From contig CATQGW010000001.1 of assembly GCA_958295515.1 (NCBI GenBank), forward strand, positions 777,522 through 841,521: DNA of 64,000 nucleotides, read 5' to 3'. Position 1 is the stretch's first letter, and every line of letters starts with the position of its first letter. The position numbers and the translations under genes were made by a program. This DNA is from an uncultured Dehalococcoidia bacterium (GTDB lineage Bacteria > Chloroflexota > Dehalococcoidia > Bin125). The notes beneath the pieces were generated by a model. The model saw nothing but the letters and a program-made list of their open reading frames with translations, did no database searches and had not been told where the DNA came from. This document shows, piece after piece, positions 1 through 64,000 of this stretch.

Positions 1-1557
1 GGGGGACTCGCGGCGCTCCTGGGTGATGGAGGCCGCCGCGCCGATTTTGCCCGCGACATGGCGGTTGATCGCGTTGATGTAGGCGCGCGCGCTGGCGACC
101 AGGATGTCCTGGTCGGCCGCGCGGCCGGTGTGGATCACGTCCTCGACGCGGATGCGGATGGTCACGTCGCCCTGGGCGTCGAGGCCCTCGGTGATCGACT
201 TGACGCTGTACTCCTCGAGGGCATCCTCGATGCCGATGATCGCGCGCAGCGTGCGGTAGATCGCGTCGACGGGACCGCTGCCCGTCTCGGAGCCCGAGCA
301 CTCCTCGCCGTCCGGCGAGCGGAGGGTGATCGATGCGCTGGGCGTTTCCGCGGTGCCGGTTGAGATTGAGATCGTGACCAGGTCCCAGGCGTTCTCGATC
401 TGGCCCATGCGGTCGAGCACGATCGCTTCGAGGTCGCGGTCGTCGACCACCGTCTTGGTGTCGGCGAGGGACTGAAAGCGCTCGAAGGCGGTGTTGAAGT
501 CGTCGCTCTCCAGCGCGTAGCCGAGGTCTTCGAGGCGCGAGCGGAAGCCGGCGCGTCCGGAGAGCTTGCTCAGCACGAACTGGCTGCCTTCCGTCCAGCC
601 GACCTCTTTGGGGTCCATGATCTCGTAGGTCTCGCGCAGCTTGACCACGCCGTCCTGGTGGATGCCGGACTGGTGGCGGAAGGCGTTCAGTCCGACGATG
701 GCCTTGTTGGGCTGCACGTGCATGCCGGCGAAGTCCTGCACCATGCGCGAGGCGGGGACGAGGAATTGCGGCTGCACGCCGATTTCCACGCCGAGGTGGT
801 CGGCGCGGGTGCGGATCGACATCACGGTTTCTTCCAGCGAGGCGTTGCCGGCGCGCTCGCCGAGGCCGTTGATGGTGCATTCCACCTGGCGCGCGCCGGC
901 GCGCACCGCGGCCAGGCTGTTGGCCGTGCTCAGCCCGAGGTCGTTGTGGCAGTGTACGGAGACGATCACGTTGTCTGCGCCGGGCACATCCTCGAGGATG
1001 CCGCGGATGAACGCTTCGAACTCGTCGGGAATGGCGTAGCCGACGGTGTCGGGGATGTTGATTGTGGTTGCGCCTGCCTCGATCACTTCGGCCAGCATGC
1101 GGCGCACGAAGTCGACATCGGAGCGCGTGGCGTCCATCGGGCTGAACTCGACGTCGTCGACGTGCTGCTTGGCCTGGGCGACCATCGCGCGGGCCTGTTG
1201 GAGCACCGATTCGCGGTCCTTGCGCAGCTGGTGGGCGATGTGGATGTCGCTGCTGGAGAGGAAGACGTGCAGGCGGGGTGCTTCGGCGTCGCGGATCGCG
1301 GCCCAGCCCTGCTCGACATCGTTGGGGACGGCGCGGCAGAGGGTGGCGATCTGGGTGCCGCGCACTTCGCGGGCGATCTGGTGGACGGCGTCGAAGTCGG
1401 CGGGGCTGGCGGCGGCGAAGCCGGCCTCGATGCAGTCCACGCCCATGCGTTCGAGCAGCTTGGCGATTTGCAGCTTTTCGTCGGCGGAGAAGGAGACGCC
1501 GGCGGCCTGCTCGCCGTCGCGCAGGGTGGTGTCGAAGATTCGGACTCGGTCAGCCAT
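1..1557 (-). CDS. leuA: 2-isopropylmalate synthase / citramalate synthase family (LeuA-like), 3' end truncated by window edge
   Basis: Reverse-complement translation from ATG at 1557 gives MADRVRIFDTTLRDGEQAAGVSFS...HCHNDLGL...; HMGL-like TIM barrel plus C-terminal LeuA dimerisation region; the + strand ORF 658..1749 is its antisense shadow. Confidence 0.85.
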   Translation of the reverse strand, partial: MADRVRIFDTTLRDGEQAAGVSFSADEKLQIAKLLERMGVDCIEAGFAAASPADFDAVHQIAREVRGTQIATLCRAVPNDVEQGWAAIRDAEAPRLHVFLSSSDIHIAHQLRKDRESVLQQARAMVAQAKQHVDDVEFSPMDATRSDVDFVRRMLAEVIEAGATTINIPDTVGYAIPDEFEAFIRGILEDVPGADNVIVSVHCHNDLGLSTANSLAAVRAGARQVECTINGLGERAGNASLEETVMSIRTRADHLGVEIGVQPQFLVPASRMVQDFAGMHVQPNKAIVGLNAFRHQSGIHQDGVVKLRETYEIMDPKEVGWTEGSQFVLSKLSGRAGFRSRLEDLGYALESDDFNTAFERFQSLADTKTVVDDRDLEAIVLDRMGQIENAWDLVTISISTGTAETPSASITLRSPDGEECSGSETGSGPVDAIYRTLRAIIGIEDALEEYSVKSITEGLDAQGDVTIRIRVEDVIHTGRAADQDILVASARAYINAINRHVAGKIGAAASITQERRESP

Positions 1558-1867
1558 GGTGGAGGTGCTCCAGAGTGGTGTGGGGTCTGGCGTGGGGGGA
1601 AGGTGGTCGGCGAGGCGTGGCCGCGTCGGACGGTCCGCTTCGCATCAGGGCAGGAGCAACCCGCGGGCAGCATCGGCCCGCGGCAGCATCCCCCTGGTGG
1701 TCGGTCGCGTCAGCATCATCGTTCGCAGTATACGCACATGCGCGGCTAGGCGGCGCGCCCCGACGAACACACCTGTCTCCCCAGCGGCTCAACCATCGCC
1801 TCGACAACAGGATAGAATCGCCCTGCGGAGCTTCTTGTGCTGGCCAACGAACGTCTTCGGGAGATCA

Positions 1868-2008
1868 CGACAGTTGGACATCCACTTCCGCACGAATCGG
1901 AGAGGGCAGCACGCCATCAAGCTCGGGCATCGGGAGCGCTTGATTGTGACCCTCGCAGACGACGGATCATTGACAATCCAAGAAGTGAGCTTGCGTCATT
2001 ATGAGTAG
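1868..2008 (+). pseudogene. higB-like toxin remnant with internal deletion (about 46 codons left)
   Basis: LDIHFRTNRRG...QHAIKLGHRERLIVTLADDGSLTIQEVSLRHYE aligns to the N- and C-terminal thirds of the intact HigB at 3398..3694 but lacks the middle; abuts higA-like gene. Confidence 0.55.
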
Positions 2009-3119
2009 CGCAAGCTTCCCCCAACTGCTGCGGAATCGCGCGATTCATCCGGGCCGAATCTTGGCGGATGAGCTTGAGGCGCGTTGCCTCTCGTCGGAAG
2101 ACCTGGCTCAACTCGTGCGACCGTCATCCGAACACATTGACCGTGTGCTGCGAGGTCGGGCGCGCATTAGTGGACGTTTCGCCGATGACCTGGAGCAGGC
2201 GCTTGACACCCCGTCGCACGTCTGGCGGCGCTTGCAGGCCGGATACGACGAGACTCTGGCGCGCCTGGCGGCTGAGCCCGACATGCGCCACGACATCGAG
2301 CTGCTGGGCAAGATTCCCTGGCGGGAGTTCGTCAAGCAGGGCTGGATCGCGGATCGCAGTACGGATGTTGAGCGGGTCGGCGAACTACGAACGCTCTACG
2401 CCGCGGACACGTTGAACGGCGCGATGCGCGACCAGCTCGCCGTGGCGTTCCGAATCACTGCGAAAACGAATGTCGATCCCTGGGCGCTCGCCGCATGGCT
2501 GCAACAGGGCGAGTGGCAAGTGATCGAGAGTCGACTGGCTGAGGGCAGCAAGCTCGCCCGCACCTTCAAGCCGTCGCTGTTCGCGGAAAACCTCCGCAGC
2601 ATTCGCGGGCTCATTGGCCGCGAGTCGTTCTGGCCTGAGATGCGCTCACTCTGCGCGTTTGCCGGCGTGCATCTGGAGTACGTACCCCACATTCGCAACT
2701 CCGGAGCGAATGGCCTCACACGCTGGCTTGATGACGACCGCCCGCTGATTCAGCTCAGCCTCTTGCGGAAGCGGGCGGACATCTTCTGGTTCAGCTTTTT
2801 TCACGAAGCGGCCCATGTCCTAAAGAAGGACCGGGACAAACTGTTCATCCATGGGAAAGAGCTCGGTCGCTCCAGCAGCGCTGAGCGGGCGGCCGACGAG
2901 TTTGCTGCGGACCTGTTGATTCCGCCGGAGGACTGGCGGGCGTTTGGCGAGGGCGGGGTCTTCACCAATGAGACGATCATCGAGTTTGCGCGCGACATCG
3001 GCGTCCACCCCGGCATCGTCGTTGGGCGGCTTCAGTATGAGAAGAACGTTCCGCAGAACCGCCACAACGAACTGCGCGTCTCCCTCGACCTCGACGCCTT
3101 CTCCACCGACCCTGTCTGA
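2001..3119 (+). CDS. HigA-type XRE HTH antitoxin fused to ImmA/IrrE (M78) zinc-peptidase-like domain, copy 1
   Basis: N-terminal HPGRILADELEARCLSSEDLAQLV... HigA HTH; C-terminal FHEAAHV HEXXH motif; 372 aa; paralog of 3695..4816. Confidence 0.75.
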   Translation: MSSASFPQLLRNRAIHPGRILADELEARCLSSEDLAQLVRPSSEHIDRVLRGRARISGRFADDLEQALDTPSHVWRRLQAGYDETLARLAAEPDMRHDIELLGKIPWREFVKQGWIADRSTDVERVGELRTLYAADTLNGAMRDQLAVAFRITAKTNVDPWALAAWLQQGEWQVIESRLAEGSKLARTFKPSLFAENLRSIRGLIGRESFWPEMRSLCAFAGVHLEYVPHIRNSGANGLTRWLDDDRPLIQLSLLRKRADIFWFSFFHEAAHVLKKDRDKLFIHGKELGRSSSAERAADEFAADLLIPPEDWRAFGEGGVFTNETIIEFARDIGVHPGIVVGRLQYEKNVPQNRHNELRVSLDLDAFSTDPV

Positions 3120-3131
3120 GCGGCTGGGCCG

Positions 3132-3259
3132 CGCAGGGTGGTGTCGAAGATTCGGACTCGGTCAGCCATGGTGGAGGTGCTCCAGAGTGGTGTGGGGTCT
3201 GGCGTGGGGGGAAGAGGGTCGGCGAGGCGTGGCCGCGTCGGACGGTCCGCCGCCGAGTT
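3132..3259. repeat. ~125 bp near-identical direct repeat copy B (copy A at 1519..1646) containing leuA start codon, first 13 codons and 5' leader
   Basis: gcgcagggtggtgtcgaagattcggactcggtcagccatggtggaggtgctccagagtggtgtggggtctggcgtggggggaag... present twice with about 2 mismatches. Confidence 0.9.
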
Positions 3260-3397
3260 GCCTGGCTGCTGTCGGTCTGTGCTCTCCAATGTGCTCCGTG
3301 ATTCAATGGATCATTGAAGAGATGTCTCCGAGATGCTATCGTGACTGTGGAACGCCCCCGATGTCAGCGCAAGTTCCCGACGTGAGGGAGATCTCCA

Positions 3398-3694
3398 TTG
3401 GACATCGAGTTTCGCAACCGGCGCCTTGAGCGGTTCTACTCGGTGAAGAGCGCCGCGCGAAAGCTGCCCGTTCCAGTTGTGGAGGCGTACGTTGACGCGA
3501 TCGACCTACTCAGGGCAGCGCGTGATCTCAACGCTCTGCGGGCAGTCAAAGGATTGCGTCTCGAACAACTTGAGGGATCGCGGAAGGGGCAGTATTCCAT
3601 CCGGCTCAACCGACAGTGGCGGTTGATTTTGAAGGAAGGCGACAGCAGCACGGTTGTGATCGTCTGGGACGTGAACAACCACTATCAGAAGTGA
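3398..3694 (+). CDS. higB: HigB toxin (plasmid-maintenance killer protein family, PF05015-like)
   Basis: MDIEFRNRRLERFY...LRLEQLEGSRKGQYSIRLNRQWRLILKEGD...VVIVWDVNNHYQK matches Proteus-type HigB; immediately upstream of higA with toxin-first order. Confidence 0.8.
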   Translation: MDIEFRNRRLERFYSVKSAARKLPVPVVEAYVDAIDLLRAARDLNALRAVKGLRLEQLEGSRKGQYSIRLNRQWRLILKEGDSSTVVIVWDVNNHYQK

Positions 3695-4816
3695 GTGAAC
3701 GCCATGACTCATCGACTAGCGGCACGGACGCACGGATACCGCGCGACGCACCCCGGCCGGATCTTGCGCCGCGAGCTTGAGGCGCGCGATATGACGCAAG
3801 CTGCTCTCGCCGCGCGAATGGGCCGCCCGACGCAGGTGATCAACCAGATCATCGGCGAGAAAAAGGCGGTCACCGCCGAGACTGCGCGCGGCCTGGAGCA
3901 TGTCTTGGGCATTCCTCGGCATGTCTGGATGAACCTCCAGTCGAACTACGCGCTCGCGCTTGACCGCCTTGCGGAGGAAGAGCGGCTGGAAGATGAGGAG
4001 CATGCACTGCTGGATGCGCTCGGCGCGGCCACGATCCGCGAAATGATTCGACAGGGCTGGATTGAGAAACGCGAGACGGCAGGGGCGCAGCTCTCGGAGC
4101 TGCTCTCGTTCTTCGGAGTGCAGACGCTCCACGGTCTGGAGCGCACGCCAAGCGCCGCCGCTTTCCGTGTGACGGCCGGCGCGAAGGTTGAACCCTGGCG
4201 GCTCGCGGCTTGGATGCGACGCGGTGAAATCATCGCGGACCAGACGGACCTTCCCGCATCTTTCAACTCCGACCGGTTCCGACGCCTGCTGCCCGACCTT
4301 CGCGGCGAAACGCGAAGCGAGAATCCCTGGCCGCAGCTTCGTGCGCGATGTGCGGCTGTGGGTCTCGCTGTGGTTGTGGTGCCGGCGCTGCCCAAGTCGG
4401 GTGCGAACGGCGTCGCCTATTGGCTTGGGCGCGACCGACCGGTGATCCAGCTCAGCTTGCGGAACAAGCGCGCCGACATCTTCTGGTTCAGCTTCTTCCA
4501 CGAGGCCGCGCATGTCCTGGATGGGTACCGCGCAGACGCGGCGATCAACCTCGAGCGTGTGCCGCGAGACGACCCTATGGAGCGGGCGGCGGATCAGTTT
4601 GCTGCGGACCTCTTGATTCCGCCGGAGGACTGGCGGGTGTTTGGCGAGGGCGGCGTCTTCACCAATGAGACGATCGTTGAGTTTGCGCGCGACATTGGGA
4701 TTCACCCGGGCATCGTCGTCGGGCGGCTTCAGTATGAGAAGAAAGTTCCGCAGAACCGCCATAACGAACTGCGCGTCTCCCTCGACCTCGACGCCTTCTC
4801 CACCGACCCGGTCTGA
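3695..4816 (+). CDS. higA: HigA-type XRE HTH antitoxin fused to ImmA/IrrE (M78) zinc-peptidase-like domain, copy 2
   Basis: HPGRILRRELEARDMTQAALAARMGRPTQVINQIIGEKKAVTAETARGLEHVLGIPRHVWMNLQSNYAL is a HigA HTH signature; FHEAAHV HEXXH motif; start abuts higB stop. Confidence 0.8.
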   Translation: MNAMTHRLAARTHGYRATHPGRILRRELEARDMTQAALAARMGRPTQVINQIIGEKKAVTAETARGLEHVLGIPRHVWMNLQSNYALALDRLAEEERLEDEEHALLDALGAATIREMIRQGWIEKRETAGAQLSELLSFFGVQTLHGLERTPSAAAFRVTAGAKVEPWRLAAWMRRGEIIADQTDLPASFNSDRFRRLLPDLRGETRSENPWPQLRARCAAVGLAVVVVPALPKSGANGVAYWLGRDRPVIQLSLRNKRADIFWFSFFHEAAHVLDGYRADAAINLERVPRDDPMERAADQFAADLLIPPEDWRVFGEGGVFTNETIVEFARDIGIHPGIVVGRLQYEKKVPQNRHNELRVSLDLDAFSTDPV

Positions 4817-4895
4817 GCGGCGACGTTATGCCACTTGGCGTGGCGCGATCCGCTGGCGATCCGCTAGCCTTGCGCTGAGCTCAGGAACTGGGATT

Positions 4896-7800
4896 ATGCA
4901 TAGGCGCACGATCGACATGGCTGTGAGCAGCGCCGCCGGGCGGTTGCTGCTGCGGCAATTGCGGGGGGGGGGGGGTGTAATGTCCCTCCCTGTCGGCGTG
5001 CTTCGGCCGACTGCGCTGCTGATCGCGTTGATCGGCGTGCTTGCGCTGGTCGGCGTGGCGCTGCGCTCGGAGGCCGTGGCGCAGACCAACAACGTGACCG
5101 TGGAGTTCACCCGCGTCGCCGTCGCTGAGCGCCTCGTGACCGATCGGTACAGCCAGACAGGTCCGTTCTCGCAGAACAACTACGGAATCATCCTGCGGCC
5201 CAACGACCTGACCATCAGCGGGGCAGCCCGAGTGCGGATCAGGTTCAGCGAGACGGTCAGCAGCTTCACGCTGGCGAACCTGACGGCAACCAACGCGACG
5301 CTCTCGAACCTGCAGGTGGAGACGGCCAACCGGCGTTGGACGTTCGACGTGACGCCGACGGCGGACGGCGCGGTCAGCATCAGCATCGCGGCCGGCGCAG
5401 TGAACGCCGCCGCCGATGCGACGCGCGGCAATGCGTCGGCGCAATTGAGCATGACCGCGGCGCTCGCCGCGCCCAAAGTGGTCTGGACCGACTTCACCTC
5501 GGCGACAACCCGGCTACAACGCACGGGGCCATATAGCGCCGGCACCCAGATTGACCTGAAGGTGATCTTCAGCGAGAACGTGACGGTTAGCGGCGTCCCG
5601 ACGGTCGGTCTGCACACGCCCAGCAAGACGCCGGGGTCGAAGACGTACAACGCGTCGTATCACAGCGGCAGCGGGACATCGGTGCTGCTCTTCCGCTACA
5701 CCGTGCCGTCCGGGCAGAGCTGGCTAGCCGGCCGCACCACGATCAATTCGTCGGCGATCAGCCTGCCGTCGAGCACCTCGATCGCCGACGCGTCGGGCAA
5801 CGCGGCGACGCTGACCCTGCCGCCGCGGGTGATCAAGGTGGAGCGGCACTTGCCCGCGCCCGCGCCCGGCGAACGCGCGCCGGCCGGGGTGGTCGGCGAC
5901 TCCCACGACTGGGTGTTCACCTTTAGCGAGCCGGTCACGGTGACGCAGGCGCCCGGCGCCGCAGCGCCGTTCTTCCTGGTCGGCTTTACCCTCCGGACCC
6001 CCATCAGCCCCACCCGCACCCGGGGAAACGCGCCCGCGAACTACCTGGAGGGCAGCGGCACGAACCAGCTCACCTTCCGTTACACGGTGCGAGCCGCCGA
6101 CGGTGTCGCTACCGATTCCAGCTTCGTCCCCGACAGCTATCCGTATATCCGGGTCCCCGACGGCTCAGGCGTCCGCAACGCGGCCGGGATTGACGTCCAC
6201 GGGCGAGTTCGCGAGGTCGTCAACCTCATCACCGCGCGCGAAGGGACACGGTTCGGGCGCTCACTCAGACTCTCGTTCTCGTCGATCCACGACGTCATTG
6301 TCCATCTGACCAGCAGCGATCCGGCGCGGGCGACGATCGAACCCAGTTCGTTCACGTTCTTGAGCAGCAACACCGACGCCGACCACTGGAGTACCCGGCA
6401 ACCCTTCATCGTCACGCTGCACCGCGACGATGATGAGGACGACAACGAAGTCACGATCTCCTACCGCTTCGAGAGCGATCTCACGATCATTGACGGCCGC
6501 ACCGGCACGTACTTCAAATTTCTCCTCCAGGAAGCCTTGCCCGGGGTGCCGACGGAGGTCCCCAGCGACACCCGGTCCGAAGGGACGCGGTTCACGATTC
6601 CATTCGCGCTGACGGAGTCGTTCGAGCAGGATGTGATCGTCCACCTGAGCAGCAGCCCTCCGGGGCGGATGACGTTCGAGCCCAGTTCGGTCAGGTTCCT
6701 GGGCTTCAACACCGACCCAGACCACTGGATGATCCCGCAGACCGTGACGGTTACGCTGCTCCCGGACAGCGATGCCGAAGACGACGAAGTCAGGATCCTC
6801 TACCGCTACGAGAGCGTTGACCCGTCCGTTCACGAGACCGCGGGAACGCTTACGACCTACACCGCCGCGGACAGCGCCAACGCGGAGTACGACGCGGCGA
6901 GTCTCCCCACGGACCTGCGGCTGGAGCTGGGCCTGGTGGAGGACTCCGACAATGTGGTGCCGCCCGGGGTGGAGCGGCGGGTTGCGGCGAAGCTGATCTA
7001 CAGCGGCGGCTACGTACCGCTGCAGGTCTCGGCGGACAGCTGGCTTCGGATCAGCGGCAGCGTGGAGTGGGAAGACCGGGATCGTCGGCGGCTGGACCTC
7101 GCGCGGCAGGAGACTCAGTACCTGGGCGACGCGCCGCCCTGCACGAGCCGCACGATTAACAACGTCGAGACCTGGAGCTGCGATGTGACGGTTGACGCGG
7201 CCCGCTTCGTGGTCGCGCCGGGCACGCCGGACGGAGCATTCACGATCTCCGGCAACATAGTCGTCAATGGTCGCGACTACCCCGTCGAGCTGGATGTGAC
7301 GGTGGGCACGGTCGCTGAGGTGGCCTCGGCGGAGCTGGGCTTCGCGACCGATATCGCGCCGGGCGACTCGACCGACACGCCGACCAACAACAACATCGCC
7401 GATGATCGTCCGTACCCGGACGCGATTGCGGTTGGGGAGAGCACGACGCTGCAGCTGGCGGTGCTCAACGAGCGGGGCACGGCCTCGCATACCGGCGAAA
7501 TCAGCTCGCTCGTTTTCACCACCACGGGCGGGACATTGAGTCTCGCCAACCCGGTGGGCGACTGCGTGGGCGGCGGCGGCAGCAGCTGCCAGGTGCCGGT
7601 CAACCTGCTGACCACCGACAACGCGGACGACATCCGGGTGACGCTCACGCATCCCGGGCTGGAGCAGCTGGGCGCGGGTGTGGTGCGGGCGCTCGTGGTG
7701 TCCAAAGACGGCGACACAGTCAACGCCGATCCGCTCACGGTGACCTTCCTCGGCCCCGCCGAGTCGATCGCGATCGCCGAGCCCGCCACGGCGGTGCTGA

Positions 7801-8762
7801 ACTACGACCCGCCCGCCCCAGACGGCGGCGGCGCAGATGTCCGCGATCTGCTGAAGCTGTCGGTTATCGGGTCCGATGCCAGCGGCCGTACGGTGCCGCT
7901 GACGGCGCCGTTCGGCAGAGTGATTGTCAGGGATCCCGACGGGCGGCTGGTCTGGAACGGCTCGAGCTACGCGGTGCAGAACGGGATGCGGATCGACTGG
8001 CCGCTGCGGGAGCGGGATGATGACGGGGCGCTCGTGGATGGCGACTCCAGCAAGAGCGGGGTTCAGCCGAAATATATCCGCGATGCGGACGGCAATCTGC
8101 AGGTGCAAGTTGATATTGAGGTGGATGAGGCGGCGCAGCTGACGAAGGGGGAGTACACGATCGAGCTGCGCGCCATCGGGGAGACGGCTGAGCAGACCTT
8201 CTCGGTCGGCGGCGAGCCGGCGGAGGTCGCGCTGGGCGAACCGACAGGCTCGACGGAGGACGGCGGGCGGCTGACCGTGACCGCGACGCTGACTGATGCG
8301 GACGGCAACCTGGTGGGGGAGGGGACGCCGGTGCGTTGGGAAGAGGGCAGCGTGGGGTCGCATGTGGTGTTGGTGCAGATCTCCGCTGAGGCGAGGACGA
8401 GCGGCGGCAGCGCGTCGGCGACGTATCTGGTGGTGGGGCGGGGAACGGCCTGGGTGCGGGCGAGTTCGGGGGAGGCGACGGACACGCGGGTGATGTTCAA
8501 CCTGGGCGCGCCGCCTGCGCCAGCTGCGCTGGCCAACCCCGCGGAGTCGCTCAGCAGTCATAGGCCGGGCGCGTTTGCGTCCTGGCTCGGCAGGGGGGCG
8601 ACGAGCGCTTCCGCGCTGCTGGCGGGGCTCGACGGGATTGATTCGATCTCCGTGTGGCGCAATGGCGCTTGGCTGCGCTATGAGGTGGTGGACGGCGCGG
8701 CGGCGGGCGGTGGGGTGGACTTTGAGGTGCGGCGGGGCGAGATCCTGCGTTTGGGCGGCTGA
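4896..8762 (+). CDS. giant secreted/surface repeat protein, paralog 1 (alternative start ATG 4979 immediately after G13 tract)
   Basis: From ATG 4896 the frame runs through a G13 tract (encoding RGGGGV) into MSLPVGVLRPTALLIALIGVLALVGVALRSEAVAQ signal peptide; internal ~100 aa duplicated domain (..HLTSSDPARATIEPSS.../..HLSSSPPGRMTFEPSS...); C-terminal region shared with 11032..14442 and 17972..21658. Confidence 0.7.
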   Translation: MHRRTIDMAVSSAAGRLLLRQLRGGGGVMSLPVGVLRPTALLIALIGVLALVGVALRSEAVAQTNNVTVEFTRVAVAERLVTDRYSQTGPFSQNNYGIILRPNDLTISGAARVRIRFSETVSSFTLANLTATNATLSNLQVETANRRWTFDVTPTADGAVSISIAAGAVNAAADATRGNASAQLSMTAALAAPKVVWTDFTSATTRLQRTGPYSAGTQIDLKVIFSENVTVSGVPTVGLHTPSKTPGSKTYNASYHSGSGTSVLLFRYTVPSGQSWLAGRTTINSSAISLPSSTSIADASGNAATLTLPPRVIKVERHLPAPAPGERAPAGVVGDSHDWVFTFSEPVTVTQAPGAAAPFFLVGFTLRTPISPTRTRGNAPANYLEGSGTNQLTFRYTVRAADGVATDSSFVPDSYPYIRVPDGSGVRNAAGIDVHGRVREVVNLITAREGTRFGRSLRLSFSSIHDVIVHLTSSDPARATIEPSSFTFLSSNTDADHWSTRQPFIVTLHRDDDEDDNEVTISYRFESDLTIIDGRTGTYFKFLLQEALPGVPTEVPSDTRSEGTRFTIPFALTESFEQDVIVHLSSSPPGRMTFEPSSVRFLGFNTDPDHWMIPQTVTVTLLPDSDAEDDEVRILYRYESVDPSVHETAGTLTTYTAADSANAEYDAASLPTDLRLELGLVEDSDNVVPPGVERRVAAKLIYSGGYVPLQVSADSWLRISGSVEWEDRDRRRLDLARQETQYLGDAPPCTSRTINNVETWSCDVTVDAARFVVAPGTPDGAFTISGNIVVNGRDYPVELDVTVGTVAEVASAELGFATDIAPGDSTDTPTNNNIADDRPYPDAIAVGESTTLQLAVLNERGTASHTGEISSLVFTTTGGTLSLANPVGDCVGGGGSSCQVPVNLLTTDNADDIRVTLTHPGLEQLGAGVVRALVVSKDGDTVNADPLTVTFLGPAESIAIAEPATAVLNYDPPAPDGGGADVRDLLKLSVIGSDASGRTVPLTAPFGRVIVRDPDGRLVWNGSSYAVQNGMRIDWPLRERDDDGALVDGDSSKSGVQPKYIRDADGNLQVQVDIEVDEAAQLTKGEYTIELRAIGETAEQTFSVGGEPAEVALGEPTGSTEDGGRLTVTATLTDADGNLVGEGTPVRWEEGSVGSHVVLVQISAEARTSGGSASATYLVVGRGTAWVRASSGEATDTRVMFNLGAPPAPAALANPAESLSSHRPGAFASWLGRGATSASALLAGLDGIDSISVWRNGAWLRYEVVDGAAAGGGVDFEVRRGEILRLGG
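4963..4975 (+). repeat. G13 homopolymeric tract at translation start of giant protein paralog 1
   Basis: 13 consecutive G counted directly (gcaattgc-G13-tgtaATG). Confidence 0.9.
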
Positions 8763-8869
8763 GCTGCCTTCCACCGAGCCTGCCTGAGCTGCGCAAGCCC
8801 TTGCGGGAATCTTTATGATCGCCTTATTGGCTTGCGCGCCCGTTGGGCGTTCCCTGAAGGAGTCTGAAA

Positions 8870-10600
8870 ATGGCGAAGTTCGATGTCCTGATTCGCGGCG
8901 GCACGGTGGTGGATGGCACGCGCGTGCCGAGGTTCCAGGCCGATGTCGGGATTAAGGATGGGCGGATCGCGCAGATTGGCGGGCGGATGGATCCGGCCGA
9001 CGCGGACCAGCTGCTCGAGGCCGAGGGGCTGATCGTCGCGCCCGGCTTCGTGGACCTGCACACGCACTACGACGCGCAGATTCAGTGGGATCCCTACTGC
9101 ACGATCTCGGGCTGGCACGGCGTGACCTCGGTGGTGCTGGGCAACTGCGGCTTCGGCTTCGCGCCGGTGCGCGAGGAGGAGCGGGACCGCGCGATGCTGA
9201 CGATGTCGCGCACGGAGGCGATTCCGTTCGACTCGATGAAGGCGGGGATGCTCTGGGACTGGGTTTCCTTCCCGGAGTGGCTGGACACGCTGGACCGCAT
9301 CCCCAAGGGGGTGAACTGCCTGTCGTACATGCCGATTGCGCCGCTGATGATCTGGGTGATGGGCCTGGAGGCGGCGAAGAATCGGCGGGCGACGGAGGAG
9401 GAAATCCGCGAGATGCAGCGGCTGCTGCACGAGGCGATGGATGCCGGGGCGTGCGGCTGGTCGACGCAGCGGCTGGGCGAGAACTCGGTGCAGGCGGACT
9501 ACGACGGCACGCCGATGGTGACCGACATCATGAGCGACAACGAATGCCTGGCGCTGGCCGAGGTGCTGCGGGATCGGGATGAAGGGTTCATCCAAATCAC
9601 ACAGGCGACGGGCGACATCAAGAGCGATCTGGCGTTCGAGGCGGAGCTGGCGCGCGTGTCGGGCCGCCCGATTCTGCACAACGTGATCGCGCCCAACGCG
9701 CAGCGCCCGGAGTCGCACACCAAGTCGCTCAAGTGGCTGGCCGACTGCAACGCGCGGGGCGAGCGGATTTTCGGCCAGGCCTTCACGATTCGCTCGGCCT
9801 TCGCCTACACGCTTGAGGACTGGAACCTCTACGACTCGTCGCCGGCCTGGAACTACGCGACCACCGGCAGCGTGGAGGAGAAGCAGGCGAAGTTCGCCGA
9901 TCCCGAGGTGCGCGAGCGGCTCAAGGCGGAGATGGACGACGCGATTGAGAAGCTCGGCCAGACGCAGGCGATCGGCGGCTCGATTGAGAAGGTGATGGTC
10001 CAGCATCTCGAGGCCAAGCCGGAGCTTGAGCAGTACGTCGGCCTGACGCTCGCCGAGGTCGGGGAGCGGATGGGCAAGCACCCGATCGACGCGATGCTGG
10101 ACCTGGCGCTGGCGACCGACCTCAAGGCGGAGTTCCTGACCGAGGTGACGAACGCCAACGAGGATCACATGGCGGAAATCGTCGAGTCGCCCTTCACCAT
10201 CCCGGGCGTCTCCGACGGCGGCGCGCACACCAAGTTCCTGACGGCGGGCTCGTACCCGACGGACTTCCTGATCTGGATGGTGCGCGACACGGGGAAGGTG
10301 ACGCTCGAAGAGGCGCACTACCGGCTCTCCTACCTGCCGGCGCGGGCGGGCGGCTTCATCGGTCGCGGCGCGCTGACGGAGGGCGCGCCGGCGGATGTGG
10401 TCGTCTACGACCTCGACGCGCTGAAGCTGGATCCGGAGTTCCAGGGCGAAATCGTGCATGATTTCCCGGCCGGGGAGTGGCGGCGGATTCAGCGCCCGCA
10501 CGGTTACCGCTGGATTCTGGTCAACGGCGAGGTGACGATGCAGGACGGGGAGGAGACGGGCGCGACGCCGGGCAAGTTGCTCCGCCACGGCCGCGCGTAG
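8870..10600 (+). CDS. D-aminoacylase / N-acyl-D-amino-acid deacylase family amidohydrolase, copy 1
   Basis: MAKFDVLIRGGTVVDGTRVP...GRIAQIGG...LIVAPGFVDLHTHYDAQ metal-dependent amidohydrolase signature; AAGGAG SD 8 nt upstream; 576 aa. Confidence 0.8.
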   Translation: MAKFDVLIRGGTVVDGTRVPRFQADVGIKDGRIAQIGGRMDPADADQLLEAEGLIVAPGFVDLHTHYDAQIQWDPYCTISGWHGVTSVVLGNCGFGFAPVREEERDRAMLTMSRTEAIPFDSMKAGMLWDWVSFPEWLDTLDRIPKGVNCLSYMPIAPLMIWVMGLEAAKNRRATEEEIREMQRLLHEAMDAGACGWSTQRLGENSVQADYDGTPMVTDIMSDNECLALAEVLRDRDEGFIQITQATGDIKSDLAFEAELARVSGRPILHNVIAPNAQRPESHTKSLKWLADCNARGERIFGQAFTIRSAFAYTLEDWNLYDSSPAWNYATTGSVEEKQAKFADPEVRERLKAEMDDAIEKLGQTQAIGGSIEKVMVQHLEAKPELEQYVGLTLAEVGERMGKHPIDAMLDLALATDLKAEFLTEVTNANEDHMAEIVESPFTIPGVSDGGAHTKFLTAGSYPTDFLIWMVRDTGKVTLEEAHYRLSYLPARAGGFIGRGALTEGAPADVVVYDLDALKLDPEFQGEIVHDFPAGEWRRIQRPHGYRWILVNGEVTMQDGEETGATPGKLLRHGRA

Positions 10601-10669
10601 CGGCCGCCGCTGCTCGAGCTGGCACATCGCCGCAGCTGGTCTACGCTTCCGCCAAGGGGGAATCTGCTG

Positions 10670-10930
10670 ATGGCTTCGGATAGTTCTGCCGTCGTGCGGC
10701 TCCGCTTCGGTGTCGATCTGCTGCGTGTGGTCAGCGGACGCGCCCGCGAGATCCTCACCGCATCTGGCCAGCGTGAGACCGGTACCGATTTCGACAAGCT
10801 TGATGCCGCGATCCAGGAGATGTTCGGCCAGATCACCGACGAGGAGTGGGAACAGTTGCCGACAGACGGTGCGCGACGCCTCGATTTCTATCTCTATGGC
10901 CGAGAAAAGCCGTCCGCGCGCGACGCATGA
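10670..10930 (+). CDS. small acidic hypothetical protein (86 aa)
   Basis: ORF with AAGGGGG SD-like sequence upstream; no recognised family. Confidence 0.35.
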   Translation: MASDSSAVVRLRFGVDLLRVVSGRAREILTASGQRETGTDFDKLDAAIQEMFGQITDEEWEQLPTDGARRLDFYLYGREKPSARDA

Positions 10931-11031
10931 GAGAGGTGTTTGTCGACGCCGAATTCCGCGATCTCGGCTGCCGCTGCCTCCTACGCGACGACTGAGTCGC
11001 TGCCACCCTCTCCGCCGCCACGTGGTAGCTT

Positions 11032-14000
11032 GTGCGGAGCGGGTTGGGAAGATGCGGATCCATCCAAATGCTTCACAATGTCGTGCGTTTGTGGCCGCGC
11101 TTGCTGGGGCTGGTGGTGTTGGCGGGACTGCTGGGCGTGGCGGTGGTGACCATTTCGCTTGCTCGGGCTGCGCCGCCTGGGGACCTTGCGCTGACGTTGA
11201 GCCTGGTTGAGGACTCCGACAACATTGTGCCGCCGGGCTCGACGCTGCGGGTTGCGGCGACGCTGACGTATAGCAGCGATTACCACGTGTTTTTGGATGT
11301 CCCGCCCAGCGCGCTGCGCATCGCCGGGGATCTGGAGTGGGATTCGTTGGGGCGTCGCGCGCACCCCTTGACGCGCCAGGGGCACCTGGGCGGACGAGTG
11401 GGATGGGAAGACATCGCAGTGCAGGCGGATCCTGCGGGCGACATCGCTGTGTTCGGGATGTCTTGGGACTCCGGTATATGCTGCGTGGGATCCGCGGATA
11501 TCTACGTGGGTGGCGCGTTTGCGGCGCATTTTTCAGGCGCAGGACCACGGGCCAACCTATTTGGCCACAGCGTTGATGTCGGCGGAGGTGTGATTGTCAT
11601 CGGCGCGCCTGACGGAGAAAACGGCGCAGCGTATGTGTTTGAGCGCAACGCGGCCGGCGTCTGGACCGAGGTTGCCGAACTCACGCCTGGTTCCAACCCT
11701 GCGTACACGGATCCTGCAACTCAGGATAAGCCGCGGTGGTTCGGCCTCGGCGTCGCGATCAGCGACGACGGGAGCACGATCGTTATCAGCAAAGTCCCTT
11801 CACCGGGCTTGGGCGTGGCGCACAATTGGGGCGCGACCGGGCATGTGTTCACCAGGCCCGCCGGCGGTTGGCGCGATATGGACACCAATCACCCGAGTGT
11901 GACTGCGCTGCGATACCACGACGTCGGCGACGGCAACACCGACCCCGACGACATGTTCAGCATCGCGTCACGCAATGACGCATACGGCGATGCGGACATC
12001 GCCGGCAACGGTTCGGTGGTCGCGCTGGGCGGATATCCCCTGCCGCGCACTGCGGATGCGGCCGACCAGCAGGGCGCGGTGCTGATCTTCCGTCGTCCGG
12101 CGGGCGGTTGGGCCGACGCCGGCGGAGCCGATGGCATGCTGGAGCAGGATGCGGTGCTGACGGCGACGGATGACGACAGCAACAACATTCGGCTCGGTCG
12201 GGCGATTGCGATCAATGTTGATGGCAGCGTGGTGCTGGCAGGCGCCCGCGGCACGGTCGGGACGTCACTTGGATCCCTCAGCTGGCCGGGCTCGGCGTTT
12301 GTCTGGGTGCAGCCCGCGACTGGCTGGGCCGATACGAACGATGCAACGGCGACGTTGAGCGATTCGACCGCGAACAACGAAGATCAGTTTGCTGACCACG
12401 TTGCCATCAGCGACTCGGGCGATCGGATCATCGTGTCCGACAGCGGCAGCCGTGCGGCGCATGTGTTCGATAAGCCTGCGCTCGGTTGGCAGGACGACGC
12501 GTCGGCCGACTTGCTGCTTACCTCGCCGAAACCGACCTCGTTGGATCCGGAAGTTGGGACGTTGGGGGTGGGCTTCGGTGGCCACACGGCGTTGGATGGA
12601 GAGTCGACGGCGATCGTTGGGCAGCTGGTGTGGCAGCTGTCAGTCCTCCGCAGTCACGCTGGCGGCTTCGCGTTCGATCTCGCCGCTGCCGACCCGCAGG
12701 CGGGCGCTGAGCGTCTGTTCCCCTGCACATCCAGGAGCGCTGATGGTCTGACTACTTGGACCTGTTCCGTCTACGTCGGCGATACTTCGATCACGATTCC
12801 GCTGGGGACGCCTGACGGGACGTTTACGATTTCTGGCGTGCTTACTGTGGACGGCGTGGAGTACAGCGATGCGCTGGAAGTTACGATCGACGAGGTCAAT
12901 GAAGTGACTGAGGTGCAGTTCAACTTTGCTGAGTATGAGAGCGGGCTGAAGCAGGGCGAGCGGTATCCGGGCGCGATTGCGGCTGGGGAGACTACGCGGC
13001 TGCGGTTGGGTGTGCTGAATGAGCATGGGAAAGCCTCTGCCGGGGGTAGCATTGCTTCGGTGCTGTTTACGACCACCGCGGGCTCGCTGAGCACGAGCAT
13101 CGGCGGCGGCTGCATGGGCGGTGGGGGGTTGGTTTGCCAGATTCCGGTGTCGGCGCTGACGGCGGCGAACGCCGACAAGATCGACCTGACCGTTGCGCAC
13201 CCCGGGCAGGGGAGCTCCGGCGTCGCCGAAATCCGCGCCACCGTACTGGCTGTCGACGGGGAGACCTTTAACGCCGATCCCTTACGAGTGACGTTGACCG
13301 GCGAGGCTGCGTTGCTGGCGATCAGCGAACCGGCGACCAGCGTGTTGAATGTGCATACTGAGGACTTCGGCGCGGAGCGGGATGACCGCGACATGCTGAC
13401 GCTGACGGTCAGGGCGACGGACGAAGAGGGGCGGAAGGCGGCTGTGCCGACGCATTCGCGGCGCGTGGTGATCACGGGTCCCGACGGTCGCCGGGTTGAT
13501 GTGGGAGACATCCCATCCTCACCCGCGTCGGAACACGCGGTGATCGCGGTCTGGCCCAAGGTGCGGGTGACGTTTGCGCCGCACCTCGGCGCTTCGAGAA
13601 CCGCTGCGGAGCTGCTGGGCAACTATGACGTCGTCAACAAGTGGTCCCTCGGCGGCAGCTGGCAGTGGTACAGCGTTGACGCGAACGGCGATCCTGCGCG
13701 CGGGGCGACCAACTTCGTCGCCAATCAGGGCGACGTACTGCGCTTCGACGATCTCGTTCTGGACGCCGACGGCAACCTGCAGGTGGAGCTCGATGTGGAC
13801 GCCGGCCGCGCGAACCCGCTGACGCCCGGCGAGTACACGCTCGAGCTGCGCGCCGGGGCGCTGACTGCGCGACGCAGCTTCAGCGTGGTCGGGGATGCCG
13901 CCGCGCTGACGCTCAGCGAAGCGACAGGCTCGACGGAGGACGGCGGGCGGCTTTCCCTGACCGCGACGCTGACCGACGGGGACGGTAATACCGTGGCGGA

Positions 14001-14442
14001 CGGCACGCCGGTTGTCTGGGAAGAGGGCAACACGGCGGCGCAGGTGGTGCTGGTGCAGCTCTCTGTTGAGGCGAAGACGACCGATGGCCGCGCCTCGGCG
14101 ACGTATCTGGTCGTCGGGCGGGGGAGCGCCTGGGTGCGGGCGAGTTCAGGCGAGGCGGGCGATACGCGGGTGATGTTCAATCTCGGCGCGCCGCCGCCGC
14201 CGCCCGCGCCTGCCAACCCTGCGGAGTCGCTCAGCAGCCGCACGCCGGGCGCGTTCGCGGCTTGGCTCGGAGTCGGCGCGACGAGCGCGTCGGCGCTGCT
14301 GGCGGGGCTGGACGGGATCGACTCGATTGCTGTGTGGCGCGATGGGGTCTGGCTGCGCTATGAGGTGGTGGGCGGCGCAGCGGCGGGCGGCGCGGTGGAC
14401 TTTGAGGTGCGGCGCGGCGAGATCGTGCGTTTGGGCGGCTGA
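11032..14442 (+). CDS. giant secreted/surface protein, paralog 3, with FG-GAP-like repeats (probable true start at ATG 11068, MLHNVVRLWPRLLGLVVLAGLLGVAVV)
   Basis: N-terminal hydrophobic signal; FG-GAP-like motifs (NLFGHSVDVGGGVIVIGAPDGENGAAYVFE, RWFGLGVAISDDGSTIVIS, RLGRAIAINVDGSVVLAG); C-terminal ~600 aa colinear with other two paralogs ending ...VDFEVRRGEIVRLGG. Confidence 0.7.
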   Translation: MRSGLGRCGSIQMLHNVVRLWPRLLGLVVLAGLLGVAVVTISLARAAPPGDLALTLSLVEDSDNIVPPGSTLRVAATLTYSSDYHVFLDVPPSALRIAGDLEWDSLGRRAHPLTRQGHLGGRVGWEDIAVQADPAGDIAVFGMSWDSGICCVGSADIYVGGAFAAHFSGAGPRANLFGHSVDVGGGVIVIGAPDGENGAAYVFERNAAGVWTEVAELTPGSNPAYTDPATQDKPRWFGLGVAISDDGSTIVISKVPSPGLGVAHNWGATGHVFTRPAGGWRDMDTNHPSVTALRYHDVGDGNTDPDDMFSIASRNDAYGDADIAGNGSVVALGGYPLPRTADAADQQGAVLIFRRPAGGWADAGGADGMLEQDAVLTATDDDSNNIRLGRAIAINVDGSVVLAGARGTVGTSLGSLSWPGSAFVWVQPATGWADTNDATATLSDSTANNEDQFADHVAISDSGDRIIVSDSGSRAAHVFDKPALGWQDDASADLLLTSPKPTSLDPEVGTLGVGFGGHTALDGESTAIVGQLVWQLSVLRSHAGGFAFDLAAADPQAGAERLFPCTSRSADGLTTWTCSVYVGDTSITIPLGTPDGTFTISGVLTVDGVEYSDALEVTIDEVNEVTEVQFNFAEYESGLKQGERYPGAIAAGETTRLRLGVLNEHGKASAGGSIASVLFTTTAGSLSTSIGGGCMGGGGLVCQIPVSALTAANADKIDLTVAHPGQGSSGVAEIRATVLAVDGETFNADPLRVTLTGEAALLAISEPATSVLNVHTEDFGAERDDRDMLTLTVRATDEEGRKAAVPTHSRRVVITGPDGRRVDVGDIPSSPASEHAVIAVWPKVRVTFAPHLGASRTAAELLGNYDVVNKWSLGGSWQWYSVDANGDPARGATNFVANQGDVLRFDDLVLDADGNLQVELDVDAGRANPLTPGEYTLELRAGALTARRSFSVVGDAAALTLSEATGSTEDGGRLSLTATLTDGDGNTVADGTPVVWEEGNTAAQVVLVQLSVEAKTTDGRASATYLVVGRGSAWVRASSGEAGDTRVMFNLGAPPPPPAPANPAESLSSRTPGAFAAWLGVGATSASALLAGLDGIDSIAVWRDGVWLRYEVVGGAAAGGAVDFEVRRGEIVRLGG

Positions 14443-14541
14443 GCTGCTTCCCCATCGTCCTGCAAACTCGTTTTGCAATCTCTATCTTTTGCGCATTCCG
14501 GTTGGACGCCCGCGCGGCGCGGGTCGGCAAGGAGCGCTGAG

Positions 14542-16272
14542 ATGGCCAAGTTTGATGTTCTGATTCGCGGCGGCACGGTTGTGGATGGCACTCGCGTGCC
14601 GAAATTCAAGGCCGATGTCGGGATTGCGGATGGGCGGATCGCCCAGGTGGGCGGCAAGATGGATCCGGCCGATGCGGAGCAGTTGCTTGAGGCGGAGGGG
14701 CTGATCGTCGCGCCCGGCTTCGTGGACCTGCACACTCACTACGACGCGCAGATTCAGTGGGATCCGTACTGCACGATCTCCGGCTGGCATGGGGTCACGT
14801 CGGTGGTGCTGGGCAACTGCGGCTTCGGCTTCGCGCCGGTGCGCGAGGAGGAGCGCGACCGGGCGATGCTGACGATGTCGCGCACCGAAGCGATTCCCTT
14901 CGACTCGATGCAGGCGGGGATGATCTGGGACTGGGTTTCGTTCCCGGAGTGGCTGGACACGCTGGATCGCATCCCCAAGGGGGTGAACTGCCTGTCGTAC
15001 ATGCCGCTCGCGCCGCTGATGACGTGGGTGATGGGTCTGGAGGCGGCGAAGAGCCGTCGCGCCAACGACGGCGAGATTGCGGAGATGCAGCGGCTGCTCG
15101 GCGAGGCGATGGACGCAGGGGCGTGCGGCTGGTCGACGCAGCGGCTGGGCGAGAACTCGGTGCAGGCGGACTACGACGGCACGCCGATGGTGACCGACAT
15201 CATGAGCGATAACGAGTGTCTGGCGCTGGCGGAGGTGCTCGCCGAGCGCGACGAGGGCTTCATCCAGATCACGCAGTTCACCGGCGATCTCGACGCGGAC
15301 CTGGAGTTTCAGTCGCGCCTGGCGGCGGCTGCGCGGCGTCCGATTCTGCACAATCTGATCGCGGTGAGCCGCGAGAACGCCGATGTGCATCGCAACCGCA
15401 TGCGGTGGCTTGAGGAGTGCAACGCGCGGGGGGAGCCGATCTTCGGCCAGGCGGCGACGATTCGCGCGGCGTTCACCTTCACGCTCGAGGACTGGAATCT
15501 CTACGACTCGTCGCCGGCCTGGAACTACGCCACGACCGGCACGCGCGAGGAGAAGCTGGAGAAGTTCGCCGACGCCGGGGTGCGCGCCAACATCAGGGCG
15601 GAGATCGACGAGGCGATCAAGAAACTCGGTCAGACCCAGGCGCTGGGCGGGCCGATTGAGGAGCTGCTGATCCAGGATCTGGCGCACAAGCCCGAGTTGG
15701 AGGAATACGTGGGGATGACCGTGGGGCAGGTCGCCGAAGCGCGCGGCGTTCACGCCGTCGATGCGATGCTCGATCTGGCGCTCGAGACCGACCTTGCGGC
15801 CGAGTTCCTGACGCCGATGCGCGAGCAGAACGACGAGTGGACGGCGGAGATGATGTCCTCGCCCTATGTGGTGCCGGGCGTCTCCGACGGGGGCGCGCAC
15901 ACGAAGTTCCTGACGGCCGGCTCCTACCCGACCGATTTCCTGATCTGGCTGGTGCGGGATACGCAGCGGCTGACGCTGGAGGAGGCGCACTACCGGCTCT
16001 CCTACCTGCCGGCCCGTGCGGCGGGTTTCCGGGACCGCGGCGCGATTATCGAGGGCGCGCCGGCCGATGTGGTCGTCTACGACCTCGACGGGCTGAAGAT
16101 CACGCCGGAGTGGACGGGCGAGGTTGTCCACGACTTCCCGGCGGGGGAGTGGCGGCGGGTGCAGCGTCCGGACGGCTATCGCTGGATTCTGGTCAATGGG
16201 GAGGTGACGTTCGAGGACGGCAAGGAGACGGGCGCGACGCCGGGCAAGCTGCTCCGCCACGGCCGCGGCTAG
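14542..16272 (+). CDS. D-aminoacylase family amidohydrolase, copy 2
   Basis: MAKFDVLIRGGTVVDGTRVPKFKADVGIADGRIAQVGG... about 85% identical to 8870..10600; AAGGAG SD. Confidence 0.8.
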   Translation: MAKFDVLIRGGTVVDGTRVPKFKADVGIADGRIAQVGGKMDPADAEQLLEAEGLIVAPGFVDLHTHYDAQIQWDPYCTISGWHGVTSVVLGNCGFGFAPVREEERDRAMLTMSRTEAIPFDSMQAGMIWDWVSFPEWLDTLDRIPKGVNCLSYMPLAPLMTWVMGLEAAKSRRANDGEIAEMQRLLGEAMDAGACGWSTQRLGENSVQADYDGTPMVTDIMSDNECLALAEVLAERDEGFIQITQFTGDLDADLEFQSRLAAAARRPILHNLIAVSRENADVHRNRMRWLEECNARGEPIFGQAATIRAAFTFTLEDWNLYDSSPAWNYATTGTREEKLEKFADAGVRANIRAEIDEAIKKLGQTQALGGPIEELLIQDLAHKPELEEYVGMTVGQVAEARGVHAVDAMLDLALETDLAAEFLTPMREQNDEWTAEMMSSPYVVPGVSDGGAHTKFLTAGSYPTDFLIWLVRDTQRLTLEEAHYRLSYLPARAAGFRDRGAIIEGAPADVVVYDLDGLKITPEWTGEVVHDFPAGEWRRVQRPDGYRWILVNGEVTFEDGKETGATPGKLLRHGRG

Positions 16273-16343
16273 GGATCGCTCCACCCGCTCCGGCTCTTGC
16301 ACGAATCCCCGCCGCAAGGCGGGGGTTCGGGTACCGTACAGAA

Positions 16344-17168
16344 ATGGATCCGCCCAGCAAGAGCGCGCTCAATCGCCTCGGTAGTCGGCTGAGAAAATCT
16401 GATCCGCCCTCGGCGGAAGATCGGGAGGTTTACCGCGAGTACGCGGCCACGTTTCTTCCTCCGCTCAATGAGGCGATCGAGGCGGTCGTCGAGAACTCCG
16501 GGTCTGTGAACTTGGCCGAGCTCGGGGCGCGAATCAAGAAATTCGAGTCAGTCGTCGCCAAGCTCCGTCGTCAGCCAACGAAGTTAGCCAGCATTGAGGA
16601 CATCGGTGGATGTCGTCTGGTTGTGCTCACGCTGGGAGACATTGAAGATGTTCATCAGTCCTTGGATCGGACATTGAACATCGTGCGGTTCCGCGATTAC
16701 CGCGAGGATGCCCACGATGGCTATCGGGCAGTCCATCTGGTTGCGCAAATGACGCCAAGACACCGCATCGAGATCCAGATTCGGACCGAACTTCAGAACG
16801 AGTGGGCCAACCTCTCCGAGCACTTGTTCCAAAGGGTTGACCCGGAGATCAAATACGGTGGCGGGCCACGAGGCGTTCGTCAGAGGCTTGATGCGCTGTC
16901 GGACGAGGGGTGGGAGCTGGATCGTCTGAGACAACGTCTGGCTGATGGGGACCTAGACTACCGCACGCTACGCCAGGCCGCGTTGTCCTCAGCGAGATTT
17001 GGCGTGGAGTGGAACGCTGAGATGATGGAGAGAGTGAGACACGTTGAGCAAGAGATGGGGCGGATCTTTGAACAGCTAAACATCTCGCTCGGCGATTTTC
17101 GCGCTAGAATAGATGCGCTGAGGCACGATGGGAGTTTGACCGATGAAGCACTTCGTCCTCCTCTATGA
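16344..17168 (+). CDS. RelA/SpoT-domain (alarmone synthetase-like) protein, small stand-alone; toxSAS-like candidate
   Basis: DIGGCRLVVLTLGD...DGYRAVHLVAQ...IEIQIRTELQNEWA matches RelA/SpoT synthetase core (D-x-G-x-R, GYxSxH, EIQIRT..W); 275 aa; 3' end overlaps next gene by 26 nt. Confidence 0.7.
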   Translation: MDPPSKSALNRLGSRLRKSDPPSAEDREVYREYAATFLPPLNEAIEAVVENSGSVNLAELGARIKKFESVVAKLRRQPTKLASIEDIGGCRLVVLTLGDIEDVHQSLDRTLNIVRFRDYREDAHDGYRAVHLVAQMTPRHRIEIQIRTELQNEWANLSEHLFQRVDPEIKYGGGPRGVRQRLDALSDEGWELDRLRQRLADGDLDYRTLRQAALSSARFGVEWNAEMMERVRHVEQEMGRIFEQLNISLGDFRARIDALRHDGSLTDEALRPPL

Positions 17169-17451
17169 CCACCTGACCCACGAGGTACAACTGGACGAGT
17201 TCACCGACCAAGGCGCTGCGTTGGATGCGCTTCGCACAGCAGAGTTGGCGCTGAAACCACACAAAGAAGTCGTGCTTTTTCTGGCAGAGTCGGAGAGAGC
17301 GTTGAAGATCACGCACTCCTCGTATTTCAGCAACGGACGCGGCAACGGCGCGACACAGGATGCGCCCGTCGATCTCGAATCACTCACGAGATTGGTCGAG
17401 CGAGCTGAGTCCGATTTGCAGAGTGCGCACGATGCGCTCGCGGCCAGATAG
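17143..17451 (+). CDS. small acidic protein (102 aa) overlapping 3' end of RelA/SpoT gene; candidate antitoxin-like partner
   Basis: MKHFVLLYDHLTHEVQLDEFTD...EVVLFLAESERALKITHSSYF; start inside upstream gene; paralog at 17610..17861. Confidence 0.5.
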   Translation: MKHFVLLYDHLTHEVQLDEFTDQGAALDALRTAELALKPHKEVVLFLAESERALKITHSSYFSNGRGNGATQDAPVDLESLTRLVERAESDLQSAHDALAAR

Positions 17452-17609
17452 ATGAACAAACCTGGCAGAATGCGCTCGCGCTGTTTCCGCACTGCCCATG
17501 ATCTCGGCTCAGGCGACGAGGGGTCCCGCAGCCACCGGTCTGAGCGGCTCAAAGATGCGTTCATCGCCCGCTTGAGCGCGATGGGCCTTGTGGGACGGGA
17601 GGACGAATC

Positions 17610-17861
17610 ATGAAGTGGATTTTGCTGCACTGCGACCACGACACCGACGAGGTGACGCTGACTGAGTTTGACCGCGAAGACTCCGACGCGGCGATCGCCG
17701 CGCTCAACGCGGCTGAGCGGGGCAAGCGGCCGCAGGACGAAGTTGTGCTCTTCTTCTCCGAAGGTGAAGAGTCGCTCCGCCGCACCCACTCCCGCTATTT
17801 CTACGATGAGCGCGAAATTGCCGAGCAGCTCCGCAAGACGCTCGCCGCTATCCGCCGCTAG
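17610..17861 (+). CDS. small acidic protein (83 aa), paralog of 17143..17451
   Basis: MKWILLHCDHDTDEVTLTEFDRED...EVVLFFSEGEESLRRTHSRYFYDE; same motif set as upstream paralog. Confidence 0.5.
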   Translation: MKWILLHCDHDTDEVTLTEFDREDSDAAIAALNAAERGKRPQDEVVLFFSEGEESLRRTHSRYFYDEREIAEQLRKTLAAIRR

Positions 17862-17956
17862 CCTTACGCTGGGCTCGGGAATTGGGACTATGCGTAGGGG
17901 CACGATGGACATGGCTGTGAGTAGGGCTGCCGGGCGGTTGCTGCTGCGGCAATTGC

Positions 17957-17969
17957 GGGGGGGGGGGGG
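17957..17969 (+). repeat. G13 homopolymeric tract at translation start of giant protein paralog 2
   Basis: 13 consecutive G (gcaattgc-G13-taATG); upstream conserved leader ORF from ATG 17890 is out of frame with the main ORF at this tract length. Confidence 0.9.
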
Positions 17970-17971
17970 TA

Positions 17972-20900
17972 ATGCGCCTCTGGCGGCGCGTGTTTCGGCC
18001 GACTGCGCTGCTGATTGCGTTGATCGGCGTGCTCGCGCTCGGCGGCGTGGCGCTGCGCTCGGAGGTTGCCGCGCAGACCAACGACGTGACCGTGGAGTTC
18101 ACCCGCGTCGCCCACATGAAGCGAAACCAGATCCATGGCTTCCTCCAAGGCACCACCACGCGTCCGAACGACCTGGCCATCAGCGGGGCAGTCCGAGTGC
18201 ACATCAGGTTCAGCGAGGAGGTCAGCGGCTTCACGCTGGCGAGCCTGACGGCGAGCAACGCGACGCTCTCGAACTTGCACATGCGGCAGACCAACTGGCG
18301 TTGGACGTTCAGCGTGACGCCGACGGCGGACGGCGCGGTCAGCATCAGCATCGCGGCGGGCGCGGTGCAGGCCGCCGCCGACGCGACGCGCGGGAATGCG
18401 TCGGGGCAATTGAGCATGACCGCCGCGCTCGGCGCGCCCAAAGTGATCTGGGCCGACCTCACCACCTCGGGGTCAACCTGGCAACGCCATAGGCAGCGGT
18501 ACAGCGCCGGCACCCGGATTGACCTGACGGTGATCTTCAGCGAGTACGTGACGGTCAGCGGCGTCCCGACGGTCGGTCTGCACACGACCAGCAAGCCGGC
18601 GCCCAAGGCGTACGATGTGCCGTTTGCCGCAAGCGACGGGTCGGTGCTGCTCTTCAGCTACACCGTGCCGGCCGGGCAGAACTGGTCCCGCGGCTGGACC
18701 ACGATCACTTCGTCGGCGATCAGCCTGCCGTCGAGCGCCTCGATCACCGACGCGGATGGCAACGCGGCGACGCTGACCCTGCCGCCGCGGGTGATCGAGG
18801 CCGAGCGGCTCTTGGCCATGCCCGCGCCCGGCGAACGCGGGCCGCAAGGCGTGGTCGGCGACTCCCACGACTGGACGATCACCTTTAGCGAGCCGGTCAC
18901 GGTGACTCAGGCGCCCGGCGCCGAAGCGCCGTGGATCGCGATCAGAGCCACCCTCCAGGACGGCAACTCGGGAACGGTGCGCGCGAACTACCTGGAAGGC
19001 AGCGGCACGGATACGCTCACCTTCCGTTACACGGTGCGCGCCGCCGACAACGTCGCTACCGATGCCAGCTATGGCTTCGACAGCGCACGGTATGTCCGCG
19101 TCCCCGACGGCGCAGGCGTCCGCAACGCGGCGGGGCTTGATGTCAGCGGGCGATTTGCCACTGCCGCCAACGTCGCCATCCAGCGCGAAGGGACGCAGTC
19201 CGTGCGCGGAGCCAGACTCTCGTTCTCGTCGGTCCACGACGTCACCTTCCACCTGACCAGCAGCGATCCGGACCGGCTGACGATCGAACCCAGTTCGCTC
19301 ACGTTCTTGAGCAGAAACACCGACGCCGACCACTGGAGGACCTGGCAGGCCGTCACCTACACGGCGCACAGTGACGATGATGAGGAAACCAACGAAGTCA
19401 CGGTCTCCTACCGCTTCGAGAGCGATTACACGGCCATCGACGGCCTCACCGGCAGGTACCTCCTGTTTCGCATCCAGGAAGCCGCAGTCGGGGCGCCGAC
19501 GGAGGTCCCGAGCGGCACCCGGTCCGAAGGGACGCGGTTCACGATTCCATTCGCGCTGACGGAGCCGTTGGAGCAGGATGTGATCGTCCACCTGAGCAGC
19601 AGCGATCCGGCGCGGATGACGTTCGAGCCCAGCGCGGTCAGGTTCCTGGGTACCAACACCGACCCCGACCACTGGATGATCCCGCAGACCGTGACCGTTA
19701 CGCTGCTCCCCGACAGCGATGGCGAAGACGACGAAGTCATGGTTCTCTACCGCTACGAGAGCGTTGACCCGCCCGTTCACGGCACCGAGGGAACGCTCGC
19801 GACATACACCGCCGCGGACAGCGCCAACGCGGACTACGACGCGGCGAGTCTCCCGGCGGACCTGCGGCTGGAGCTGGGGCTGGTCGAGGATTCCGACCAG
19901 ATTGTTCCGCCCGGGGGCGAGCGGAAGGTTGCGGTGAAGCTGATCTACAGCGGCGGCTACGTACCGCTGCAGGTCTCGGCGGACAGCTGGCTACGGATCA
20001 GCGGCAGCGTGGAGTGGGAGGACCGAGATCGGCGGCGGCTCGGTCTCGCGCGGCAGGAGACTCAGTACCTGGGCAGCGCGCCGCCCTGCCAGAGCAGCAC
20101 GATCGACACAGTCGAGACCTGGAGCTGCGATGTGCTGATCGACGCCGCGCGCTTCGTGGTGCCGCCGGGCACGCCCGACGGAGCATTCACGATCTCCGGC
20201 AACATAGTCGTCAATGGTCGCGACTACCCCGGCGAGCTGGAGGTGACGGTGGGCACGGTCGATGAGGTCGCCTCGGCCGAGCTGGACTTTGCGACCGATA
20301 CCGCTGATGATCGTCCGTATCCCGACGCGATTGCGGTTGGTGAGAGCACGACGCTGCAGTTGGCGGTGCTGAACGAGCACGACAAGGCCTCGCATACCGG
20401 CGAAATCAGCTCGCTCGTGTTCACCACCACGGGCGGGGCATTGAGTCTCGCCCACCCGGTGGGCGAGTGCGTGGGCGGGGGCGGCAGCAGCTGCCAGGTG
20501 CCGGTGGATCTGCTGACGACCGACAACACGGACCAGGTGCGGGTGACGCTCACGCATCCCGGGCTGGAGCAGCTGGGCGCGGGTATCGTGCGTGCGCTCG
20601 TGGTGTCCAAAGACGGCGACACCATCAACGCCGATCCGCTCACGGTGACCTTCCTCGGCCCCGCCGAGTCGATCATGATTGGCGAACCTGCCACGGCAGT
20701 ACTTAACTACGACCCGCCGGAGCGGGACGGCGGCGGCGAAGATGTCCGCGATCTGCTGAAGCTGTCGGTCATCGGGTCCGATGACAGCGGCCGCACGGTG
20801 CCGCTGACGGCGCCGTTCGGCAGAGTGATCGTTAGAGCCCCGGATGGCATGGTTGTCTGGAGCGGCTCGAGCTATGAGGTGCAGAACGGGATGCGGATCG

Positions 20901-21658
20901 ACTGGCCGCTGCGCGAGCGGGACGATGACGGGGCGCTCGTGGACGGCGACTCCAGCAAGAGCGGGATTCAGCCGAAATATATCCGCGATGCGGACGGCAA
21001 CCTCCAGGTGCAAATCGATATTGAGGCGGACGAGGCATCGCAGCTGACGAAGGGTGACTACACGATCGAGCTGCGCGCTATCGGGGAGACGGCCGAGCAG
21101 ACCTTCTCGGTCGGCGGCGCGCCGGCGGAGATTGCGCTGAGCGAACCGGGAGGCTCAACGGAAGACGGCGGGCGGCTGACCGTGACGGCGAGATTGACCG
21201 ACAGGGACGGCAACCCGGTGGGGGACGGGACGCCGGTTCGCTGGCAAGAGGGCAGCGTGGGGTCGCATGTGGTGTTGGTGCAGATCTCTGCTGAGTCGAG
21301 GACCAGCGGCGGCAGCGCGTCGGCGACGTATCTGGTGGTTGGGCGGGGCACCGCTTGGGTGCGGGCGAGCTCAGGCGAGGCGGCGGACACGCGGGTGATG
21401 TTCAACCTCGGAGTGCCGCCGCCGCCGCCTAACCCTGCGGAGCAGCTCAGCAGCCGTCGGCCCGGCGCGTTCGCGGCCTGGCTCGGCAGGGGCGCGACGA
21501 GCGCGTCGGAGCTGTTGGCGGGGCTTGACGGGATCGACTCGATCACCGTTTGGCGCGACGGGGGCTGGCTGCGCTATGAGGTGGTGGACGGTGCAGCGGC
21601 ATCCGGTGGGGTGGACTTTGAGGTGCGGCGGGGCGAGATCGTGCGTCTGGGCGGCTGA
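17972..21658 (+). CDS. giant secreted/surface repeat protein, paralog 2
   Basis: MRLWRRVFRPTALLIALIGVLALGGVALRSEVAAQ signal peptide; colinear with paralog 1 throughout including duplicated ~100 aa domain and C-terminal ...VDFEVRRGEIVRLGG. Confidence 0.75.
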   Translation: MRLWRRVFRPTALLIALIGVLALGGVALRSEVAAQTNDVTVEFTRVAHMKRNQIHGFLQGTTTRPNDLAISGAVRVHIRFSEEVSGFTLASLTASNATLSNLHMRQTNWRWTFSVTPTADGAVSISIAAGAVQAAADATRGNASGQLSMTAALGAPKVIWADLTTSGSTWQRHRQRYSAGTRIDLTVIFSEYVTVSGVPTVGLHTTSKPAPKAYDVPFAASDGSVLLFSYTVPAGQNWSRGWTTITSSAISLPSSASITDADGNAATLTLPPRVIEAERLLAMPAPGERGPQGVVGDSHDWTITFSEPVTVTQAPGAEAPWIAIRATLQDGNSGTVRANYLEGSGTDTLTFRYTVRAADNVATDASYGFDSARYVRVPDGAGVRNAAGLDVSGRFATAANVAIQREGTQSVRGARLSFSSVHDVTFHLTSSDPDRLTIEPSSLTFLSRNTDADHWRTWQAVTYTAHSDDDEETNEVTVSYRFESDYTAIDGLTGRYLLFRIQEAAVGAPTEVPSGTRSEGTRFTIPFALTEPLEQDVIVHLSSSDPARMTFEPSAVRFLGTNTDPDHWMIPQTVTVTLLPDSDGEDDEVMVLYRYESVDPPVHGTEGTLATYTAADSANADYDAASLPADLRLELGLVEDSDQIVPPGGERKVAVKLIYSGGYVPLQVSADSWLRISGSVEWEDRDRRRLGLARQETQYLGSAPPCQSSTIDTVETWSCDVLIDAARFVVPPGTPDGAFTISGNIVVNGRDYPGELEVTVGTVDEVASAELDFATDTADDRPYPDAIAVGESTTLQLAVLNEHDKASHTGEISSLVFTTTGGALSLAHPVGECVGGGGSSCQVPVDLLTTDNTDQVRVTLTHPGLEQLGAGIVRALVVSKDGDTINADPLTVTFLGPAESIMIGEPATAVLNYDPPERDGGGEDVRDLLKLSVIGSDDSGRTVPLTAPFGRVIVRAPDGMVVWSGSSYEVQNGMRIDWPLRERDDDGALVDGDSSKSGIQPKYIRDADGNLQVQIDIEADEASQLTKGDYTIELRAIGETAEQTFSVGGAPAEIALSEPGGSTEDGGRLTVTARLTDRDGNPVGDGTPVRWQEGSVGSHVVLVQISAESRTSGGSASATYLVVGRGTAWVRASSGEAADTRVMFNLGVPPPPPNPAEQLSSRRPGAFAAWLGRGATSASELLAGLDGIDSITVWRDGGWLRYEVVDGAAASGGVDFEVRRGEIVRLGG

Positions 21659-21689
21659 GCGAGAGGCCGGCTACGCCGAGTTCTGAGCC

Positions 21690-21765
21690 GCCTTCCTTTC
21701 GCTGCTTCTACGATGCGCGCGGGATCGCCGAGCAGCTCCGCGAGGCGCTCGCTGCTATTGACTGC
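21690..21765 (+). pseudogene. 3'-end remnant of the small MK(H/W)-family gene (…FYDARGIAEQLREALAAI…)
   Basis: cttctacgatgcgcgcgggatcgccgagcagctccgcgaggcgctcgctgct parallels the 3' end of 17610..17861 (SRYFYDEREIAEQLRKTLAAIRR). Confidence 0.5.
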
Positions 21766-21769
21766 CGCG

Positions 21770-23371
21770 CTAGGGGCGGATGATGCGCTTGGGGCGCTGG
21801 GCGAGGCGCTTGAGCATCGGCTGGGCGGCTTCGATGAAGCGGAAGGCGATGCGGCGCGTTTCGCGCGGGTCGATCAGGTCGATCACGTCGAAGTTGTGGG
21901 CGGCTTTCATCGGCGAGCGCAGGCGCAGGAGGCGGTTTTCGATCATCTCGCGGTGCGCTTCGGGGTTCGGCGCGTTCTCGATCTCGCGCTTGTAGGCGGC
22001 GGCGACGCCGCCTTCGATGGGGATGCCACCCCACTCGCCGGCGGGCCAGCCAAAGCGCATGTTGACGCCGAGCGGCTCGCCCATGCTGTTGGGGGCGTCG
22101 GCGGCGACGCCGTAGGACTTGCGGATGTTGAACTCGACTTTGGGCACTTCGGCCTCGTAGGCGGCGATCAGCGCCCGCGTGCCGCGCCGCATTGTGGCCT
22201 GCTTCTCCGCCTGCGAGCCGAGCATGAAGCCGGGCATATCGAGGAAGATCACCATGGGCAGGTTGAAGCCGTCACAGAGGTCGACGAAGTGGGTGAACTT
22301 GTCGGCGGCGTCGCCGTTCATCGCGCCGGCCATGACCAGCGGATCGCTGGCGACCACGCCGACGCTGTAGCCGCCGATCCGGGCGAAGCCGGTGATGATC
22401 GCGCCGCCCCAGTGGGGGCGCATCTCGAAGAACTCGCCGTTGTCCACGACCAGGCGCACCAGCTTGCGCGGGTCGTAGGCGCGCTTGCGGTTTTCGGGGA
22501 TGATTCGCAGCAGTTCTTCGACGCGGCGGTGCGGGTCGTCGCCGGTCTCAATCCGCTCGGGCACTTCGTTGGTGGTGTTGGGCAGGTAGGAGAGGAACTG
22601 CTTGATCTGGTCGAAGGCGTCCTCTTCGGACTCGGCCTCGTTGTCGACCTGACCGCTCTGGTGGACATGCACGGCGGCGCCGCCCAGCTCCTCCTTGTTG
22701 AAGGTCTCGCCGATGGCGCGGCGCACGACGGGGGGTCCTGAGGGGAAGATCTGGGACTGGCCTTTGATCATGACGGTGAAGTGGGAGAGCAGGGCGAAGG
22801 CGGCGGGCGCGCCGGCGACGGAGCCCATGATCCCTGCGGCGACGGGCACCTTGTTGAGCAGCTGGATGTGGCGCCACCAGGTCTGACCGCCGGGCAGCGC
22901 CATGCGGCCCTCTTCCTCGTCGCGCTTGGCGCTGTGCCCCACGCCCTCGATCAGCTGCACGTAGGGCAGCCCGTACTGCGCTGCGAACGGTGTGGCAAAC
23001 TGCGACGCGCCCTTCGAGACGTTGTGCGGGCTGCCGCCGGAGATCGTGAAGTCGTCGCCGCCGATCACGATGTTGCGCCCGTCGATGGAGCCCATGCCCA
23101 TCACGAACGCGCCGGGGGTGAAATCGCGCAGGTTGCCGTCGCCGTCGTACTCGTAGGCGCCGACCAGCGGTCCGGCTTCGAAGAAGGAGTCGGGGTCGAG
23201 GAATCTGTCGATTCGCTCGCGGATGGTCTGGCGCCCGCCGGCGTGCTGGCGGGCGACCCGATCGGGTCCGCCCATCTCGCGCGCCAGCTCCTTGATGTAG
23301 TTGATCTCGTCCACTGCGCCCTGCCAGTCCTGGCCGGGCTTCCACGATTCGCGCGTCTGGTCCGCAGGCAT
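21770..23371 (-). CDS. acyl-CoA carboxylase carboxyltransferase beta subunit (propionyl-/methylmalonyl-CoA carboxyltransferase family)
   Basis: 533 aa; carboxyltransferase N and C subdomains (..GGAMNGDAADKFTHFVDLCDGFNLPMVIFLDMPGFMLG..). Confidence 0.8.
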   Translation of the reverse strand: MPADQTRESWKPGQDWQGAVDEINYIKELAREMGGPDRVARQHAGGRQTIRERIDRFLDPDSFFEAGPLVGAYEYDGDGNLRDFTPGAFVMGMGSIDGRNIVIGGDDFTISGGSPHNVSKGASQFATPFAAQYGLPYVQLIEGVGHSAKRDEEEGRMALPGGQTWWRHIQLLNKVPVAAGIMGSVAGAPAAFALLSHFTVMIKGQSQIFPSGPPVVRRAIGETFNKEELGGAAVHVHQSGQVDNEAESEEDAFDQIKQFLSYLPNTTNEVPERIETGDDPHRRVEELLRIIPENRKRAYDPRKLVRLVVDNGEFFEMRPHWGGAIITGFARIGGYSVGVVASDPLVMAGAMNGDAADKFTHFVDLCDGFNLPMVIFLDMPGFMLGSQAEKQATMRRGTRALIAAYEAEVPKVEFNIRKSYGVAADAPNSMGEPLGVNMRFGWPAGEWGGIPIEGGVAAAYKREIENAPNPEAHREMIENRLLRLRSPMKAAHNFDVIDLIDPRETRRIAFRFIEAAQPMLKRLAQRPKRIIRP

Positions 23372-23438
23372 CGGCGATCCTCCTCACACAGTGCTTCAGT
23401 TGAAGGTCGCGCTCAGTGTACGAGCAGGGCGCGCGGGG

Positions 23439-24335
23439 TCAGGTGACCGCGATCACAACTCCCAGGATCGTGGCAATGGCGATCATCGCGGCGATTGTGA
23501 TGGACATCACCAGTGTGATTCGGTCGTGGACGCCGACGATTGACTTCTGTATCTCCAGCTGAGACTCCAGCACCGATGTCCGCATTTTGCCCTCGACTTC
23601 GGCCAGAGCGTTCTGCGTCTCAACCCGGGCTCCCTTGAGTTCGGCGCGCATTTCGGCGAGGTCTTTCTGGGTTTCGGTGCGCATTTCGGCGAGGTCTTTC
23701 TGGGTTTCGGCGCGTGCCTCTGCCAGCATCGCCTGCATTTCGGCGCGGTCTTTTTGGATTTCGGCGCGCATTTCGGCGAGGTCTTTCTGGGTTTCGGCGC
23801 GTGCCTCTGCCAGCATCGCCTGCATTTCGGCGCGCATTTCGGCGAAGCCTCTCTGGGTTTCGGCGCGCATTTCGGCGAGGTCTCTCTGGGTTTCGGCGCG
23901 CGCCTCTGCCAGCATCGCCTGCATTTCGGCGAAGTCTCTCTGGGTTTCGGCGCGCGCCTCTGCCAGCATCGCCTGCATTTCGGCGAGGTCTTTCTGGGTT
24001 TCGGCGCGGGTCTCTATCAGCATCGCCTGCATTTCGGCGAGGTCTTTTTGGGTTTCGACGCGGGATTCCCTGAGTTCGGCGCGCATTTCGGCGAGGTCTT
24101 TTTGCGTCTGCGCCTGGGATTCCGCGACCAGGGCGCGCATCTCCGCCACCGCCACGCTGATTCCTGATTCAATCCGCTCCAGCGCCCGGTCCTGGTCTTC
24201 CTGCCGCACGAGATCGTTCTGCGAGGCCTCGACCTGCTCGGCGAGCACATCCACCACCTCCACCGCCGCCGCTTCGTCGGCGAGGCCGCGGCGCACCAGC
24301 ACATCGCGCAGTCTCGGCCTGTCGAGGATCGCCAT
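23439..24335 (-). CDS. coiled-coil tandem-repeat protein with C-terminal transmembrane anchor
   Basis: Repeats of AETQKDLAEMQAMLAEAR over about 200 aa; C-terminal LVMSITIAAMIAIATILGVVIAVT; underlying DNA 23640..24110 is a degenerate tandem repeat. Confidence 0.6.
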   Translation of the reverse strand: MAILDRPRLRDVLVRRGLADEAAAVEVVDVLAEQVEASQNDLVRQEDQDRALERIESGISVAVAEMRALVAESQAQTQKDLAEMRAELRESRVETQKDLAEMQAMLIETRAETQKDLAEMQAMLAEARAETQRDFAEMQAMLAEARAETQRDLAEMRAETQRGFAEMRAEMQAMLAEARAETQKDLAEMRAEIQKDRAEMQAMLAEARAETQKDLAEMRTETQKDLAEMRAELKGARVETQNALAEVEGKMRTSVLESQLEIQKSIVGVHDRITLVMSITIAAMIAIATILGVVIAVT

Positions 24336-24363
24336 GCCTCACCCCCACCGCATCATAGCCCGC

Positions 24364-25947
24364 CTACCACCACTCGACATCGGCCTCGATCTGGAGCAGC
24401 GCCGCCGCGAGATCGTCGGCGGTCGCGGCGTCCCCGGCGACGAGTACCCACGCCGTGCGGAGGTGGTCGACCACGCGGATCGCTCCATGCGGGGTGTCCC
24501 AGCCGATTACCCGCTTGTCGGCTGCGCCCCAGGCTTGGCCGTTGGAGAAGGCGACCAGCCACTCGCGCAGGCCGGCGATGCCCTCGGTGTGCTCGCCGGC
24601 ATCGTCGAATGCCAGCGCCCAGAGTGTGAGCCACTCGTCTTGTCCTCCGCCGTCGCGCTGGAACGCGTACAAGCGGTCGCCGCCCCAGCCCGCCGCCGCC
24701 GCGCTCGCCTCCGCCTGCCTGCCGGTCGAAGCTGAGATCAGCAGTCGCAGATAGTACTCGCCGAGCGTGTCCTGGTACGGCGTTACGAGCGACGGCTCCT
24801 GACCGATCACCCTCCATGCTTCCCGCGGCAGCGCTCTTTCGATCAGCGTGTCGAGTACGGTCATGTCCAACGCCGACTCGCGCGACTCGTACTTGTCGAC
24901 ATGCAACAGCTGTTCCATCGTGTCCGGCGGATCGCGCAATCGGTCGTTCAGTGCATCGGGACCGCCTTCGAGCAACAGCTGTGCGACGAACTCAGCGCTG
25001 TCGCGCTCCGGCGACACAAGCCAGTCGGAAACTTCGCTCGCGAGGTCGGAGTAGCGAGGCAGCCCGTGGCCGTCGTCGCTTGTCTCTGGTTCGAGCTGAT
25101 CGATCGCGCCCTGAATCGCCGTGTGGTCCGGCTGAAGCGTCGCACGGGATGCGTCCGCTTCGCGGAGCCACCACAACGACATCCAGCGATCCATCTCTAC
25201 CCGCCAAGGCAGCCGACGCAACTCGCGCCCATCGAGCAAACCACGTTGCAGATACGACGCGACCTGGTGCGAGAGCGCTTGCGCCAGGTTGGCCGTCGAT
25301 GCCGACGCGACCAGAGTGATCGATCCTTGCATCCCGGGGTGGTACACGTGCCAACTCGACTGATCTGCGGTGCTCAATACATCCAACAGTTCGGGCGTCC
25401 AGTCCGACTCGAGCAATCCCAGCCCCACGTGCCAGAGGTGCCATACCCTCGATCGTGCGGGATCGAACTCGCCACGCCGTGGATACCAGTATCCGCACTG
25501 CGACGCGCGCATCCAATCAAGCGACATCATCTGAATCGCCGGCGTTGCGTCAAGGGGTAACCCTCGCGCCTCAGCGGTCGCATGTATCACCGCTCCGATC
25601 CAGGGATGGGTGCTCTGGTCAATGAGCGTCGGTCCGTCCAACTCCTCCCACCGCCCGCTTGCCGTCGGGGTGCCCCAACGGGCGCCGTTCTGCTCGTAGA
25701 GCCGCAACGATTCAGCGCACCATTCCACCTCGCGCTCAATCCGCCGCTGCAAGTCGGCGTTGTCGCGCGCAACCTCGGCCAGCGGACGCCAGCTGTCCCT
25801 CGGCCAACGCGGCGAGAGCGTTGTGCGCTCAACAGGCGACGGCGACGCCGACGCGGAGTTGGCCGTTGCCGCCGGCTCAACGGTGTCCTGCTGCGCAATC
25901 GCGTCGTCCGAGTCTTGGTCCGGCGGCTGCTCAGCGCCTTGACTCAC
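24364..25947 (-). pseudogene. putative lipoprotein (paralog of 26089..27582 with degenerate HExxH) separated from its signal-peptide exon by a C15 homopolymer; phase-OFF or frameshifted in this assembly
   Basis: Upstream minus-strand segment 25984..26044 encodes MRWIATTICLVLLAMIVAC (lipobox IVAC) then a C15 tract (25969..25983); a tract of 14 or 17 would put it in frame with VSQGAEQPP... body; HELVH of the paralog replaced by LAQALSHQ. Confidence 0.55.
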
Positions 25948-25968
25948 CGCCTGCGCTTGCTGTAACGC

Positions 25969-25983
25969 GGGGGGGGGGGGGGG
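25969..25983 (-). repeat. C15 (plus-strand G15) homopolymeric tract between signal peptide and mature domain of lipoprotein gene
   Basis: 15 consecutive G counted on plus strand. Confidence 0.9.
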
Positions 25984-26088
25984 CTGAGCACGCCACGATC
26001 ATGGCGAGCAACACAAGGCAGATCGTCGTCGCTATCCATCGCATGACCAGATCCTACCATCACTCTTTGAGCTGCGGTGGTTCGCCGC

Positions 26089-27582
26089 CTAGTTCCACCA
26101 GCCGGGCTCCTCGGTGAGCAGTAGTGCGTCCCGGGTGATCTTGTCGGCGGTGCGGCGATCGGTGGAGACGATTAGCCAGGCGGTTTGCGCGCTGTTCACG
26201 ATCCGAATTGCGCCTGCTGCGCCGTTGTAGGCGAGCGCCCGCCCGCTGGAATCCGTAACGGCGGAGCTGTTGGACCAGGCGATCAGCCACTCGCGCAGGC
26301 CGCTCACGCCTTCGCGGTGCTCTTTGGCGTTATCAAACGCGATCAGCCAGATTGCAGTGGTGCTGCGGCGTCCGTTCACGACTGACCAGACCGCCAGTTC
26401 GTCGCCGCCCCAGCCGGCCGCCGCCTCGGCTGCCAGCGCCGGCGTGGACAGCCCGATCAGGTTGGCCAGATACTGTTCGCCCATCGTGGTGGCCGACGGT
26501 TCCTCGCGCGGCTCGAATATTTGCCGCCGCAGTTCGGCCAGGCGCTCCGCGTCGATTGGCGGCTCGCGTGATTCGAGCTTGTCGGGGTGCAGAATCTGTT
26601 CCGACGACTGCGGCGGGTCGGCGAGCAGCGCGTTCACCCGCGCCCAGCCGCCCGCGTTCTGCTGCTCCCGCACATAATCCGCGCCGCTGATGTAGGGGGC
26701 AAAGAACTCCTGGCCAATCAGCGGCGCAATACCCAGCGACAGCCCGTTGCGCTCGGGGAGCCAACCTCCATCCTCTCCCCAGTCATACGTTCGAAGCAGC
26801 GCCAGCACTCCGGCCGAGTAGATCACCGCCTCTACGGTGCTGGCGTCTCCTTCAATGATCCAGGAGATGGCGCTGGCATGGTCGCTGGTTACATCTTCGC
26901 GTAACGCTTCGATTCCGCCCTCCAGGTACTGATCCTGCATTGCATGTACGAGCTCGTGTGTAATCATATAGAACTGATGCGACGCGAGCGGCGTATCGCC
27001 GACGAGTGTGACTGCCTTGGTTTCGGTCGAGTACCAGCCGCCCACGCTGTACGCCCAGAGCGCGTTGAGCACGCTCGGCGTCCAATCCTGGTGGTTAATC
27101 CCCAGCGCGCGCTCGAACAGCCAAAAACCCCCCTCGTTCGCGCCCTGATCTTCGTGCAGCAGCGCGTGGCAGGCGACGATGCGCAGGTCGTCGTGCGAGA
27201 TGATCCGAAACTCCGGCAGCGGGTCGAGCGGCAGCTCGCGCAGCTGCGCGGTTGCCGTCGCCAAATCCGTAATCCAGGCCATCTCCGCGTCGCCCAGCGG
27301 GTCGAAGAAGCGCCGCTGGTCGCGCTCCGACGCATCCTCGCCGAAGATCGAGCCCGGGCCGCCGTCGGGCAGCAGCCCCGCGTTGGCGCGGCACCAAACT
27401 CGCTCGGCAAGCACCAGCTCGTGCTGATCGACCAGATACTCGGCCAGTTCGTCCGCGGTGAACCGGAACCCGAGCGGCCATTCGCCCACGACCGGCTCGT
27501 CGCGCCACTCGACGGGCGCGCCTGAGCAGGCCGTGGCGATCAGCGCCGCGACCGCCAGCGCCACTGTCAACCATGTCCGCAT
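26089..27582 (-). CDS. putative secreted/lipoprotein zinc metallopeptidase (HExxH)
   Basis: GGAGGTGGATAC-ATG start at 27582 (MRTWLTVALAVAALIATACSG signal); HELVHAMQ motif; C-terminus ...EEPGWWN similar to paralog ...EADVEWW. Confidence 0.65.
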   Translation of the reverse strand: MRTWLTVALAVAALIATACSGAPVEWRDEPVVGEWPLGFRFTADELAEYLVDQHELVLAERVWCRANAGLLPDGGPGSIFGEDASERDQRRFFDPLGDAEMAWITDLATATAQLRELPLDPLPEFRIISHDDLRIVACHALLHEDQGANEGGFWLFERALGINHQDWTPSVLNALWAYSVGGWYSTETKAVTLVGDTPLASHQFYMITHELVHAMQDQYLEGGIEALREDVTSDHASAISWIIEGDASTVEAVIYSAGVLALLRTYDWGEDGGWLPERNGLSLGIAPLIGQEFFAPYISGADYVREQQNAGGWARVNALLADPPQSSEQILHPDKLESREPPIDAERLAELRRQIFEPREEPSATTMGEQYLANLIGLSTPALAAEAAAGWGGDELAVWSVVNGRRSTTAIWLIAFDNAKEHREGVSGLREWLIAWSNSSAVTDSSGRALAYNGAAGAIRIVNSAQTAWLIVSTDRRTADKITRDALLLTEEPGWWN

Positions 27583-27648
27583 GTATCCACCTCCGCCTGT
27601 GAGCCTATCGCCAGACACGCTGGAATCGTTGGCGGAGAGGCGGGCCGG

Positions 27649-28002
27649 ATGGTGGCTGAGCCGTGGCGCGCTGAGGACCTGCCGTCGGCGGCGATCGAGG
27701 CCAATGAACGCCCGATAGAGGTGGGCGTCATCGCAGTCGGGGACGCTCGCTTGGCCGCCGTGCCTCCGCTCCGTTTCGATGCCGCCTTTGATGCGAACGG
27801 CGGAGTCTACGAACTTACCGGCGAATTCGATATCGTGCTGGCCTCACCGCCCCGCCGCGAACTCGAAGACGCGCTCGACGACACGCTGGCGATGCTCTGG
27901 CGCGAGTACGCGGAGGAGGACCCCGCCGCACTTTCGCCGAAAGCTGCGGCGCTGCGGCGCGAACTTCGCAGCCGATTTGTGCTGGAGCACAATGCCGCTT
28001 GA
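27649..28002 (+). CDS. hypothetical protein (117 aa); possible frameshift continuation to about 28130
   Basis: ORF; protein-like +1 frame continuation LIDGLVRVIARQCKLTRREFDDLVACPLSRDQYEAKLRDADAI immediately after the stop. Confidence 0.3.
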   Translation: MVAEPWRAEDLPSAAIEANERPIEVGVIAVGDARLAAVPPLRFDAAFDANGGVYELTGEFDIVLASPPRRELEDALDDTLAMLWREYAEEDPAALSPKAAALRRELRSRFVLEHNAA

Positions 28003-28198
28003 TCGACGGCCTGGTGCGCGTCATCGCGCGGCAATGCAAGTTGACGCGGCGCGAGTTCGACGATCTGGTCGCCTGCCCGCTCTCGCGGGACCAGTACGAA
28101 GCCAAACTCCGCGACGCCGACGCGATCTGATCCTCTGCGAAGATTGCGGCGGGAATGAGTAGCGGCGTCAGACGCCGAAGAGGCGGCATCGCGTACGG

Positions 28199-29134
28199 TT
28201 AGTCTTGGAAGGTTGGCATTACCTCGGTGGACCAGGCCGCTAGCGCTTGCCAGTCGAGCGGGGGGCGTAGGGCGATGTTGATCCGCTCGACGCCTGCTTC
28301 GGCGTAGGGGGTGAGCTGCGCGATTGCTTCCGATGGTATGCCCGTAACGGCGCCGCGGGTGCGGAAAGCGTCGCCTGCTGCGCCGAAGACTTCGGCGAAA
28401 TGCGCTTCGGCGCGGGCGCGCTGCGCCTCGCCGGCGGCGAGGTGAAACGAGAGGTTGACGTCGCGGCGAATCTGGGACGGATCGCGCCCGACCGCCTCGC
28501 AGTGGCGGTCCAGCACCGCCGACAGCCGCCGCCATTCTTCGGCGGTCACGTAGGGCGAGTTCCAGCCGTCGGCGTGTTGGGCGATCAGCCGCAGGGTGCG
28601 GCGCTCGCCGTTGCCGCCGATCCAGATTGGTACGTGCGCCTGTAGCGGCTTGGGCTCGCAGAGCGCGTCCTGCAGCTGGAAGTACTGCCCCGCAAAGTCG
28701 GCGCGCTGCTGGGTGAATAACAGTTGGATGACCTGCAAGCCCTCTTCGAGGACATCGAGCCTGCGGCCGATTGGGGCGAAGGGGATGCCGTAGGCGTTGT
28801 ATTCCTGCCGGTTCCAGCCCGCGCCGAGGCCGACCTCGAGCCGCCCGTCGGACAGGTGATCAATCGCCGCCAGCGCGTTGGCGAGCACGGCCGGATGGCG
28901 GTAGTCCATGGCCAGCACGATCGTGCCGATTCGCATTCGCTCGGTATCGCAGGCGAGGGCGGTGAGGCAGGCCAGGCACTCGAGGTACGCGCCCTGTTTC
29001 TCGGTCATCGGCGACTCATAGAAGTGGTCGGAGACATCGAACCAGTCGAAGCCCGCGCCATCGGCCCAGCGCCACAGCCTGCGGCATTCGGCGATCGCGA
29101 TGTTCTGCTGGATCAGGTGGATGCCGAATTTCAC
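28199..29134 (-). CDS. LLM-class (luciferase-like) F420-dependent oxidoreductase
   Basis: 311 aa; MKFGIHL... TIM-barrel flavin/F420 oxidoreductase pattern. Confidence 0.7.
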   Translation of the reverse strand: MKFGIHLIQQNIAIAECRRLWRWADGAGFDWFDVSDHFYESPMTEKQGAYLECLACLTALACDTERMRIGTIVLAMDYRHPAVLANALAAIDHLSDGRLEVGLGAGWNRQEYNAYGIPFAPIGRRLDVLEEGLQVIQLLFTQQRADFAGQYFQLQDALCEPKPLQAHVPIWIGGNGERRTLRLIAQHADGWNSPYVTAEEWRRLSAVLDRHCEAVGRDPSQIRRDVNLSFHLAAGEAQRARAEAHFAEVFGAAGDAFRTRGAVTGIPSEAIAQLTPYAEAGVERINIALRPPLDWQALAAWSTEVMPTFQD

Positions 29135-29196
29135 GACTCGCCGTCGCCTTCACTGCGCCTGCGGTTATCATCGGACAGCCTACCTGGGCGCTCTCC

Positions 29197-29763
29197 GTGC
29201 AAAGGAGCTGGTCAATGGCCTCGCCTACCGGCCGTCCCATCCGCGAAGCCGAGTTCGACCGCCGCGTGATGGGCTACGTGCGGATGGTCGTCTCGCTGCT
29301 CTTGGTGATCACCGTGGTCGGCATTCCGCTGATCCCGTTCTGGCTGATCTGGAGTCTCAGCTATGCGCCGCGCGCGCTGGATCGGCTCTCGGCGCGCCTC
29401 ACGGCGCGGGCGCTGGAAGTCGAGACGGGTGTGTATTTCCGCAAGGAGAGCACGATTCCGCTGGACCGGATCACCGACATTCGGCTGCATGACGACCCGA
29501 TTATGCGCCGCTACGGGATACGCGGCATTCGCGTGGAGACGGCCGGCCAGGCCGGTTCCAGCGCTTCCGCAGAGGGCAATCTGGTCGGGATTGTCGACGC
29601 CGAAGATTTTCGCAATGCGATTCTCGCTCAGCGCGAAGCGCTGCTGGACGCGCCGGCGGGCGCCGGCGCGGCTGCGCCGAGCTCCGCGCCGGCGGCAGTC
29701 GGCGATGTCGCGCTGCTGACCGAGATCCGCGACCTGCTGCGGAGCATCGAGCGCAAGACGTAG
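29197..29763 (+). CDS. PH-domain (bPH_2/YdbS-like) membrane protein
   Basis: N-terminal two-TM hairpin (MVVSLLLVITVVGIPLIPFWLIWSL) followed by membrane-flanked PH-like domain (..TIPLDRITDIRLHDDPIMRRYGIRGIRVETAG..). Confidence 0.55.
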   Translation: MQRSWSMASPTGRPIREAEFDRRVMGYVRMVVSLLLVITVVGIPLIPFWLIWSLSYAPRALDRLSARLTARALEVETGVYFRKESTIPLDRITDIRLHDDPIMRRYGIRGIRVETAGQAGSSASAEGNLVGIVDAEDFRNAILAQREALLDAPAGAGAAAPSSAPAAVGDVALLTEIRDLLRSIERKT

Positions 29764-29818
29764 CGTTGGGCTGCCTCCTGCGGAGGGAGCGTTGCACAGC
29801 GGTCTCGCACGCTCTTCG

Positions 29819-30940
29819 TCATTTCCGACCCACGCGGGCCAGCCGGTCCAGCCAGCTGGAGACTTGCTGCTCGAAGCGCGCCCACCACTCGCCCGCCTGC
29901 GTATGTGACGCCGCGAGCTCTGTGCGTAATGCTCGCAGCTCCGCCCTGACCTCGACCAACTCGCTGCGCAGCGCTTCTAACGTTGGCCGACTGTCCGACT
30001 CGCTCTGCCGCTCGCCGACCAGCGCCAGTTGTTTGTCCAACTCTGCGACCCGCACGCCGAGGCCCTGCAGCCCGGCGATTTGTTCCGCGTGCGAGACCTT
30101 TTGCGCCGCCTCCACCGCCCCGATCACCTCCTTCGACTCGCCGCGCATCGCCTCGATCTCGCTCCGCGCCTGCTGCAATTGCTCCGTCAGCGTCAGCACG
30201 CCGTCGCGCACCAAGCTCATCAGCTTGTTCTCGCTCGCCTCGAACCGCTCATTCAATGCGGTCCGATTGGCCGCTCGCGTCTCCGCCGCCGCGGCGCGCG
30301 CATCTTCAAGCTGGCGGTACACATCCGAAACCAGCTCCAACATCTGATTCAGCACCCCCGACAACTGCTCGGTCGGCATGCCGCGCTGTTCCAGCGCCGC
30401 GTGGAGCCGCTCGATTTGCTCGGCGAGGTCCGACGGCGTTGGTGAGTCGAGGTCTGCTTCGCCCACCTCGCGCACCGCATCGGCCGCCTCTTCGTCGAAG
30501 ACCCGCAGCACTCGTTCGCAGAGGTCCACCGCCTTCAGGACATCGTTGCGCGAAAGGTCGCGCAGCGGAGGGTGCGCCCAGGTGTTGCGCAGCTGGTAGA
30601 CGGCGTAGATCGCGTTCGTCGTCTCGGGCTCCGTGAGTTCACCGAACAGATCGCTGCGCGACTTCACGGCCTCCAGGAACATTGCAATGTCGACCAGGAA
30701 CTCGTTCTCCTCCTCTTTGGAACGCGCGACTCCACCCTCGGCGCGCTGCGTGTCCAGCGTCTCTCGCGTGTTGCGGATCTCCTCCTGCTGATGTCCCGTG
30801 AAATATGAGTACAGCTCGTCGAACCACGACTCTGCGTACTTTGCGCGCCACTGATTGGCGATGTGGCGGCGCATGGCGCTGCGGTAGATGTTCAGCACCC
30901 GGGTCAGGCGCTCGTGCTGCGGAAACTCGCTGGCGGCCAC
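29819..30940 (-). CDS. hypothetical protein with N-terminal HEPN-like Rx4H motif and C-terminal coiled coil
   Basis: AVYQLRNTWAHPP (R-x4-H) in N-terminal helical domain; C-terminal 200 aa strongly coiled-coil. Confidence 0.4.
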   Translation of the reverse strand: MAASEFPQHERLTRVLNIYRSAMRRHIANQWRAKYAESWFDELYSYFTGHQQEEIRNTRETLDTQRAEGGVARSKEEENEFLVDIAMFLEAVKSRSDLFGELTEPETTNAIYAVYQLRNTWAHPPLRDLSRNDVLKAVDLCERVLRVFDEEAADAVREVGEADLDSPTPSDLAEQIERLHAALEQRGMPTEQLSGVLNQMLELVSDVYRQLEDARAAAAETRAANRTALNERFEASENKLMSLVRDGVLTLTEQLQQARSEIEAMRGESKEVIGAVEAAQKVSHAEQIAGLQGLGVRVAELDKQLALVGERQSESDSRPTLEALRSELVEVRAELRALRTELAASHTQAGEWWARFEQQVSSWLDRLARVGRK

Positions 30941-30943
30941 GGG

Positions 30944-32500
30944 TCAGTCCAGCCCCAGCTTCTCCGCGAGGCCGATGCGCTGCACTTTGCCTGTCGCCCC
31001 TTTCGGAATCTCATCGAGGATGACGATCCGGCGCGGCGTCTTGAAGTCTGCGAGACGCTCGCCGACGAAGCGGCGGAGCTCGCGCTCTTCGGCTTCGGCG
31101 CCGTCGCGCAGCACGACCGCGGCGGCGACCTCCTCGCCGAGGCGCTCGTGCGGCATGGCGAAGGTCACGGCCTGCCCCACCGCGGGATGTTGCAGCAGCG
31201 CCTCATCGACCTCGCGGGGCGAGATCTTTTCGCCGCCGCGGTTGATGATTTCCTTGAGCCGGCCGGTGATCGTGAGATAGCCCTTGGCGTCGAGTTCGCC
31301 CTGGTCGCCGGTGCGGAACCAGCCGCGGGTGTAGGCCTCGGCGTTGGCTTCGGGGTTGTTGCGGTAGCCGTCGGTCACGTTGGGTCCGCGAATGACGACT
31401 TCGCCGCGCGCGCCGAGCGCCTGGATTGCGCCGTCGGCGTCCATGATTGCGATCTCCGGCCCCGCCGGCAGGCCGACGCTGCCCGGCTTGCGGGCCAGCG
31501 GGGGCATGGGGTTCGAGGTCATCTGGTGCGCCGCCTCGGTCATGCCGTAGGACTCGATGACGGGCGCGCCGAAGGTGGACTCGAGTTCGGCCATCACGGT
31601 CGGCGGGAGCGAGGAGGAGGAGGAGCGGATCAGGCGCAGTTCGGTCTCGGCCAGGATTTCGGCGTTGCGCTCGGCGCGGGTGAGGATCAGCTGGTGCATC
31701 GTGGGCACGGCGGTGTACCAGGAGGGGCGCGCCTCGCGCAGCCAGGCGAAGACTTGCATCGCGTTGAAGCCGGGCGAGCACCAGGTGCAGCCGCCCGCGC
31801 CGAGGCTCGCCAGCACGCCCGCGATCAGCCCGTGAATGTGGAAGAGCGGCATGATGTTCATGCAGCGGTCGTCCGGCGTCAGCGAGAGCGTGTCGCGGAT
31901 GTGGCGCGCCGAGGCGCAGACGTTGCGCTGGCGCAGCGGCACAATCTTGGGGCGCGAGGTGGTGCCCGAGGTGTGCAGCACCAGCGCGGTGTCGTCGGGC
32001 TCGGACGCGCCCGGGGCGGTCGGCGCGCCGCGCAAGTCGGACTCCAGCGCGAATCCGCCGGCTGGTCCGTCGCTCAGCGGGGTGAGCTCGATCAGCGGCA
32101 CGCCTTCGGCGGCGGCTGCTGCGCGCACCGGCGACTCTTCGCCGCGCTGCACCACCACCGCGCGCGCCTCCAGGTCCGAGAGGTAGAAGCTGAACTCGTC
32201 GGTTCGGTAGCCGGGATTGAGCGGCGCGGCGGTCGCGGCGGAGGCGACGCTGAGAAACGCTGCGGCCATTTCAGGCCCGTTGGGCAGCACGATCGCCACC
32301 GGGTCGCCGCGCCCCAGTCCGAAGCCGTTCAGCGCGGCGGTGGTCTGCTCGATCAGCGCCCGCAGCGCGGCGAAGCTGAGCGGCTCGCGGGCCGGCGCGC
32401 CCAGCGCGGGGCTGGCGGCGTCGTGCGCGGCGAGCAGCTCGGCGATGGTGGATGCGGCGGGCGATGCAGTCACGGTCGGCCTCCCTGTAAAGCCCCACAC
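30944..32500 (-). CDS. AMP-forming acyl-CoA synthetase/ligase
   Basis: LHTSGTTSRPKIV AMP-binding motif; ...GEVVIRG...YRN....T......WFRTGD; 518 aa. Confidence 0.8.
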   Translation of the reverse strand: MWGFTGRPTVTASPAASTIAELLAAHDAASPALGAPAREPLSFAALRALIEQTTAALNGFGLGRGDPVAIVLPNGPEMAAAFLSVASAATAAPLNPGYRTDEFSFYLSDLEARAVVVQRGEESPVRAAAAAEGVPLIELTPLSDGPAGGFALESDLRGAPTAPGASEPDDTALVLHTSGTTSRPKIVPLRQRNVCASARHIRDTLSLTPDDRCMNIMPLFHIHGLIAGVLASLGAGGCTWCSPGFNAMQVFAWLREARPSWYTAVPTMHQLILTRAERNAEILAETELRLIRSSSSSLPPTVMAELESTFGAPVIESYGMTEAAHQMTSNPMPPLARKPGSVGLPAGPEIAIMDADGAIQALGARGEVVIRGPNVTDGYRNNPEANAEAYTRGWFRTGDQGELDAKGYLTITGRLKEIINRGGEKISPREVDEALLQHPAVGQAVTFAMPHERLGEEVAAAVVLRDGAEAEERELRRFVGERLADFKTPRRIVILDEIPKGATGKVQRIGLAEKLGLD

Positions 32501-32551
32501 TAAAGCCGCTCCTGCGCTGTGTCAGTCGAATTCGCTTGTACACTTGGAGGT

Positions 32552-32643
32552 GGAGAGGTGTCCGAGTGGCCGAAGGAGCCGATCTCGAAAATCGGTAGGT
32601 GCGGTGACGTGCCTCGTGGGTTCGAATCCCACCCTCTCCGCCA
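32552..32643 (+). tRNA. tRNA-Ser (anticodon CGA)
   Basis: GGAGAGG/CCTCTCC acceptor stem, anticodon loop cTCGAaa, long variable arm, GTTCGAATCC T-loop, encoded CCA. Confidence 0.85.
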
Positions 32644-32694
32644 GTCATCCCGTCCTTCCCGCCGCCGCGCGGGAAGTGGACCGCGCACACGCCC

Positions 32695-32784
32695 GGAGAG
32701 GTGCTGGAGTGGCCGATCAGGCACGCCTGGAAAGCGTGTAGGGGCGCAAGTCCCTCGTGGGTTCGAATCCCACCCTCTCCGCCA
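32695..32784 (+). tRNA. tRNA-Ser (anticodon GGA)
   Basis: Same acceptor stem; anticodon loop cTGGAaa; long variable arm; encoded CCA. Confidence 0.85.
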
Positions 32785-32883
32785 GCCCCCTCTGTCATTC
32801 CCGCCCTCAGATCCGTCATACCCGCCCGCCCCACCTTGCAACCAGGCGAATACCTGTTCTATCATCGCGGCAGGAGCGGCCCG

Positions 32884-33621
32884 ATGCAGCGTTCGCAGAT
32901 CGAGTGGACCGATGCGACCTGGAACCCGGTGACCGGCTGCACGCAGATCAGCCCGGGCTGCGGCCACTGCTACGCGAAGACCTTCGCGGAGCGCTTTCGC
33001 GGCGTGCCCGGCCACCCGTATGAGCGCGGCTTCGATTTGCAACTGCGCCCCGAACGGTTGGACCAGCCGCTGCGCTGGAAGAAGCCGCGCACGATCTTCG
33101 TCAACTCGATGAGCGATCTGTTCCACGAGGAGGTGCCCGACGACTACGTGCATGAGGTTTTTGAGGTGATGGCAGCCGCCAGCCAGCACCGGTTCCAGGT
33201 GCTGACCAAGCGGGCGGAGCGGCTCGCCGAGCTTGCGCCGTCGCTGCCCTGGCCGGAGCACGTGTGGATGGGCGTCTCGGTTGAAAGCCAGCATTGGACT
33301 TCGCGGATTGAACACTTGCGCGAAACGTCGGCGGCGATCAAGTTTCTCTCCTGCGAGCCGTTGCTGGGTCCGCTGGAGCTCGATCTTGAGGGGATTGACT
33401 GGGTGATCGTCGGGGGCGAGAGCGGACCGGGAGCAAGGCCGATGCAGCCGGATTGGGCGCGCGGGGTTCGAGATCGGTGTGTTGAGGTGGCGGTTCCGTT
33501 CTTCTTCAAGCAGTGGGGGGCGCACGACCGCGAGGGTCGGCGCGTCGGCAAGAAGCGGGCGGGGCGGACGCTAGATGACAAATTGTGGATCGAGAAACCG
33601 CAAATGCATACCTTCGTATAG
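32884..33621 (+). CDS. phage Gp37/Gp68 family protein (DUF5131; three-Cys C-x5-C-x2-C motif)
   Basis: MQRSQIEWTDATWNPVTGCTQISPGCGHCYA... hallmark N-terminus of PF07505; CAGGAG SD. Confidence 0.75.
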   Translation: MQRSQIEWTDATWNPVTGCTQISPGCGHCYAKTFAERFRGVPGHPYERGFDLQLRPERLDQPLRWKKPRTIFVNSMSDLFHEEVPDDYVHEVFEVMAAASQHRFQVLTKRAERLAELAPSLPWPEHVWMGVSVESQHWTSRIEHLRETSAAIKFLSCEPLLGPLELDLEGIDWVIVGGESGPGARPMQPDWARGVRDRCVEVAVPFFFKQWGAHDREGRRVGKKRAGRTLDDKLWIEKPQMHTFV

Positions 33622-33690
33622 CCTCAAGTGCAGCTGATCAATGAGCCTCGAGTCGCCTACTGACTGTGTGGTACCCCGAGTCTTGACGTG

Positions 33691-34953
33691 CTACGTGCAG
33701 TTCCGGCACGCGCACAGAGGTGCGCCTCTCACCAATTCGCTCGCCGAGGGAGTGTCAAAGCCCGAATACACAAAGTCTGTAGAATAAGCAGGGAAGAACC
33801 GGTATGCTTTGTGCAAAGCTTTTTTCTCGTCGGGCGACTTGGCCCAATTGACCACTTGGATTCGCGAGATGGTCTCGTTCTCGCCGACGTTTAGCCACTC
33901 GTCGGAATCGGGGGCGATAGGCTCATGCAAGCCGTAGTTTTCAGGATCGAACATCGCGTCTTCGTAACCATTGACGAGATTGTAAATCGCTTGGCGTGCG
34001 TGTGAGTCACCCTTGGGAATCGAATAGCCGATAAAGGCTAGACCAGAGATGTCGTACGGCAGATCACCGAGAATGCGCCACAGCGGTGCGAAACGTGCGC
34101 CGTACGCCAGTTTAGCGTAGGACGGTGCCAGTATCATCGGCGGATGGCGGAAAGGGGCCGCAGGTCCCGATTCGAAGTATTTCATCGGGTCCGACAAGAC
34201 TCGAATTGAACCCAGCGGGTTATCTGGACCTTCTCCACTATCGACTAGCGGTTCCGTCGGATGCGAGCCGAGCGGGTTGTAATCGAGCGCATGCTCGTAT
34301 GCATCCCGCGTATCGTATTGTTGCGCGATCCATTCGATGCCTGCATCAAAGTAGTGTTGGTCTACCCAATCAACCGATCCGTGAAGCTTCATGACCACGA
34401 TTGGGGGATTGGGTTCGGAAGAGAGGTGACTTGGCATATTCCTATTCCGTTTTTCGTCGCCGTAGTCCAGTGGGTACCGTTGATACCGCCGGTTGTATAG
34501 ATCGAGCAGCGACTCGATGATGAGGTCGTAGTTGAATGTGAGTACCACATCACCGGGACGCAGACCGGTTGCGAAGACATGGTAGGCCTTAGGCAGGTCT
34601 TCGGCGGGCGGGGTGTGGCGTAAGAGGGTGAGTGCAGTGGCTTGGCGCAGCAAGCGCTGGTCCGCGTTAGCTTCCGTGTTGGTCTCTGCTCCGTTGAATT
34701 GCAGGAAGTGCCTGTGATCCATGTATTCGACAAATTGTTCCAAGTCGATCTTCGGATCTTGCACGCAAGTTGTGTGTTCTCGATATCGCTTGTACGACGA
34801 AAGCGACCGTTCTAGGGGATTGTCCGGCCCCACGAGATTGCGGGCTTCAGCTCGGACATGATGTAGTAAGTTTTGTGCGGTAGGCAGGCCGGCAAGTGCT
34901 GAGAAGCCAGCTCCAAGGACGAATGCTCTCGGGCGGTAGGGAATGTAGATCAC
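33691..34953 (-). CDS. SIR2-like domain protein (SIR2_2 family, defence-associated type)
   Basis: AFVLGAGFSALAGLP near N-terminus and VVMKLHGSVDWV motif typical of SIR2_2; 420 aa; start overlaps upstream MTase stop (ATGA). Confidence 0.6.
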   Translation of the reverse strand: MIYIPYRPRAFVLGAGFSALAGLPTAQNLLHHVRAEARNLVGPDNPLERSLSSYKRYREHTTCVQDPKIDLEQFVEYMDHRHFLQFNGAETNTEANADQRLLRQATALTLLRHTPPAEDLPKAYHVFATGLRPGDVVLTFNYDLIIESLLDLYNRRYQRYPLDYGDEKRNRNMPSHLSSEPNPPIVVMKLHGSVDWVDQHYFDAGIEWIAQQYDTRDAYEHALDYNPLGSHPTEPLVDSGEGPDNPLGSIRVLSDPMKYFESGPAAPFRHPPMILAPSYAKLAYGARFAPLWRILGDLPYDISGLAFIGYSIPKGDSHARQAIYNLVNGYEDAMFDPENYGLHEPIAPDSDEWLNVGENETISRIQVVNWAKSPDEKKALHKAYRFFPAYSTDFVYSGFDTPSASELVRGAPLCACRNCT

Positions 34954-36320
34954 GGAGGAGCCGCCTCTCGTCGCTGCGATCGCTGCATGCCATGCTGATC
35001 TCTAGTGTAGCTGGGGCACCGGTGCGGAGTTGGAAGGCTAGGTTCGCAGTCGCGCCAGCGCAGGAGCAGGACCTCTTCGTTGAGCTCAGAGCGGGTTGCT
35101 GTGGCTGCGCGCGTGCGGAAGAGGTCCTTGCCCACCACCTCATACCCCAGACGCTCCGCAATCCCCGCCAGCAGATCTGCGGTGCGGATCATGACGCGCA
35201 GGTAGGACGCCTGGTCCCCCACCACGTAGGCCAGCTGCGCGCCTGGTTTCAGCACGCGGCGGAGGGAGGCGAAGTGGCGCGCCATGCCGCCGAAATATAG
35301 GGCGGCGACGCGGTGATACATGCGCTCGAAGCCGGAGGTTTTGCCGAGCTCCAGCCGCGTCTGCTCGATTTGTGCGGCCAGCGCCTGCACTTCGGGGTGC
35401 GCGGCGACCCAGGCATCGTCGTCGTCGCCTTTGTAGACGCCGCGGCTGTTGGAGCGGAGCAGGCCGCGTTTGATGGCGCGCAGCTCGTTGTTGTCGGCGA
35501 GCAGTCCGAGAATCACCGACTCCAGACGGACGGCGCGCGTGTAGTCCTTTTCGTTGGGATACGGGGGCGAGGTGATCACGCAATCGATTGAGCGTTCGGG
35601 AACCGACGCTGCAACGTCCCGCGCGTCTGCTTGCACGACGGAGGCCGGAGCGTCGCCGATCTCGCGCAGGTCGTCCAGATCGCGCGCGAACACTTGCATG
35701 CGGTTGTGCCAGGCGAAAATTGCGGCGATGTCCTCCTTTTTCGCTCCCAGGCCGACCTCGGGGCCGAAGCGCAGATTGCCGATGGTGGTCGGCAGCTCGC
35801 GCGCCAGCGCGAGGCGCAGATGGGCGGGGTGCGCGGAGCCTGATTGCTCGATGGCGTTGCGCAGGACGAGCGCTTTGTGCAGGGGGAGCGGGGAGATCGA
35901 GTTATGCAGCAGCAGGCGCTGCTGCTCGGGCGGCAGCGTCAGCAGCGGCGACGGCGCAGCCGCGCCCGGTTCGTCGCGCCCGCCGTCCCGCTCCAGCCGC
36001 GCGTGGGCGCGCTCGGCGATGGTGTCGGCGTCGCGGCGCAGGGCGTCGCCCTGGGGCGACCAGTCGAGCTTTGTCGCGGCGGCGAAGGCGGACATCGGCA
36101 GCGCTTCGATGCCGACTGAGGCGACGCCCAGTTTCCTGGCCTCGACCAATGTCGTGCCCGTGCCGCAGAACGGATCGAGGATCGTGGCTCCGGCGTCCAG
36201 CCCGAAGCGCTCGACGTAATCGCGCACCAGATGCGGCGGAAACGAGAGCACGAAGCGGTACCAGTCGTGTACCGGGCGGTCGCTCGCCAGCAGCTGGTTG
36301 CGCTCGCGCCCCGATGGCAT
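34950..36320 (-). CDS. DNA methyltransferase (N4/N6 amino-MTase; motif I then SPPY)
   Basis: ILDPFCGTGTTLVEA (motif I) and CVITSPPYPNEKDY (motif IV); 456 aa; translationally coupled to SIR2-like gene. Confidence 0.7.
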   Translation of the reverse strand: MPSGRERNQLLASDRPVHDWYRFVLSFPPHLVRDYVERFGLDAGATILDPFCGTGTTLVEARKLGVASVGIEALPMSAFAAATKLDWSPQGDALRRDADTIAERAHARLERDGGRDEPGAAAPSPLLTLPPEQQRLLLHNSISPLPLHKALVLRNAIEQSGSAHPAHLRLALARELPTTIGNLRFGPEVGLGAKKEDIAAIFAWHNRMQVFARDLDDLREIGDAPASVVQADARDVAASVPERSIDCVITSPPYPNEKDYTRAVRLESVILGLLADNNELRAIKRGLLRSNSRGVYKGDDDDAWVAAHPEVQALAAQIEQTRLELGKTSGFERMYHRVAALYFGGMARHFASLRRVLKPGAQLAYVVGDQASYLRVMIRTADLLAGIAERLGYEVVGKDLFRTRAATATRSELNEEVLLLRWRDCEPSLPTPHRCPSYTRDQHGMQRSQRREAAPP

Positions 36321-36322
36321 GG

Positions 36323-36523
36323 CTACTCGTCGTCGGGCAGATGGCCCTCGCGGCGGGCGGCGGCGTGACGCGCGCGCAGCTGCGCCTCGCGCTCAGCGGC
36401 CGCCGCTTCGGCCTCGCTGCGCGCGGCCTGCCACTGCTCGGTGCGGTCGTCTGCCGACAGAATTCGCCCCACCAGCGCGGCCAGCACGCCCAGCAGCACG
36501 CCCAGCTTGAACCCGCGCCACAT
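36323..36523 (-). CDS. small membrane protein (66 aa)
   Basis: single TM helix LGVLLGVLAALVGRIL; low confidence ORF. Confidence 0.3.
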   Translation of the reverse strand: MWRGFKLGVLLGVLAALVGRILSADDRTEQWQAARSEAEAAAAEREAQLRARHAAARREGHLPDDE

Positions 36524-36529
36524 CTGCCG

Positions 36530-36847
36530 CTAGCCGTCCCGGCGGCCGAGCGTCCGCAGCGCGCGCTGGATGCCCGCCGCCGCGCCGTAGGCCCGAATGA
36601 CCGGCCCCGCCGCCGACTCGCCCAGGAATTCCGCGGTTCCCTTGACCGATTGCATCGTCTCCCGCGCCTGCTCCAGAAGCGGCGGCACGCCCTCGCCGAA
36701 GGTCTGGCGTGTGGTGCGCAGCAGGCGGAACGTCATCCAGCCCAGGACGATCGTGAAGAGCAGAAAGACGGCCGCGGAGACCACGCCGATCAGCCCCATC
36801 ACGATGATCACGATGTCGCGGATGTCGGTGATCGTGCTCAGCGCCAT
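36530..36847 (-). CDS. small membrane protein (105 aa, DUF948-like topology)
   Basis: N-terminal TM VIIVMGLIGVVSAAVFLLFTIVLGW then helical region. Confidence 0.4.
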   Translation of the reverse strand: MALSTITDIRDIVIIVMGLIGVVSAAVFLLFTIVLGWMTFRLLRTTRQTFGEGVPPLLEQARETMQSVKGTAEFLGESAAGPVIRAYGAAAGIQRALRTLGRRDG

Positions 36848-36872
36848 GATTTGGTCATCCTATCGCACGCGC

Positions 36873-37938
36873 TCAGCCGGCTCGCTGCACCGTGCCGCCG
36901 CCCAGCACCTGCTCGCCGTCGTAGAAGACGGCGGCCTGGCCGGGCGCGACCGCCCGCGCCGGCTGGTCGAGATGCAGCACCGCCGTGTCCGCGTCTGCGA
37001 GTTCCACACGGCAGGCGGTGGGCGCGGCGCGGTAGCGCAGCTGCGCGGCGACCCGCTCGCGCGGCTCGCACAGCCAGCGGCAGTCGGTCAGCTCCAGCCG
37101 ACGCGCCAGCAGCGCATCTTCTCCGCCCAGCGTCACGGTCTGCGTCTCCGCGTCGACGGCGGTGACATAGCGGCGTTCGCCGCCGCCGCCCGCGCCCAGC
37201 CCGCGGCGCTGCCCGATCGTGAAGTGCTGCACGCCCTGATGCCGCCCGACGACCGCGCCGGTGGCGTCCACCATCGGCCCCGGCCGCGCTTCGAGCCGCT
37301 GGTCCACGAACGCGCGGTAATCGCCGCCGGGCACGAAGCAGATGTCCGCGCTGTCGGGCTTGTCGGCCACTGCCAGCCCGTGGCGCTCGGCAATCCGCCG
37401 CACCTCGCGCTTCTGCAGGCCGCCGACGGGAAAGCGCGTCATCGCCAGCGCGGCGTCGCTCAGGGTGTAGAGGAAGTAGGACTGATCCTTGTCGGGGTCC
37501 AGACCGCGCAGCAGCGCCGGCCGGCCGCCGCGCGGCGCAATGCGCGCGTAGTGGCCGGTCGCCAGCCAGTCCGCGCCCAGCGCCCGCGCCTGCTCGAGGA
37601 AGCGGTCGAACTTGATGTAGGTGTTGCAGTTTAGGCAGGGGTTGGGGGTGCGCCCGCGCCCGTACTCGGCGACGAACGGCTCGACGACCTGCTCGAGGAA
37701 CGGGCGCTCCATGTTCAGCGTGTAGTGCGGGATGCCCAGCCGGTGGGCGGCGCGGCGGGCGTCCTCGACATCCTCAATCCCGCAGCACTGGGTGCGGCCG
37801 GACAGGCCCGGCGGGCGCGCCTCGGTCCAGAGCCGCATCGTGATCCCGATCACCTCGAAGCCCTGCTCGACCAGCAGTGCGGCCGCGACCGAGGAGTCGA
37901 CGCCGCCGCTCATGCCGACCACGACGCGCTCAGGCATG
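36873..37938 (-). CDS. mnmA: tRNA-specific 2-thiouridylase MnmA
   Basis: [24 protein letters not shown]-loop; ..CLNCNT..; start taken at ATG 37938 rather than the longer ORF. Confidence 0.85.
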
Positions 37939-37977
37939 GTTCGCTCCGCTTCCCGCCGCGTTGCTAGACTGCGCGAT

Positions 37978-38346
37978 GTGCAGACCGAAACCGCCCCGGC
38001 CGCCGCCTCCCCCGAATCGGAGCGGCTGGCGCGGACCATCGTCGAGCGTCTCTCGGAGCGGCAGGCCGAAGCGATCGTGCTGCTCGAAGTCGCGCCGATC
38101 ACCGACCTGGCCGACCACTTTGTGATCGCCACCGCGACCTCGCGGCGGCATTTCGGCGCGCTCGAAGACGCCCTGCGCCACATCCCCGATGCGCCCCAGG
38201 CGCGCCGCGAAGGCGCGGCCGACGGCGGCTGGCAGCTGTTCGATTTCGACGCCGTCGTGGTGCATCTCTTCGACCCTGAAACCCGCGCCTACTACGACCT
38301 CGACGGCCTCTGGTCCGCCGGCCGCACGCTCCTGCGCGTGGAATAG
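37978..38346 (+). CDS. rsfS: ribosome silencing factor RsfS (Iojap)
   Basis: ...[31 protein letters not shown]...[28 protein letters not shown]; GTG start chosen. Confidence 0.75.
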
Positions 38347-38362
38347 CGCGCTGCTGCTGAGC

Positions 38363-38818
38363 CTACTCGTAGATCCAGCGCTCGGTGTCGCGGGTCCAGT
38401 CGAGCAGCTCCTCGGGGGCGAAGAACAGCGCGCTCTCGCGCTCGCCCGACGCGGGCGAATCGGAGCCGTGGATCACGTTGCGGCCCAGATCGACGCCGAA
38501 GTCGCCGCGAATCGAGCCCGGCGCGGCGTCCAGCGGATGCGTCGCGCCCATCGCGTTGCGGGTCAACTGCACGGCGTTTGCGCCCTCGAAGACGGCGGCC
38601 ACGAGCGGTCCGGAGGTGATGAAGTCGCGCAGGCCGGGGAAGAAGGGCTTGTCGACGTGCTCGGCGTAGTGGCGGCGCGCCAGAGCGTCGTCCATCCGGA
38701 GCAGTTTGAGGCCGATCAGCTTGAGCCCGCGCTGTTCGAGGCGCGCGAGGACGGCGCCGACCAACCCGCGCTGCACCCCGTCGGGCTTGACCAACACCAA
38801 CGTTCGTTCGGTCGCCAT
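38363..38818 (-). CDS. ndk: nucleoside diphosphate kinase
   Basis: MATERTLVLVKPDGVQRGLVGAVLARLEQRGLKLIGLK...NVIHGSDS catalytic His. Confidence 0.9.
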   Translation of the reverse strand: MATERTLVLVKPDGVQRGLVGAVLARLEQRGLKLIGLKLLRMDDALARRHYAEHVDKPFFPGLRDFITSGPLVAAVFEGANAVQLTRNAMGATHPLDAAPGSIRGDFGVDLGRNVIHGSDSPASGERESALFFAPEELLDWTRDTERWIYE

Positions 38819-38904
38819 CGTTCGTCCGCTCCTTGCGCATTCGCCGACCCGCTTGTCCGCATTATCCCAGCCGATCGGCGTTCAGCGTCGCCGGCGGACG
38901 GATT

Positions 38905-39873
38905 TCAGTCGAACGACACCGCGTCGGGCAGGGGTTCGGTTTCGGCGTCGTCGAACAGGTCCAGCTGTCGGCTGTCGGCTGCGGCGCGCACGCGATCCTC
39001 ATCGATGATGATGTTGTGCGAGCCGATCCGCTCGGTGCGCAGCCGCTGTTCGGCGTACGCGCAATATTCGGGGTGAAGGTCGATGCCGATCCAGCGCCGA
39101 CCGGTCGATTTTGCCGCGAGCGTGGTCGCGCCCGAGCCGTTGAACATATCGAGCACGATATCGCCCGCGAACCCGGCCTCAGGGTTGGCGCTGAAGGTGT
39201 ACATCATGATCAGGCGTTGCGGCAGCACGGTGGGGAACGGCGCGGGGTGGCCGCCGGCGCGCTTCACGTCCTGCGGATAGATCGGCCAAATCTGCATCGA
39301 GAGGTTGAGCCATTCGGACTGTGAGAGTTTGCTCGGCTCTTTGGCCGCCTTTGCAATTCGCGGCGGCGGTCCATCTTTGACGTAGACGTTGATGAACTCG
39401 ATGGTGTTGTCTTCGTAGATGTTGGGCGGGAACGGGTAGCTGCCGAACATTTTGGTGGTCGTCTGCTTCTTCCAGACGAAGATGCTGAAGCGATGCAGCT
39501 CCGGCAGCTCCAGCAGAATCGAGGACTCGATATCGGCAGCGATGTTCTTCAGGTGGCGCGTATGCTGATCATTGATCTGCGCTTTGGGAATCGGCATCAC
39601 CGGCGTCACGACGGCCAGCTTGCCGTTCGGGATCAGCACGCGCGTCGTTTCGCGCCAGACCTCGACCAGATCGTCGATATATTGCGCGTAGGACGTGTGC
39701 CCGATCTGGCCGTCGACGCCGTAGTCCACCACGTTCCAGTACGGGGGGCTGGTCACCGCGAGCGCGATGCACTCATCGGGCAGCCCACGCAATCGCTCCA
39801 GCGCGTCGCCCTGGATGATGCGGTCCACGTGAGCGGCAGGCCAGTGGGACGGATCGGGAATGCGGTACTCCAT
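38905..39873 (-). CDS. DNA methyltransferase (beta-class amino-MTase, motif IV SPPY before motif I), R-M system M subunit
   Basis: LAVTSPPYWN then DIVLDMFNGSGATTLAA; 322 aa; immediately downstream of nuclease gene. Confidence 0.8.
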   Translation of the reverse strand: MEYRIPDPSHWPAAHVDRIIQGDALERLRGLPDECIALAVTSPPYWNVVDYGVDGQIGHTSYAQYIDDLVEVWRETTRVLIPNGKLAVVTPVMPIPKAQINDQHTRHLKNIAADIESSILLELPELHRFSIFVWKKQTTTKMFGSYPFPPNIYEDNTIEFINVYVKDGPPPRIAKAAKEPSKLSQSEWLNLSMQIWPIYPQDVKRAGGHPAPFPTVLPQRLIMMYTFSANPEAGFAGDIVLDMFNGSGATTLAAKSTGRRWIGIDLHPEYCAYAEQRLRTERIGSHNIIIDEDRVRAAADSRQLDLFDDAETEPLPDAVSFD

Positions 39874-39876
39874 CGT

Positions 39877-41340
39877 TCATACCTCCTCAACCGCGAAAGC
39901 GTGGCGGCGAAACTTCAAGTGCTCGTTCGCATCGTCGCGCATCAACCCGGTCCGCGAGTACTGCGCCTTATCGGAGAACTCGCTGGCGAGAATGATTCCG
40001 CGCACGTTGTCCGCGCCGTCCTCATAGTTCCGGTGAATCCAGCCCATGTACCGCAGAATCTGGCCAAACACCGCGTCGTCCGCAGGCCGCGCCTTGACCT
40101 CGATCACCACGTACTTCCCGTCGGACCCGCGGCAAAGCAGGTCTATCTGGCCAATCGGCGTCTTGACCTGGCGATTCTCGAATTGCAGCGACGGTTCGAG
40201 CGTGTGCAGCAGGTCGGGTTGCGAGGCGTACGATTCCTCGATTGCCCGCTCGATCTGCAGCCGCCGCACTTCGCGGTGTTGCTGTGTGGACAGTTCCGCG
40301 GCGTGCGCCTCAATCTCCTCAGTGGCGGCTGATGAATTCTCGGCGTTCATCACCTGGTGCGCGACATAGGTGAACCACGACGGCTCCTGACTTGGATCGC
40401 CGAAGTATGCGAACCAGTCCTCCCGCTGTTCGAACGCCGTGATCTTGTTCTCACCAAGTCCTGCTTCCAGAATCTCTCTGGCGGCTGCGGCATCCGTGCA
40501 GCGGATGGTCTGGCTGTCGGTGTCGTGTTCGGTGTACTGGGGGAAGCAGAAGATTGAGCGCTGGTAGGAGGCCGTTCGGCTGATGAGCAGCGCGCGTTTC
40601 GATGCCTTTGGATTGTCCGGGTTCGCGCCCCACATCGGGATCGTCGCAAACCGCTCGCGCAGTGTGTGCTGCTGTGACTCGCTGAGTGAGCGCCAGGCCT
40701 CGATGTAGTTGCAAATCCGCTCAGCATCTGCGTGAGACGCAGCTAGGTTGAGGAACAGGTTGTATTCATCGAACGTAATGGCGTCGCCCATGCGTTCGAG
40801 GGCATCAAGGAGAAAGAAGTGCGGGAGAATCCCAATGAAACTGCTGCGGTATTTGTTCGGCATCACCGGATTCGGATACTGGAGCTTGGATACCTGCTGA
40901 GCGATAATGTCGCGCGCTGTGCTCCGATCGTCAGCCGCGTCGATCAGCCGCAAGCCTGCACTGGTCACGACCGGCGTCTGGTTTTGAGCGATCCAGAGCA
41001 GCCCCAATGTCTCGAATAAGTCTTTGGTGATCCGAACGAGCGCTGTGCGGTCTGCTTGGGTCGCGTTGCGCGTCCGCGGCTTCAACAGGCCGGCAGCCGT
41101 GAGCCTGGCGAGCAGCGCATCTTGCGTGTCGCGGTCCCACAACGCGGCGCTGAACTCCGCATCGATGATCGCGAGCGTCTGCGCGCAGACGCTAATGTTC
41201 TGATCGGTCAGTGTGCGGACCTTCGGGACATACCAGAAGGTGCGGCACTCCGCGTACTCGCGGAGCGCGTCGCGTAGGACGGCGCGGTTCGGGTAACCGC
41301 GCGGGATCGAGGGAATTCGCAGGCGTCGTCGATTCGGCAT
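39877..41340 (-). CDS. putative restriction endonuclease (C-terminal PD-(D/E)XK / NucS-DUF91-like nuclease domain)
   Basis: C-terminal IDLLCRGSDGKYVVIEVKARPADDAVFGQILRYMGW; 487 aa; 3 bp from MTase start. Confidence 0.6.
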   Translation of the reverse strand: MPNRRRLRIPSIPRGYPNRAVLRDALREYAECRTFWYVPKVRTLTDQNISVCAQTLAIIDAEFSAALWDRDTQDALLARLTAAGLLKPRTRNATQADRTALVRITKDLFETLGLLWIAQNQTPVVTSAGLRLIDAADDRSTARDIIAQQVSKLQYPNPVMPNKYRSSFIGILPHFFLLDALERMGDAITFDEYNLFLNLAASHADAERICNYIEAWRSLSESQQHTLRERFATIPMWGANPDNPKASKRALLISRTASYQRSIFCFPQYTEHDTDSQTIRCTDAAAAREILEAGLGENKITAFEQREDWFAYFGDPSQEPSWFTYVAHQVMNAENSSAATEEIEAHAAELSTQQHREVRRLQIERAIEESYASQPDLLHTLEPSLQFENRQVKTPIGQIDLLCRGSDGKYVVIEVKARPADDAVFGQILRYMGWIHRNYEDGADNVRGIILASEFSDKAQYSRTGLMRDDANEHLKFRRHAFAVEEV

Positions 41341-41393
41341 TGCACCTCGCCCCGCGTCTCACTTTAGCGCGGCAGCGCAGCGGCCTCCCTCGC

Positions 41394-42092
41394 TCACTGG
41401 GGCTGGGGGCCGATGGCGGGGTCGCGTAGGTAGAGGGGTTCGAGGGCTGCGGGGGGGACGGCGCCGCCGGACTGCCAGCGGCGGCGGCCCAGCTCGGCCA
41501 GCAGCGCGGCGCGGCGGATGTTGAGCGCCGGCGCGCCCATTACGGCGCTGCTCGCCGCCAGACGCTCACGCTGCGCCTCCTCCAACAACTCCGTGTCGCC
41601 GCAGATCACTGCGGCTGAGGATGATTCGAGAGTCTCCAGCAGCTCCTCCACGCTGCCCAGCGACGCTTCGGCGGCGGCTTCCCAGCCGCGCGGCGATGCG
41701 GCGAACGTTTGCCAGACCCAGGAACGGCGGCTGGCGCGATGGATCGCGGTCGCCGAACCGGCGGCGGCGTGCGCGTAGCTCTGCAACTCCAGCCGGCCGA
41801 CGCCCACGCACTGCAGATCGAGCGCCGTGGCCAGGCCGATCGCCGCCGCCATCCCCGCGCGGATGCCGCCGTACGCGCCCGGGCCGACATCCACGATCAC
41901 CACCTCCAGCCGGCTCCGCGTGGCCGTCGCGTCGCCCGCCGGATCGGCCAGCGCGCAGACCCGCTCGATCATCGGCACCAGCGACGGCGTGTGGCGGCGT
42001 CCGGACGCCCAGGTGATTTCGCCGAGCAGTTGGCCGTCGTCGCTGACTGCGACGCTCGACAGCTCGCCGACCGTCTCGATTGCGAGTTCCAT
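41394..42092 (-). CDS. tsaB: tRNA threonylcarbamoyladenosine biosynthesis protein TsaB
   Basis: MELAIETVGELSSVAV...VGPGAYGGIRAGMAAAIGLA YeaZ pattern. Confidence 0.8.
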   Translation of the reverse strand: MELAIETVGELSSVAVSDDGQLLGEITWASGRRHTPSLVPMIERVCALADPAGDATATRSRLEVVIVDVGPGAYGGIRAGMAAAIGLATALDLQCVGVGRLELQSYAHAAAGSATAIHRASRRSWVWQTFAASPRGWEAAAEASLGSVEELLETLESSSAAVICGDTELLEEAQRERLAASSAVMGAPALNIRRAALLAELGRRRWQSGGAVPPAALEPLYLRDPAIGPQPQ

Positions 42093-42095
42093 AGG

Positions 42096-42599
42096 TCAGG
42101 CGAGCACCGTCGCGGCGCGTTCCACCGCTTGCAGCGCGGCGCGCGCGATCGGCCCGCTCGCGGACAGTTCGAGGCGGCGCGGCGCAGCGTCGCCGGCGGC
42201 GTCCGTCAGCGGCGTAATCCGCACCAGCAGATGATCGGCGGGCAGCGCGCCGTCGGCGCGCTCCGGCCACTCGACCAGCAGCACCCCGTCCTCGGCCGCC
42301 TCGAACAGCCCCAACTCGGCGATCAGGTCGGGATCATCGAGCCGGTAGAGGTCGGCGTGACGCAGCGGCAGCCGCCCGCCGAGGTGCTCGTTGACCAACA
42401 CGAAGGTCGGGCTGTTGACCACCGAGGGCGCGGCGAGCCCTGCGCCGACGCCCTGCGCGAAGACCGTCTTGCCCGCGCCCAGCTGGCCCTGCAGCAGCGC
42501 CGCCGTGCCGGGCGCTGCGGCGCGCCCCAGCGCCGCGCCTACCCGGCGCGTCGCGTCGGCGTCCTCGCAGCGCAGCTCGAGCTCAAGCGTCTCGCTCAT
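42096..42599 (-). CDS. tsaE: tRNA threonylcarbamoyladenosine biosynthesis ATPase TsaE
   Basis: LQGQLGAGKTVFAQGV Walker A; ...SPTFVLVNEH...ADLYRL; start at MSETLEL. Confidence 0.8.
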   Translation of the reverse strand: MSETLELELRCEDADATRRVGAALGRAAAPGTAALLQGQLGAGKTVFAQGVGAGLAAPSVVNSPTFVLVNEHLGGRLPLRHADLYRLDDPDLIAELGLFEAAEDGVLLVEWPERADGALPADHLLVRITPLTDAAGDAAPRRLELSASGPIARAALQAVERAATVLA

Positions 42600-42673
42600 C
42601 CACTCAGTATACGAAAGCCTGTCGATCCGCCCAACGGGGCGTATTCTGTAGGCAGCACGACGGGAGACTTGGC

Positions 42674-43696
42674 ATGGACCGCATTCAGATCGCCTCATTC
42701 CTACCCGTGCCCGAGGAGGCGCTGGAGACGATCCGCGCGGTCGATCCGCGCATCGACATTCACCGCGTCAGTCAGAACCTGGCGCGCTACATCCGCGAGC
42801 CGCGCCATCCGCGCGTCGACTCGGCGGCGGCGCTCGCCGAGGCGCGCGAAATCCGCAGCCGCGACGCGATCTGGTTCACCTTCGGCTTCGGCGACCTGGC
42901 CATCGGCGCGCCGGCGCTGGAGTGGGTCGCGCTGGCCAGCGCGGGCGCCGACCAGGCGCTCCGCTTCCCGCCGGACGAACATGTGCAAATCACCAAAATG
43001 CCCGGCCTCGCCGCGCGCGTGATCGCCGAATGGGTGCTCGGCTTCATGCTGATGGATTGCAAGCGCTTCCCGCAGTACCTCGAACAGCAACGCCTCGCGC
43101 AATGGCGCTCCGGCAGCCCGGTTTCGCTCGAAGGCGCGACCGTCGGCGTGATCGGCTACGGCGCGATCGGCGCGGAAATTGCCCACCTCTGCCAGGGCTT
43201 CGACGCGGAGGTGGTCGGCATCCGCCGCCGCGCCTGCGCGGACGGAGCACCGCCCGAGGACGCGCCGCCCTGCGTCCGCGCCGTCTGGCCGCCCGATCGC
43301 CTGCACGCGGTGCTCGCCGAGTCCGACTACGTCGTGCTCGGCACGCCCTTGACGGAGGCGACGCGGCAGATGATCGGCGCGGACGAGCTGGCCGCGATGA
43401 AGCCCGGCGCGGCGCTGATCAACATCGCGCGCGGGGAGATCGTCAACTGGGAGGCGATGATCGCGGCGCTCAACGACGGCTCGCTGCGCGCCTGCTACAC
43501 CGATGTCGCCTCGCCCGAGCCGCTGCCCGACGGCCATCCGGACTGGTCGACCCCGAACCTGATCGTCACGCCGCACAACAGCGGCTTGCAGCCCGACTAC
43601 TTCGGCAAAGCGGCGCATCGCTTCGCCGAGAACCTGCGGCGCTACATCGACGGCGAGCCGCTGCTCGACCCCGTCGACCGCGCCGCGGGGTACTGA
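42674..43696 (+). CDS. D-isomer-specific 2-hydroxyacid dehydrogenase family protein
   Basis: GVIGYGAIGAEIA NAD-binding; ..NIARGEIV.. ..TPHNSG.. Confidence 0.75.
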   Translation: MDRIQIASFLPVPEEALETIRAVDPRIDIHRVSQNLARYIREPRHPRVDSAAALAEAREIRSRDAIWFTFGFGDLAIGAPALEWVALASAGADQALRFPPDEHVQITKMPGLAARVIAEWVLGFMLMDCKRFPQYLEQQRLAQWRSGSPVSLEGATVGVIGYGAIGAEIAHLCQGFDAEVVGIRRRACADGAPPEDAPPCVRAVWPPDRLHAVLAESDYVVLGTPLTEATRQMIGADELAAMKPGAALINIARGEIVNWEAMIAALNDGSLRACYTDVASPEPLPDGHPDWSTPNLIVTPHNSGLQPDYFGKAAHRFAENLRRYIDGEPLLDPVDRAAGY

Positions 43697-43700
43697 GCGC

Positions 43701-44627
43701 ATGCCGCCCGCCGCGCGACACGGCATCCGCATGCCCGAACGGGGCCGCCTGCTGCATGCGCGCGGCAGCGCCCCGGCGCGGCTGCCCACGCCGGAAATCC
43801 ACTTCGGTGTGGCGCTCTGGCCCTACGACCTGCTGCTGCGCTTCGCCTGGGACCTGCCCGAACACGAGCATGTCTGGCCCGACGACTGGTTCGACGACGT
43901 GTTCGAGGCCGCCGCCGTGCGGCTGCGCCAGACCGCGCCCAAGCTGTTGCACGCGCTCAGCGCGATCCAGCCGCCGCTCGAAGCGCTCAAGGACGCCGCG
44001 CTGGCCGACGAACTGACGCGCGAGGCGGTCGAGCGCGTGCCGCTGCAGGTCGACCTGGCATTCATGTACGTCGGGCACATGCTCGACGACTTGGCGGCGA
44101 TAATTCCGCACTGCTACGGGGCGGAGGGGCGCGCGCTGGCCGAGGCGCGTTCGAGCTTGCCGGCGCTCGCCGCCGCGCCGCTCGCGGAGCTCGATGCCGC
44201 CTTGCCCGCGCTGCTCACTCCGGGCGGGGAGCTGCCGCCGGCGGTGCGCGCCTTCAGCGCGCCGCCGCCGACTCACTCGCGCGACATCTACGCGATCGTC
44301 AACGCGCCGGGCTTCGACGCGGCGCTGCCCAAAGCCGCGGCGCGCGCGCTGCGCGAGAGCGCCGCCGCGACGATCGCGGCGGCGGACCGGATCGACGCTC
44401 AGCTGCCGGCGCTGTGCCGCTGGCTCGACGCGCTGCTGGAGCACCTGCTCGACGCCGTCTGCCGCCGCGCCGACGACGGGGAGGACCTGCGCGAGCGCTG
44501 GTCGGAGTTGAACTGGTCGCGGCTGCAACCGCTCAGCTTTGCCGACACTTCGTCGGCGCTGGCGCTGACGCGCGCCCTGCCCGCGATTGCCGACGGTCCA
44601 TTTTTGCCCGGCACCGAGGAGGACTGA
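43701..44627 (+). CDS. hypothetical protein (308 aa)
   Basis: ORF following dehydrogenase; no recognised family. Confidence 0.4.
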   Translation: MPPAARHGIRMPERGRLLHARGSAPARLPTPEIHFGVALWPYDLLLRFAWDLPEHEHVWPDDWFDDVFEAAAVRLRQTAPKLLHALSAIQPPLEALKDAALADELTREAVERVPLQVDLAFMYVGHMLDDLAAIIPHCYGAEGRALAEARSSLPALAAAPLAELDAALPALLTPGGELPPAVRAFSAPPPTHSRDIYAIVNAPGFDAALPKAAARALRESAAATIAAADRIDAQLPALCRWLDALLEHLLDAVCRRADDGEDLRERWSELNWSRLQPLSFADTSSALALTRALPAIADGPFLPGTEED

Positions 44628-44830
44628 CGCCGCGCCGCCCGCCGCCGCCTCACCGCAACCTCCAACACACCCGCCCCTTGCAAAATTTCCCTCGCGGGTG
44701 TCCAATAGAGAACATGAGTGCTCAAGTGCCGCCCCGCCAACTCCGCGAAACCGGTGCTCTGATCCGTTCCATCGCCCGGACCCTCCGCCTCTCCCACTCC
44801 ACACTCGCCGCCTACGCCGCCGACCTGGTC

Positions 44831-44970
44831 ATCGAACGCAATCGATCACAATCGATCACAGTCGATCACAGTCGATCACAGTCGATCACAGTCGATCACA
44901 ATCGATCACAATCGATCACAATCGATCACAATCGATCACAATCGATCACAATCGATCACAATCGATCACA
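44831..44970. repeat. 10-bp tandem repeat TCGATCACAR x13 (+1 degenerate unit), intergenic between convergent genes
   Basis: Directly visible perfect tandem array; units differ only at position 10 (A/G) in a non-random block pattern. Confidence 0.95.
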
Positions 44971-45073
44971 GCCGAACACGCCCCACGCCGACCAGCGCCT
45001 GCTGAACCTGACCAGCCCGCAGCCGCCCGACCAGATAGGGAAGCGCCGCAAACCCCTGAAAACCGCCAAGCCC

Positions 45074-46257
45074 CTACACCACGCAGGCCGCCGCCAGCGT
45101 GCCGATCTCGGCCGTCCGCGCGCGAATCTGCTCGTCCTGCTGGAAGCTGTTGGTCAGGAAGGCGACCGAGAGGCCGGTCTCCGGATCGCCCCAGGTGACC
45201 TGCCCGCCCGCGCCGCCGTGTCCGAAGGCGCGCGGCGATGCGCCGCTGCCGAAGCCCCGCTCGGCGGACAGCCCGTCGTCGCCGGCGAGCACCACGGTCA
45301 GGGCGCGGTTGACCGGGATGCCGCTCAGCGGATCGGTGTGCCGCGCGGGATCCGTCGCCACCGTCGTGCCCAGCTCGATGGTTTCGGGGCGCAGCGGCGT
45401 GGCGGGGCGATCCTCGCCGTCGCCGGCCGGCGCGACCAGCGCCTGGTAGAACATCGCCGCGTCGGCTGCGGTGGCGAACGCGCCGCCGCCGGGGCAGCCG
45501 GCGCGCCGCTGCGAGGCCAGGTTGAAGTGCAGGATCGTCTGCGGGAACACCTCGCCGCCCTCCGGCGGCAGCGGCTGTTCGGTGTAGATGATCGAGGCGG
45601 CGCGCGCGTGCTCGTCGTCGGGCAGGCCGACGAACAGGTTGTCCAGCCCCAGCGGGTCGAGCAGCCGCTCGCGCAGCCATTCGCGGAAGTCGCGCCCGGT
45701 GCGCTGGTTGATGATCTCGGAGAGCACCCAGTGCGCCGAGGTGGCGTGGTATTCCCACTGCGAATCGGGCTGCCAGTTGAGCCGCCAGCCCATCATCCGG
45801 CGCAGCCGCGCCTCGCGATCCTCCCAGAGCCGCGGGTTCATCGGCGCGTGCGGGAAGCCGCCCGTGTGCAGCATCACCTGCTGCACGGTGATCGTCTCGT
45901 AGCCCTCGCCGCCGCCCTCCGCGCACCAGCCCGGGATGATCTCCACCACCCGCTCATCCAGCGAGAGCAGGCCGTCCTCGATCAGGCACCAGGCGCCCAC
46001 CCCGACAATCGCCTTGGTCGAGGAGAACATGCAGAAGAGCGTGTCGTCGGTCGCGGGCTGGAGTGATGCGCCCTGGTGGGACATGCCGTAGGTGCGGAAG
46101 CCGGCCAGCCGCCCCTGCGAGCCGATCGCCAGCTGCGCGCCCTGCAGCCGGCCGCTCTCCACTTGCTGCTCGGCGAAGCTGAACAGCTCCTCAAGCTTGC
46201 TTTCGTCGATTCCGATTTCGCCGGGCGGCGCGAGCCGCGGGTCGCTGCTGGTCATCG
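45074..46257 (-). CDS. serine hydrolase (beta-lactamase/esterase family)
   Basis: FSSTKAIVG (S-x-x-K); start taken at MTSSDPRLAPP. Confidence 0.7.
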
Positions 46258-46347
46258 TTGCTCTCCCTCGTAGTCGTCGTTCGCAGGGAGTGTAGGGATT
46301 TACACGGCGGGGCACTGCGCGCACAGCCGCGCCCTACGATCCGCGCC

Positions 46348-47283
46348 ATGCCTCCCGCCATCGAAGTCCGCGGACTGGTCAAGCGCTACGGCGAGATCCG
46401 CGCCGTGGACGGCGTCGACCTGACCATCGAGTCGGGCCAGGTCTACGCGCTGCTCGGTCCGAACGGAGCGGGCAAGACGACGCTGGTGGAGATCATGGAG
46501 GGCTACCGCGACCGCGACGCGGGCGAGGTGGCCGTGCTCGGCCTGGATCCCGGCAGCCAGCGCGATGCGCTGACGCGGCGCGTGGGCATCGTGCTGCAGC
46601 GCAGCACGCCGATGGAGGGCTTGACCCCGCGCGAGCTGCTCAGCTTCACGGCCAAGCTCTATGAGCATCCGATGGCGGTCGATGAGGCGCTCGAGCTGGT
46701 CGGGCTGACCGAGCACGCGGATCGACGCGGCAGCAAGCTCTCGGGCGGTCAGAAGCGCCGCCTGGACCTCGCCACCAGCGTGATCGGCAACCCGGACCTG
46801 ATTTTCCTCGACGAGCCGACGACCGGCTTCGACGCGGCTGCGCGTCGCCAGGCCTGGAACGTGGTGCAGGGGCTCACGGAGCGCGGCGCGACCGTGCTGC
46901 TGACCACGCACTACCTCGACGAGGCGGAGCATCTCGCGCGTGAGATCGGGATGATCAAGGACGGCAAGATCATCTTCGAGGGCGGCATCGCCGCGCTGCG
47001 CCGCGAGATGCAGACCGATACGCGCATCTCCTGGCTGCCGCCGGCGGGGCTCGAGCTGGATAATCTTCCCGCCGCCTGGTCGGAGCTGCGCCGCGCCGCC
47101 GATGGACACATCGCGCTGCCGACCCAGACGCCCACCCGCGACCTGCGCGAGCTGATTGCCTGGGCGGACGAACGCGGCCTCGCCGAACTGCCGGAGCTGG
47201 TTGTGGAACGCCCCGACCTCGAGCAGATGTACCTCGAACTGGTCGAAGATGCCGCCGCCGATGCCGAGCGAGCGCCGCTGTGA
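46348..47283 (+). CDS. ABC transporter ATP-binding protein (ABC-2 exporter type)
   Basis: GPNGAGKTT Walker A, LSGGQKRRLDLA signature, LDEPT Walker B. Confidence 0.85.
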   Translation: MPPAIEVRGLVKRYGEIRAVDGVDLTIESGQVYALLGPNGAGKTTLVEIMEGYRDRDAGEVAVLGLDPGSQRDALTRRVGIVLQRSTPMEGLTPRELLSFTAKLYEHPMAVDEALELVGLTEHADRRGSKLSGGQKRRLDLATSVIGNPDLIFLDEPTTGFDAAARRQAWNVVQGLTERGATVLLTTHYLDEAEHLAREIGMIKDGKIIFEGGIAALRREMQTDTRISWLPPAGLELDNLPAAWSELRRAADGHIALPTQTPTRDLRELIAWADERGLAELPELVVERPDLEQMYLELVEDAAADAERAPL

Positions 47284-48119
47284 TCGCCGCCGCCGCCGAC
47301 TACAGCCGCTGGCTGCGCGTTCTTCGCCTCGGCTACGCCTATATGCGGCTCCAGCTCAAAGTGATCGTGCGCGAGCCGGCCGCGCTCTTCTTCGTCGCCA
47401 TCTTTCCGGTGTTGTTTCTCGTCATCTTCTCCTCGTTGCTGACCTTCTCGATTGAGCTGCCGCCGGCGGCGGCGGGCGCGGGCGAGATCCGGTTCAGCCA
47501 GTACTTCGTCGCGGGGATCATGGGCGTCGCGATCTTCGGCACCTCGTTCAACCTGCTGGGCAACTCGCTGGCGGTGCAGCAGTTCGACGGCACGCTGAAG
47601 CAGCTCGCCGCCACGCCGCTGCCCAAGACGTCGTTCTTTCTGGGGCAGATCGGCGCGTCGCTGGTGATCACGCTCGGTCAGCTGATCGTGATGCTGATCC
47701 TCGGCGTGCTCGCCTACGACGTGCAGCTGCCCGACGCGGGCGGCTGGTTGACGCTGATCTGGATCCTGCTGCTCGGGGTGCCGGCGGGCTGCGTGATGGG
47801 CATCGCGATCACCGCGATCATCCCCTCGGCGCGCGCCGCGCCGGCGGTCATTCAGGCGCCCTTCATCCTCTTTCAGTTCATCTCCGGCGTCTTCTTCACG
47901 CTCGCCTCGCTGCCGACCTGGCTGCAATGGGTGGCGGGGCTCTTTCCGCTTCGCTGGGTCGCGCAGGGCCTGCGTTCGGTCTTCCTGCCCGACGCCTACA
48001 AGTACGCCGAAGCGGATATGACCTGGCAACTCGACCTGGCGGCGATCGTGCTCGTCGTGTGGATCGTGCTCGGCCTGGCCGTCGCAGCGTTCACATTCAA
48101 GTGGGACCGCTCAGGCTGA
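47280..48119 (+). CDS. ABC-2 family transporter permease
   Basis: 6-TM permease; start overlaps ATPase stop. Confidence 0.75.
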   Translation: MIAAAADYSRWLRVLRLGYAYMRLQLKVIVREPAALFFVAIFPVLFLVIFSSLLTFSIELPPAAAGAGEIRFSQYFVAGIMGVAIFGTSFNLLGNSLAVQQFDGTLKQLAATPLPKTSFFLGQIGASLVITLGQLIVMLILGVLAYDVQLPDAGGWLTLIWILLLGVPAGCVMGIAITAIIPSARAAPAVIQAPFILFQFISGVFFTLASLPTWLQWVAGLFPLRWVAQGLRSVFLPDAYKYAEADMTWQLDLAAIVLVVWIVLGLAVAAFTFKWDRSG

Positions 48120-48175
48120 GCGCCGTTGGCGATGTTGCCCGCGGCAAGCGCGGGTATGACGAGCGGGACGCCCGA

Positions 48176-48643
48176 TCAGCCCCGCCGGCGCAGATTGCGG
48201 CTGCTGCGCTGCTCGCGGGCGCGGCGTAGGCGCTGCGCTTCCAGCATCGCTTCCTTCATCTGCTCCGAACGCGGGGCTTCCACATCCGACGCTTCTACGC
48301 GCTTCGGGCCGCGTTGCAGCTGCTCCTGGCCGGGCAGGTGCCGCTGTTGCTGGGACAGGTCCGCCCCGACGGTGCGACGCGCGCGCTCCGTCGCATCCAG
48401 TGTGTCTTTGGGCATGTGCTGCGACGCATCGATCGCCCCGCTGGCCATGTAGGCGCGGTTGCTGGCGCTTTTCTCAATCTCGTAGATCGTCTGCGCCTCC
48501 GCGCCCATCGCATGCACCTCGCGCAGCACCGCGTCCTCCCAGCGCTTGACCCGCGCCGCCGCGCCCTGGCCGAACAATCGCGCCAGCAGCTTGAGCGGAG
48601 GGAAGATGAGCAAGATCAGGATTTCAAAGATCACGACGGCCAT
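48176..48643 (-). CDS. hypothetical membrane-anchored protein (155 aa)
   Basis: N-terminal TM MAVVIFEILILLIFPPL then charged helical region. Confidence 0.35.
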   Translation of the reverse strand: MAVVIFEILILLIFPPLKLLARLFGQGAAARVKRWEDAVLREVHAMGAEAQTIYEIEKSASNRAYMASGAIDASQHMPKDTLDATERARRTVGADLSQQQRHLPGQEQLQRGPKRVEASDVEAPRSEQMKEAMLEAQRLRRAREQRSSRNLRRRG

Positions 48644-48684
48644 TGTGGTTCCTTTCGCGCGCGGTCGGTCGGGCTACAGACTAG

Positions 48685-51600
48685 CTAGCGGCGCGTGGCC
48701 GCGACCTGGCGGCGCACCAGCCGCGCGTAGAGGCCGTCCTGCGCGGCCAACTCCTCGTGCCGCCCGACCTCGGCGACGCGCCCATCCTCGAGCACCACGA
48801 TCTGGTCTGCGTCGCGCACCGTCGAGAGGCGGTGCGCGATCACCAGGGTGGTGCGGTCGGCCATCAGCTCGTCCAGCGCGCCGCGCACGAGGCGCTCGTT
48901 GTAGCCGTCGAGGTGCGAGGTCGCCTCATCGAGCACCAGCACCGGCGCGTCCTTGAGCAGGGCGCGGCCGATCGCGACGCGCTGGCGCTGCCCGCCGGAG
49001 AGTTGCGCGCCGCGCTCGCCGACCTGCGTGTCCAGGCCGTCGGGCAGCGACTCGACGAACTCCGCCAGACCGGCGCGGGCGATTGCCAGCCGCAGCTCGT
49101 CCTCGTTCGCCTCCGGCCTGGCGATCAGCAGGTTGTCGCGAATCGAGGTGTTGAAGAGGTAGGTGTCCTGCGCGACCAGCGCGACCTGCCCGCGCAACTC
49201 ATCGAGGCGGAAGGTGCGCAGGTCGGCGTCGTCGAGCGAGATGATGCCCTCCTGCGGGTCCCAGAAGCGCAGCAGCAGGTGGGCGGCGGTGGTCTTGCCC
49301 GCGCCGGACGGTCCGACCAGCGCGACGGTGCCGCCCGCTCGGAGGTCGAACGAGACGCCGTTCAAGGCCGTGCGCGGCGTGTCCTCGTAGCTGAACCGAA
49401 CGCCGGCCAGCGCGGCGGCGCTGGGCTGCGCCGACTCCACAGCCTGCGCGCCGGGGCCGTCGATCACCGAGGGCTGCTCGCTGTGTACGGAGGTCAGCCG
49501 CCGCGTCGCGCCGAGCGTGTCGCCCAGCCGCCGCCCGACCTGGGCCAGCTCGGCGACCGGCAGGAACGCGCCCATCGCCAGCAGGGTGAGCAGCGGGGCG
49601 AGGATGGGATTGATCTCGCCTTGCACCGCCAGCGCGCCGCCGATCGCCAGCACGGCGAGGCCGCCGAAGCCGGTCAGCCCTTCGAGCATGATGCGCTGGA
49701 CGGTGATCTGGCGGTTGAAGGCGCGGCGCACGGGCGCGTACTCGCGCATCCGCTCGGCGAACTCGACGCCCCGCGCCTGTTCGCGCTGGAACGCCGTCAC
49801 CTCGCGCAGCCCCTGCAAGGTGTCGACCATGTGCGCGTTGAGATTGCCCAGATGGTCGCGCGAGCGCGAGCCGAGCTGATCGACGATCTGGCGCGTGAAG
49901 AGCGGGCTGAGCGCGGCCAGCAAGAGCAGCGGCGCAAGTCCCAGCCCCAGCCGCCAGTCCACCGCGAAGAGGGTGATCAGCGCCGCCGCCGGGACCACGA
50001 CGGTGACGACCACGTTGGCGATCGTGTGCGCGAAGAAGTATTCGACCGTCTCCACATCCTGGGTGGCCATCGAGACCAGGTCGCCGCTGCGCCGGCGCAG
50101 CAGATAGGCGGGCGCGAGCTGGTCGAGCTTGCGGAACAGCGCGACGCGCAAATCCGCGAGCAGGCGGAAGGCCATGTCGTGCGAAATCCAGTTCTCGAGG
50201 AAGCGGCAGACGCCGGTCAGCACCGCGACCAGGATCAGCAGGGCGGTCAGCAGGGTGATGCTCTCGCCGTCGCGCACCGCGCCGACCATCAGCGCGCCGA
50301 TCACGCCCACCGCGATCGCGCCGAAGAAGTGCGCCACGCCGGTCACGAAGGAGAGCGAGGTCTTGCGCCAGTAGGGCGCGGCCATGGCCAGCAGGCGCAG
50401 CGTGGTTTCGCGCCAGCCCATCCCCTCCGCGCGGACGATCGCCTCGGTATCGCCCTGCTGCGCTCCGTTCAGCGCGGCGGGAGTTGCGGCGGCGGGCGCG
50501 GCCGTATCGAAGTCGGCCAGCGTTTCGCCGCCGCCGATTGTGGGATCGTCCGCGGTCTGCGCGGCCATCAGCTCGGCATACGCGCCGCCGGCCGCGAGCA
50601 GCGCGGCGTGATCTCCGCGCTCCACCAGCCGCCCTTCGTCGAGCACCAGAATCTCGTCGCAGCCCATCACGCTCGACAGCCGGTGCGCCATGATCAGCGT
50701 CGTGCGCCCCGCCATCAAGCGGTCCAGCGCCTCCTGAATGGTCGCCTCGTTCTCCGCGTCGACGCTCGACAGCGCCTCGTCGAGAATCAGAATCGGGGCG
50801 TCGCGCAGCAGCGCGCGGGCGATGGCGATGCGCTGCCGCTCGCCGCCCGAGAGCCGATGCCCGCGCTCGCCGATCACCGTCTGGTAGCCGTCCGGCAGGT
50901 TGGAGATGAATTCGTGCGCGTTGGCCGCCTGCGCGGCGGCGATGATCTGCGCGTCCGTCGCCTCCGGCTGCCCGAAACGCAGATTGTGCAGCACCGTTCC
51001 GTGGAACAGATAGGTGTCCTGCATCACCACCGCCATCCGGCCGCGGATCTGCGCGAAGCTGAGCGTGTTCAGGTCGCGTCCGCCCAGCCGAATTGCGCCC
51101 TGCTGCGGCACGTACATCCGCTGGAGCAGCCAGAGCAGGGTGGATTTGCCGGAGCCGGAGCGCCCCACCACGCCGACCCGCCGGCCGGGCGAGGCGGAGA
51201 AACTGACCCCGCTCAGCGCGTCGCGGCGGCCGGTCGGGTAGGCGAAGGTGACCGAGTCGAACTCGATCTCGGCGCTCAGCTCGCCGTCCAGCTCGCCGGC
51301 GGCGGCATCGGGCACCAGCGGCTCGGCGTCGGCCACTTCGAGCACGCTCTGGGCGGCGGCGACGCCCAGCAGTCCCTGGTGGAAGAGTTGGCTCAGCTCG
51401 CGCAGCGGGCGGAAGACTTCGACGCCGAGCATCAGCACGACGAGCAGCTCGGCAATCTCCATCGCCCCGCTCTCGACGCGCAGCGCGCCGACACTGAGCG
51501 CGACCGCCGCGCCCACCGTGATCGCCAAGATCGTCAACCCCTGCGCCATCGCGTTGTGCAGCAGCACGCCCATCGTGGTGCGGAAGACTTCCTGCGCGCG

Positions 51601-52269
51601 CGCCGCCAGCGCGTCGCCGCGGCGGCGGCTCTGGCCGAACGCCTTGAGCGTCGCCAGCCCCTGGATCGAGTCGAGGAAATCCGCCGCGAAGGAGCCGTAG
51701 GCCTCGCGGCGGCGCAGGCTGGCGACCGCGTTCTGCTTCTGCAGCAGCGAGGGCAGCGCCAGCGTGAACAGCGCGAAGCCGAGGAAGATGCCCGCGACCG
51801 GCAGGTCCAGGAAGGCCATGAAGATGAAGATGCCGATCGGGGCGATCGCGGCGACGACCAGCTGAGGGAGGTATTGGCCGAAGAATGTTTCGAGCTGCTC
51901 GACGCCCTCGACCACGCCGACGGTGACATCGCCGGTGCGGCGGCGGTCGAAGTAGGCGGGTCCGAGCGCCATGACGCGCTCGAAGAGGCGGCGGCGCAGG
52001 CTGAATTGCACCTGCACGGCGGTGCCGTTGGCCAGCTCCTCCTTGGCGTAGAGCAACGCGGAGCGGGCCAGAGTGGTCAGCGCGACGGCGATGATCAGCG
52101 GGGTGAGCGAGCTGAACGCGTCGCCCTCGAAGATGCGCGCGCCCATCCAGCCCAGCAGCGCCAGCCGCGACACGCCGGCCGCGACGGCGAGCAGACCGAG
52201 CACCACGGCCGCCGCGATCCGCGCCCGCACCCCGTCGGTGAACTGCCACAGTTCCCAGGAAAAGGTCAT
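48685..52269 (-). CDS. fused ABC transporter permease/ATP-binding protein (TMD-NBD-TMD-NBD; CydDC-like thiol exporter architecture)
   Basis: Two Walker A (GRSGSGKST, GPSGAGKTT) and two signature/Walker B sets (LSGGERQRIAIARALL..ILILDEA; LSGGQRQRVAIGRALL..VLVLDEA); start at MTFSWELWQF overlapping upstream gene stop as ATGA. Confidence 0.8.
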   Translation of the reverse strand: MTFSWELWQFTDGVRARIAAAVVLGLLAVAAGVSRLALLGWMGARIFEGDAFSSLTPLIIAVALTTLARSALLYAKEELANGTAVQVQFSLRRRLFERVMALGPAYFDRRRTGDVTVGVVEGVEQLETFFGQYLPQLVVAAIAPIGIFIFMAFLDLPVAGIFLGFALFTLALPSLLQKQNAVASLRRREAYGSFAADFLDSIQGLATLKAFGQSRRRGDALAARAQEVFRTTMGVLLHNAMAQGLTILAITVGAAVALSVGALRVESGAMEIAELLVVLMLGVEVFRPLRELSQLFHQGLLGVAAAQSVLEVADAEPLVPDAAAGELDGELSAEIEFDSVTFAYPTGRRDALSGVSFSASPGRRVGVVGRSGSGKSTLLWLLQRMYVPQQGAIRLGGRDLNTLSFAQIRGRMAVVMQDTYLFHGTVLHNLRFGQPEATDAQIIAAAQAANAHEFISNLPDGYQTVIGERGHRLSGGERQRIAIARALLRDAPILILDEALSSVDAENEATIQEALDRLMAGRTTLIMAHRLSSVMGCDEILVLDEGRLVERGDHAALLAAGGAYAELMAAQTADDPTIGGGETLADFDTAAPAAATPAALNGAQQGDTEAIVRAEGMGWRETTLRLLAMAAPYWRKTSLSFVTGVAHFFGAIAVGVIGALMVGAVRDGESITLLTALLILVAVLTGVCRFLENWISHDMAFRLLADLRVALFRKLDQLAPAYLLRRRSGDLVSMATQDVETVEYFFAHTIANVVVTVVVPAAALITLFAVDWRLGLGLAPLLLLAALSPLFTRQIVDQLGSRSRDHLGNLNAHMVDTLQGLREVTAFQREQARGVEFAERMREYAPVRRAFNRQITVQRIMLEGLTGFGGLAVLAIGGALAVQGEINPILAPLLTLLAMGAFLPVAELAQVGRRLGDTLGATRRLTSVHSEQPSVIDGPGAQAVESAQPSAAALAGVRFSYEDTPRTALNGVSFDLRAGGTVALVGPSGAGKTTAAHLLLRFWDPQEGIISLDDADLRTFRLDELRGQVALVAQDTYLFNTSIRDNLLIARPEANEDELRLAIARAGLAEFVESLPDGLDTQVGERGAQLSGGQRQRVAIGRALLKDAPVLVLDEATSHLDGYNERLVRGALDELMADRTTLVIAHRLSTVRDADQIVVLEDGRVAEVGRHEELAAQDGLYARLVRRQVAATRR

Positions 52270-53114
52270 GCTGCGCCCATCGAACGGAAGCGTAGGGCGA
52301 TCGCCATTGGGAGTTCGGGCAGCACGTTCCACATCAGCTTGGACTGCTCGTAGGGCTGCTGCGTCGCCGCCAGCTCCTCGATCCCGTCCAGCGCCAGCCC
52401 GCAGCTGAAGGCGTCCTGCAGCAGCTCGCCGAGCGGGCGGTGAAAGTAGATCTGCTTCTCTTTCTGCTGCACGTTGGTGACGCCGTGGGTGACGAAGCGC
52501 GAGAGGTAGCGCGAGATCGTCAGGCCGTGCGGCTGCTCGTCGTCCTTGCCTTTGGCGAAGCTGTTGGCGGCGGTGGCGTAGGCCGGGTGCAGGGTGACGA
52601 CGACGAACGCGCCGCGCGGCTTGAGCGCCCGCCGCACACCGCCGAACATCGGGCGCAGCAGCGGCATCGACATCACGCCCATCACGCAGACGGCGGCGTC
52701 GAAGGGCTCATCCGAAAGCTCCACAATCGCCCGCTCGTCCGTCGCGTCCAGCACGCGATAGGTCACATCCATTGCCTGATAGGCAATCGTCTCCGTGCGC
52801 TGCTGCGCGCGCTCGATCAGGCGCGGCGAGAGGTCCGTCGCCAGCACCTGCATGCCATCGCGCGCCAGCCGCCGCGCAAACGCACCGTTGCCGCAGGCCA
52901 GTTCCAGCACCCGCGCGCCGCGCGACAGCCCCAGCAACCGCTCCGCCGCCGGCCCGAACAGCTCCACGTGGAACTCATCCCCCTGATCGCCCCAGCGCTC
53001 GTCGAAGAAGTCCGCGCCCGCCTCCCAGCCGCGCAGGATTTCCTGCTTGAGCTGGGCAAGCTGCGCCTCGGGCTGCGCTTCGGGGTCCGGCGGAGTCTGT
53101 TGGGTTTCAGTCAC
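52266..53114 (-). CDS. class I SAM-dependent methyltransferase
   Basis: VLELACGNGAFARRLARDGMQV motif I; alternative ATG start at 53171. Confidence 0.7.
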   Translation of the reverse strand: MTETQQTPPDPEAQPEAQLAQLKQEILRGWEAGADFFDERWGDQGDEFHVELFGPAAERLLGLSRGARVLELACGNGAFARRLARDGMQVLATDLSPRLIERAQQRTETIAYQAMDVTYRVLDATDERAIVELSDEPFDAAVCVMGVMSMPLLRPMFGGVRRALKPRGAFVVVTLHPAYATAANSFAKGKDDEQPHGLTISRYLSRFVTHGVTNVQQKEKQIYFHRPLGELLQDAFSCGLALDGIEELAATQQPYEQSKLMWNVLPELPMAIALRFRSMGAA

Positions 53115-53189
53115 CCGCGAATGGTAGTGGTCGCGCTGCGCAGGGTGTGCGCTACAATCCGAACACGACATGGCGACAGGAGGCCACGG

Positions 53190-55196
53190 ATGAGCAACGA
53201 GCGAAACTATTGGCAGCGAATGCGGCGGTCGCGGATGAGCCGTCGGGCGCTGCTGCGCGCCTCGGGGCGCGCCGGCGTCGGCGCGGCCGGGCTGGCGCTG
53301 GTGGGCTGCGGCGACGATGACGACGACGACGCGCAGCCGTCCACGACGCGGACGGCGAGCCAGCAGCAACAGCAGCAGGACCAGCCGGCGCAGCAGACGG
53401 CGATGCAGCAACAGCAGCAGCAGACGGACGCTGATCAGCAGGCGCAGCAGGCCGACCAGCAGCAGCAGACGGTCGCTGAGCAGCAGCAGGAGCAGCAGCA
53501 GACCGTCGCGCAGCAGACGGGCCCGGCCCGCACCCACGGCGGCACGCTGCGCTTCTCGACGCCGGCGGCGACGCACGACTTCTTCGACCCGCACCGCGGC
53601 GTCTTCGGCCCCACCCAGTACTGGATGGGGTTCTACATGAACTACATGATCCGCTGGGCCAACAAAGAGGCCGGGATCATGGAGGCGGACATCACCTCGC
53701 TGCCCGAGACGCCCGACGGCCAGACGTACATCTTCAACGTCGATCAGGGCGCGCGGTTCTGGGACCAGTACCCGACCGAAGGCGGCCGCGACGTCACCGC
53801 CTCCGACATCGTGATCAACTTCGACCGCCAGATCGCCGCGCTGGACGCGGACGGCAACCCCGACGCGCGTTTCCGCGGGCAGGACGCCTTCCGCAAGACG
53901 AGTTCTTACGAGGCGACGGACGAGCAGACCTTCATCGCCAAGACCGGCGGCCCCGACGCGACGTACCTGGGCGGCACGATCCTGCGCCCCTTCTCCTGGC
54001 TGACCTCGCCCGAGGCGATTCAGGAGTTCGGCTCGCGCTGGCGCGACGAAACCGCGAACGTTGAACTCTCTTCGGGCACCGGGCCGTTCATCCCGCAGAC
54101 CTACGACCCGGACATCGGCATCTTCCTCGAGCGCAACAACGGCTACTGGAAGAACGGCCCCGACGGCGGGCAGCTGCCGTATCCGGACGCGGTGGAGTTC
54201 ATCAACCTGACCGACGCGACGGCGGTCGACGCGGCCTACCGCGCGAAGGGCATCGACATCGGCGGCTTCCCGCTCTCGTCGGTGCAGGTGGAAGAGCTGA
54301 CCGGCGACTTCCCCGACCACGAGACGGCGGAGGGCGCGTTCGGCTTCACGATCGTGACCGTGATGGGCACCTACGAGCCGGGCTGGGAAGGCTCGGATGG
54401 TCTGGGCAACCCGTACCTCGACCGCCGCTTCGCCTACGCGATGCAGGTGGCGGTGGACCGCGACCTGCTGATCGACGCCGTGTACCTGGGCGCGGCGAAG
54501 CCGTCGGCGACGCACTTCTGCCCCTGGTTCAGCACCTACTGGACGGTTCCGCCCGAGGAGCTGCGGACGGTGCCGGGCTTCCGGATCGACCGCGATGCGG
54601 ATATTGCGCTCTGCCGCGAGCTGATCGCCGCCTCCGGCTTCGACACCGACCGCACGGTCACGATCTACATCCCCGACCTCTGGGAGAACACCTACCCGGG
54701 CATCTCGGAGACGACGCGGAACATGTACCGCGAGGCGACGGGGATCAACGTTGAGCTGGACATCCAGCCGTACACGGTGATGCAGGACCGCTACGACAAC
54801 AAGACCTTCCCGGGCCGCGCGCCGACGTGGACGAACCCGCCGGCGGACCTGGATCCCACGGCGCAGTTCACGCTGTCGCTGAAGGTGGGCGGCGCGTCGA
54901 ACCTGACGCAGTACAACTACCCGGCGGTCGAGGAGATCGTGGACGAGATGACGGTGACGCTGGACGCTGAGCAGCGGCGCGACATGGCGCTGCAGGTGCA
55001 GCGGATCGGCCTCGGCGTGGACCCGGATCATGGGCTGGAAGGCATCTTCGGCTGGTTCGGCGTGATGAACGGCGTGGCGCCGCAGATTTGGTGGCCGTAC
55101 GTGAACCGCGACGACAACACGTGGCAGTTCGCGCACGACTCGCACAACCACGACGACACCTGGCTGGACACGACGCACCCGGAATTCCCGGCCTAG
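53190..55196 (+). CDS. ABC transporter substrate-binding lipoprotein, family 5 (peptide/oligosaccharide type), paralog 1
   Basis: Tat-like SRRALLRASGRAGVGAAGLALVGCG lipobox; DDDDDD and Q-rich linker; SBP_bac_5 body. Confidence 0.8.
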   Translation: MSNERNYWQRMRRSRMSRRALLRASGRAGVGAAGLALVGCGDDDDDDAQPSTTRTASQQQQQQDQPAQQTAMQQQQQQTDADQQAQQADQQQQTVAEQQQEQQQTVAQQTGPARTHGGTLRFSTPAATHDFFDPHRGVFGPTQYWMGFYMNYMIRWANKEAGIMEADITSLPETPDGQTYIFNVDQGARFWDQYPTEGGRDVTASDIVINFDRQIAALDADGNPDARFRGQDAFRKTSSYEATDEQTFIAKTGGPDATYLGGTILRPFSWLTSPEAIQEFGSRWRDETANVELSSGTGPFIPQTYDPDIGIFLERNNGYWKNGPDGGQLPYPDAVEFINLTDATAVDAAYRAKGIDIGGFPLSSVQVEELTGDFPDHETAEGAFGFTIVTVMGTYEPGWEGSDGLGNPYLDRRFAYAMQVAVDRDLLIDAVYLGAAKPSATHFCPWFSTYWTVPPEELRTVPGFRIDRDADIALCRELIAASGFDTDRTVTIYIPDLWENTYPGISETTRNMYREATGINVELDIQPYTVMQDRYDNKTFPGRAPTWTNPPADLDPTAQFTLSLKVGGASNLTQYNYPAVEEIVDEMTVTLDAEQRRDMALQVQRIGLGVDPDHGLEGIFGWFGVMNGVAPQIWWPYVNRDDNTWQFAHDSHNHDDTWLDTTHPEFPA

Positions 55197-55323
55197 AGAG
55201 AACCGCTCAGCCGCGGCGCGGCGCCCCTGCGCGGGCGCCGCGCCGCGCCGAGCGCGCTTCACGGCGGGTCGCCGCTGATCGGTTCTGGCAGGTTGCGCCG
55301 CCTCTGCGCGGCCGGAGCGCGAG

Positions 55324-56805
55324 ATGCAGAAGTATCTAATCAACCGCTTCCTGCTGGTGATCCCCACCCTGTGGTTGGTGATCTCGATCCTCTTCGTCGC
55401 GCTCAACCTGCTGCCCGGCGACTACGTCACGATCAAGCTCTCCAATCTGGAGGCTTCGGGTGCGACTACCCAGCCGGCCGAGATCGTCGGCGAGCTTGAA
55501 GTCGAGCGCACGCTGCACCGCGTGGTCGGCGGCAACACGCTCGAATCGGTCGCGCTCCAATACGGGATCACGGTGGAGGAGCTGCTGGCCAACAACCCCT
55601 CGCTCGATTCCAGCGCGGAGCTGCGGCCCGGTTCAACGCTGATCGTGATCGACGGGCAGCTGCTCTCGGCGATCTCGCGCCGCGAGCGGATGGCCTTGCC
55701 GGAGAACACCGCGGACGGCGTCGCGCTGCTGATCGAGCGCAACCCGCAGATTGAATTCGGCAGCGTCGCCGGCGAGCCCTACGCGCCGTCCGGCGAGACG
55801 CTCACGCTGCGCACCAGCACGACGATCAACGAGCTCGCCGCGGTCAACCGCGTCACCCCCGAGGACTACCTCAACGTCAACATCCGCGGCACGCCCTCCA
55901 ACGAAGACGGATTGCTCGCGGCCGACACGCTGCTGCTGCCCGGCGTCACGATCATCGCGCCCACGCGCGAGATCACCGAAGCCAGCATCAAGAACCAGCT
56001 CGGCATCGACAAGCCGTTGGGCATTCAGTACGTCGAGTTCCTCTGGGACACGATCCGCTTGCAGTTCCGCCCCTCTTTCCAGACCAACGAAGCCTCGATG
56101 GACATCTTCCTGCGCGCGCTGCCGCGCACGCTGCACCTCAACGGCTACGCGCTGATCGTGGCCGTGCTCGTCGCCCTGCCGGTCGGCATCCTCTCGGCGA
56201 TGCGCCAGGACCAGGCGGTTGACTACTTGCTGCGCGGCTTCGCGATCCTCGCGCTCGCGGCCCCGCCCTTCTGGATCGCGACGATGCTGATCTTCGTAGT
56301 GTCGCCGGGCGGGATTTTCGACGGTGGGGTCTGGTCGATCCCACTTACGGAGCAGGACGCGCGCAGCATCTTCAGCTCGGTCAGCGGTTTCTTCGCGCTC
56401 TACACGATCCCTGCGGTCGCGGGCGGGATCGCGGCTGGAGCGAGCCTGATGCGGATCACCCGCTCGGAGCTGCTCGAAGTGCTGCGCCAGGACTACGTGC
56501 GCACGGCCTGGTCCAAAGGGTTGCGTGAACGCGCCGTGATTCGACGCCACGCGCTGCGCAACGCGATGGTGCCGGTGCTGAGCGTCTTCGGCCTGCTGAT
56601 CGCGGCGCTGGTCGGCGGCAACATCATCCTCGAAGTGCTCTTCGCCATCCCCGGCATCGGCCTGCTGCTGCTGCAACGCATCTATCAGGCCGATGTCCCC
56701 GTGATCCAGACGATGTTCTTCTTCATCGCGCTGTTCGTGATCGTGCTGAACATCATCATCGATGTCAGTTACGCGCTGATCGACCCGCGAATCCGCTACA
56801 ACTAG
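55324..56805 (+). CDS. ABC transporter permease (DppB/OppB type) with LysM-like insertions in first periplasmic loop
   Basis: HRVVGGNTLESVALQYGITVEELLANNPSLDSSAELRPGSTLIV LysM-like motif; C-terminal half is a typical BPD_transp_1 permease. Confidence 0.75.
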   Translation: MQKYLINRFLLVIPTLWLVISILFVALNLLPGDYVTIKLSNLEASGATTQPAEIVGELEVERTLHRVVGGNTLESVALQYGITVEELLANNPSLDSSAELRPGSTLIVIDGQLLSAISRRERMALPENTADGVALLIERNPQIEFGSVAGEPYAPSGETLTLRTSTTINELAAVNRVTPEDYLNVNIRGTPSNEDGLLAADTLLLPGVTIIAPTREITEASIKNQLGIDKPLGIQYVEFLWDTIRLQFRPSFQTNEASMDIFLRALPRTLHLNGYALIVAVLVALPVGILSAMRQDQAVDYLLRGFAILALAAPPFWIATMLIFVVSPGGIFDGGVWSIPLTEQDARSIFSSVSGFFALYTIPAVAGGIAAGASLMRITRSELLEVLRQDYVRTAWSKGLRERAVIRRHALRNAMVPVLSVFGLLIAALVGGNIILEVLFAIPGIGLLLLQRIYQADVPVIQTMFFFIALFVIVLNIIIDVSYALIDPRIRYN

Positions 56806-56856
56806 GCGCGCTTGTGAGGGCAGCGTCCATGGATCGGGCAGAAGTGAACGCCATGA

Positions 56857-58107
56857 GTGAGCATCATGAGTGAACGATCGGGCGGCGTGGGCAGCGCTGA
56901 CAACGTTGAGCAGTATGCCTCCGCCGAGGGGCTGCGCGTCGCCGAAGCGAGCCGCTGGCGGCGCGCGGCGCGCGGCCTCGGCACGTTCATGCGCACCAAG
57001 CAGCTCGGCGCATTCGGGCTGATCGTGGTGGTCTTGTGGAGTGTGATCGCGGTGGGCACGGTGGGCGACGGCGGGGGCTGGCTCGGCCTGGGCCGCTACG
57101 ACTCCCGCGCGGTCTTCGAGATCGCCTCGGTCTCCTACGCGGACGACAAGCTGGCGAACGCGCTCGACGGGCTGGACGCAGATATCTCGACGGCTGCGCA
57201 GCGGGAGCTCGTCTCCGATCCGCAGATTTTCGGCCAGGTGGCCATCGACAACGCCGTCGCCGGCGAGATGGTCGACTACGGGCTGGAGCTGATCGCGGAC
57301 GGCATCCTGCTGGACACCCTGATCGATGCTGAGCAGATCGAGATCGAGGACGGCCAAATCAAGGATGTGGACGCGCTGCTCGCCACCGGTACGGATAACC
57401 CGCTGATTACGGCCTCGCTGCTGGACCCCTCGGGCAAGCACTGGTTCGGCACCGACCGCGCCGGCCACGACCTCTTCTCGCGCGTCACCGAAGGCGCGCG
57501 CCTCTCGCTCTACATCGGCTTCTTCGCCACCCTGATCGGGGTCGGAATCGGGACGGTCGTCGGCTTGCTGGCCGGCTCGTTGGGCGGCGCCGTCGACCTG
57601 ATGGTGAACCGGGTCATGGACGCCATCCAGGCCTTCCCGCCGATCGTCTTCCTGCTGCTGATCGCCTCGGTCACCGACCCCTCGGCGCTCTGGGTGACGC
57701 TCTCCCTGGCGGTGCTTGGAGTTGCGCCAACCAATCGGATTGTGCGCGGCAGCGTGATTCAGATCCGCGAAATGCCGTACGTGGAGGCGGCGCGGACGAT
57801 TGGGGCCACGGCGGGGCGGATCATGGGCTTCCACATTCTGCCCAACATCTTCGCGCCGCTGATCGTGATCTTCTCGATCACGATCGGCGCGTTCATCCTC
57901 GCCGAAGCCGCGCTCAGCTTCCTCGGCCTGGGCACGCTCGATGTGTCGTGGGGCAAGATGATCGCCGACGGGCGGCAGTTCATCGTGTACTCGCCCTGGA
58001 CTTCGCTCTGGGCCGGTCTCGCCCTCACGTCGCTCGTCTTCGGCTTCAATGTGCTCGGCGACGCGCTGCGCGATGTGCTTGACCCGCGTCTGCGCGGCTC
58101 GCGCTGA
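56857..58107 (+). CDS. ABC transporter permease (DppC/OppC type) with extended periplasmic loop
   Basis: C-terminal BPD_transp_1 with ..EAARTIGAT.. motif; 416 aa. Confidence 0.75.
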   Translation: MSIMSERSGGVGSADNVEQYASAEGLRVAEASRWRRAARGLGTFMRTKQLGAFGLIVVVLWSVIAVGTVGDGGGWLGLGRYDSRAVFEIASVSYADDKLANALDGLDADISTAAQRELVSDPQIFGQVAIDNAVAGEMVDYGLELIADGILLDTLIDAEQIEIEDGQIKDVDALLATGTDNPLITASLLDPSGKHWFGTDRAGHDLFSRVTEGARLSLYIGFFATLIGVGIGTVVGLLAGSLGGAVDLMVNRVMDAIQAFPPIVFLLLIASVTDPSALWVTLSLAVLGVAPTNRIVRGSVIQIREMPYVEAARTIGATAGRIMGFHILPNIFAPLIVIFSITIGAFILAEAALSFLGLGTLDVSWGKMIADGRQFIVYSPWTSLWAGLALTSLVFGFNVLGDALRDVLDPRLRGSR

Positions 58108-58179
58108 TCCCCAGCGCGCCCCGCACCCCAAATTTGCCACCAGCGCCCCATCGGGGCGACTCGGACGCAGGAGGACACG

Positions 58180-60174
58180 ATGAGCAGCGAGCGAAACTAC
58201 TGGCAGCGGATGCGGCGGTCGCGGATGAGTCGGCGCGCGCTGCTGCGCGCCTCGGGGCGCGCCGGCGTGGGCGCGGCAGGTCTGGCGCTGGTCGGCTGCG
58301 GCGACGATGACGACGATGACCAGCAGACGGTCGCGCAACGCGCGCCGCAGCAGCAGGATCAGCCGGCGCAGCAGCCGGCGATGCAGCAGCAACAGACGAC
58401 GCAACAGCAGCAGCAGGCGGCGGACACGCAGGCGCAGGCGGCGGATCAGCAGGACGCGCCGGCCGACGACGAGCAGTCCGACCCGCAGCAGACGGTATCG
58501 CAGAGCAACATCGTGCGCGGCGGCGACCTGCGCTTCTCGACGCCGGCGGCCACGCACGATTATTTCGACCCGCACCGCGGCGTCTTCGGCCCTACCCAGT
58601 TCTGGATGGGCTTCTACATGAACTACCTGATCCGCTGGCGCAACAAGGAGCAGGGCATCCTGGAGGCGGATGTCGCCTCGCTGCCGGAGATTCCCGACGA
58701 GGAGACCTACATCTTCGCCGTGGATCAGGGCGCCCGCTTCTGGGACCGCTACCCGACGGAGGGCGGGCGCGAGGTGACGGCGGAGGACGTGCAGATCAAT
58801 TTCCAGCGGCAGATCGACGCGGTCGACGCGACCGGCACGGAGGACGGCACATTCCTGGGCGCCTCCTCCTTCCAGAAGACGGCGTCGACGGACGTGCCGG
58901 ACAATCAGACCTTCATCGCCCGCACGGCGGGACCGGACGCGACCTGGATGGGCGTGCCGCTGCGCCCGTTCAGCTGGATCACGTCGCCCGAGGCGATTCA
59001 GGAGTTCGGCGACCGCTGGCGCGACGAGCCGACCAACGTCGAGCTCTCCAGCGGCACCGGGCCCTTCATCCCGATCAGCTACGACGCGGATATCGGCGTC
59101 GACATGATTCGCAACGAGAACTACTGGAAGCTGGGCGTCGATGGGCGGCCGCTGCCCTACTACGACAGCGTCACCCACTCCAACCTGACCGACCCGACGG
59201 CGGTGGAGGCGGCCTACCGCGGCAAGGAAATCTTCGTCGGCGGCTTCCCGCTCTCGACTGTGCAGGCGGATGCGATCCTGGCCGATTTCCCGGACCACCG
59301 CTCGGGGCAGATCGCGTTCGGCTTCACGATCATCACGGGCGGCGCGAACTTCAACCCCGACTGGGCCGGCGAGGACGGTCTGGGCAACCCCTGGATTGAC
59401 CGCCGCTTCGCGCAGGCGATGCATGTCGCGGTGGACCGCTACCTGATGATCGACGCGGTCTACCTCGGCTCGGGCAAGCCCAGCGGGATGGGCGAGACGC
59501 CGTGGTACAACGCCTTCTGGGCGGTTCCCGAAGAGGAGCTGCTGGCCACGCCGGGCTTCCGGCCGGACCGCGCGGCGGACATCGAAGAGGCGCGCGCGCT
59601 GCTGGACGCGAGCGGCTACGACCGCAGCCGCTCGCTCACGCTGATCGCGCCGGACATCTGGGAGGGCACCTACCCGGGCATCCTCGAGACCGAAGTGGGG
59701 ATGTACCGCGAGGCGCTGGACATCGACGTGACCTTCGATGTGCAGCCCTACACGGTGATCCTGCAGCGCTGGATCGAGGGCACCTATCCGGGCCAGGGTC
59801 CGCAGTGGACCAACCCGCCTTCGGACCTCGATCCGACGACCTCCTACAACAACAACTACGTGCCCGGCGGCAGCACGAACAACCTCTACTACGACTTCCA
59901 GCCGATGACGGACATCGCGCAGGAGATGCAGACGACGCTGGATCTGGAGCAGCGCCAGTCGATGGCGCACGAGGCGCAGCGGATTCTGCTGGGCACGCAC
60001 CCCGACTACGGGCTGGAGGGGATCGCCAACAGCCCGGCGGTGATGAACGGCATCTCGCCGGCGCTCTGGTGGCCGTTCGTGGAGCGCCCCGACGACAGCC
60101 TGCAGTTCGCCCACGCCTCGCACCGCTACGACGAGGGCTGGATCGATGTGAACCACCCCGACTACCCGGCCTAG
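58180..60174 (+). CDS. ABC transporter substrate-binding lipoprotein, family 5, paralog 2
   Basis: MSSERNYWQRMRRSRMSRRALLRASGRAGVGAAGLALVGCGDDDDDD...Q-rich linker. Confidence 0.8.
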   Translation: MSSERNYWQRMRRSRMSRRALLRASGRAGVGAAGLALVGCGDDDDDDQQTVAQRAPQQQDQPAQQPAMQQQQTTQQQQQAADTQAQAADQQDAPADDEQSDPQQTVSQSNIVRGGDLRFSTPAATHDYFDPHRGVFGPTQFWMGFYMNYLIRWRNKEQGILEADVASLPEIPDEETYIFAVDQGARFWDRYPTEGGREVTAEDVQINFQRQIDAVDATGTEDGTFLGASSFQKTASTDVPDNQTFIARTAGPDATWMGVPLRPFSWITSPEAIQEFGDRWRDEPTNVELSSGTGPFIPISYDADIGVDMIRNENYWKLGVDGRPLPYYDSVTHSNLTDPTAVEAAYRGKEIFVGGFPLSTVQADAILADFPDHRSGQIAFGFTIITGGANFNPDWAGEDGLGNPWIDRRFAQAMHVAVDRYLMIDAVYLGSGKPSGMGETPWYNAFWAVPEEELLATPGFRPDRAADIEEARALLDASGYDRSRSLTLIAPDIWEGTYPGILETEVGMYREALDIDVTFDVQPYTVILQRWIEGTYPGQGPQWTNPPSDLDPTTSYNNNYVPGGSTNNLYYDFQPMTDIAQEMQTTLDLEQRQSMAHEAQRILLGTHPDYGLEGIANSPAVMNGISPALWWPFVERPDDSLQFAHASHRYDEGWIDVNHPDYPA

Positions 60175-60244
60175 GCCGCACGGCGGCGCGCCGAATTCGC
60201 TACCATCGCGCCTCAATCCGAACGACTCGGATGAGGAGGACACG

Positions 60245-62245
60245 ATGAGCAGCGAGCGGAACTACTGGCAGCGGATGCGGCGGTCGCGGATGAGTCGGCG
60301 CGCGCTGCTGCGCGCCTCGGGGCGCGCCGGCGTGGGCGCGGCCGGTCTGGCGCTGGTCGGCTGCGGCGACGATGACGACGACGATGACCAGCAGCAGGCG
60401 GTCGCGCAGACGGCGCGGCAGCAACAGCAGCAGGCCGACGCCGTCCAGCAGGCGCAGCAACAGCAGCAGGCGCAGAGCCGCGCCGATCAGCAGGCGCAGC
60501 AGGCCGATCAGCAGGAGCAGAGCGCCGACGCGCAGGCCGACCAGCAGCAACAACAGCAGGAGCTGGTCGCCGAGAGCAACATCGTGCGCGGCGGCGACCT
60601 GCGCTTCTCGACGCCGGCCGCCTCGCACGACTACTTCGACCCGCACCGCGGCGTCTTCGGGCCCACCCAATACTGGATGGGCTTCTACATGAACAACATG
60701 ATCCGCTGGCGCAACAAAGAGCAGGCGGTCATGGAGTCGGACATCTGCGCGCTGCCGGAAATCCCCGACGAACTAACCTACGTCTTCACGCTCGATCAGG
60801 GCGCGCGCTTCTGGGACCAATACCCCACCGAAGGCGGCCGCCTGGTGACCGCCGAGGATATCCGCGCCAACTTCCAGCGCCACATCGACGGCCAGGACGC
60901 GACGGGCGCGGAGGACGGCTCGTTCCTGCACCAGGACTCCTACGCCAAGACCTCATCAATGGAGACGCCCGACGACATCACGTTCATCGCCAGGACGGAG
61001 GGTCCGGACGCGACCTGGATGGGCGTGCCGCTGGGACCGTTCGCCTGGGTCACCTCGCCGGAGGCGATCTCGGAGTTCGGCGACCGCTGGCGCGACGAAT
61101 CGACCAATGTCGAACTCTCCTCCGGCACCGGCATGATGATCCCGCTCTCCTACGACCCCGATCTGGGGATCGACATGAAGCGCAACGAGAACTACTGGAA
61201 GATGGGCGCGGACGGGCTGCCGCTGCCCTACTTCGATCAGGTCACCTTCGCCAATCTGACCGACCCGACCGCCGTTGAAGCCGCTTACCGCGGGCGCGAA
61301 ATCATCATCGGGGGCTTCCCGCTCTCCTCGGTGCAGGTTGATGCGATCACATCCGACTTCCCCGATCACCCGCGCGGCAACCTCGCCTTCGGCTTCACGA
61401 TCATCACCGGGCTCTTCAACCTCAGCCCCGACTGGAACGGCTGGGACGGGCTGGGCAACCCCTACCTCGACCGCCGCTTCTGCCAGGCGCTGCATGTGGC
61501 GGTGGACCGCTACCTGATGATCGACACCGTGTACCTCGGCTCGGGCAAGCCGAGCGGCCAGGAAGACACGCCCTGGTTTAACACCTACTGGGCGATCCCC
61601 GAGGACGAGCTGCTGCAAACGCCGGGCTTTCGGCCCGACCGCGAGGCCGACATCATGGAGGCGCGCGCGCTGCTCGACGCCTCGGGCTACGACATCAACC
61701 GCCACTTGCAGCTGATCGGCCCGGACATCTGGGAGCAGACCTACCCCGGCATCTTCGAGACCGAGATCAACATGTACCGCGAGGCGCTGGGGCTGGACAT
61801 CTCGTTCGATGTGCAGCCCTACACGGTGATCCTCCAGCGCTGGATTGAGGGCACCTACCCGGGCAGCGGTCCGCAGTGGACCAACCCGCCGGTGGAGTTG
61901 GATCCGACCACGGCCTACAACAACCGCTTCATCCCGGGCGGCAGCTGGAACAACCTCAACTACGAGTACCAGCCGATGGAGGACCTCGCGCGCCGGATGC
62001 GGGTCACGCTGGATCAGGAAGAGCGCCGCGAGATGGCGCACACCGCCCAGCGGATCGCCTTCGGCACGCACCCCGATCACGGCCTCGACGGCATCTCCCC
62101 CACCCCGGCGGTGATGAACGGCATCTCGCCCGCCGTCTGGTGGCCCTTCGTCCACCGCGGTGAGGACACGCTCCAGTTCGCCCACGCCTCGCACCGCATG
62201 GACGACACCTGGATCGATGTGAACCACCCCGACTACCCGGCCTAG
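60245..62245 (+). CDS. ABC transporter substrate-binding lipoprotein, family 5, paralog 3
   Basis: Same leader/lipobox; conserved 5' UTR with GAGGAGG SD. Confidence 0.8.
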   Translation: MSSERNYWQRMRRSRMSRRALLRASGRAGVGAAGLALVGCGDDDDDDDQQQAVAQTARQQQQQADAVQQAQQQQQAQSRADQQAQQADQQEQSADAQADQQQQQQELVAESNIVRGGDLRFSTPAASHDYFDPHRGVFGPTQYWMGFYMNNMIRWRNKEQAVMESDICALPEIPDELTYVFTLDQGARFWDQYPTEGGRLVTAEDIRANFQRHIDGQDATGAEDGSFLHQDSYAKTSSMETPDDITFIARTEGPDATWMGVPLGPFAWVTSPEAISEFGDRWRDESTNVELSSGTGMMIPLSYDPDLGIDMKRNENYWKMGADGLPLPYFDQVTFANLTDPTAVEAAYRGREIIIGGFPLSSVQVDAITSDFPDHPRGNLAFGFTIITGLFNLSPDWNGWDGLGNPYLDRRFCQALHVAVDRYLMIDTVYLGSGKPSGQEDTPWFNTYWAIPEDELLQTPGFRPDREADIMEARALLDASGYDINRHLQLIGPDIWEQTYPGIFETEINMYREALGLDISFDVQPYTVILQRWIEGTYPGSGPQWTNPPVELDPTTAYNNRFIPGGSWNNLNYEYQPMEDLARRMRVTLDQEERREMAHTAQRIAFGTHPDHGLDGISPTPAVMNGISPAVWWPFVHRGEDTLQFAHASHRMDDTWIDVNHPDYPA

Positions 62246-62315
62246 GCCGCACGGCGTCGCGCCGAATTCGCTACCATCGCGCCCTAATCCGAGCAACTCG
62301 GATGAGGAGGGCACG

Positions 62316-64000
62316 ATGAGCAGCGAGCGGAACTACTGGCAGCGGATGCGGCGATCGCGGATGAGTCGGCGCGCGCTGCTGCGCGCCTCGGGCCGCGCCG
62401 GTGTGGGCGCGGCCGGTCTGGCGCTGGTCGGCTGCGGCGACGATGACGACGACGATGACCAGCAGCAGGCGGCCGCGCAGACGGCGCGGGAGCAGCAACA
62501 GCAGCAGGCTCAGCCCGCCGCCGCGCAGCAGGCCGCGCAGCAGCAGCAGGCGGAGGCCGCCGCCGACCGCGCCGACCAGCAGGAGCAGCAGCAGAGCAGC
62601 GCCGATCAGGACGCACAGGCTCAGCAGACGGTCTCGCAATCCAACATCACGCGCGGCGGCACGCTGCGCTTCTCGACGCCGGCGGCGACGCACGACTACT
62701 TCGATCCGCACCGCGCGGTGTTCGGCCCCACCCAGTTCTGGATGGGGTTCTACATGAACTACCTGATCCGCTGGCGCAACAAGGAGCAGGGCATCCTCGA
62801 GAGCGATATCGCCTCGCTGCCCGAGATTCCCGACGCGGAGACCTACATCTTCTCGATCGACCGCGGCGCGCGCTTCTGGGACCAGTACCCGACCGAAGGC
62901 GGCCGAGAGGTGACGGCGCAGGACATCGAGGCCAATTTCCAGCGCCAGATCGACGCGGCCGACGCCTCGGGTGCGGAGGACAGCACCTTCCTCGGCGCCT
63001 CGGCCTTCCGCAAGACCGCTGCGATGGAGACGCCCGACGAGCTCACCTTCATCGCCAAGTCGGACGGGATCGACGCGACCTGGCTGAGTGTGCCGCTGCG
63101 CCCCTTCGCCTGGATCACCTCGCCCGAGGCGATCTCCGAGTTCGGCGACCGCTGGCGCGACGAGGCCGGCAATGTCGACCTGTCGTCGGGCACCGGGGCC
63201 TACATCCCGTTGACCTACGACCCCGACCTCGGCATCGACATGGCGCGCAATCCGAACTACTGGAAGATGGGCGCCGACGGCCAGCCGCTGCCCTACATGG
63301 ACTCCGTGGACATGAAGAATTTGACCGATCCGACGGCGGTCGAAACCGCCTACCGCAGCAAGGAGATCGATGTCGGCGGCTTCCCGCTCTCGACCGTGCA
63401 GGCGGCGGCGATCGGCAACGACTTCCCGGACCACCCGCAGGGCCAGATCGCCTTCGGCTTCACGATCATCACCGGCATCTTCAACTACAACCCCGACTGG
63501 CCCGGCGAAGACGGGCTCGGCAACCCATTCCTCGATCGGCGCTTCTGCTACGCGCTGCACCTCGCGGTGGACCGCTACCTGATGATCGACGCCGTCTATC
63601 TCGGCTCCGGCAAGCCCTCCGGCCAGGAGCACACGCCCTGGTACAACACCTACTGGGCGATCGACGAGGAAGAGCTGCTCGCTACGCCGGGCTACCGCCC
63701 GGACCGGGAGGCGGACATCGCCGACGCCCGCGCCTACCTCGACGCCTCGGGCTACGACAAAGAACGCGAGCTGCTGCTCTACGCGCCCGACATCTGGGAG
63801 GGCACCTACCCGGGCATCCTGGAGACCGAGAAGAACATGTTCGAGGAGGCGCTGGGCATCCCCGTCTCCTTCAACATCCAGCCCTACACGGTGCTGCTCC
63901 AGCGCTGGGTCTCGAAGACCTACCCCGGCGGCGGGCCGCAGTGGACCAACCCGCCCGACGACCTCGACCCGACGACCTCGTATCTGCAGAACCTGACGCC
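62316..64000 (+). CDS. ABC transporter substrate-binding lipoprotein, family 5, paralog 4 (3' end beyond window)
   Basis: MSSERNYWQRMRRSRMSRRALLRASGRAGVGAAGLALVGCGDDDDDDD...; open to window end. Confidence 0.75.
   Translation, partial: MSSERNYWQRMRRSRMSRRALLRASGRAGVGAAGLALVGCGDDDDDDDQQQAAAQTAREQQQQQAQPAAAQQAAQQQQAEAAADRADQQEQQQSSADQDAQAQQTVSQSNITRGGTLRFSTPAATHDYFDPHRAVFGPTQFWMGFYMNYLIRWRNKEQGILESDIASLPEIPDAETYIFSIDRGARFWDQYPTEGGREVTAQDIEANFQRQIDAADASGAEDSTFLGASAFRKTAAMETPDELTFIAKSDGIDATWLSVPLRPFAWITSPEAISEFGDRWRDEAGNVDLSSGTGAYIPLTYDPDLGIDMARNPNYWKMGADGQPLPYMDSVDMKNLTDPTAVETAYRSKEIDVGGFPLSTVQAAAIGNDFPDHPQGQIAFGFTIITGIFNYNPDWPGEDGLGNPFLDRRFCYALHLAVDRYLMIDAVYLGSGKPSGQEHTPWYNTYWAIDEEELLATPGYRPDREADIADARAYLDASGYDKERELLLYAPDIWEGTYPGILETEKNMFEEALGIPVSFNIQPYTVLLQRWVSKTYPGGGPQWTNPPDDLDPTTSYLQNLT

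Follow-up and report, generated by a model that had tools for sequence, protein, structure and literature searches.

In HigB-HigA type II toxin-antitoxin (TA) modules, known from Proteus vulgaris Rts1 and from Pseudomonas aeruginosa (HigBA), the toxin gene comes first, HigB is RelE-like, and canonical HigA has about 100 aa. Fusions of Xre and COG2856 domains were predicted by Makarova et al. (2009), as that study is cited in PMC6929052. A HigB-like gene followed by an Xre-HTH/peptidase fusion is also found in PD-lambda-2 of E. coli, in which the Xre-peptidase is the toxic part, the HigB-like protein rescues, and defence depends on PD-lambda-2C (Vassallo et al. 2022, PMC9519451). In the T6SS effector-immunity arrays of V. 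cholerae, the toxic partner is displaced and the cognate protective gene retained, and homology-facilitated illegitimate recombination was proposed as the mechanism behind the orphan immunity arrays (Kirchberger et al. 2017, PMC5361080).

The window, a stretch of 64,000 nucleotides from an uncultured Dehalococcoidia bacterium, carries two HigB/HigA units in tandem beside leuA, the first with a type-1 and the second with a type-2 allele, and a copy of the leuA start lies between them. We compared this locus with related species and with six contigs of the same species (L081 to L086), all from one metagenome assembly, ERZ19489113. The features are:

1..1557, minus strand: leuA (2-isopropylmalate synthase; Pfam), ATG at 1557-1555, running off the left end of the window
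1518..1638, minus strand: repeat copy A, leuA codons 1-13 plus 1 nt and 81 nt of species-specific 5'UTR with the ribosome-binding region (repeat search, alignment)
1639..1735, minus strand: conserved leuA control element, beside copy A only (DNA comparison with relatives)
1874..2008, plus strand: truncated higB1, type-1 HigB-like, 44 aa left (alignment to full-length HigB)
2001..3119, plus strand: higA1, type-1 Xre-HTH/M78 (ImmA/IrrE) peptidase fusion of 372 aa, HEAAH motif intact (Pfam, PADLOC)
2883..3124, plus strand: segment T1, the 3'-terminal ~240 nt of higA1 with the 5 nt after it (repeat search, alignment)
3120..3129, no strand: novel junction, 9 nt normally 3' of the higA stop (GCGGCTGGG) joined to leuA codon 14 (comparison with L084/L085, the unit-2 downstream sequence and leuA)
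3130..3250, minus strand: repeat copy B, a leuA' stub (ATG 3169-3167; 13 leuA codons) plus 81 nt of 5'UTR (repeat search, ORF list, alignment)
3251..3397, plus strand: type-2 cassette promoter region (palindrome search, strain and species comparison)
3398..3694, plus strand: higB2, intact type-2 HigB-like gene, 98 aa (Pfam)
3704..4816, plus strand: higA2, type-2 Xre-HTH/M78 peptidase fusion, 370 aa (Pfam, PADLOC)
4580..4821, plus strand: segment T2, the 3'-terminal ~240 nt of higA2 with the 5 nt after it, partner of T1 (repeat search, alignment)

As in HigBA, the toxin-like gene comes first at this locus, and HigB2 matches the Pfam HigB-like_toxin family (PF05015; 56.9 bits, cut-off 27); it is 72% identical to its counterpart in the related species L002. 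HigA2 exceeds the Pfam cut-offs for HTH_3 and Peptidase_M78 as well as that of TIGR02607 (54.1 bits, cut-off 47.7), and its N-terminus matches solved HigA structures (6jpi, 7csv, 4mcx). HigA1 passes the Peptidase_M78 cut-off (23.5 bits against 22) and departs from HigBA in its HTH scores, which lie below the curated cut-offs (HTH_31; 35.4 bits for TIGR02607). The gene spacing is also HigBA-like, with higB2 abutting higA2 (3694/3704) and the end of truncated higB1 (2008) overlapping the start of higA1 (2001). Truncated HigB1 has no Pfam family match, yet it aligns to both ends of HigB. The type-2 promoter region, like that of HigBA, contains a palindrome: TTCAATG-GAT-CATTGAA at 3302-3318 is perfect and unique in the window (0.03 expected by chance), is kept in L082 and L083, and occurs with 1-2 changes in the type-2 species L002 and L006, which makes it a candidate HigA2 operator. 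Unlike canonical HigA, the HigA proteins of the window have about 370 aa, with an extension of about 270 aa that ends in an M78 (ImmA/IrrE) HEXXH peptidase domain.

In this fusion, and in its position after a HigB-like gene, the locus resembles PD-lambda-2, and both HigA proteins match the PADLOC PD-Lambda-2_B profile nearly end to end (HigA1, E 2.7e-28; HigA2, E 4.3e-36, residues 24-347 on profile positions 67-378 of 402). It differs in that the HigB proteins of the locus do not match the component A model, PADLOC giving no family at E<=10 for HigB2, L003 HigB or full-length HigB1, and in that no third gene (component C, P4-antitoxin-like) is present at the locus. Downstream of higA2 there are 160 nt of intergenic DNA, followed by a Big_12 surface-protein gene.

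Repeat search and pairwise alignment delimit a direct repeat of 121 nt, 1518-1638 against 3130-3250, at an offset of 1612; the sole mismatches are two adjacent ones, GT at 1603-1604 in copy A and AG at 3215-3216 in copy B. Its length and identity are far beyond chance. The repeat reported in the earlier note is thus real, and its placement at 1519..1646 and 3132..3259 was broadly right, with the distal end set about 8 nt too far and an offset of 1613 instead of 1612. Of its 121 nt, 40 are coding (13 leuA codons and one further nucleotide) and 81 lie in the proximal 5'UTR. Within the first 8 kb, all other long repeats can be assigned to the same duplication (D1, D4, D5) or to the interior of the downstream surface-protein gene (D2). 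Copy A is the functional start of leuA, whose translation contains HMGL-like (3e-89), HCS_D2 and LeuA_dimer domains in Pfam and has 93% amino acid identity to Dehalococcoidia MAGs. In copy B the reading frame departs from leuA after MADRVRIFDTTLR (ORF 3032..3289, minus strand), as the earlier note had stated, and its reading of copy B as a dead leuA 5' fragment is supported. The two copies do bracket the truncated-higB/higA1 module, ORF 1874-2008 being the truncated higB.

The leuA control element, which lies outside the repeat and is merely its neighbour, comprises a TATACT box at 1732-1727, a 24-codon upstream ORF (MMLTRPTTRGMLPRADAARGLLLP*) at 1719-1645, and a hairpin (CCGCGGGC/GCCCGCGG) with arms at 1661-1668 and 1676-1683. 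It has 83-89% DNA identity to L001-L004; the upstream ORF and the first hairpin are conserved across about 45 Dehalococcoidia species, the hairpin being retained across relatives with G-U changes and one compensatory change (limited covariation), and the fold z-score of the element is 0.31. A short upstream ORF overlapping a conserved hairpin upstream of leuA recalls the enterobacterial leuL/leu leader attenuators, as does the Leu-Leu-Leu end of the upstream ORF in the window clade (Val-Leu in most relatives) and, in most relatives, a second GC-rich hairpin that then follows with a T-rich run. However, the element has no Rfam match, no canonical terminator was found in the window, most species here have only 1 or 2 Leu/Val codons, and in most relatives 6-7 nt separate TATACT from the ATG of the upstream ORF, which thus looks leaderless.

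The promoter, the upstream ORF and the hairpin of this element are all missing from copy B and from unit 2. Copy B is a promoter-less scar with no predicted function, instructive as a piece of recombination history, otherwise ordinary, well explained and of modest interest. The leuA regulatory leader is not part of what was repeated, so annotation should place no additional leuA start or promoter at copy B.

All 24 species-level relatives with the locus have one higB-higA cassette divergent from leuA and one leuA start, and none has a second leuA fragment. The divergent leuA/higBA arrangement is thus ancestral for the clade. The earlier note had proposed that the repeat places a TA operator beside the leuA leader; this neighbourhood is not new, and the duplicated piece lacks the conserved promoter, upstream ORF and hairpin at 1639-1735. 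The cassette core is hypervariable between genomes of the clade, and the cores of HigA1 and HigA2 are only 44% identical. HigA1 is much closer to the orthologues of L003 and L004 (76-78% over the core), and HigA2 to those of L001, L002 and L006 (68-76%). Over their C-terminal 80 aa, in contrast, the two proteins share 94% identity, whereas the identity to any orthologue is only about 60%. By this comparison the two cassettes belong to different allele lineages and did not diverge in place, contrary to the view that two higA copies had diverged in their middles after duplication. Copy B would then be the stub at the left end of a conspecific type-2 unit.

Three of the six conspecific contigs, L081, L082 and L083 (2.8-3.0 Mb, two labelled circular), share the junction of the window; their divergence from the window along the locus is 1-7%, and they are also distinct from one another. 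L082 and L083 have the complete tandem structure, with a copy B of 123 nt, and L081 carries the same junction together with a 472-bp deletion that removes most of copy B and higB2. The other three are single-cassette contigs without copy B, L084 and L085 with a full-length higB1 and L086 with a truncated one. The divergence of leuA in single-cassette contigs is at most about 2% (L084/L085 are 98.4-98.6% identical over window positions 1-1896), and L086 is 97.9% identical over positions 1-3122. The arrangement is therefore polymorphic within the species. Set against the full-length gene of L084, L085, L003 and L004, higB1 has lost 54 internal codons in frame, and this lesion is common to the window, L081-L083 and L086. 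ERZ19489113 thus holds four stages: an intact single cassette, a single cassette with a truncated toxin gene, the heteroallelic tandem, and the tandem with a further deletion. With polymorphism inside one species and absence from all species-level relatives, the arrangement is evolutionarily young, which supports the recent event of the earlier note.

The joint reads TGA-GCGGCTGGG followed by TCGCGCAGG, and its parents are GCGGCTGGG-CGGC... and, in leuA, ...CGCCG-TCGCGCAGG, so that the two parental sequences share at most 1 nt of microhomology there. At the other end, a tandem insertion has its homologous anchor in the T segments of about 240 nt: T1 and T2 are 93% identical in the window, the sister strains show 93-97% identity between them, with 7-17 differences over 236 nt, and the unit-2 downstream sequence is collinear with the single haplotypes. 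The T copies fall into no T1 versus T2 grouping. Likewise, in the repeat (R) no substitution separates A copies from B copies: copy A of L086 is identical to copy B of the window, and the same T variant occurs in copy A of L082 and copy B of L083. Such polymorphism, shared between the copies of R and between the last 240 nt of the two higA genes, points to gene conversion, and the exchange between repeat copies raised in the earlier note is likely.

We propose, with a probability of about 0.75, that a conspecific type-2 unit was joined in tandem behind the resident type-1 cassette and that copy B is a leftover piece of leuA, which upholds the reading of the repeat as a scar of duplication or insertion. 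Since copy B derives from leuA, the incoming cassette would come from the homologous locus of a conspecific donor; the 81-nt UTR part of the repeat, which has no blastn match among 50 related species, would mark the donor as conspecific. At its left end the added unit would carry donor leuA sequence, running from codon 14 through the ATG and 81 nt into the 5'UTR, attached by illegitimate recombination to the ninth nucleotide after the higA1 stop, and the right side would have been resolved by homology within T. The leuA promoter, upstream ORF and hairpin of unit 2 would have been lost later, after the join. Other later steps would be the in-frame deletion in higB1, which would leave higA1 an orphan, the deletion of most of copy B and higB2 in one strain, and continuing exchange of sequence between the duplicated flanks R and T. 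The higB1 deletion may also stand in another order relative to the tandem event, and L086 may be either a precursor of the tandem or a derivative of it by T1/T2 recombination. A single type-2 haplotype of the window species was not encountered; outside it, the type-2 HigA closest in sequence is 73% identical, and a metagenome scan for the species-specific leader gave no match. The type-2 donor is therefore hypothetical. As to the route, a single step of import seems slightly the more probable, whether by homology-facilitated illegitimate recombination or by Campbell-type integration of a 1.7-kb fragment that had circularised, the other route being a plain tandem duplication after which the core of one unit was replaced by homologous recombination. 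A further point against the tandem joining is the control element, which a leuA-adjacent donor must have had and unit 2 lacks; either an additional deletion, of about 200 bp, or another illegitimate joint, at 3250/3251, is required to account for this.

A plain tandem duplication of the leuA'-higB-higA unit within the genome, the model implicit in the earlier note, would have the middles diverge in place and the ends stay alike by conversion or chance. The units are indeed of similar length (1612 and 1697 bp) and collinear in gene order, and their ends are nearly identical. However, cores that diverged in place should be equidistant from any outgroup, whereas each is far closer to orthologues elsewhere than to the other; moreover, across the HigA cores the divergence among strains of the species is only 1-3%, which leaves too little time for 56% protein divergence in place, and we consider this origin highly improbable. 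Little more can be said for a site-specific mobile element integrated into the 5' end of leuA, with the 121-nt repeats as attL and attR. Direct repeats around a 1.6-kb module, one of which restores the 5' end of a housekeeping gene, would suit it, as would the variation of the locus between strains; such restoration is common among integrative elements. But higB and higA are the only ORFs with family matches in unit 2 and in the interval that the repeats enclose, no integrase, recombinase or transposase is present, and the cassette position is syntenic in 24 species that lack the repeats. The extra DNA relative to L084/L085 is unit 2, flanked by T and not by R copies; L084-L086 retain the module between the repeats (higA1) and lack unit 2, where an empty site would be a single repeat copy from which the element is cleanly missing; and the distal end of copy B adjoins a region without the conserved leuA element. 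With no recombinase, non-identical units and one repeat end inside leuA coding sequence, the integrative or tandem-amplifying cassette of the earlier note is very improbable.

The repeat could also be a strain chimera or a false expansion, given that the source is evidently a MAG-type assembly and that co-existing strains have different haplotypes at the locus. This artefact, which the earlier note had asked to be checked, is highly improbable: the identical junction recurs in the three other large contigs despite their distance from the window, L081 keeps it in spite of its derived deletion, and at 3.3 kb the entire structure would fit within a typical long read. By these comparisons the repeat is not an assembly artefact. 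Copy B might instead be functional and couple TA expression to leucine biosynthesis. Its RNA might be a decoy or an antisense partner for the leuA 5'UTR, or copy B might provide the start of an ORF of 45 aa (ATG 3169) that runs antisense to the 3' end of higA1. It retains the leuA ribosome-binding region and ATG, and its identity is kept at 97.5-99% in three strains, whereas the type-2 promoter region beside it has only 92-94%. However, this conservation is explained equally well by gene conversion from copy A. Copy B has no promoter, upstream ORF or hairpin of its own; most of it is deleted in L081, and L084-L086 do without it, with no visible compensation. Openness is all that speaks for the 45-aa ORF, and a function of copy B is very improbable.

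Under the preferred tandem joining of conspecific units, the stub reveals the donor locus, an origin that is rarely demonstrable, and the locus shows how, in an uncultured lineage, TA-like modules turn over at population level in one fixed place on the chromosome. The addition of a conspecific toxin/protector pair at a fixed locus, with the resident toxic partner lost, the protector retained and short homologous stubs at the joints, resembles the T6SS orphan immunity arrays and the analogous Rhs/CDI orphan modules. In contrast to these, the window carries a type II TA-like module and no secreted effector/immunity pair, its stub is a fragment of a neighbouring housekeeping gene and not of a toxin, and only two units are stacked. 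By analogy, a protective role of the orphan HigA1 may be conjectured. We suggest tentatively, and regard as rather unlikely, that the leuA-linked HigB/Xre-M78 locus serves in defence or incompatibility, is related to PD-lambda-2 and is hypervariable between strains, conspecific alleles being stacked in it by illegitimate recombination and the displaced Xre-peptidase being kept as an orphan protector. If so, HigB would be toxic in this two-gene branch, the opposite of what was measured for PD-lambda-2. Natural loss or damage of higB is seen three times (truncated higB1, the higB2 deletion of L081 and a fusion in L084), and every higA ORF is intact. This pattern, which bears on the question of the toxic partner raised by the PD-lambda-2 results, fits the classical polarity, with HigB predicted to be toxic and HigA neutralising, better than that of PD-lambda-2.

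A repeat search of the window returned a pair of direct copies, at 1518-1638 (copy A) and 3130-3250 (copy B), each 121 nt long and 98% identical; we denote this repeat R. Pairwise alignment showed that the only mismatches are GT at 1603-1604 versus AG at 3215-3216, and that similarity drops sharply beyond both ends. The near-perfect repeat of the leuA start and leader described in the earlier note is thus borne out, with its distal end placed about 8 nt too far and the description otherwise correct. The leuA ATG lies at 1557-1555, and R is therefore made up of 13 codons of leuA plus one base, together with 81 nt of the adjacent 5'UTR. The reading frame of copy B departs from leuA after MADRVRIFDTTLR, in agreement with its description as a dead leuA 5' fragment. 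As detailed below, R is real and can be well explained as the scar of a recombination event at a toxin-antitoxin locus that is hypervariable.

Features of the leuA/higBA locus in the window
1557-1555, minus strand: ATG of leuA; HMGL-like, HCS_D2 and LeuA_dimer domains in the translation
1874-2008: truncated higB1, a 44-codon ORF between the R copies; both ends of HigB align, and 54 internal codons are missing in frame
2001-3119: higA1, between the R copies
147-nt stretch following copy B: type-2 promoter region
3398-3694: higB2, intact (Pfam HigB-like_toxin, 56.9 bits)
3704-4816: higA2, after higB2

HigA1 and HigA2 are each ~370 aa long, and in both the N-terminal Xre HTH is like solved HigA antitoxins by structure match and the C-terminal domain is an M78 (ImmA/IrrE) peptidase with the HEAAH motif. 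HigA2 scores above the TIGR02607 cut-off and HigA1 below it. More than 1,600 HigA homologues of similar length were found, the named ones being HigA-family antitoxins; exact-sequence look-ups of HigA1, HigA2 (with two alternative starts) and HigB2 gave no match. About 80 nt upstream of higB2, at 3302-3318, lies a perfect 7-3-7 palindrome, TTCAATGGATCATTGAA (TTCAATG-GAT-CATTGAA), which occurs once in the 64-kb window, is identical in the conspecific contigs L082 and L083 and is kept, bar 1-2 changes, in L002 and L006, which are type-2 species; it is a candidate operator for HigA2. A search of the type-1 promoter (1736-1880) gave no palindrome of this kind.

A LeuA-based scan assigned the window to Dehalococcoidia, with the best species-level LeuA matches 93% identical. 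In 24 related species a single higB-higA cassette occupies the same position, divergent from and upstream of leuA, and none of the 24 carries a second leuA start. On this shared position the leuA/higBA neighbourhood is ancestral rather than a product of the tandem event, and the proposal that a duplication had placed a toxin-antitoxin operator beside the leuA leader does not hold. The core of the cassette is hypervariable between genomes: the species L002 and L003 have flanks of 87-90% DNA identity, and from mid-higA to the leuA control element they share no detectable DNA similarity. When the last 80 aa are set aside, the HigA1 core is 76-78% identical to L003 and L004 and the HigA2 core 68-76% identical to L001, L002 and L006, whereas identity between the two cores is only 44%. 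The two cassettes are thus different alleles lying side by side, which we call type-1 and type-2, and these identities contradict the earlier reading of two higA copies that had diverged in their middles. The last 80 aa of HigA1 and HigA2 are 94% identical to each other and only ~60% identical to any orthologue. The idea that this terminal segment is a "species backbone" common to all alleles was rejected, as type-1 and type-2 C-termini elsewhere differ by ~35-40%. The near-identity is specific to the species of the window, by shared origin or gene conversion.

Through a 97%-identical HigA1 cluster we reached six conspecific contigs of one metagenome assembly (ERZ19489113), which diverge from the window by at most ~2% over leuA and adjacent DNA.

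Haplotypes of the conspecific contigs
L082, L083: tandem structure of the window; copy B 123 nt
L081: same junction between higA1 and the leuA' stub (copy B); without window positions 3162-3633 (rest of copy B, promoter and most of higB2)
L084, L085: single type-1 cassette, higB1 full-length
L086: single cassette, higB1 truncated

It follows from these haplotypes that the repeat is not an assembly artefact, the tandem structure recurring in L082 and L083 and the same junction in L081. Tandem and single cassettes segregate within the species, so that the arrangement is a polymorphism and not an old fixed feature. In L084 (5941-7347) the full-length higB1 has lost its stop through a 1-nt change close to its end, giving an in-frame HigB1-HigA1 fusion called as a 448-aa protein; the toxin-antitoxin fusion may be real, or it may reflect a sequencing error, the contig being 21.8 kb long and of low coverage.

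After the higA stop the single haplotypes read GCGGCTG(G/A)GCGGC..., and the tandem haplotypes continue from the higA1 stop into GCGGCTGGG and on into TCGCGCAGGGTGG, which is leuA read backwards from codon 14. Because the two parental sequences overlap by at most one base there, this left end of the second unit is an illegitimate joint. A 7-nt microhomology (CGCGCAG) at the junction was considered and rejected, since comparison with L084 shows the string to be wholly leuA-derived, with an overlap of <=1 nt. Relative to L084 and L085 the extra DNA consists of unit 2, namely the leuA' stub, type-2 promoter, higB2 and higA2, and is bounded by two T segments (T1 and T2, the last ~240 nt of higA1 and higA2 plus 5 nt), an arrangement consistent with homologous resolution in T or with Campbell-type integration through T. 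For the UTR part of R (81 nt), blastn found no match in the other species compared, and copy B therefore derives from a genome of the same species. Its right end (3250/3251) adjoins type-2 promoter DNA, with a palindrome there that is common to type-2 species. A scan of JGI metagenomes with a 27-nt piece of the species-specific leader returned no contig.

We propose that a conspecific carrying the other allele was the source, and that a 1.7-kb unit of its homologous locus would have been inserted through one illegitimate joint, with homologous exchange at the other. Alternatively, the locus would have undergone plain tandem duplication, and the core of one unit would then have been replaced; we put insertion against this alternative at about 55:45. 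Unit 2 would later have lost the control element, and the deletions in higB1 and in L081 would also be later events. The R scar adds a further example of processes already known: illegitimate and homologous recombination, gene conversion, and toxin loss with the partner kept.

No substitution in R separates A copies from B copies: the AG variant of copy B in the window is the state of the sole, working copy in L086, and L082 copy A shares a G-to-T variant with L083 copy B. A clean split between T1 and T2 was likewise sought and not found, as T sequences do not group by position. The window T2 is 2 nt from the single T of L084 and 16 nt from T2 of L081. The window T1 (2883-3124) is an outlier, with 15-20 differences from every other T and flanks 97-99% identical to other strains; ~15 of its substitutions are absent from all other T1 and T2 copies of the species, which suggests a recombination patch from an unsampled allele. 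These R and T patterns show that the duplicated flanks have probably undergone gene conversion or recombination between strains, the former having been raised as an alternative in the earlier note.

[quoted passage not shown] Both HigA proteins match the PADLOC model PD-Lambda-2_B over almost the full length; for the HigB proteins PADLOC gave no hit even at E<=10. PD-lambda-2 is a three-gene anti-phage system of E. coli comprising a HigB-like protein, an Xre-peptidase and a third gene; the Xre-peptidase alone is toxic and is rescued by the HigB-like protein, and defence also requires the third gene (PMC9519451). Because the window cassettes, unlike PD-lambda-2, lack the third gene and their HigB matches no PADLOC model, they are relatives of that system rather than members. 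Natural mutations have struck higB three times and all higA ORFs stay open, a pattern that, as indirect evidence, fits the classical polarity, with HigB toxic, better than the PD-lambda-2 polarity. These natural higB knock-outs in a PD-lambda-2-like module are one of the two most useful by-products of the analysis.

The other is a conserved upstream ORF and hairpin beside copy A. The DNA directly distal to this copy (1639-1735, minus strand) holds an unannotated element with conservation across about 45 species of Dehalococcoidia, located 95-130 nt upstream of leuA in L001-L045, L048 and L050. It comprises a TATACT box and a short upstream ORF of about 21-24 codons with Val/Leu codons at its end, starting 6-7 nt past the box in most relatives (the first ATG in the window, at 1719, is 7 nt past) and encoding MMLTRPTTRGMLPRADAARGLLLP-stop in the window and MKQCVLGGAEPRAVARGVLGA-stop in most relatives. 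Inside the ORF is an invariant 8-bp hairpin, CCGCGGGC/GCCCGCGG, with in-frame loop-length changes, a few G-U changes and one compensatory change; most species also have a second GC hairpin and a T-rich tail. A scan of 1-6000 against Rfam (E<=1) found no leader or riboswitch family, promoter and terminator consensus scans of 1450-3750 gave no match, and the single-sequence fold of the leuA leader was not better than shuffles (z = 0.31). The element is the probable leuA promoter and leader-peptide control region, and looks like a leader-peptide attenuator. R begins only 6 nt past the stop codon that ends the upstream ORF, and the regulatory leader of leuA is not part of it; there is no indication that R has a function of its own. 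Copy B is promoter-less and leader-less because the element is absent from unit 2.

Downstream of the cassettes, a Big_12 surface-protein gene (4979-8762) shows ~80-97% DNA identity among conspecific strains versus 98-99% for leuA, with strain-dependent lengths and a second paralogue in L085 and L086. Its divergence is far above that of leuA, which gives the flank of leuA the look of an island that varies by strain. G homopolymers occur at 4963-4975 (13 nt), 17957-17969 (13 nt) and 25969-25983 (15 nt), the first two preceding the ATG of large Big_12-type secreted proteins by a few bases, within a repeated upstream segment of ~100 nt (4880-4980 ~ 17880-17975). The tract at 4963-4975 has 13 G in the window and 14 in L083 and L084, and L081 and L082 have no G run >=7 there; such tracts may be contingency loci subject to phase variation, or noise from homopolymer sequencing. 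Further along the window, a pair of tRNA-Ser genes with anticodons CGA and GGA lies 52 nt apart on the plus strand (32552-32784).

Follow-up and report, generated by a model that had tools for sequence, protein, structure and literature searches.

An uncultured Dehalococcoidia genome carries two tandem higB/higA-peptidase modules of different allelic types, adjoining leuA. The window, the whole stretch of 64,000 nucleotides that was analysed, holds both modules near its left end. Each module type consists of an upstream HigB of the RelE superfamily and a protein of about 370 amino acids that joins a HigA HTH to an M78 domain with an intact HEXXH...E. Of the two, only module 2 is complete: module 1 is without 54 toxin codons but has an intact HigA-peptidase under purifying selection. 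On balance the locus is probably a known, widespread kind of chromosomal type II toxin-antitoxin system in two allelic copies, with HigB as toxin and the HigA-M78 protein in the roles of antitoxin and protease. It is a real but ordinary locus of known architecture and modest interest, with instructive evolutionary detail. Since the architecture was already catalogued, its presence adds little. The initial annotation put its novelty too high, since such fusions, together with their RelE/HigB toxin partners, had been reported in 2009 (PMC2701414), and one version, PD-lambda-2, had been characterised in 2022 (PMC9519451). New here are the two allelic types at one site, the junction formed by a duplicated leuA 5' end, the shuffling of cassettes and the selected toxin-less fusions.

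Table 1. Features of the leuA-adjacent locus (window positions)
Feature	Position	Strand	Remarks
leuA (2-isopropylmalate synthase)	1..1557	-	conserved left flank; runs past window start
Repeat D2, original copy	1518..1638	.	leuA codons 1-13 and 81 nt upstream of the ATG
Module 1 upstream/promoter region	1734..1873	+	alignment with L085/L086
higB remnant, allelic type 1	1874..2008	+	TTG start, 44 codons and stop; aligned to L085/L086 HigB
HigA-HTH/M78 fusion, copy 1	2001..3119	+	372 aa; HEAAH 2802-2816
Repeat D1, copy 1	2883..3124	+	higA-peptidase 3' end and 5 nt
Repeat D2'	3130..3250	.	duplicated leuA 5' fragment, 13 codons and 81 nt leader; marks module junction
Module 2 upstream/promoter region	3251..3397	+	sequence and alignment with L002
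higB, allelic type a, intact	3398..3694	+	98 aa, TTG start; PF05015 HigB-like_toxin
HigA-HTH/M78 fusion, copy 2	3695..4816	+	373 aa; HEAAH 4499-4513; Glu ligand E296
Repeat D1, copy 2	4580..4821	+	93% identity to 2883..3124

The HigB of module 2 matched PF05015 with an E-value of 2.9e-15 (56.9 bits, cutoff 27). Its closest solved relatives were GraT (6f8s_B) and P. vulgaris HigB, and it was 71% identical to the HigB of L003. The higB stop codon (3692-3694) abuts the start of higA copy 2, giving the toxin-first higBA order. This order and a PF05015 HigB are common to the canonical HigBA systems of P. vulgaris Rts1, P. aeruginosa and P. putida (GraTA). An alternative start of copy 2, the ATG at 3704, is equally plausible and aligns with the start of its relatives. 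Copy 2 scored 54.1 bits against TIGR02607 HigA (cutoff 47.7). Both fusions were above the 22-bit cutoff of Peptidase_M78 (PF06114), copy 2 with 28.4 bits and copy 1 with 23.5 bits. The initial annotation had described a PF05015-type higB abutted by a 373-aa protein with a HigA HTH at its N-terminus and an HEXXH domain of the ImmA/IrrE family at its C-terminus, and all of this held. The intact type-1 toxin (L085) was below PF05015 by itself, its sole match being ParE_like (E=0.056). A jackhmmer search iterated from the window HigB recovered HigB-like ORFs from the fetched loci, among them the remnant-containing ORF of L001. The window HigB had no PADLOC match at E<=1, PD-Lambda-2_A included, and the HigB proteins of L002 and L085 had none at E<=0.01.

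Both fusions matched the PADLOC model PD-Lambda-2_B, copy 2 with E=4.3e-36 (profile positions 67-378 of 402) and copy 1 with E=2.7e-28 (127-378). The PADLOC capP model also matched them (E of about 1e-7 to 3e-8). H269, E270, H273 and E296, the last as the expected third zinc ligand, were invariant in 76/76 relatives and present in both window copies. An (F/Y)157-R158 pair between the domains was conserved in 72/76 and 71/76 sequences, respectively. A cysteine between HEXXH and E296 was present in just 4/76 family sequences and in neither window copy. The AlphaFold2 (AF2) model of copy 2 had a pLDDT of 87.9, and its predicted fold matched HigA, CapP and PprI. In the model the N-terminal domain takes the five-helix XRE fold of HigA and the C-terminal domain the M78 fold, with CapP, PprI (an IrrE orthologue) and PrpR as the first structural matches of the latter. 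Solved HigA structures shared about 30-37% identity with the HigA N-domain, which could be superimposed on them. Canonical HigA has about 100 residues, whereas the fusions add about 275, made up of a helical linker and the metallopeptidase domain. Neither the two window proteins nor P0001 had a match in exact-sequence look-ups. A weak tblastn match of the HEXXH region at 36942-37121 was rejected as spurious because this stretch is mnmA on the other strand.

The HigB/HigA-peptidase family is a two-gene module. A HigB ORF lay directly upstream of 76/83 HigA-peptidase ORFs in the fetched loci, usually with an overlap of 1-11 nt. The pairing spans Chloroflexota, Cyanobacteria, Planctomycetota, Campylobacterota, Firmicutes, Actinomycetota and others. 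Genomic context was drawn from P0021, P0002, P0026 and P0024. The fusion proteins are about 365-375 aa long and are named by PGAP either 'HigA family addiction module antitoxin' or 'ImmA/IrrE family metallo-endopeptidase'. One annotated plasmid encodes a 'killer suppression protein' followed by a 'HigA family addiction module antitoxin'. No third gene was found here, and no downstream gene was conserved across 80 related loci. An Achromobacter phage homologue has a third ORF, and this ORF had no PADLOC match.

A module adjoins leuA in L001-L005, L013 and L085-L087. L085 and L086 have a single, intact type-1 module. L002 has a single module with a type b HigB and N-half and a peptidase C-half that is 97% identical to that of copy 2. 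Over HigB and HigA residues 14-185, window module 2 and L003 are of type a, L002 and L004 of type b, and window module 1 and L085 of type 1. At the C-terminus, window module 2, L002 and the tail of module 1 are of type x, and L003 and L004 of type y. As read from these allele types, higB and the HigA N-half are exchanged together as a cassette among related genomes, independently of the peptidase C-half. The mosaic alleles thereby mark a functional boundary within the fusion. HigB is linked to HigA residues ~1-185 rather than to the peptidase half, from which the place of toxin recognition can be predicted.

Copies 1 and 2 were 52% identical overall, with 93% identity at residues 301-373 and 32-39% at residues 14-235. 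This agrees with the near-identity of the C-terminal 75 aa and the divergent middles reported in the initial annotation. Up to about residue 300 copy 1 is of type 1, with 72-78% identity to L085 (residues 14-300), and beyond this it has the lineage-type tail. An upstream higA-peptidase is present as annotated, but 'paralogous' was an imprecise term for it because the modules are distinct allelic types that are found singly at this locus elsewhere.

Xre-COG2856 fusions beside RelE and PIN toxins were described by Makarova, Wolf and Koonin, who proposed a LexA-like logic for them (Makarova et al., 2009, PMC2701414). The present fusions are of exactly this predicted kind and form a specific HigA/HigB subfamily in an operon with a RelE-family toxin. 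PD-lambda-2 of E. coli is an abortive-infection anti-phage defence system (Vassallo et al., 2022, PMC9519451). It likewise has an upstream HigB-like gene followed by a HigA HTH with a C-terminal ImmA/IrrE peptidase. Its A component is described as HigB-like, as are the HigB proteins of the window, L002 and L085 despite the lack of a model match. Its third gene, PD-lambda-2C, is related to the P4 antitoxin and is needed for defence (PMC9519451); this gene is the one absent here and unconserved in the related loci. The setting here is chromosomal, beside housekeeping genes, and not a mobile element or defence island.

[quoted passage not shown] The order of an N-terminal XRE domain and an M78/IrrE-like peptidase domain is common to VapB52 and the present fusions. 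The FR motif between the VapB52 domains is a putative equivalent of (F/Y)157-R158. The toxin of VapBC52 is a PIN-domain VapC, whereas the toxin here is HigB. In VapB52 a further C-terminal domain blocks the active site of the toxin, and there is a cysteine-switch loop; the present family ends with the peptidase region. Similarity at the sequence level was marginal (9vzy_A, which we take to be VapB52, E=1.6). CapP/CapH, IrrE(PprI)/DdrO and ImmA/ImmR share the M78 fold, the metal site and an XRE-family HTH partner with the window proteins. In those systems a separate protease and repressor govern the transcription of other genes, whereas the present proteins combine both in one polypeptide, HTH then peptidase, coupled to a toxin, with no GAF domain and no cysteine switch. 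As the family is without the cysteine that gates CapP and VapB52, regulation of its protease must differ in detail.

HigB is predicted to be a growth-arresting, ribosome-dependent mRNA nuclease. The HigA domain would bind and neutralise HigB and repress the operon, and the fused M78 domain would act as a signal-activated protease. As with CapP, PprI and VapB52, the trigger would most likely be ssDNA, arising through DNA damage or during phage replication; CapP is activated by ssDNA (bioRxiv 10.64898/2026.05.16.725639). Cleavage of the antitoxin in the stretch that joins its HigA domain to the peptidase, perhaps close to (F/Y)157-R158, would set HigB free, and cells would stop growing or undergo abortive infection. 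Copy 1, which has no intact toxin partner, has probably been retained as an orphan repressor/antitoxin able to neutralise type-1 HigB circulating in related strains. Alternatively, it may have a toxin-independent regulatory role. The initial annotation had suggested a switch regulated by proteolysis and possibly an orphan antitoxin-protease that guards against related toxins; this suggestion accords with the published behaviour of VapB52 (PMC13273310) and with the purifying selection seen on the toxin-less copy.

The toxin was lost or truncated with the full-length HigA-peptidase kept in at least four independent loci. L015 and L057 retained only the last 25-27 HigB codons, and L058 and L081 had no HigB trace left. 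The second module of L001 has a private deletion corresponding to window positions 3162-3633, leaving that locus without an intact HigB. Between the window and L001, copy 1 differed by 23 synonymous and 10 nonsynonymous changes (omega 0.13, P=5e-8 against neutrality) and copy 2 by 25 synonymous and 11 nonsynonymous changes (omega 0.14). Judged by these substitutions, both HigA-peptidase genes are under purifying selection though L001 has lost its second higB.

These toxin-less copies would be explained if the HigA-peptidase were a self-contained transcriptional switch for stress or DNA damage, a fused analogue of ImmR/ImmA or DdrO/IrrE, with HigB a dispensable passenger. Such a switch would act on its own operon and perhaps on genes nearby. 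The LexA-like logic of 2009 (PMC2701414) and the selection on toxin-less copies favour it. The module also stays by leuA across genomes with LeuA identities of 84-100%, and the intergenic region and remnant are several-fold more conserved than synonymous sites. This reading is nevertheless unlikely. HigB is directly upstream in most family members across many phyla, and in the mosaic alleles its type goes with that of the HigA N-half. In a mirror-tree comparison, on which we did not lean, the correlation of HigB identity was highest for the HTH region but still weak (rho 0.41 vs 0.20-0.32 for other regions). These observations indicate a co-adapted toxin-antitoxin pair and not a passenger.

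Polarity could also be reversed, with the HigA-peptidase as a toxic protease acting on cellular targets and the HigB-like protein as its inhibitor or sensor. In PD-lambda-2, overexpression of the HigA-peptidase component was toxic and the HigB-like component rescued it (Vassallo et al., PMC9519451), and both window fusions match PD-Lambda-2_B over nearly the whole length of the model. We consider this improbable for the present family. The PD-lambda-2 result came from overexpression. Natural toxin loss with the HigA-peptidase kept under selection argues that HigB is the toxic partner. L001 in particular keeps both peptidase genes at an omega of about 0.13-0.14 with no intact HigB at the locus. 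The direction of decay is the one expected if HigB is dangerous.

The higB remnant of module 1 equals the intact 98-aa type-1 toxin of L085/L086 minus exactly 162 nt, in frame (codons 9-62), with a deletion junction near 1895/1896 at a CGA microhomology, and it overlaps higA1 by 8 nt. The internal deletion had been noted in the initial annotation, with a length of ~46 codons and loss of the central third; the remnant has 44 codons and 55% of the gene is lost. It is very unlikely that module 1 is a functionless relic decaying towards a pseudogene, as its destroyed toxin and an HTH score of 35.4 bits against TIGR02607, under the cutoff, might suggest. The weak HTH score is a trait of the whole type-1 clade and so does not indicate decay. 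Copy 1 is full length and keeps all invariant and nearly invariant positions of the family alignment, including HEXXH, the Glu ligand and those of the HTH. The low omega of copy 1 speaks against decay as well. An identical remnant occurs in L001, and the remnant and promoter region together differ from L001 at just 3 of 267 nt, the upstream region accounting for 2 differences in 140 nt.

The tandem arose by segmental duplication or additive recombination, in the course of which 121 nt of the leuA 5' end were copied. D2 and D2' differ by 2 mismatches in 121 nt. The D1 and D2 repeats fit both a tandem duplication followed by allele replacement and a Campbell-type insertion of a circularised sibling fragment. 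An assembly artefact joining two strain alleles is hardly credible, although the window resembles MAG-derived sequence, the modules are alleles found singly in co-occurring genomes and L002 and L001 are from one sample, because L001, a non-identical independent contig of 2.8 Mb (98%/95% identical), has the same tandem, order, junction and remnant along with its further private deletion.

The leuA 5' duplication between the modules (1518-1638 to 3130-3250) had been missed in the initial annotation. The idea that it drives antisense transcription into higA1 was rejected because D2' is without the conserved leuA -10 box and leader hairpin.

Tentatively, and with more doubt than confidence, the site beside leuA may have long served as a polymorphic addiction/immunity locus in a family-level Dehalococcoidia clade, with swapping and stacking of cassettes and shedding of toxins. 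The toxin and the toxin-binding N-half of the antitoxin may form an exchangeable specificity cassette. Homologous recombination may repeatedly swap this cassette onto a lineage-fixed peptidase half, the sensor. Strains may then stack cassettes, shed toxins and keep HigA-peptidases as selected immunity genes against sister-strain toxins. If so, the natural toxin-less variants would show that HigB and not the peptidase fusion is lethal in this family, which would contradict the only experimental report, that on PD-lambda-2. Several independent toxin deletions beside a selected peptidase-antitoxin provide natural genetics for a poorly understood family and bear on which of the two components is toxic, a question that PD-lambda-2 had raised. 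The intact module, the orphan of the other type and the toxin-less sister strain form a matched set. This set bears on whether an M78 domain without a cysteine switch is a signal-triggered self-destruct device of the antitoxin.

A consensus scan for sigma-70 promoters and terminators gave nothing above shuffled sequences, with no consensus sigma-70 site in the module 1 upstream region. A -10-like TAGAAT lies there at 1813-1818 and is kept in L085/L086. A candidate promoter of module 2 missed by the scan was picked out by eye, with a putative -35 TTGAAG (3314-3319), a putative -10 TATCGT (3337-3342) and a spacer of 17 nt. Neither upstream region contained inverted repeats or an operator palindrome, and an Rfam scan of positions 1-6000 gave sub-threshold noise only. 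A Shine-Dalgarno-like GAGGGAG precedes the TTG start of the module 2 higB. The leuA translation starts MADRVRIFDTTLRDGEQ, and its orthologues in L001 and L002 are recorded with the Pfam domains HMGL-like and LeuA_dimer. The next gene after the modules encodes a 1288-aa Big_12 protein. The module sits between leuA and an amidohydrolase region in L002, L085 and L086, with a Big_12 gene intervening in L002.

Four plus-strand elements were found downstream (in window coordinates) of the minus-strand leuA gene by ORF listing and direct reading. They form two toxin-antitoxin modules in tandem, in each of which a HigA-type antitoxin is fused to an M78 peptidase domain. Copy 2, the antitoxin of module 2, could equally well start at the ATG at 3704, because the alignment of its relatives begins at that Met.

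Features of the leuA-adjacent locus (window positions)
Feature	Position	Strand	Basis or remark
leuA	1-1557	-	translation starts MADRVRIFDTTLRDGEQ
higB remnant, 44-codon ORF	1874-2008	+	ORF listing, direct reading
HigA-M78 fusion copy 1 (higA1), 372 aa	2001-3119	+	ORF listing, HMM matches
HigB, 98 aa	3398-3694	+	PF05015 match
HigA-M78 fusion copy 2, 373 aa	3695-4816	+	ORF listing, HMM matches

The 98-aa protein is a member of the HigB family (PF05015, E=2.9e-15, 56.9 bits with a cutoff of 27), and its closest solved structures were GraT and P. vulgaris HigB. Against TIGR02607 (cutoff 47.7) copy 2 scored 54.1 bits and copy 1 scored 35.4 bits. Against PF06114 Peptidase_M78 (cutoff 22) the scores were 28.4 and 23.5 bits, respectively, so both C-terminal domains are placed in the M78 (ImmA/IrrE) family. 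H269-E270-x-x-H273 and E296 were invariant in alignments of 56 to 76 relatives and are present in both window copies. The initial annotation had described a HigA helix-turn-helix domain fused to an ImmA/IrrE-like peptidase. Given the HMM scores and the invariant residues this domain assignment was correct; the observation itself was confirmed and its structural interpretation supported.

The HigA-peptidase family is already known and common. A homologue search at E<=1e-5 gave at least 1899 matches, nearly all of 355-375 aa and, where the source gives a name, called HigA-family antitoxins. A scan of one genome per species confirmed more than 516 loci in many bacterial phyla and one archaeal MAG, with Dehalococcoidia MAGs as the best genome matches. 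The family was also carried by 71 plasmids and a few phages. HigB neighbours were counted in 80 fetched loci together with L001, a sister-strain contig with the tandem, and L002, from the same sample as L001. A HigB ORF lay immediately 5' of the HigA-peptidase in 76 of 83 cases, typically overlapping it by 1-11 nt. No conserved downstream gene was found across these loci. PGAP labels the pair 'killer suppression protein' and 'HigA family addiction module antitoxin' or 'ImmA/IrrE family metallo-endopeptidase'.

Makarova et al. (2009) described COG2856-Xre fusions that share operons with RelE or PIN toxins, and proposed a protease-regulated system (PMC2701414). PD-lambda-2, in which a HigB-like gene is accompanied by the gene for a HigA-peptidase fusion and by a third gene, was reported by Vassallo et al. 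(2022) as an abortive-infection defence against lambda-vir (PMC9519451). Both window fusions matched the PADLOC model of its peptidase component, PD-Lambda-2_B, over most of the model (E=4e-36 and 3e-28). The window system is a two-gene relative of PD-lambda-2, in the RelE-associated Xre-COG2856 class of Makarova et al. In the homologous module of Achromobacter phage CF418P1 a 161-aa ORF (3605-4090) lies immediately 3' of the HigA-peptidase. This ORF had no PADLOC match; it may be a counterpart of PD-lambda-2C, the third component.

Relatives of copy 1 were obtained through a second homologue search. Two of these loci, L085 and L086, encode an intact 98-aa toxin directly 5' of the copy-1 relative at the same leuA-adjacent chromosomal position. 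In alignment the window remnant is this toxin gene minus 162 nt (codons 9-62), in frame, with CGA microhomology at the deletion junction. Residues 1-8 are identical to the intact toxin and the kept C-terminal part aligns throughout. The alignment bears out the earlier claim that the first toxin was internally deleted; the missing part is more than half of the gene and not a third as had been stated. Between the window and L001 the region 1558-2000, which holds the leuA leader, the module-1 promoter and the remnant, had 4 differences in 443 nt (0.9% divergence), and the remnant had 1 difference in 127 nt. Synonymous divergence was 0.049 in leuA and 0.09 in higA1, making the region several-fold more conserved than the synonymous sites of the flanking genes (4.9-9%). 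Regulatory constraint, retention of the short ORF to keep higA1 translationally coupled and local recombination history are all possible explanations.

Two direct repeats mark the tandem. D1 is the final ~240 nt of both higA-peptidase genes (2883-3124 and 4580-4821, 93% identical). D2 (1518-1638 and 3130-3250, 2 mismatches) contains leuA codons 1-13 and 81 nt 5' of the leuA ATG. The unit made up of leuA 5' end, promoter, higB and higA therefore occurs as two head-to-tail copies, joined by a junction of 5 nt (3125-3129). An assembly artefact was ruled out, as tandem, junction and remnant all recur in L001, a different, non-identical contig of 2.8 Mb. On sequence comparison the module interiors are not recent duplicates: copies 1 and 2 share 32-39% identity at residues 14-235 and 93% at residues 301-373. 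Synonymous divergence between the window and L002 was 0.63 in the module compared to 0.038 in the adjacent leuA, so the tandem consists of two different allelic types, one stacked on the other at a single site. Its origin was either a duplication in which one copy was later replaced by another allele, or the Campbell-type integration of a circularised sibling-strain fragment via the conserved 3' end.

Exchange between allelic types was also visible in the related genomes. L002, with LeuA 100% identical to that of the window, has one module only at the leuA site. Its C-half, the peptidase part, matches that of copy 2 at 97% identity, while its HigB (39%) and HigA N-half (54-63%) belong to a different type. 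In L003 (LeuA 93% identical) a copy-2-type HigB (71%) and N-half (73-87%) are combined with a C-half of another kind (59-80%). L004 joins an L002-type N-cassette, that is higB and the HigA N-half, to an L003-type C-half, and L085 is of the copy-1 type (72-78%) and ends in a C-terminal tail of its own. Every combination of N-cassette and C-half was found among the related genomes compared, so recombination has repeatedly moved higB and the first ~185 higA codons together. The peptidase half follows the host lineage.

Toxin loss was recurrent. The module-1 toxin is inactivated in both the window and L001. At 9160-9221 of L001 the equivalent of window 3162-3633 is deleted, removing the module-2 promoter region and all of higB except the last ~20 codons; the higA-peptidase ORF is intact. 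The sister strain thus has two toxin-less HigA-peptidase genes in tandem. L015 and L057, from unrelated genomes, are further independent truncations with only the last 25-27 HigB codons left 5' of a full-length HigA-peptidase. L058 and L081 keep a full-length HigA-peptidase with zero HigB codons. Between the window and L001 copy 1 had 23 synonymous and 10 nonsynonymous changes (omega 0.13) and copy 2 had 25 and 11 (omega 0.14). Both genes are under purifying selection (P ~4e-8 against neutrality).

These variants bear on which component of the HigB/HigA-peptidase family is toxic. If HigB is the dangerous component, decay would be expected to remove the toxin first and keep the antitoxin. In PD-lambda-2 the overexpressed peptidase fusion was toxic and was rescued by the HigB-like protein, which was unexpected to the authors (PMC9519451). 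The reading suggested by that experiment, in which the fusion is tolerated solely with HigB, is hard to reconcile with loss of HigB and retention of the HigA-peptidase, at least at native expression levels. The natural variation points to HigB as the toxic partner, opposite to the PD-lambda-2 polarity. The locus is of modest interest for its allele stacking, for the shuffling of toxin and antitoxin N-half as a cassette and for its natural toxin-less variants.

In the proposed mechanism HigB would cleave mRNA in a ribosome-dependent way, and the HigA domain (residues ~14-95 and a long helix to ~109) would bind HigB and repress the operon. The M78 domain would be a latent protease, and on a signal the antitoxin would be cut between its two domains, freeing HigB. 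M. tuberculosis VapB52 is an XRE-M78 fusion that serves as antitoxin to a PIN toxin, and with ssDNA it undergoes self-cleavage that removes the toxin-binding N-domain (Singh et al. 2026; PMC13273310). CapP is also ssDNA-activated (bioRxiv 10.64898/2026.05.16.725639). If CapP, PprI and VapB52 are a guide, ssDNA from DNA damage or phage replication would be the likeliest signal. (F/Y)157-R158, conserved in 72/76 and 71/76 sequences and located in a lower-confidence inter-domain segment of the model, resembles the FR motif at which VapB52 is proposed to be cleaved (PMC13273310) and is a lead as a candidate cleavage site. Unlike CapP and VapB52 the family lacks the cysteine-switch residue in the stretch from HEXXH to the Glu ligand (any Cys there in 4/76 sequences), so gating of the active site must differ. 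The best reading of toxin-less copy 1 is an orphan kept by selection. It could confer immunity (anti-addiction) against toxins of its own allelic type, type 1, which do circulate in related genomes (L085/L086), or act as a regulator with a toxin-independent role.

The module is outside defence islands and mobile elements. It is flanked by leuA/leuC on one side and by giant Big_12 surface-protein, amidohydrolase and FG-GAP genes on the other. The leuA-higBA synteny was kept among genomes with LeuA 84-100% identical, their HigA-peptidases being only 40-72% identical; the locus is long-resident and evolves fast. In the leuA 5' leader (1558-1733, minus strand) a TATACT -10-like box precedes a ~170-nt leader common to 8 Dehalococcoidia loci, in which one hairpin (CCGCGGGC-N7-GCCCGCGG) is invariant and another stem is conserved. 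Covariation gives the hairpin no support because its sequence is invariant. The leader had no family match in Rfam and may be an undescribed leader or attenuator.

The giant Big_12 gene (4896-8762) is absent between the amidohydrolase gene and the module in L003, L085 and L086, and so was apparently inserted in the lineage to which the window, L001 and L002 belong. The window and L002 copies of this gene are only ~92% identical, compared to 99% for the leuA-side flank (1-1733). Poly-G tracts were present at 4963-4975 (G13), 17957-17969 (G13) and 25969-25983 (G15). The first two are in homologous ~75-nt leaders (..CGGCAATTGC-Gn-T(G)TAATG..) abutting the starts of giant Big_12 genes (4896/4980-8762 and 17972-21658). 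L001 and L002 have G6 at the first site, compared to G13 in the window. The tracts could reflect slipped-strand phase variation, affecting giant adhesin-like genes, or homopolymer errors of long-read assembly. A RelA_SpoT nucleotidyltransferase domain (E=4.6e-17) was matched in a plus-strand ORF at 15837-17168, which may encode a small alarmone synthetase. Because this ORF overlaps the end of an amidohydrolase ORF, its true start probably lies further downstream.

What the first reader, a model, noticed from the sequence alone, without database searches (positions are those of the whole stretch)
4840..4990. Conserved ~130-nt leader ending in a G13 tract at the start of giant surface-protein gene 1 (in frame: ON)
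The leader 4896..4978 (MHRRTIDMAVSSAAGRLLLRQLR) is conserved at about 90% nucleotide identity with the leader of paralog 2. It runs through 13 G (read as GGGGV) directly into the signal peptide Met, so with G13 the leader and main ORF are in one frame. Long G/C homopolymers at a translation start are the classical substrate for slipped-strand mispairing phase variation. That is unexpected in a 68% GC genome, where the tract also resembles an SD element.
Basis: seen in the sequence. Interest (0 to 1): 0.8.

Follow-up and report, generated by a model that had tools for sequence, protein, structure and literature searches.

The report
Slippery poly-G switch on exported-protein genes
A run of 13 G's sits between a short leader and the export signal of a very large secreted protein gene, and its length differs between closely related uncultured Dehalococcoidia genomes (6 to 17 G), so it most likely acts as a mutational on/off or dimmer switch of the kind known from pathogens.

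Summary
G13 lies at 4963-4975. The leader ATG at 4896 is in frame with ATG 4980, which starts a 1260-aa exported Big_12 protein. The paralog has G13 at 17957-17969, with its leader out of frame.

Comparison supports hypermutability. In five closely related ~3 Mb assemblies, equivalent loci carry G6, G4AG6, G12, G13, G14, G15 or G17 between almost identical flanks.

Homologs at 35-47% identity in other Dehalococcoidia MAGs keep G13-G14 at the same position. There the leader differs and has its own AGGAG-N6-GTG start. Several have no start codon after the tract, so the tract is intragenic. One gene occurs as G14 (frameshifted, call truncated), G15 and G18 (in frame).

This fits a homopolymer contingency locus, as in Neisseria pilC. 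It appears unreported for this lineage in the library searched.

For this particular gene, ON/OFF is not clean:
- An ATG follows the tract.
- The tract can serve as a Shine-Dalgarno-like site.
- A conserved TAATG gives three registers: fused, stop-start coupled, and out of frame.

Switching within a population is untested. A third tract, C15 in a lipoprotein gene at 25969-25983, is off by one base.

The parts
4861..4895 (+). Conserved non-coding segment at the start of the paralogous unit, upstream of the leader ATG. It holds a weak AGGA/GGGA SD-like motif. It can also be read as a promoter, TTGCGC-N16-(TGn)GATTAT, that overlaps the ATG.
   Evidence: Homology with paralog 2 begins exactly here. 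Only non-3-nt indels fall in this segment: a 1-nt insertion and a 9-nt duplication. The simple sigma-70 scan found nothing, so the promoter reading is mine.
4896..4962 (+). Leader ORF, MHRRTIDMAVSSAAGRLLLRQL(R). It is Arg-rich, has a second in-frame ATG at 4917, and runs into the tract.
   Evidence: The public gene call for this contig starts here (P0139, 1288 aa). The frame is open in all 14 close loci. Substitutions by codon position are 8/11/6, so there is no amino-acid constraint.
4963..4975 (+). G13 homopolymer, read as (R)GGGG in the leader frame. It is the presumed slipped-strand site and also an SD-like purine run for ATG 4980.
   Evidence: Equivalent loci carry G12 and G14 (same TGTAATG junction) and G6 at the syntenic position.
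4976..4982 (+). Junction TGTAATG. TAA (4978-4980) overlaps ATG (4980-4982). G13 fuses the leader to the main ORF. G12 would end the leader at TAA on the ATG. G14 would send the leader out of frame across the start.
   Evidence: TAATG, TGATG or TAA follows the tract in most loci examined.
4980..8762 (+). Main ORF of 1260 aa. It has an N-terminal signal peptide (predicted cleavage after AVA, codons 1-34, 4980-5081), one Big_12 Ig-like domain, and no other hydrophobic segment.
   Evidence: There is no PDB or NCBIfam match.
17855..17956 (+). Paralog 2: conserved upstream segment and leader ORF (ATG 17890, MRRGTMDMAVSRAAGRLLLRQL).
17957..17969 (+). Paralog 2 G13 tract. With this length the leader reads on out of frame, as part of the ORF that ends at 18492. 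G12 would fuse it. G14 would stop it at the TAA of TAATG.
   Evidence: Equivalent loci in relatives carry G12, G14, G17 and G17.
17970..21658 (+). Paralog 2 junction TAATG and main ORF (ATG 17972, 1228 aa, Big_12, signal peptide).
25969..25983 (-). Third long tract, C15 on the minus strand. It lies just after the lipobox Cys of a lipoprotein-like ORF (ATG 26044, MRWIATTICLVLLAMIVAC|SAPPPP). C14 or C17 would join it to ORF 24364-25947, so as assembled it is off by one base.
   Evidence: The L079 ortholog is intact at 559 aa and has GCC GAT CCT CCC instead of the tract. There is a weak Hvo_1808 surface-protein similarity.

Best explanation
The G13 run is a hypermutable homopolymer, a contingency locus. 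It sits at the junction between a short translated Arg-rich leader and the signal peptide of a large exported Ig-like protein. This protein belongs to a multi-copy family in uncultured, probably sponge-associated, Dehalococcoidia.

Slipped-strand mispairing during replication adds or removes G's. This changes the reading-frame relation between the leader ORF and the main ORF.

In family members with no start codon after the tract, this is a plain ON/OFF frameshift switch in the signal-peptide-coding region.

In the two genes of this window, an ATG preceded by TAA follows the tract, so three registers exist:
- Leader fused to the signal peptide. This is gene 1 as assembled (G13).
- Leader terminated at TAA overlapping the ATG, allowing stop-start coupling.
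- Leader ribosomes running out of frame across the start. This is gene 2 as assembled (G13).

I infer full expression in the first two registers and reduced, not necessarily zero, expression in the third. The G run can also act as an SD-like site for the downstream ATG.

What is shown:
- The tract, the frames and the junction sequences.
- The length differences between genomes.
- Conservation of the tract across the family.
- That the leader is required in some members.
- In-frame and out-of-frame alleles of one gene.

What is inferred:
- Reversible switching within a population.
- Which start codon or codons are used in this gene.
- The expression level of each register.
- Surface exposure of the protein, and the selective agent.
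For: 1. Rarity. G/C runs in the window have lengths up to 7, then 13, 13 and 15. The expected count of runs of 13 or more is 0.06.

2. Length polymorphism with conserved flanks. Fourteen leader loci from the window and five assemblies of ~2.8-3.0 Mb (L001, L078-L081) give these lengths:
- TGTAATG type: G12, G13, G14.
- TAATG-CGC type: G12, G13, G14, G17, G17.
- Others: G15, G4AG6, and G6 four times.
- Downstream of the M78 gene, L001, L080 and L081 have G6 where the window has G13.

3. Deep conservation. In homologs of 35-47% identity from three other Dehalococcoidia MAG chromosomes, G13-G14 lies at the same place between an unrelated leader and the hydrophobic core of the signal peptide.

4. 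The leader is translated in relatives.
- AGGAG-N6-GTG/ATG precedes the leader in L002, L003, L004 and L006, and GGAGG-N9-GTG in L078:751.
- There is no start codon after the tract in L002, L003, L081:10030 and L089. In L081:415 the post-tract ATG is ATA.
- All four G6 loci keep the leader in frame, and their leader indels are 3 or 6 nt.

5. ON and OFF alleles of one gene. L089 has G14, is out of frame, and its gene call is truncated by 67 codons. P0124 and P0021 have G15, and P0121 has G18, both in frame. The number of Gly residues also varies among alleles.

6. All ten G/C runs of 8 or more in about 180 kb of this lineage lie at the 5' end of genes for exported proteins.

7. The organism uses GGAGG/AGGAG with a spacer of about 7 nt. 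This explains why G6+TA+ATG needs the leader start, and why G4AG6+TA+ATG (GGAGG-N6-ATG) does not.
Against: - There are no read-level data. Every length difference is between assemblies, not within a clone.
- The assemblies appear to be long-read hifiasm-style contigs. A 13-17 nt homopolymer may be miscalled by one base, so single ON/OFF assignments, including 'G13 = in frame', are soft.
- In this gene a good ATG and signal peptide follow the tract, and the tract is SD-like. Expression may therefore be largely independent of tract length.
- The leader shows no third-position bias (8/11/6). It is no better conserved than the non-coding stretch upstream.
- A promoter reading, TTGCGC-N16-GATTAT, would place the transcription start after ATG 4896.
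- Register counts over 19 loci are 9 fused, 7 coupled and 3 out of frame (tallied). My chi-square estimate gives p of about 0.2, so they do not differ significantly from random.
Confidence: 0.7

Rival explanations
1. The G run is only a ribosome-binding element for ATG 4980/17972. GGGGG pairs with the CCUCC anti-SD through one G-U wobble. The upstream 'leader' is untranslated 5' UTR or promoter, and length differences between strains are neutral slippage with no effect on expression.
For: - The tract ends 2-4 nt before an ATG that opens a normal signal peptide.
- L001:20485 has GGGGAGGGGGG at the same place, which is GGAGG-N6-ATG.
- The leader has no codon-position bias.
- Gene callers use the post-tract ATG in many alleles.
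Against: - An SD needs 5-6 purines, not an uninterrupted run of 13-17 that persists across homologs of 35-47% identity.
- Several family members have no start codon after the tract, or have lost it (L002, L003, L081:10030, L081:415, L089). Their leaders carry their own canonical SD.
- G6 loci keep the leader in frame through 3- and 6-nt indels.
- L089 is a real out-of-frame allele of a gene that is in frame elsewhere.
Confidence: 0.15
2. The tract acts at the RNA level rather than through heritable DNA slippage. RNA polymerase could slip on the long G run and produce mixed-frame mRNAs from every allele. Alternatively, the G run could form a G-quadruplex or pair with the CCCUCCC just after the AUG to control initiation.
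For: - The minimum-free-energy folds of the par1-type and G6-type leaders pair the G run with CCCUCCC and enclose the AUG.
- Homopolymers of this length are in principle prone to transcriptional slippage (general knowledge).
Against: - The folds are not more stable than shuffled sequence for the two window loci (z -1.3 and -0.8).
- Paralog 2 lacks the C-rich partner.
- There is no Rfam match.
- DNA-level length differences between genomes are directly observed. This rival does not explain them, though it could coexist with them.
Confidence: 0.08
3. The tract is a promoter-spacer switch, as in Bordetella fim or Neisseria opc/porA, where tract length sets the -35/-10 spacing.
For: TGTAAT after the tract in gene 1 superficially resembles a -10 hexamer.
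Against: - TGTAAT lacks the critical A at position 2 and is absent in paralog 2 (TAATGC).
- A TTGCGG/-10 pair would have a spacer of only about 9 nt.
- Such a promoter would start transcription after the ATG.
- The consensus scans found no promoter.
- Distant loci place the tract well inside an ORF.
Confidence: 0.02
4. Homopolymer lengths are assembly or sequencing artefacts, so the apparent variation and the frames carry no information.
For: - Long-read consensus is least reliable in long homopolymers.
- One-base differences (G12/G13/G14) are within plausible error.
Against: - Differences such as G6 against G13, G12 against G17, or G4AG6 are too large for consensus error.
- The tract sits at the same gene position in independent assemblies from at least two analyses (ERZ19489113, ERZ25070167) and in three GTDB chromosomes.
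- In-frame alleles differ by whole Gly codons.
Confidence: 0.05

Closest known systems
Neisseria pilC1/pilC2 (homopolymeric G tract inside the reading frame; frameshift ON/OFF)
   Same: - An uninterrupted G run of about 9-20 in the 5' coding region of a gene for an exported adhesion-related protein.
- Length changes shift the frame.
- Alleles differ in tract length between strains (PMC5953494).
- From memory of Jonsson et al. 1991, the run lies in the signal-peptide-coding region, as it does here. I could not read that paper.
   Different: - The phylum differs (Chloroflexota/Dehalococcoidia against Betaproteobacteria), as does the lifestyle (probably a sponge symbiont against a human pathogen).
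- The proteins are unrelated.
- Here a second start codon and a TAA overlap follow the tract, so the OFF state may be leaky.
- No experimental switching data exist here.
Haemophilus influenzae lic1 (CAAT)n translational switch with alternative start codons (from memory)
   Same: The repeat lies between alternative in-frame and out-of-frame start codons and the body of the gene. Three repeat registers give three expression levels.
   Different: - lic1 uses a tetranucleotide repeat, not a homopolymer.
- Its product is a cytoplasmic LOS-modifying enzyme, not an exported protein.
- The three-level behaviour is demonstrated there and only inferred here.
Homopolymeric-tract phase variants in high-GC Mycobacterium tuberculosis (PMC11898584)
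   Same: Indels in G/C homopolymers serve as a reversible adaptive mechanism in a genome of about 65% GC. High GC content is therefore no barrier.
   Different: - From memory, the tracts there are shorter, typically 7-9 nt.
- They lie in different genes (ESX-1-associated per PMC11898584; glpK from memory).
- The study used clinical isolates.
Bordetella fim and Neisseria opc/porA promoter homopolymers (from memory)
   Same: A long C/G run controls expression of a surface structure in a high-GC genome (Bordetella).
   Different: Those tracts lie in the promoter spacer and act on transcription. That placement was tested here and not met.

Membership tests
Homopolymer/SSR contingency (phase-variable) locus | An uninterrupted repeat far longer than the genome background. 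| tested here: met
   G13, G13 and C15 against a maximum of 7 elsewhere in 64 kb. Expected runs of 13 or more: 0.06.
Homopolymer/SSR contingency (phase-variable) locus | The repeat is placed so that a length change alters expression, either inside the ORF or in the promoter/RBS. | tested here: met
   - The tract is intragenic, with no downstream start, in L002, L003, L081:10030 and L089.
- In window gene 1 it joins the leader ORF to the main ORF in frame.
- The presence of ATG 4980 makes the size of the effect in this gene uncertain.
Homopolymer/SSR contingency (phase-variable) locus | Repeat length differs among closely related genomes while the flanks are conserved. | tested here: met
   G6, G4AG6 and G12-G17 at equivalent loci with near-identical flanks.
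Homopolymer/SSR contingency (phase-variable) locus | In-frame and out-of-frame alleles of the same gene exist. | tested here: met
   L089 G14 (out of frame, truncated call) against P0124/P0021 G15 and P0121 G18 (in frame), all within one 90% cluster.
Homopolymer/SSR contingency (phase-variable) locus | High-frequency, reversible switching within a clonal population. | not testable with these tools
   No reads or cultures are available. This needs tract-length counts from the source sample's reads.
Homopolymer/SSR contingency (phase-variable) locus | The product is surface-exposed or otherwise subject to fluctuating selection. | tested here: inconclusive
   There is a signal peptide, a Big_12 Ig-like domain, and multiple divergent paralogs per genome. 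Localisation is not shown, and there is no PDB or NCBIfam match.
Shine-Dalgarno ribosome-binding site | A purine-rich match to the anti-SD about 5-9 nt upstream of the start codon in use. | tested here: inconclusive
   - Local genes use GGAGG/AGGAG with a spacer of about 7 nt.
- A G run of 10 or more offers GGGGG at that spacing (one G-U wobble).
- L001:20485 has a true GGAGG-N6-ATG at the same place.
- Which start is used in the window is unknown.
Promoter-spacer homopolymer switch | The tract lies between -35 and -10 hexamers upstream of the transcription start. | tested here: not met
   No hexamer pair flanks the tract. A -10 after the tract would exclude the ATG. The tract is inside ORFs in distant loci.
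Known structured cis-regulatory RNA (Rfam) | A match to a curated covariance model, or a fold more stable than shuffled sequence. | tested here: not met
   The only Rfam hits in the window are two tRNAs elsewhere. Fold z-scores are -1.3 and -0.8 for the window leaders.
Big_12 (PF19078) bacterial Ig-like domain proteins | A Pfam match above the gathering score. | tested here: met
   46.8 and 49.8 bits against a cut-off of 27.

The most novel reading that the evidence does not exclude
The tract and its conserved TAATG junction may form a three-state translational switch rather than a binary one. The three states would be a fused long leader, stop-start coupling, and an occluding out-of-frame upstream ORF.

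This switch would be used combinatorially on three or four paralogous giant exported proteins per genome. It would belong to a lineage-wide 'phasome' in uncultured Dehalococcoidia symbionts that also recruits new genes, such as the strain-specific C15 in the lipoprotein gene.

If true, contingency loci would be shown to shape cell-surface heterogeneity in a mutualistic animal microbiome and in a phylum where they have not been described.
Probability: 0.25. Interest if true: 0.75.

Novelty: new member of a known kind. Interest (0 to 1): 0.6.

Why it matters
Homopolymer contingency loci are textbook biology for host-restricted pathogens. I found no paper in the searched library that links them to Chloroflexota/Dehalococcoidia or to sponge symbionts.

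Here the tract is conserved across a whole multi-copy family of ~1100-1300-aa exported proteins. It is conserved in several species-level genomes and varies between co-occurring strains.

That points to stochastic surface variation in an uncultured symbiont. The selective agent might be phage, host phagocytosis or host recognition, but this is speculative.

It also has a practical side:
- Gene callers give these genes inconsistent starts and truncated models.
- Frame calls in long homopolymers of long-read MAGs should be treated as population states, not as pseudogenes.
- The hypothesis can be tested directly with reads that already exist for the source samples.

Tried and rejected
- **Promoter-spacer model.** The consensus scans found nothing, and the geometry does not fit.
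- **Structured RNA leader.** There is no Rfam hit, and the folds are not better than shuffled sequence for the window loci.
- **Coding-constraint test on the leader.** Substitutions by codon position are 8/11/6, so there is no signal either way. Only the indel pattern and the start-codon pattern were informative.
- **Register bias.** Over 19 loci the counts are 9 fused, 7 coupled and 3 out of frame, tallied by hand. My chi-square estimate gives p of about 0.2, which is not significant, and the loci are not independent.
- **JGI metagenome scans for more alleles.** The leader pattern gave 0 hits. The distant-group pattern gave 7 unrelated hits.
- **Exact-protein look-ups.** These failed for the window genes and for P0003, P0006, P0021, P0027 and P0139. 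The window's own record name was therefore not recovered.
- **Identity of the giant proteins.** PDB and NCBIfam searches gave nothing.
- **Corrected hand-reading errors.** L003 (G14) is in frame, not out. In L005 the leader stops at TAA and is not fused. Both were recomputed.
- **Jonsson et al. 1991 (pilC).** The paper could not be read.
Full report
**Observation**

- G13 occupies 4963-4975. It is followed by TGTA and then ATG at 4980.
- ATG 4980 opens a 1260-aa ORF ending at 8762.
- That ORF has an N-terminal signal peptide, MSLPVGVLRPTALLIALIGVLALVGVALRSEAVA|Q, which is its only hydrophobic segment. It also has one Big_12 Ig-like domain.
- ATG 4896 lies 84 nt upstream and is in frame. It gives MHRRTIDMAVSSAAGRLLLRQLRGGGGV-M.

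Paralog 2 has G13 at 17957-17969, followed by TA and then ATG at 17972. Its leader ATG at 17890 is 82 nt upstream, so it is out of frame. Leader-initiated ribosomes would read on to 18492.

The leader is 90.4% identical between the paralogs. It is not a separate island: it is the first 120 nt of a 3.9-kb duplicated unit that is 84.9% identical overall. Homology starts at 4861/17855.

G/C runs in the window end at length 7 and then jump to 13, 13 and 15. Chance would give 0.06 runs of 13 or more.

**Source organism**

Close homologs (70-95% aa identity) come from circular or near-complete contigs of 2.8-3.0 Mb in ENA analysis ERZ19489113. The contig names are in hifiasm style.

More distant homologs (35-47%) lie on chromosomes named 'MAG: Dehalococcoidia bacterium' (OZ241913.1, OZ241849.1, OZ251529.1).

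The same hit list also includes MAGs named Candidatus Poribacteria and Candidatus Poriferihabitaceae. This suggests a sponge host, but that is my inference.

The public gene model for this window's gene 1 is P0139 (1288 aa). It starts at the leader ATG.

**Tract length varies between close relatives**

I extracted the 5' regions of all 14 usable family genes in the window and in loci L001 and L078-L081. The flanks are nearly identical.

| Junction type | Locus and tract length |
|---|---|
| TGTAATG | window G13; L078:10021 G14; L080:10021 G12 |
| TAATG-CGC | window G13; L080:16906 G12; L081:13941 G14; L078:15929 G17; L079:10021 G17 |
| TAAAACGGG | L081:10030 G15 |
| TAATG, interrupted tract | L001:20485 GGGGAGGGGGG |
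| TAATG, short tract | G6 at L001:10093, L080:704 and L078:751 |
| TAATA, short tract | G6 at L081:415 |

Downstream of the M78 gene, L001, L080 and L081 have G6 where the window has G13. Differences of this size are not consensus noise.

All ten G/C runs of 8 or more in about 180 kb of this lineage sit at the 5' end of a gene for an exported protein.

**The tract is conserved far beyond the leader**

In the distant Dehalococcoidia chromosomes the leader sequence is unrelated. Even so, G13 or G14 lies at the same place, just before the hydrophobic core of the signal peptide.

In most of these loci (L002, L003, L004, L006) the leader has its own canonical AGGAG-N6-GTG/ATG start.
- L002 and L003 have no start codon after the tract, so the tract is inside the coding sequence. 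Both are in frame as assembled.
- In L006 the leader is also fused in frame.
- In L004 the leader stops at the TGA of TGATG.
- In L005 the leader stops at a TAA right after the tract, 2 nt before the ATG.

Many gene-called homologs start with a leader followed by GGGG.

**In-frame and out-of-frame alleles of one gene**

Within a single 90%-identity protein cluster:
- P0124 and P0021 read ...ALALSGGGGGPCRS (G15).
- P0121 reads ...SGGGGGGPCRS (G18).
- P0027 and P0125 are called from an internal Met 67 codons downstream.

The DNA for P0125 (L089) has G14. Its leader runs out of frame after the tract, and no start codon follows. Other clusters show the same mixture of leader-containing, post-tract and truncated gene models.

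**Is the leader translated in this subfamily?**

Evidence for translation:
- The four short-tract (G6) loci all keep the leader in frame.
- Their leader indels are 3 or 6 nt.
- L081:415 has lost the post-tract ATG (it reads ATA) yet keeps an intact 1292-aa ORF from the leader ATG.
- L081:10030 has no start after the tract.
- L078:751 has GGAGG 9 nt before a GTG leader start.

Evidence against, or neutral:
- Leader substitutions fall 8/11/6 on codon positions 1, 2 and 3, and the substitution rate equals that of the non-coding stretch upstream. The peptide sequence itself is therefore unconstrained.
- The SD before ATG 4896 is weak (AGGAA-N9).
- The segment TTGCGC-N16-(TGn)GATTAT could instead be a promoter that overlaps that ATG. 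In that case ATG 4917 would be the first start.

**The role of the post-tract ATG**

Local genes use GGAGG/AGGAG with a spacer of about 7 nt.
- G6+TA+ATG leaves too short a spacer. This fits the need for the leader start at those loci.
- GGGGAGGGGGG+TA+ATG is a perfect GGAGG-N6-ATG. At that locus the leader ORF ends at the TAA of TAATG.
- A run of 10 or more G's offers GGGGG, with one G-U wobble, at a suitable distance.

ATG 4980 can therefore probably initiate on its own.

With the conserved TAATG junction there are three registers. In one the leader is fused: gene 1 at G13, or gene 2 at G12. In the second the leader stops on the ATG: gene 1 at G12, or gene 2 at G14 or G17. In the third the leader reads out of frame across the start: gene 1 at G14, or gene 2 at G13.

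The interrupted or short, presumably stable, loci are all in the fused or coupled register. This suggests that those two registers are the expressing states. The numbers are small, however. Over 19 loci the split is 9/7/3 (my tally), which by my chi-square estimate (p about 0.2) is not significantly different from random.

**Rejected alternatives**

- A promoter-spacer switch does not fit the geometry.
- No Rfam family matches the region.
- The predicted pairing of the G run with CCCUCCC around the AUG is absent in paralog 2 and is not more stable than shuffled sequence.
- Pure assembly artefact is excluded by the size of the length differences and by whole-codon Gly differences among in-frame alleles. 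A one-base error at any single locus remains possible, so 'G13 = ON' is a soft call.

**Comparison with known systems**

The closest precedent is Neisseria pilC, which has a genic G(9-20) run and frameshift phase variation (PMC5953494). From memory, that run lies in the signal-peptide-coding region.

The alternative-start, three-level logic resembles Haemophilus lic1 (from memory).

Homopolymer phase variants are also known in high-GC Mycobacterium tuberculosis (PMC11898584).

Full-text searches found no paper that links phase variation by repeats to Chloroflexi/Dehalococcoidia or to sponge symbionts.

**Verdict**

This is a real feature and a new member of a known kind. For this gene, the switch may be graded rather than binary.

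Reversible switching within a population is the missing proof. It could be obtained from the existing reads.

Noticed in passing
window 25969-25983 (minus strand), gene 24364-26044: A C15 tract lies directly after the lipobox Cys of a DUF8575/Hvo_1808-like lipoprotein gene, and the gene is off by one base as assembled. The L079 ortholog has GCC GAT CCT CCC at this spot and is intact (559 aa). The tract is therefore strain-specific and apparently recent.
   Followed up: partly
window 4980-22741; L078, L080, L081: The Big_12 giant-protein genes sit in arrays of 2-4 copies. These are interleaved with near-identical 576-aa amidohydrolase genes (8870-10600; 14473-16272) and an FG-GAP protein of about 1130 aa (11032-14442). 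N-terminal cassettes look shuffled between paralogs. For example, P0141 combines the G6-type leader with the body of the P0012 type. This suggests gene conversion.
   Followed up: partly
window 2001-3119 and 3695-4816: Two tandem HTH + Peptidase_M78 (ImmA/IrrE-like) genes lie directly upstream of gene 1. In L001 the equivalent gene is preceded by a HigB-like toxin gene.
   Followed up: no
L079:9905-9925: There is a 9-nt tandem duplication (AATTGGGAT x2) just upstream of the leader ATG in one ortholog. L078:10021 and L080:10021 carry a 1-nt insertion (GGGATTTATG) at the same place. These would change the spacing of the putative TTGCGC/GATTAT promoter.
   Followed up: no
L002:6636-6645 and 11386-11900: In a distant Dehalococcoidia genome a C10 run lies inside the giant-protein ORF. 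Three C9-C12 runs are embedded in a repeated motif, gtcattcctg-Cn-gtcattcctgcgcagg, downstream of the gene.
   Followed up: no
window 17972-18010: Paralog 2 and its orthologs start MRL(W/G)RR(V/A)(F/L)RP. This is a twin-arginine RRxF pattern that gene 1 lacks, so a Tat-like signal is possible.
   Followed up: no
window 32552-32640 and 32695-32781: Two adjacent long (87-89 nt) tRNA genes are the only Rfam hits in the window.
   Followed up: no
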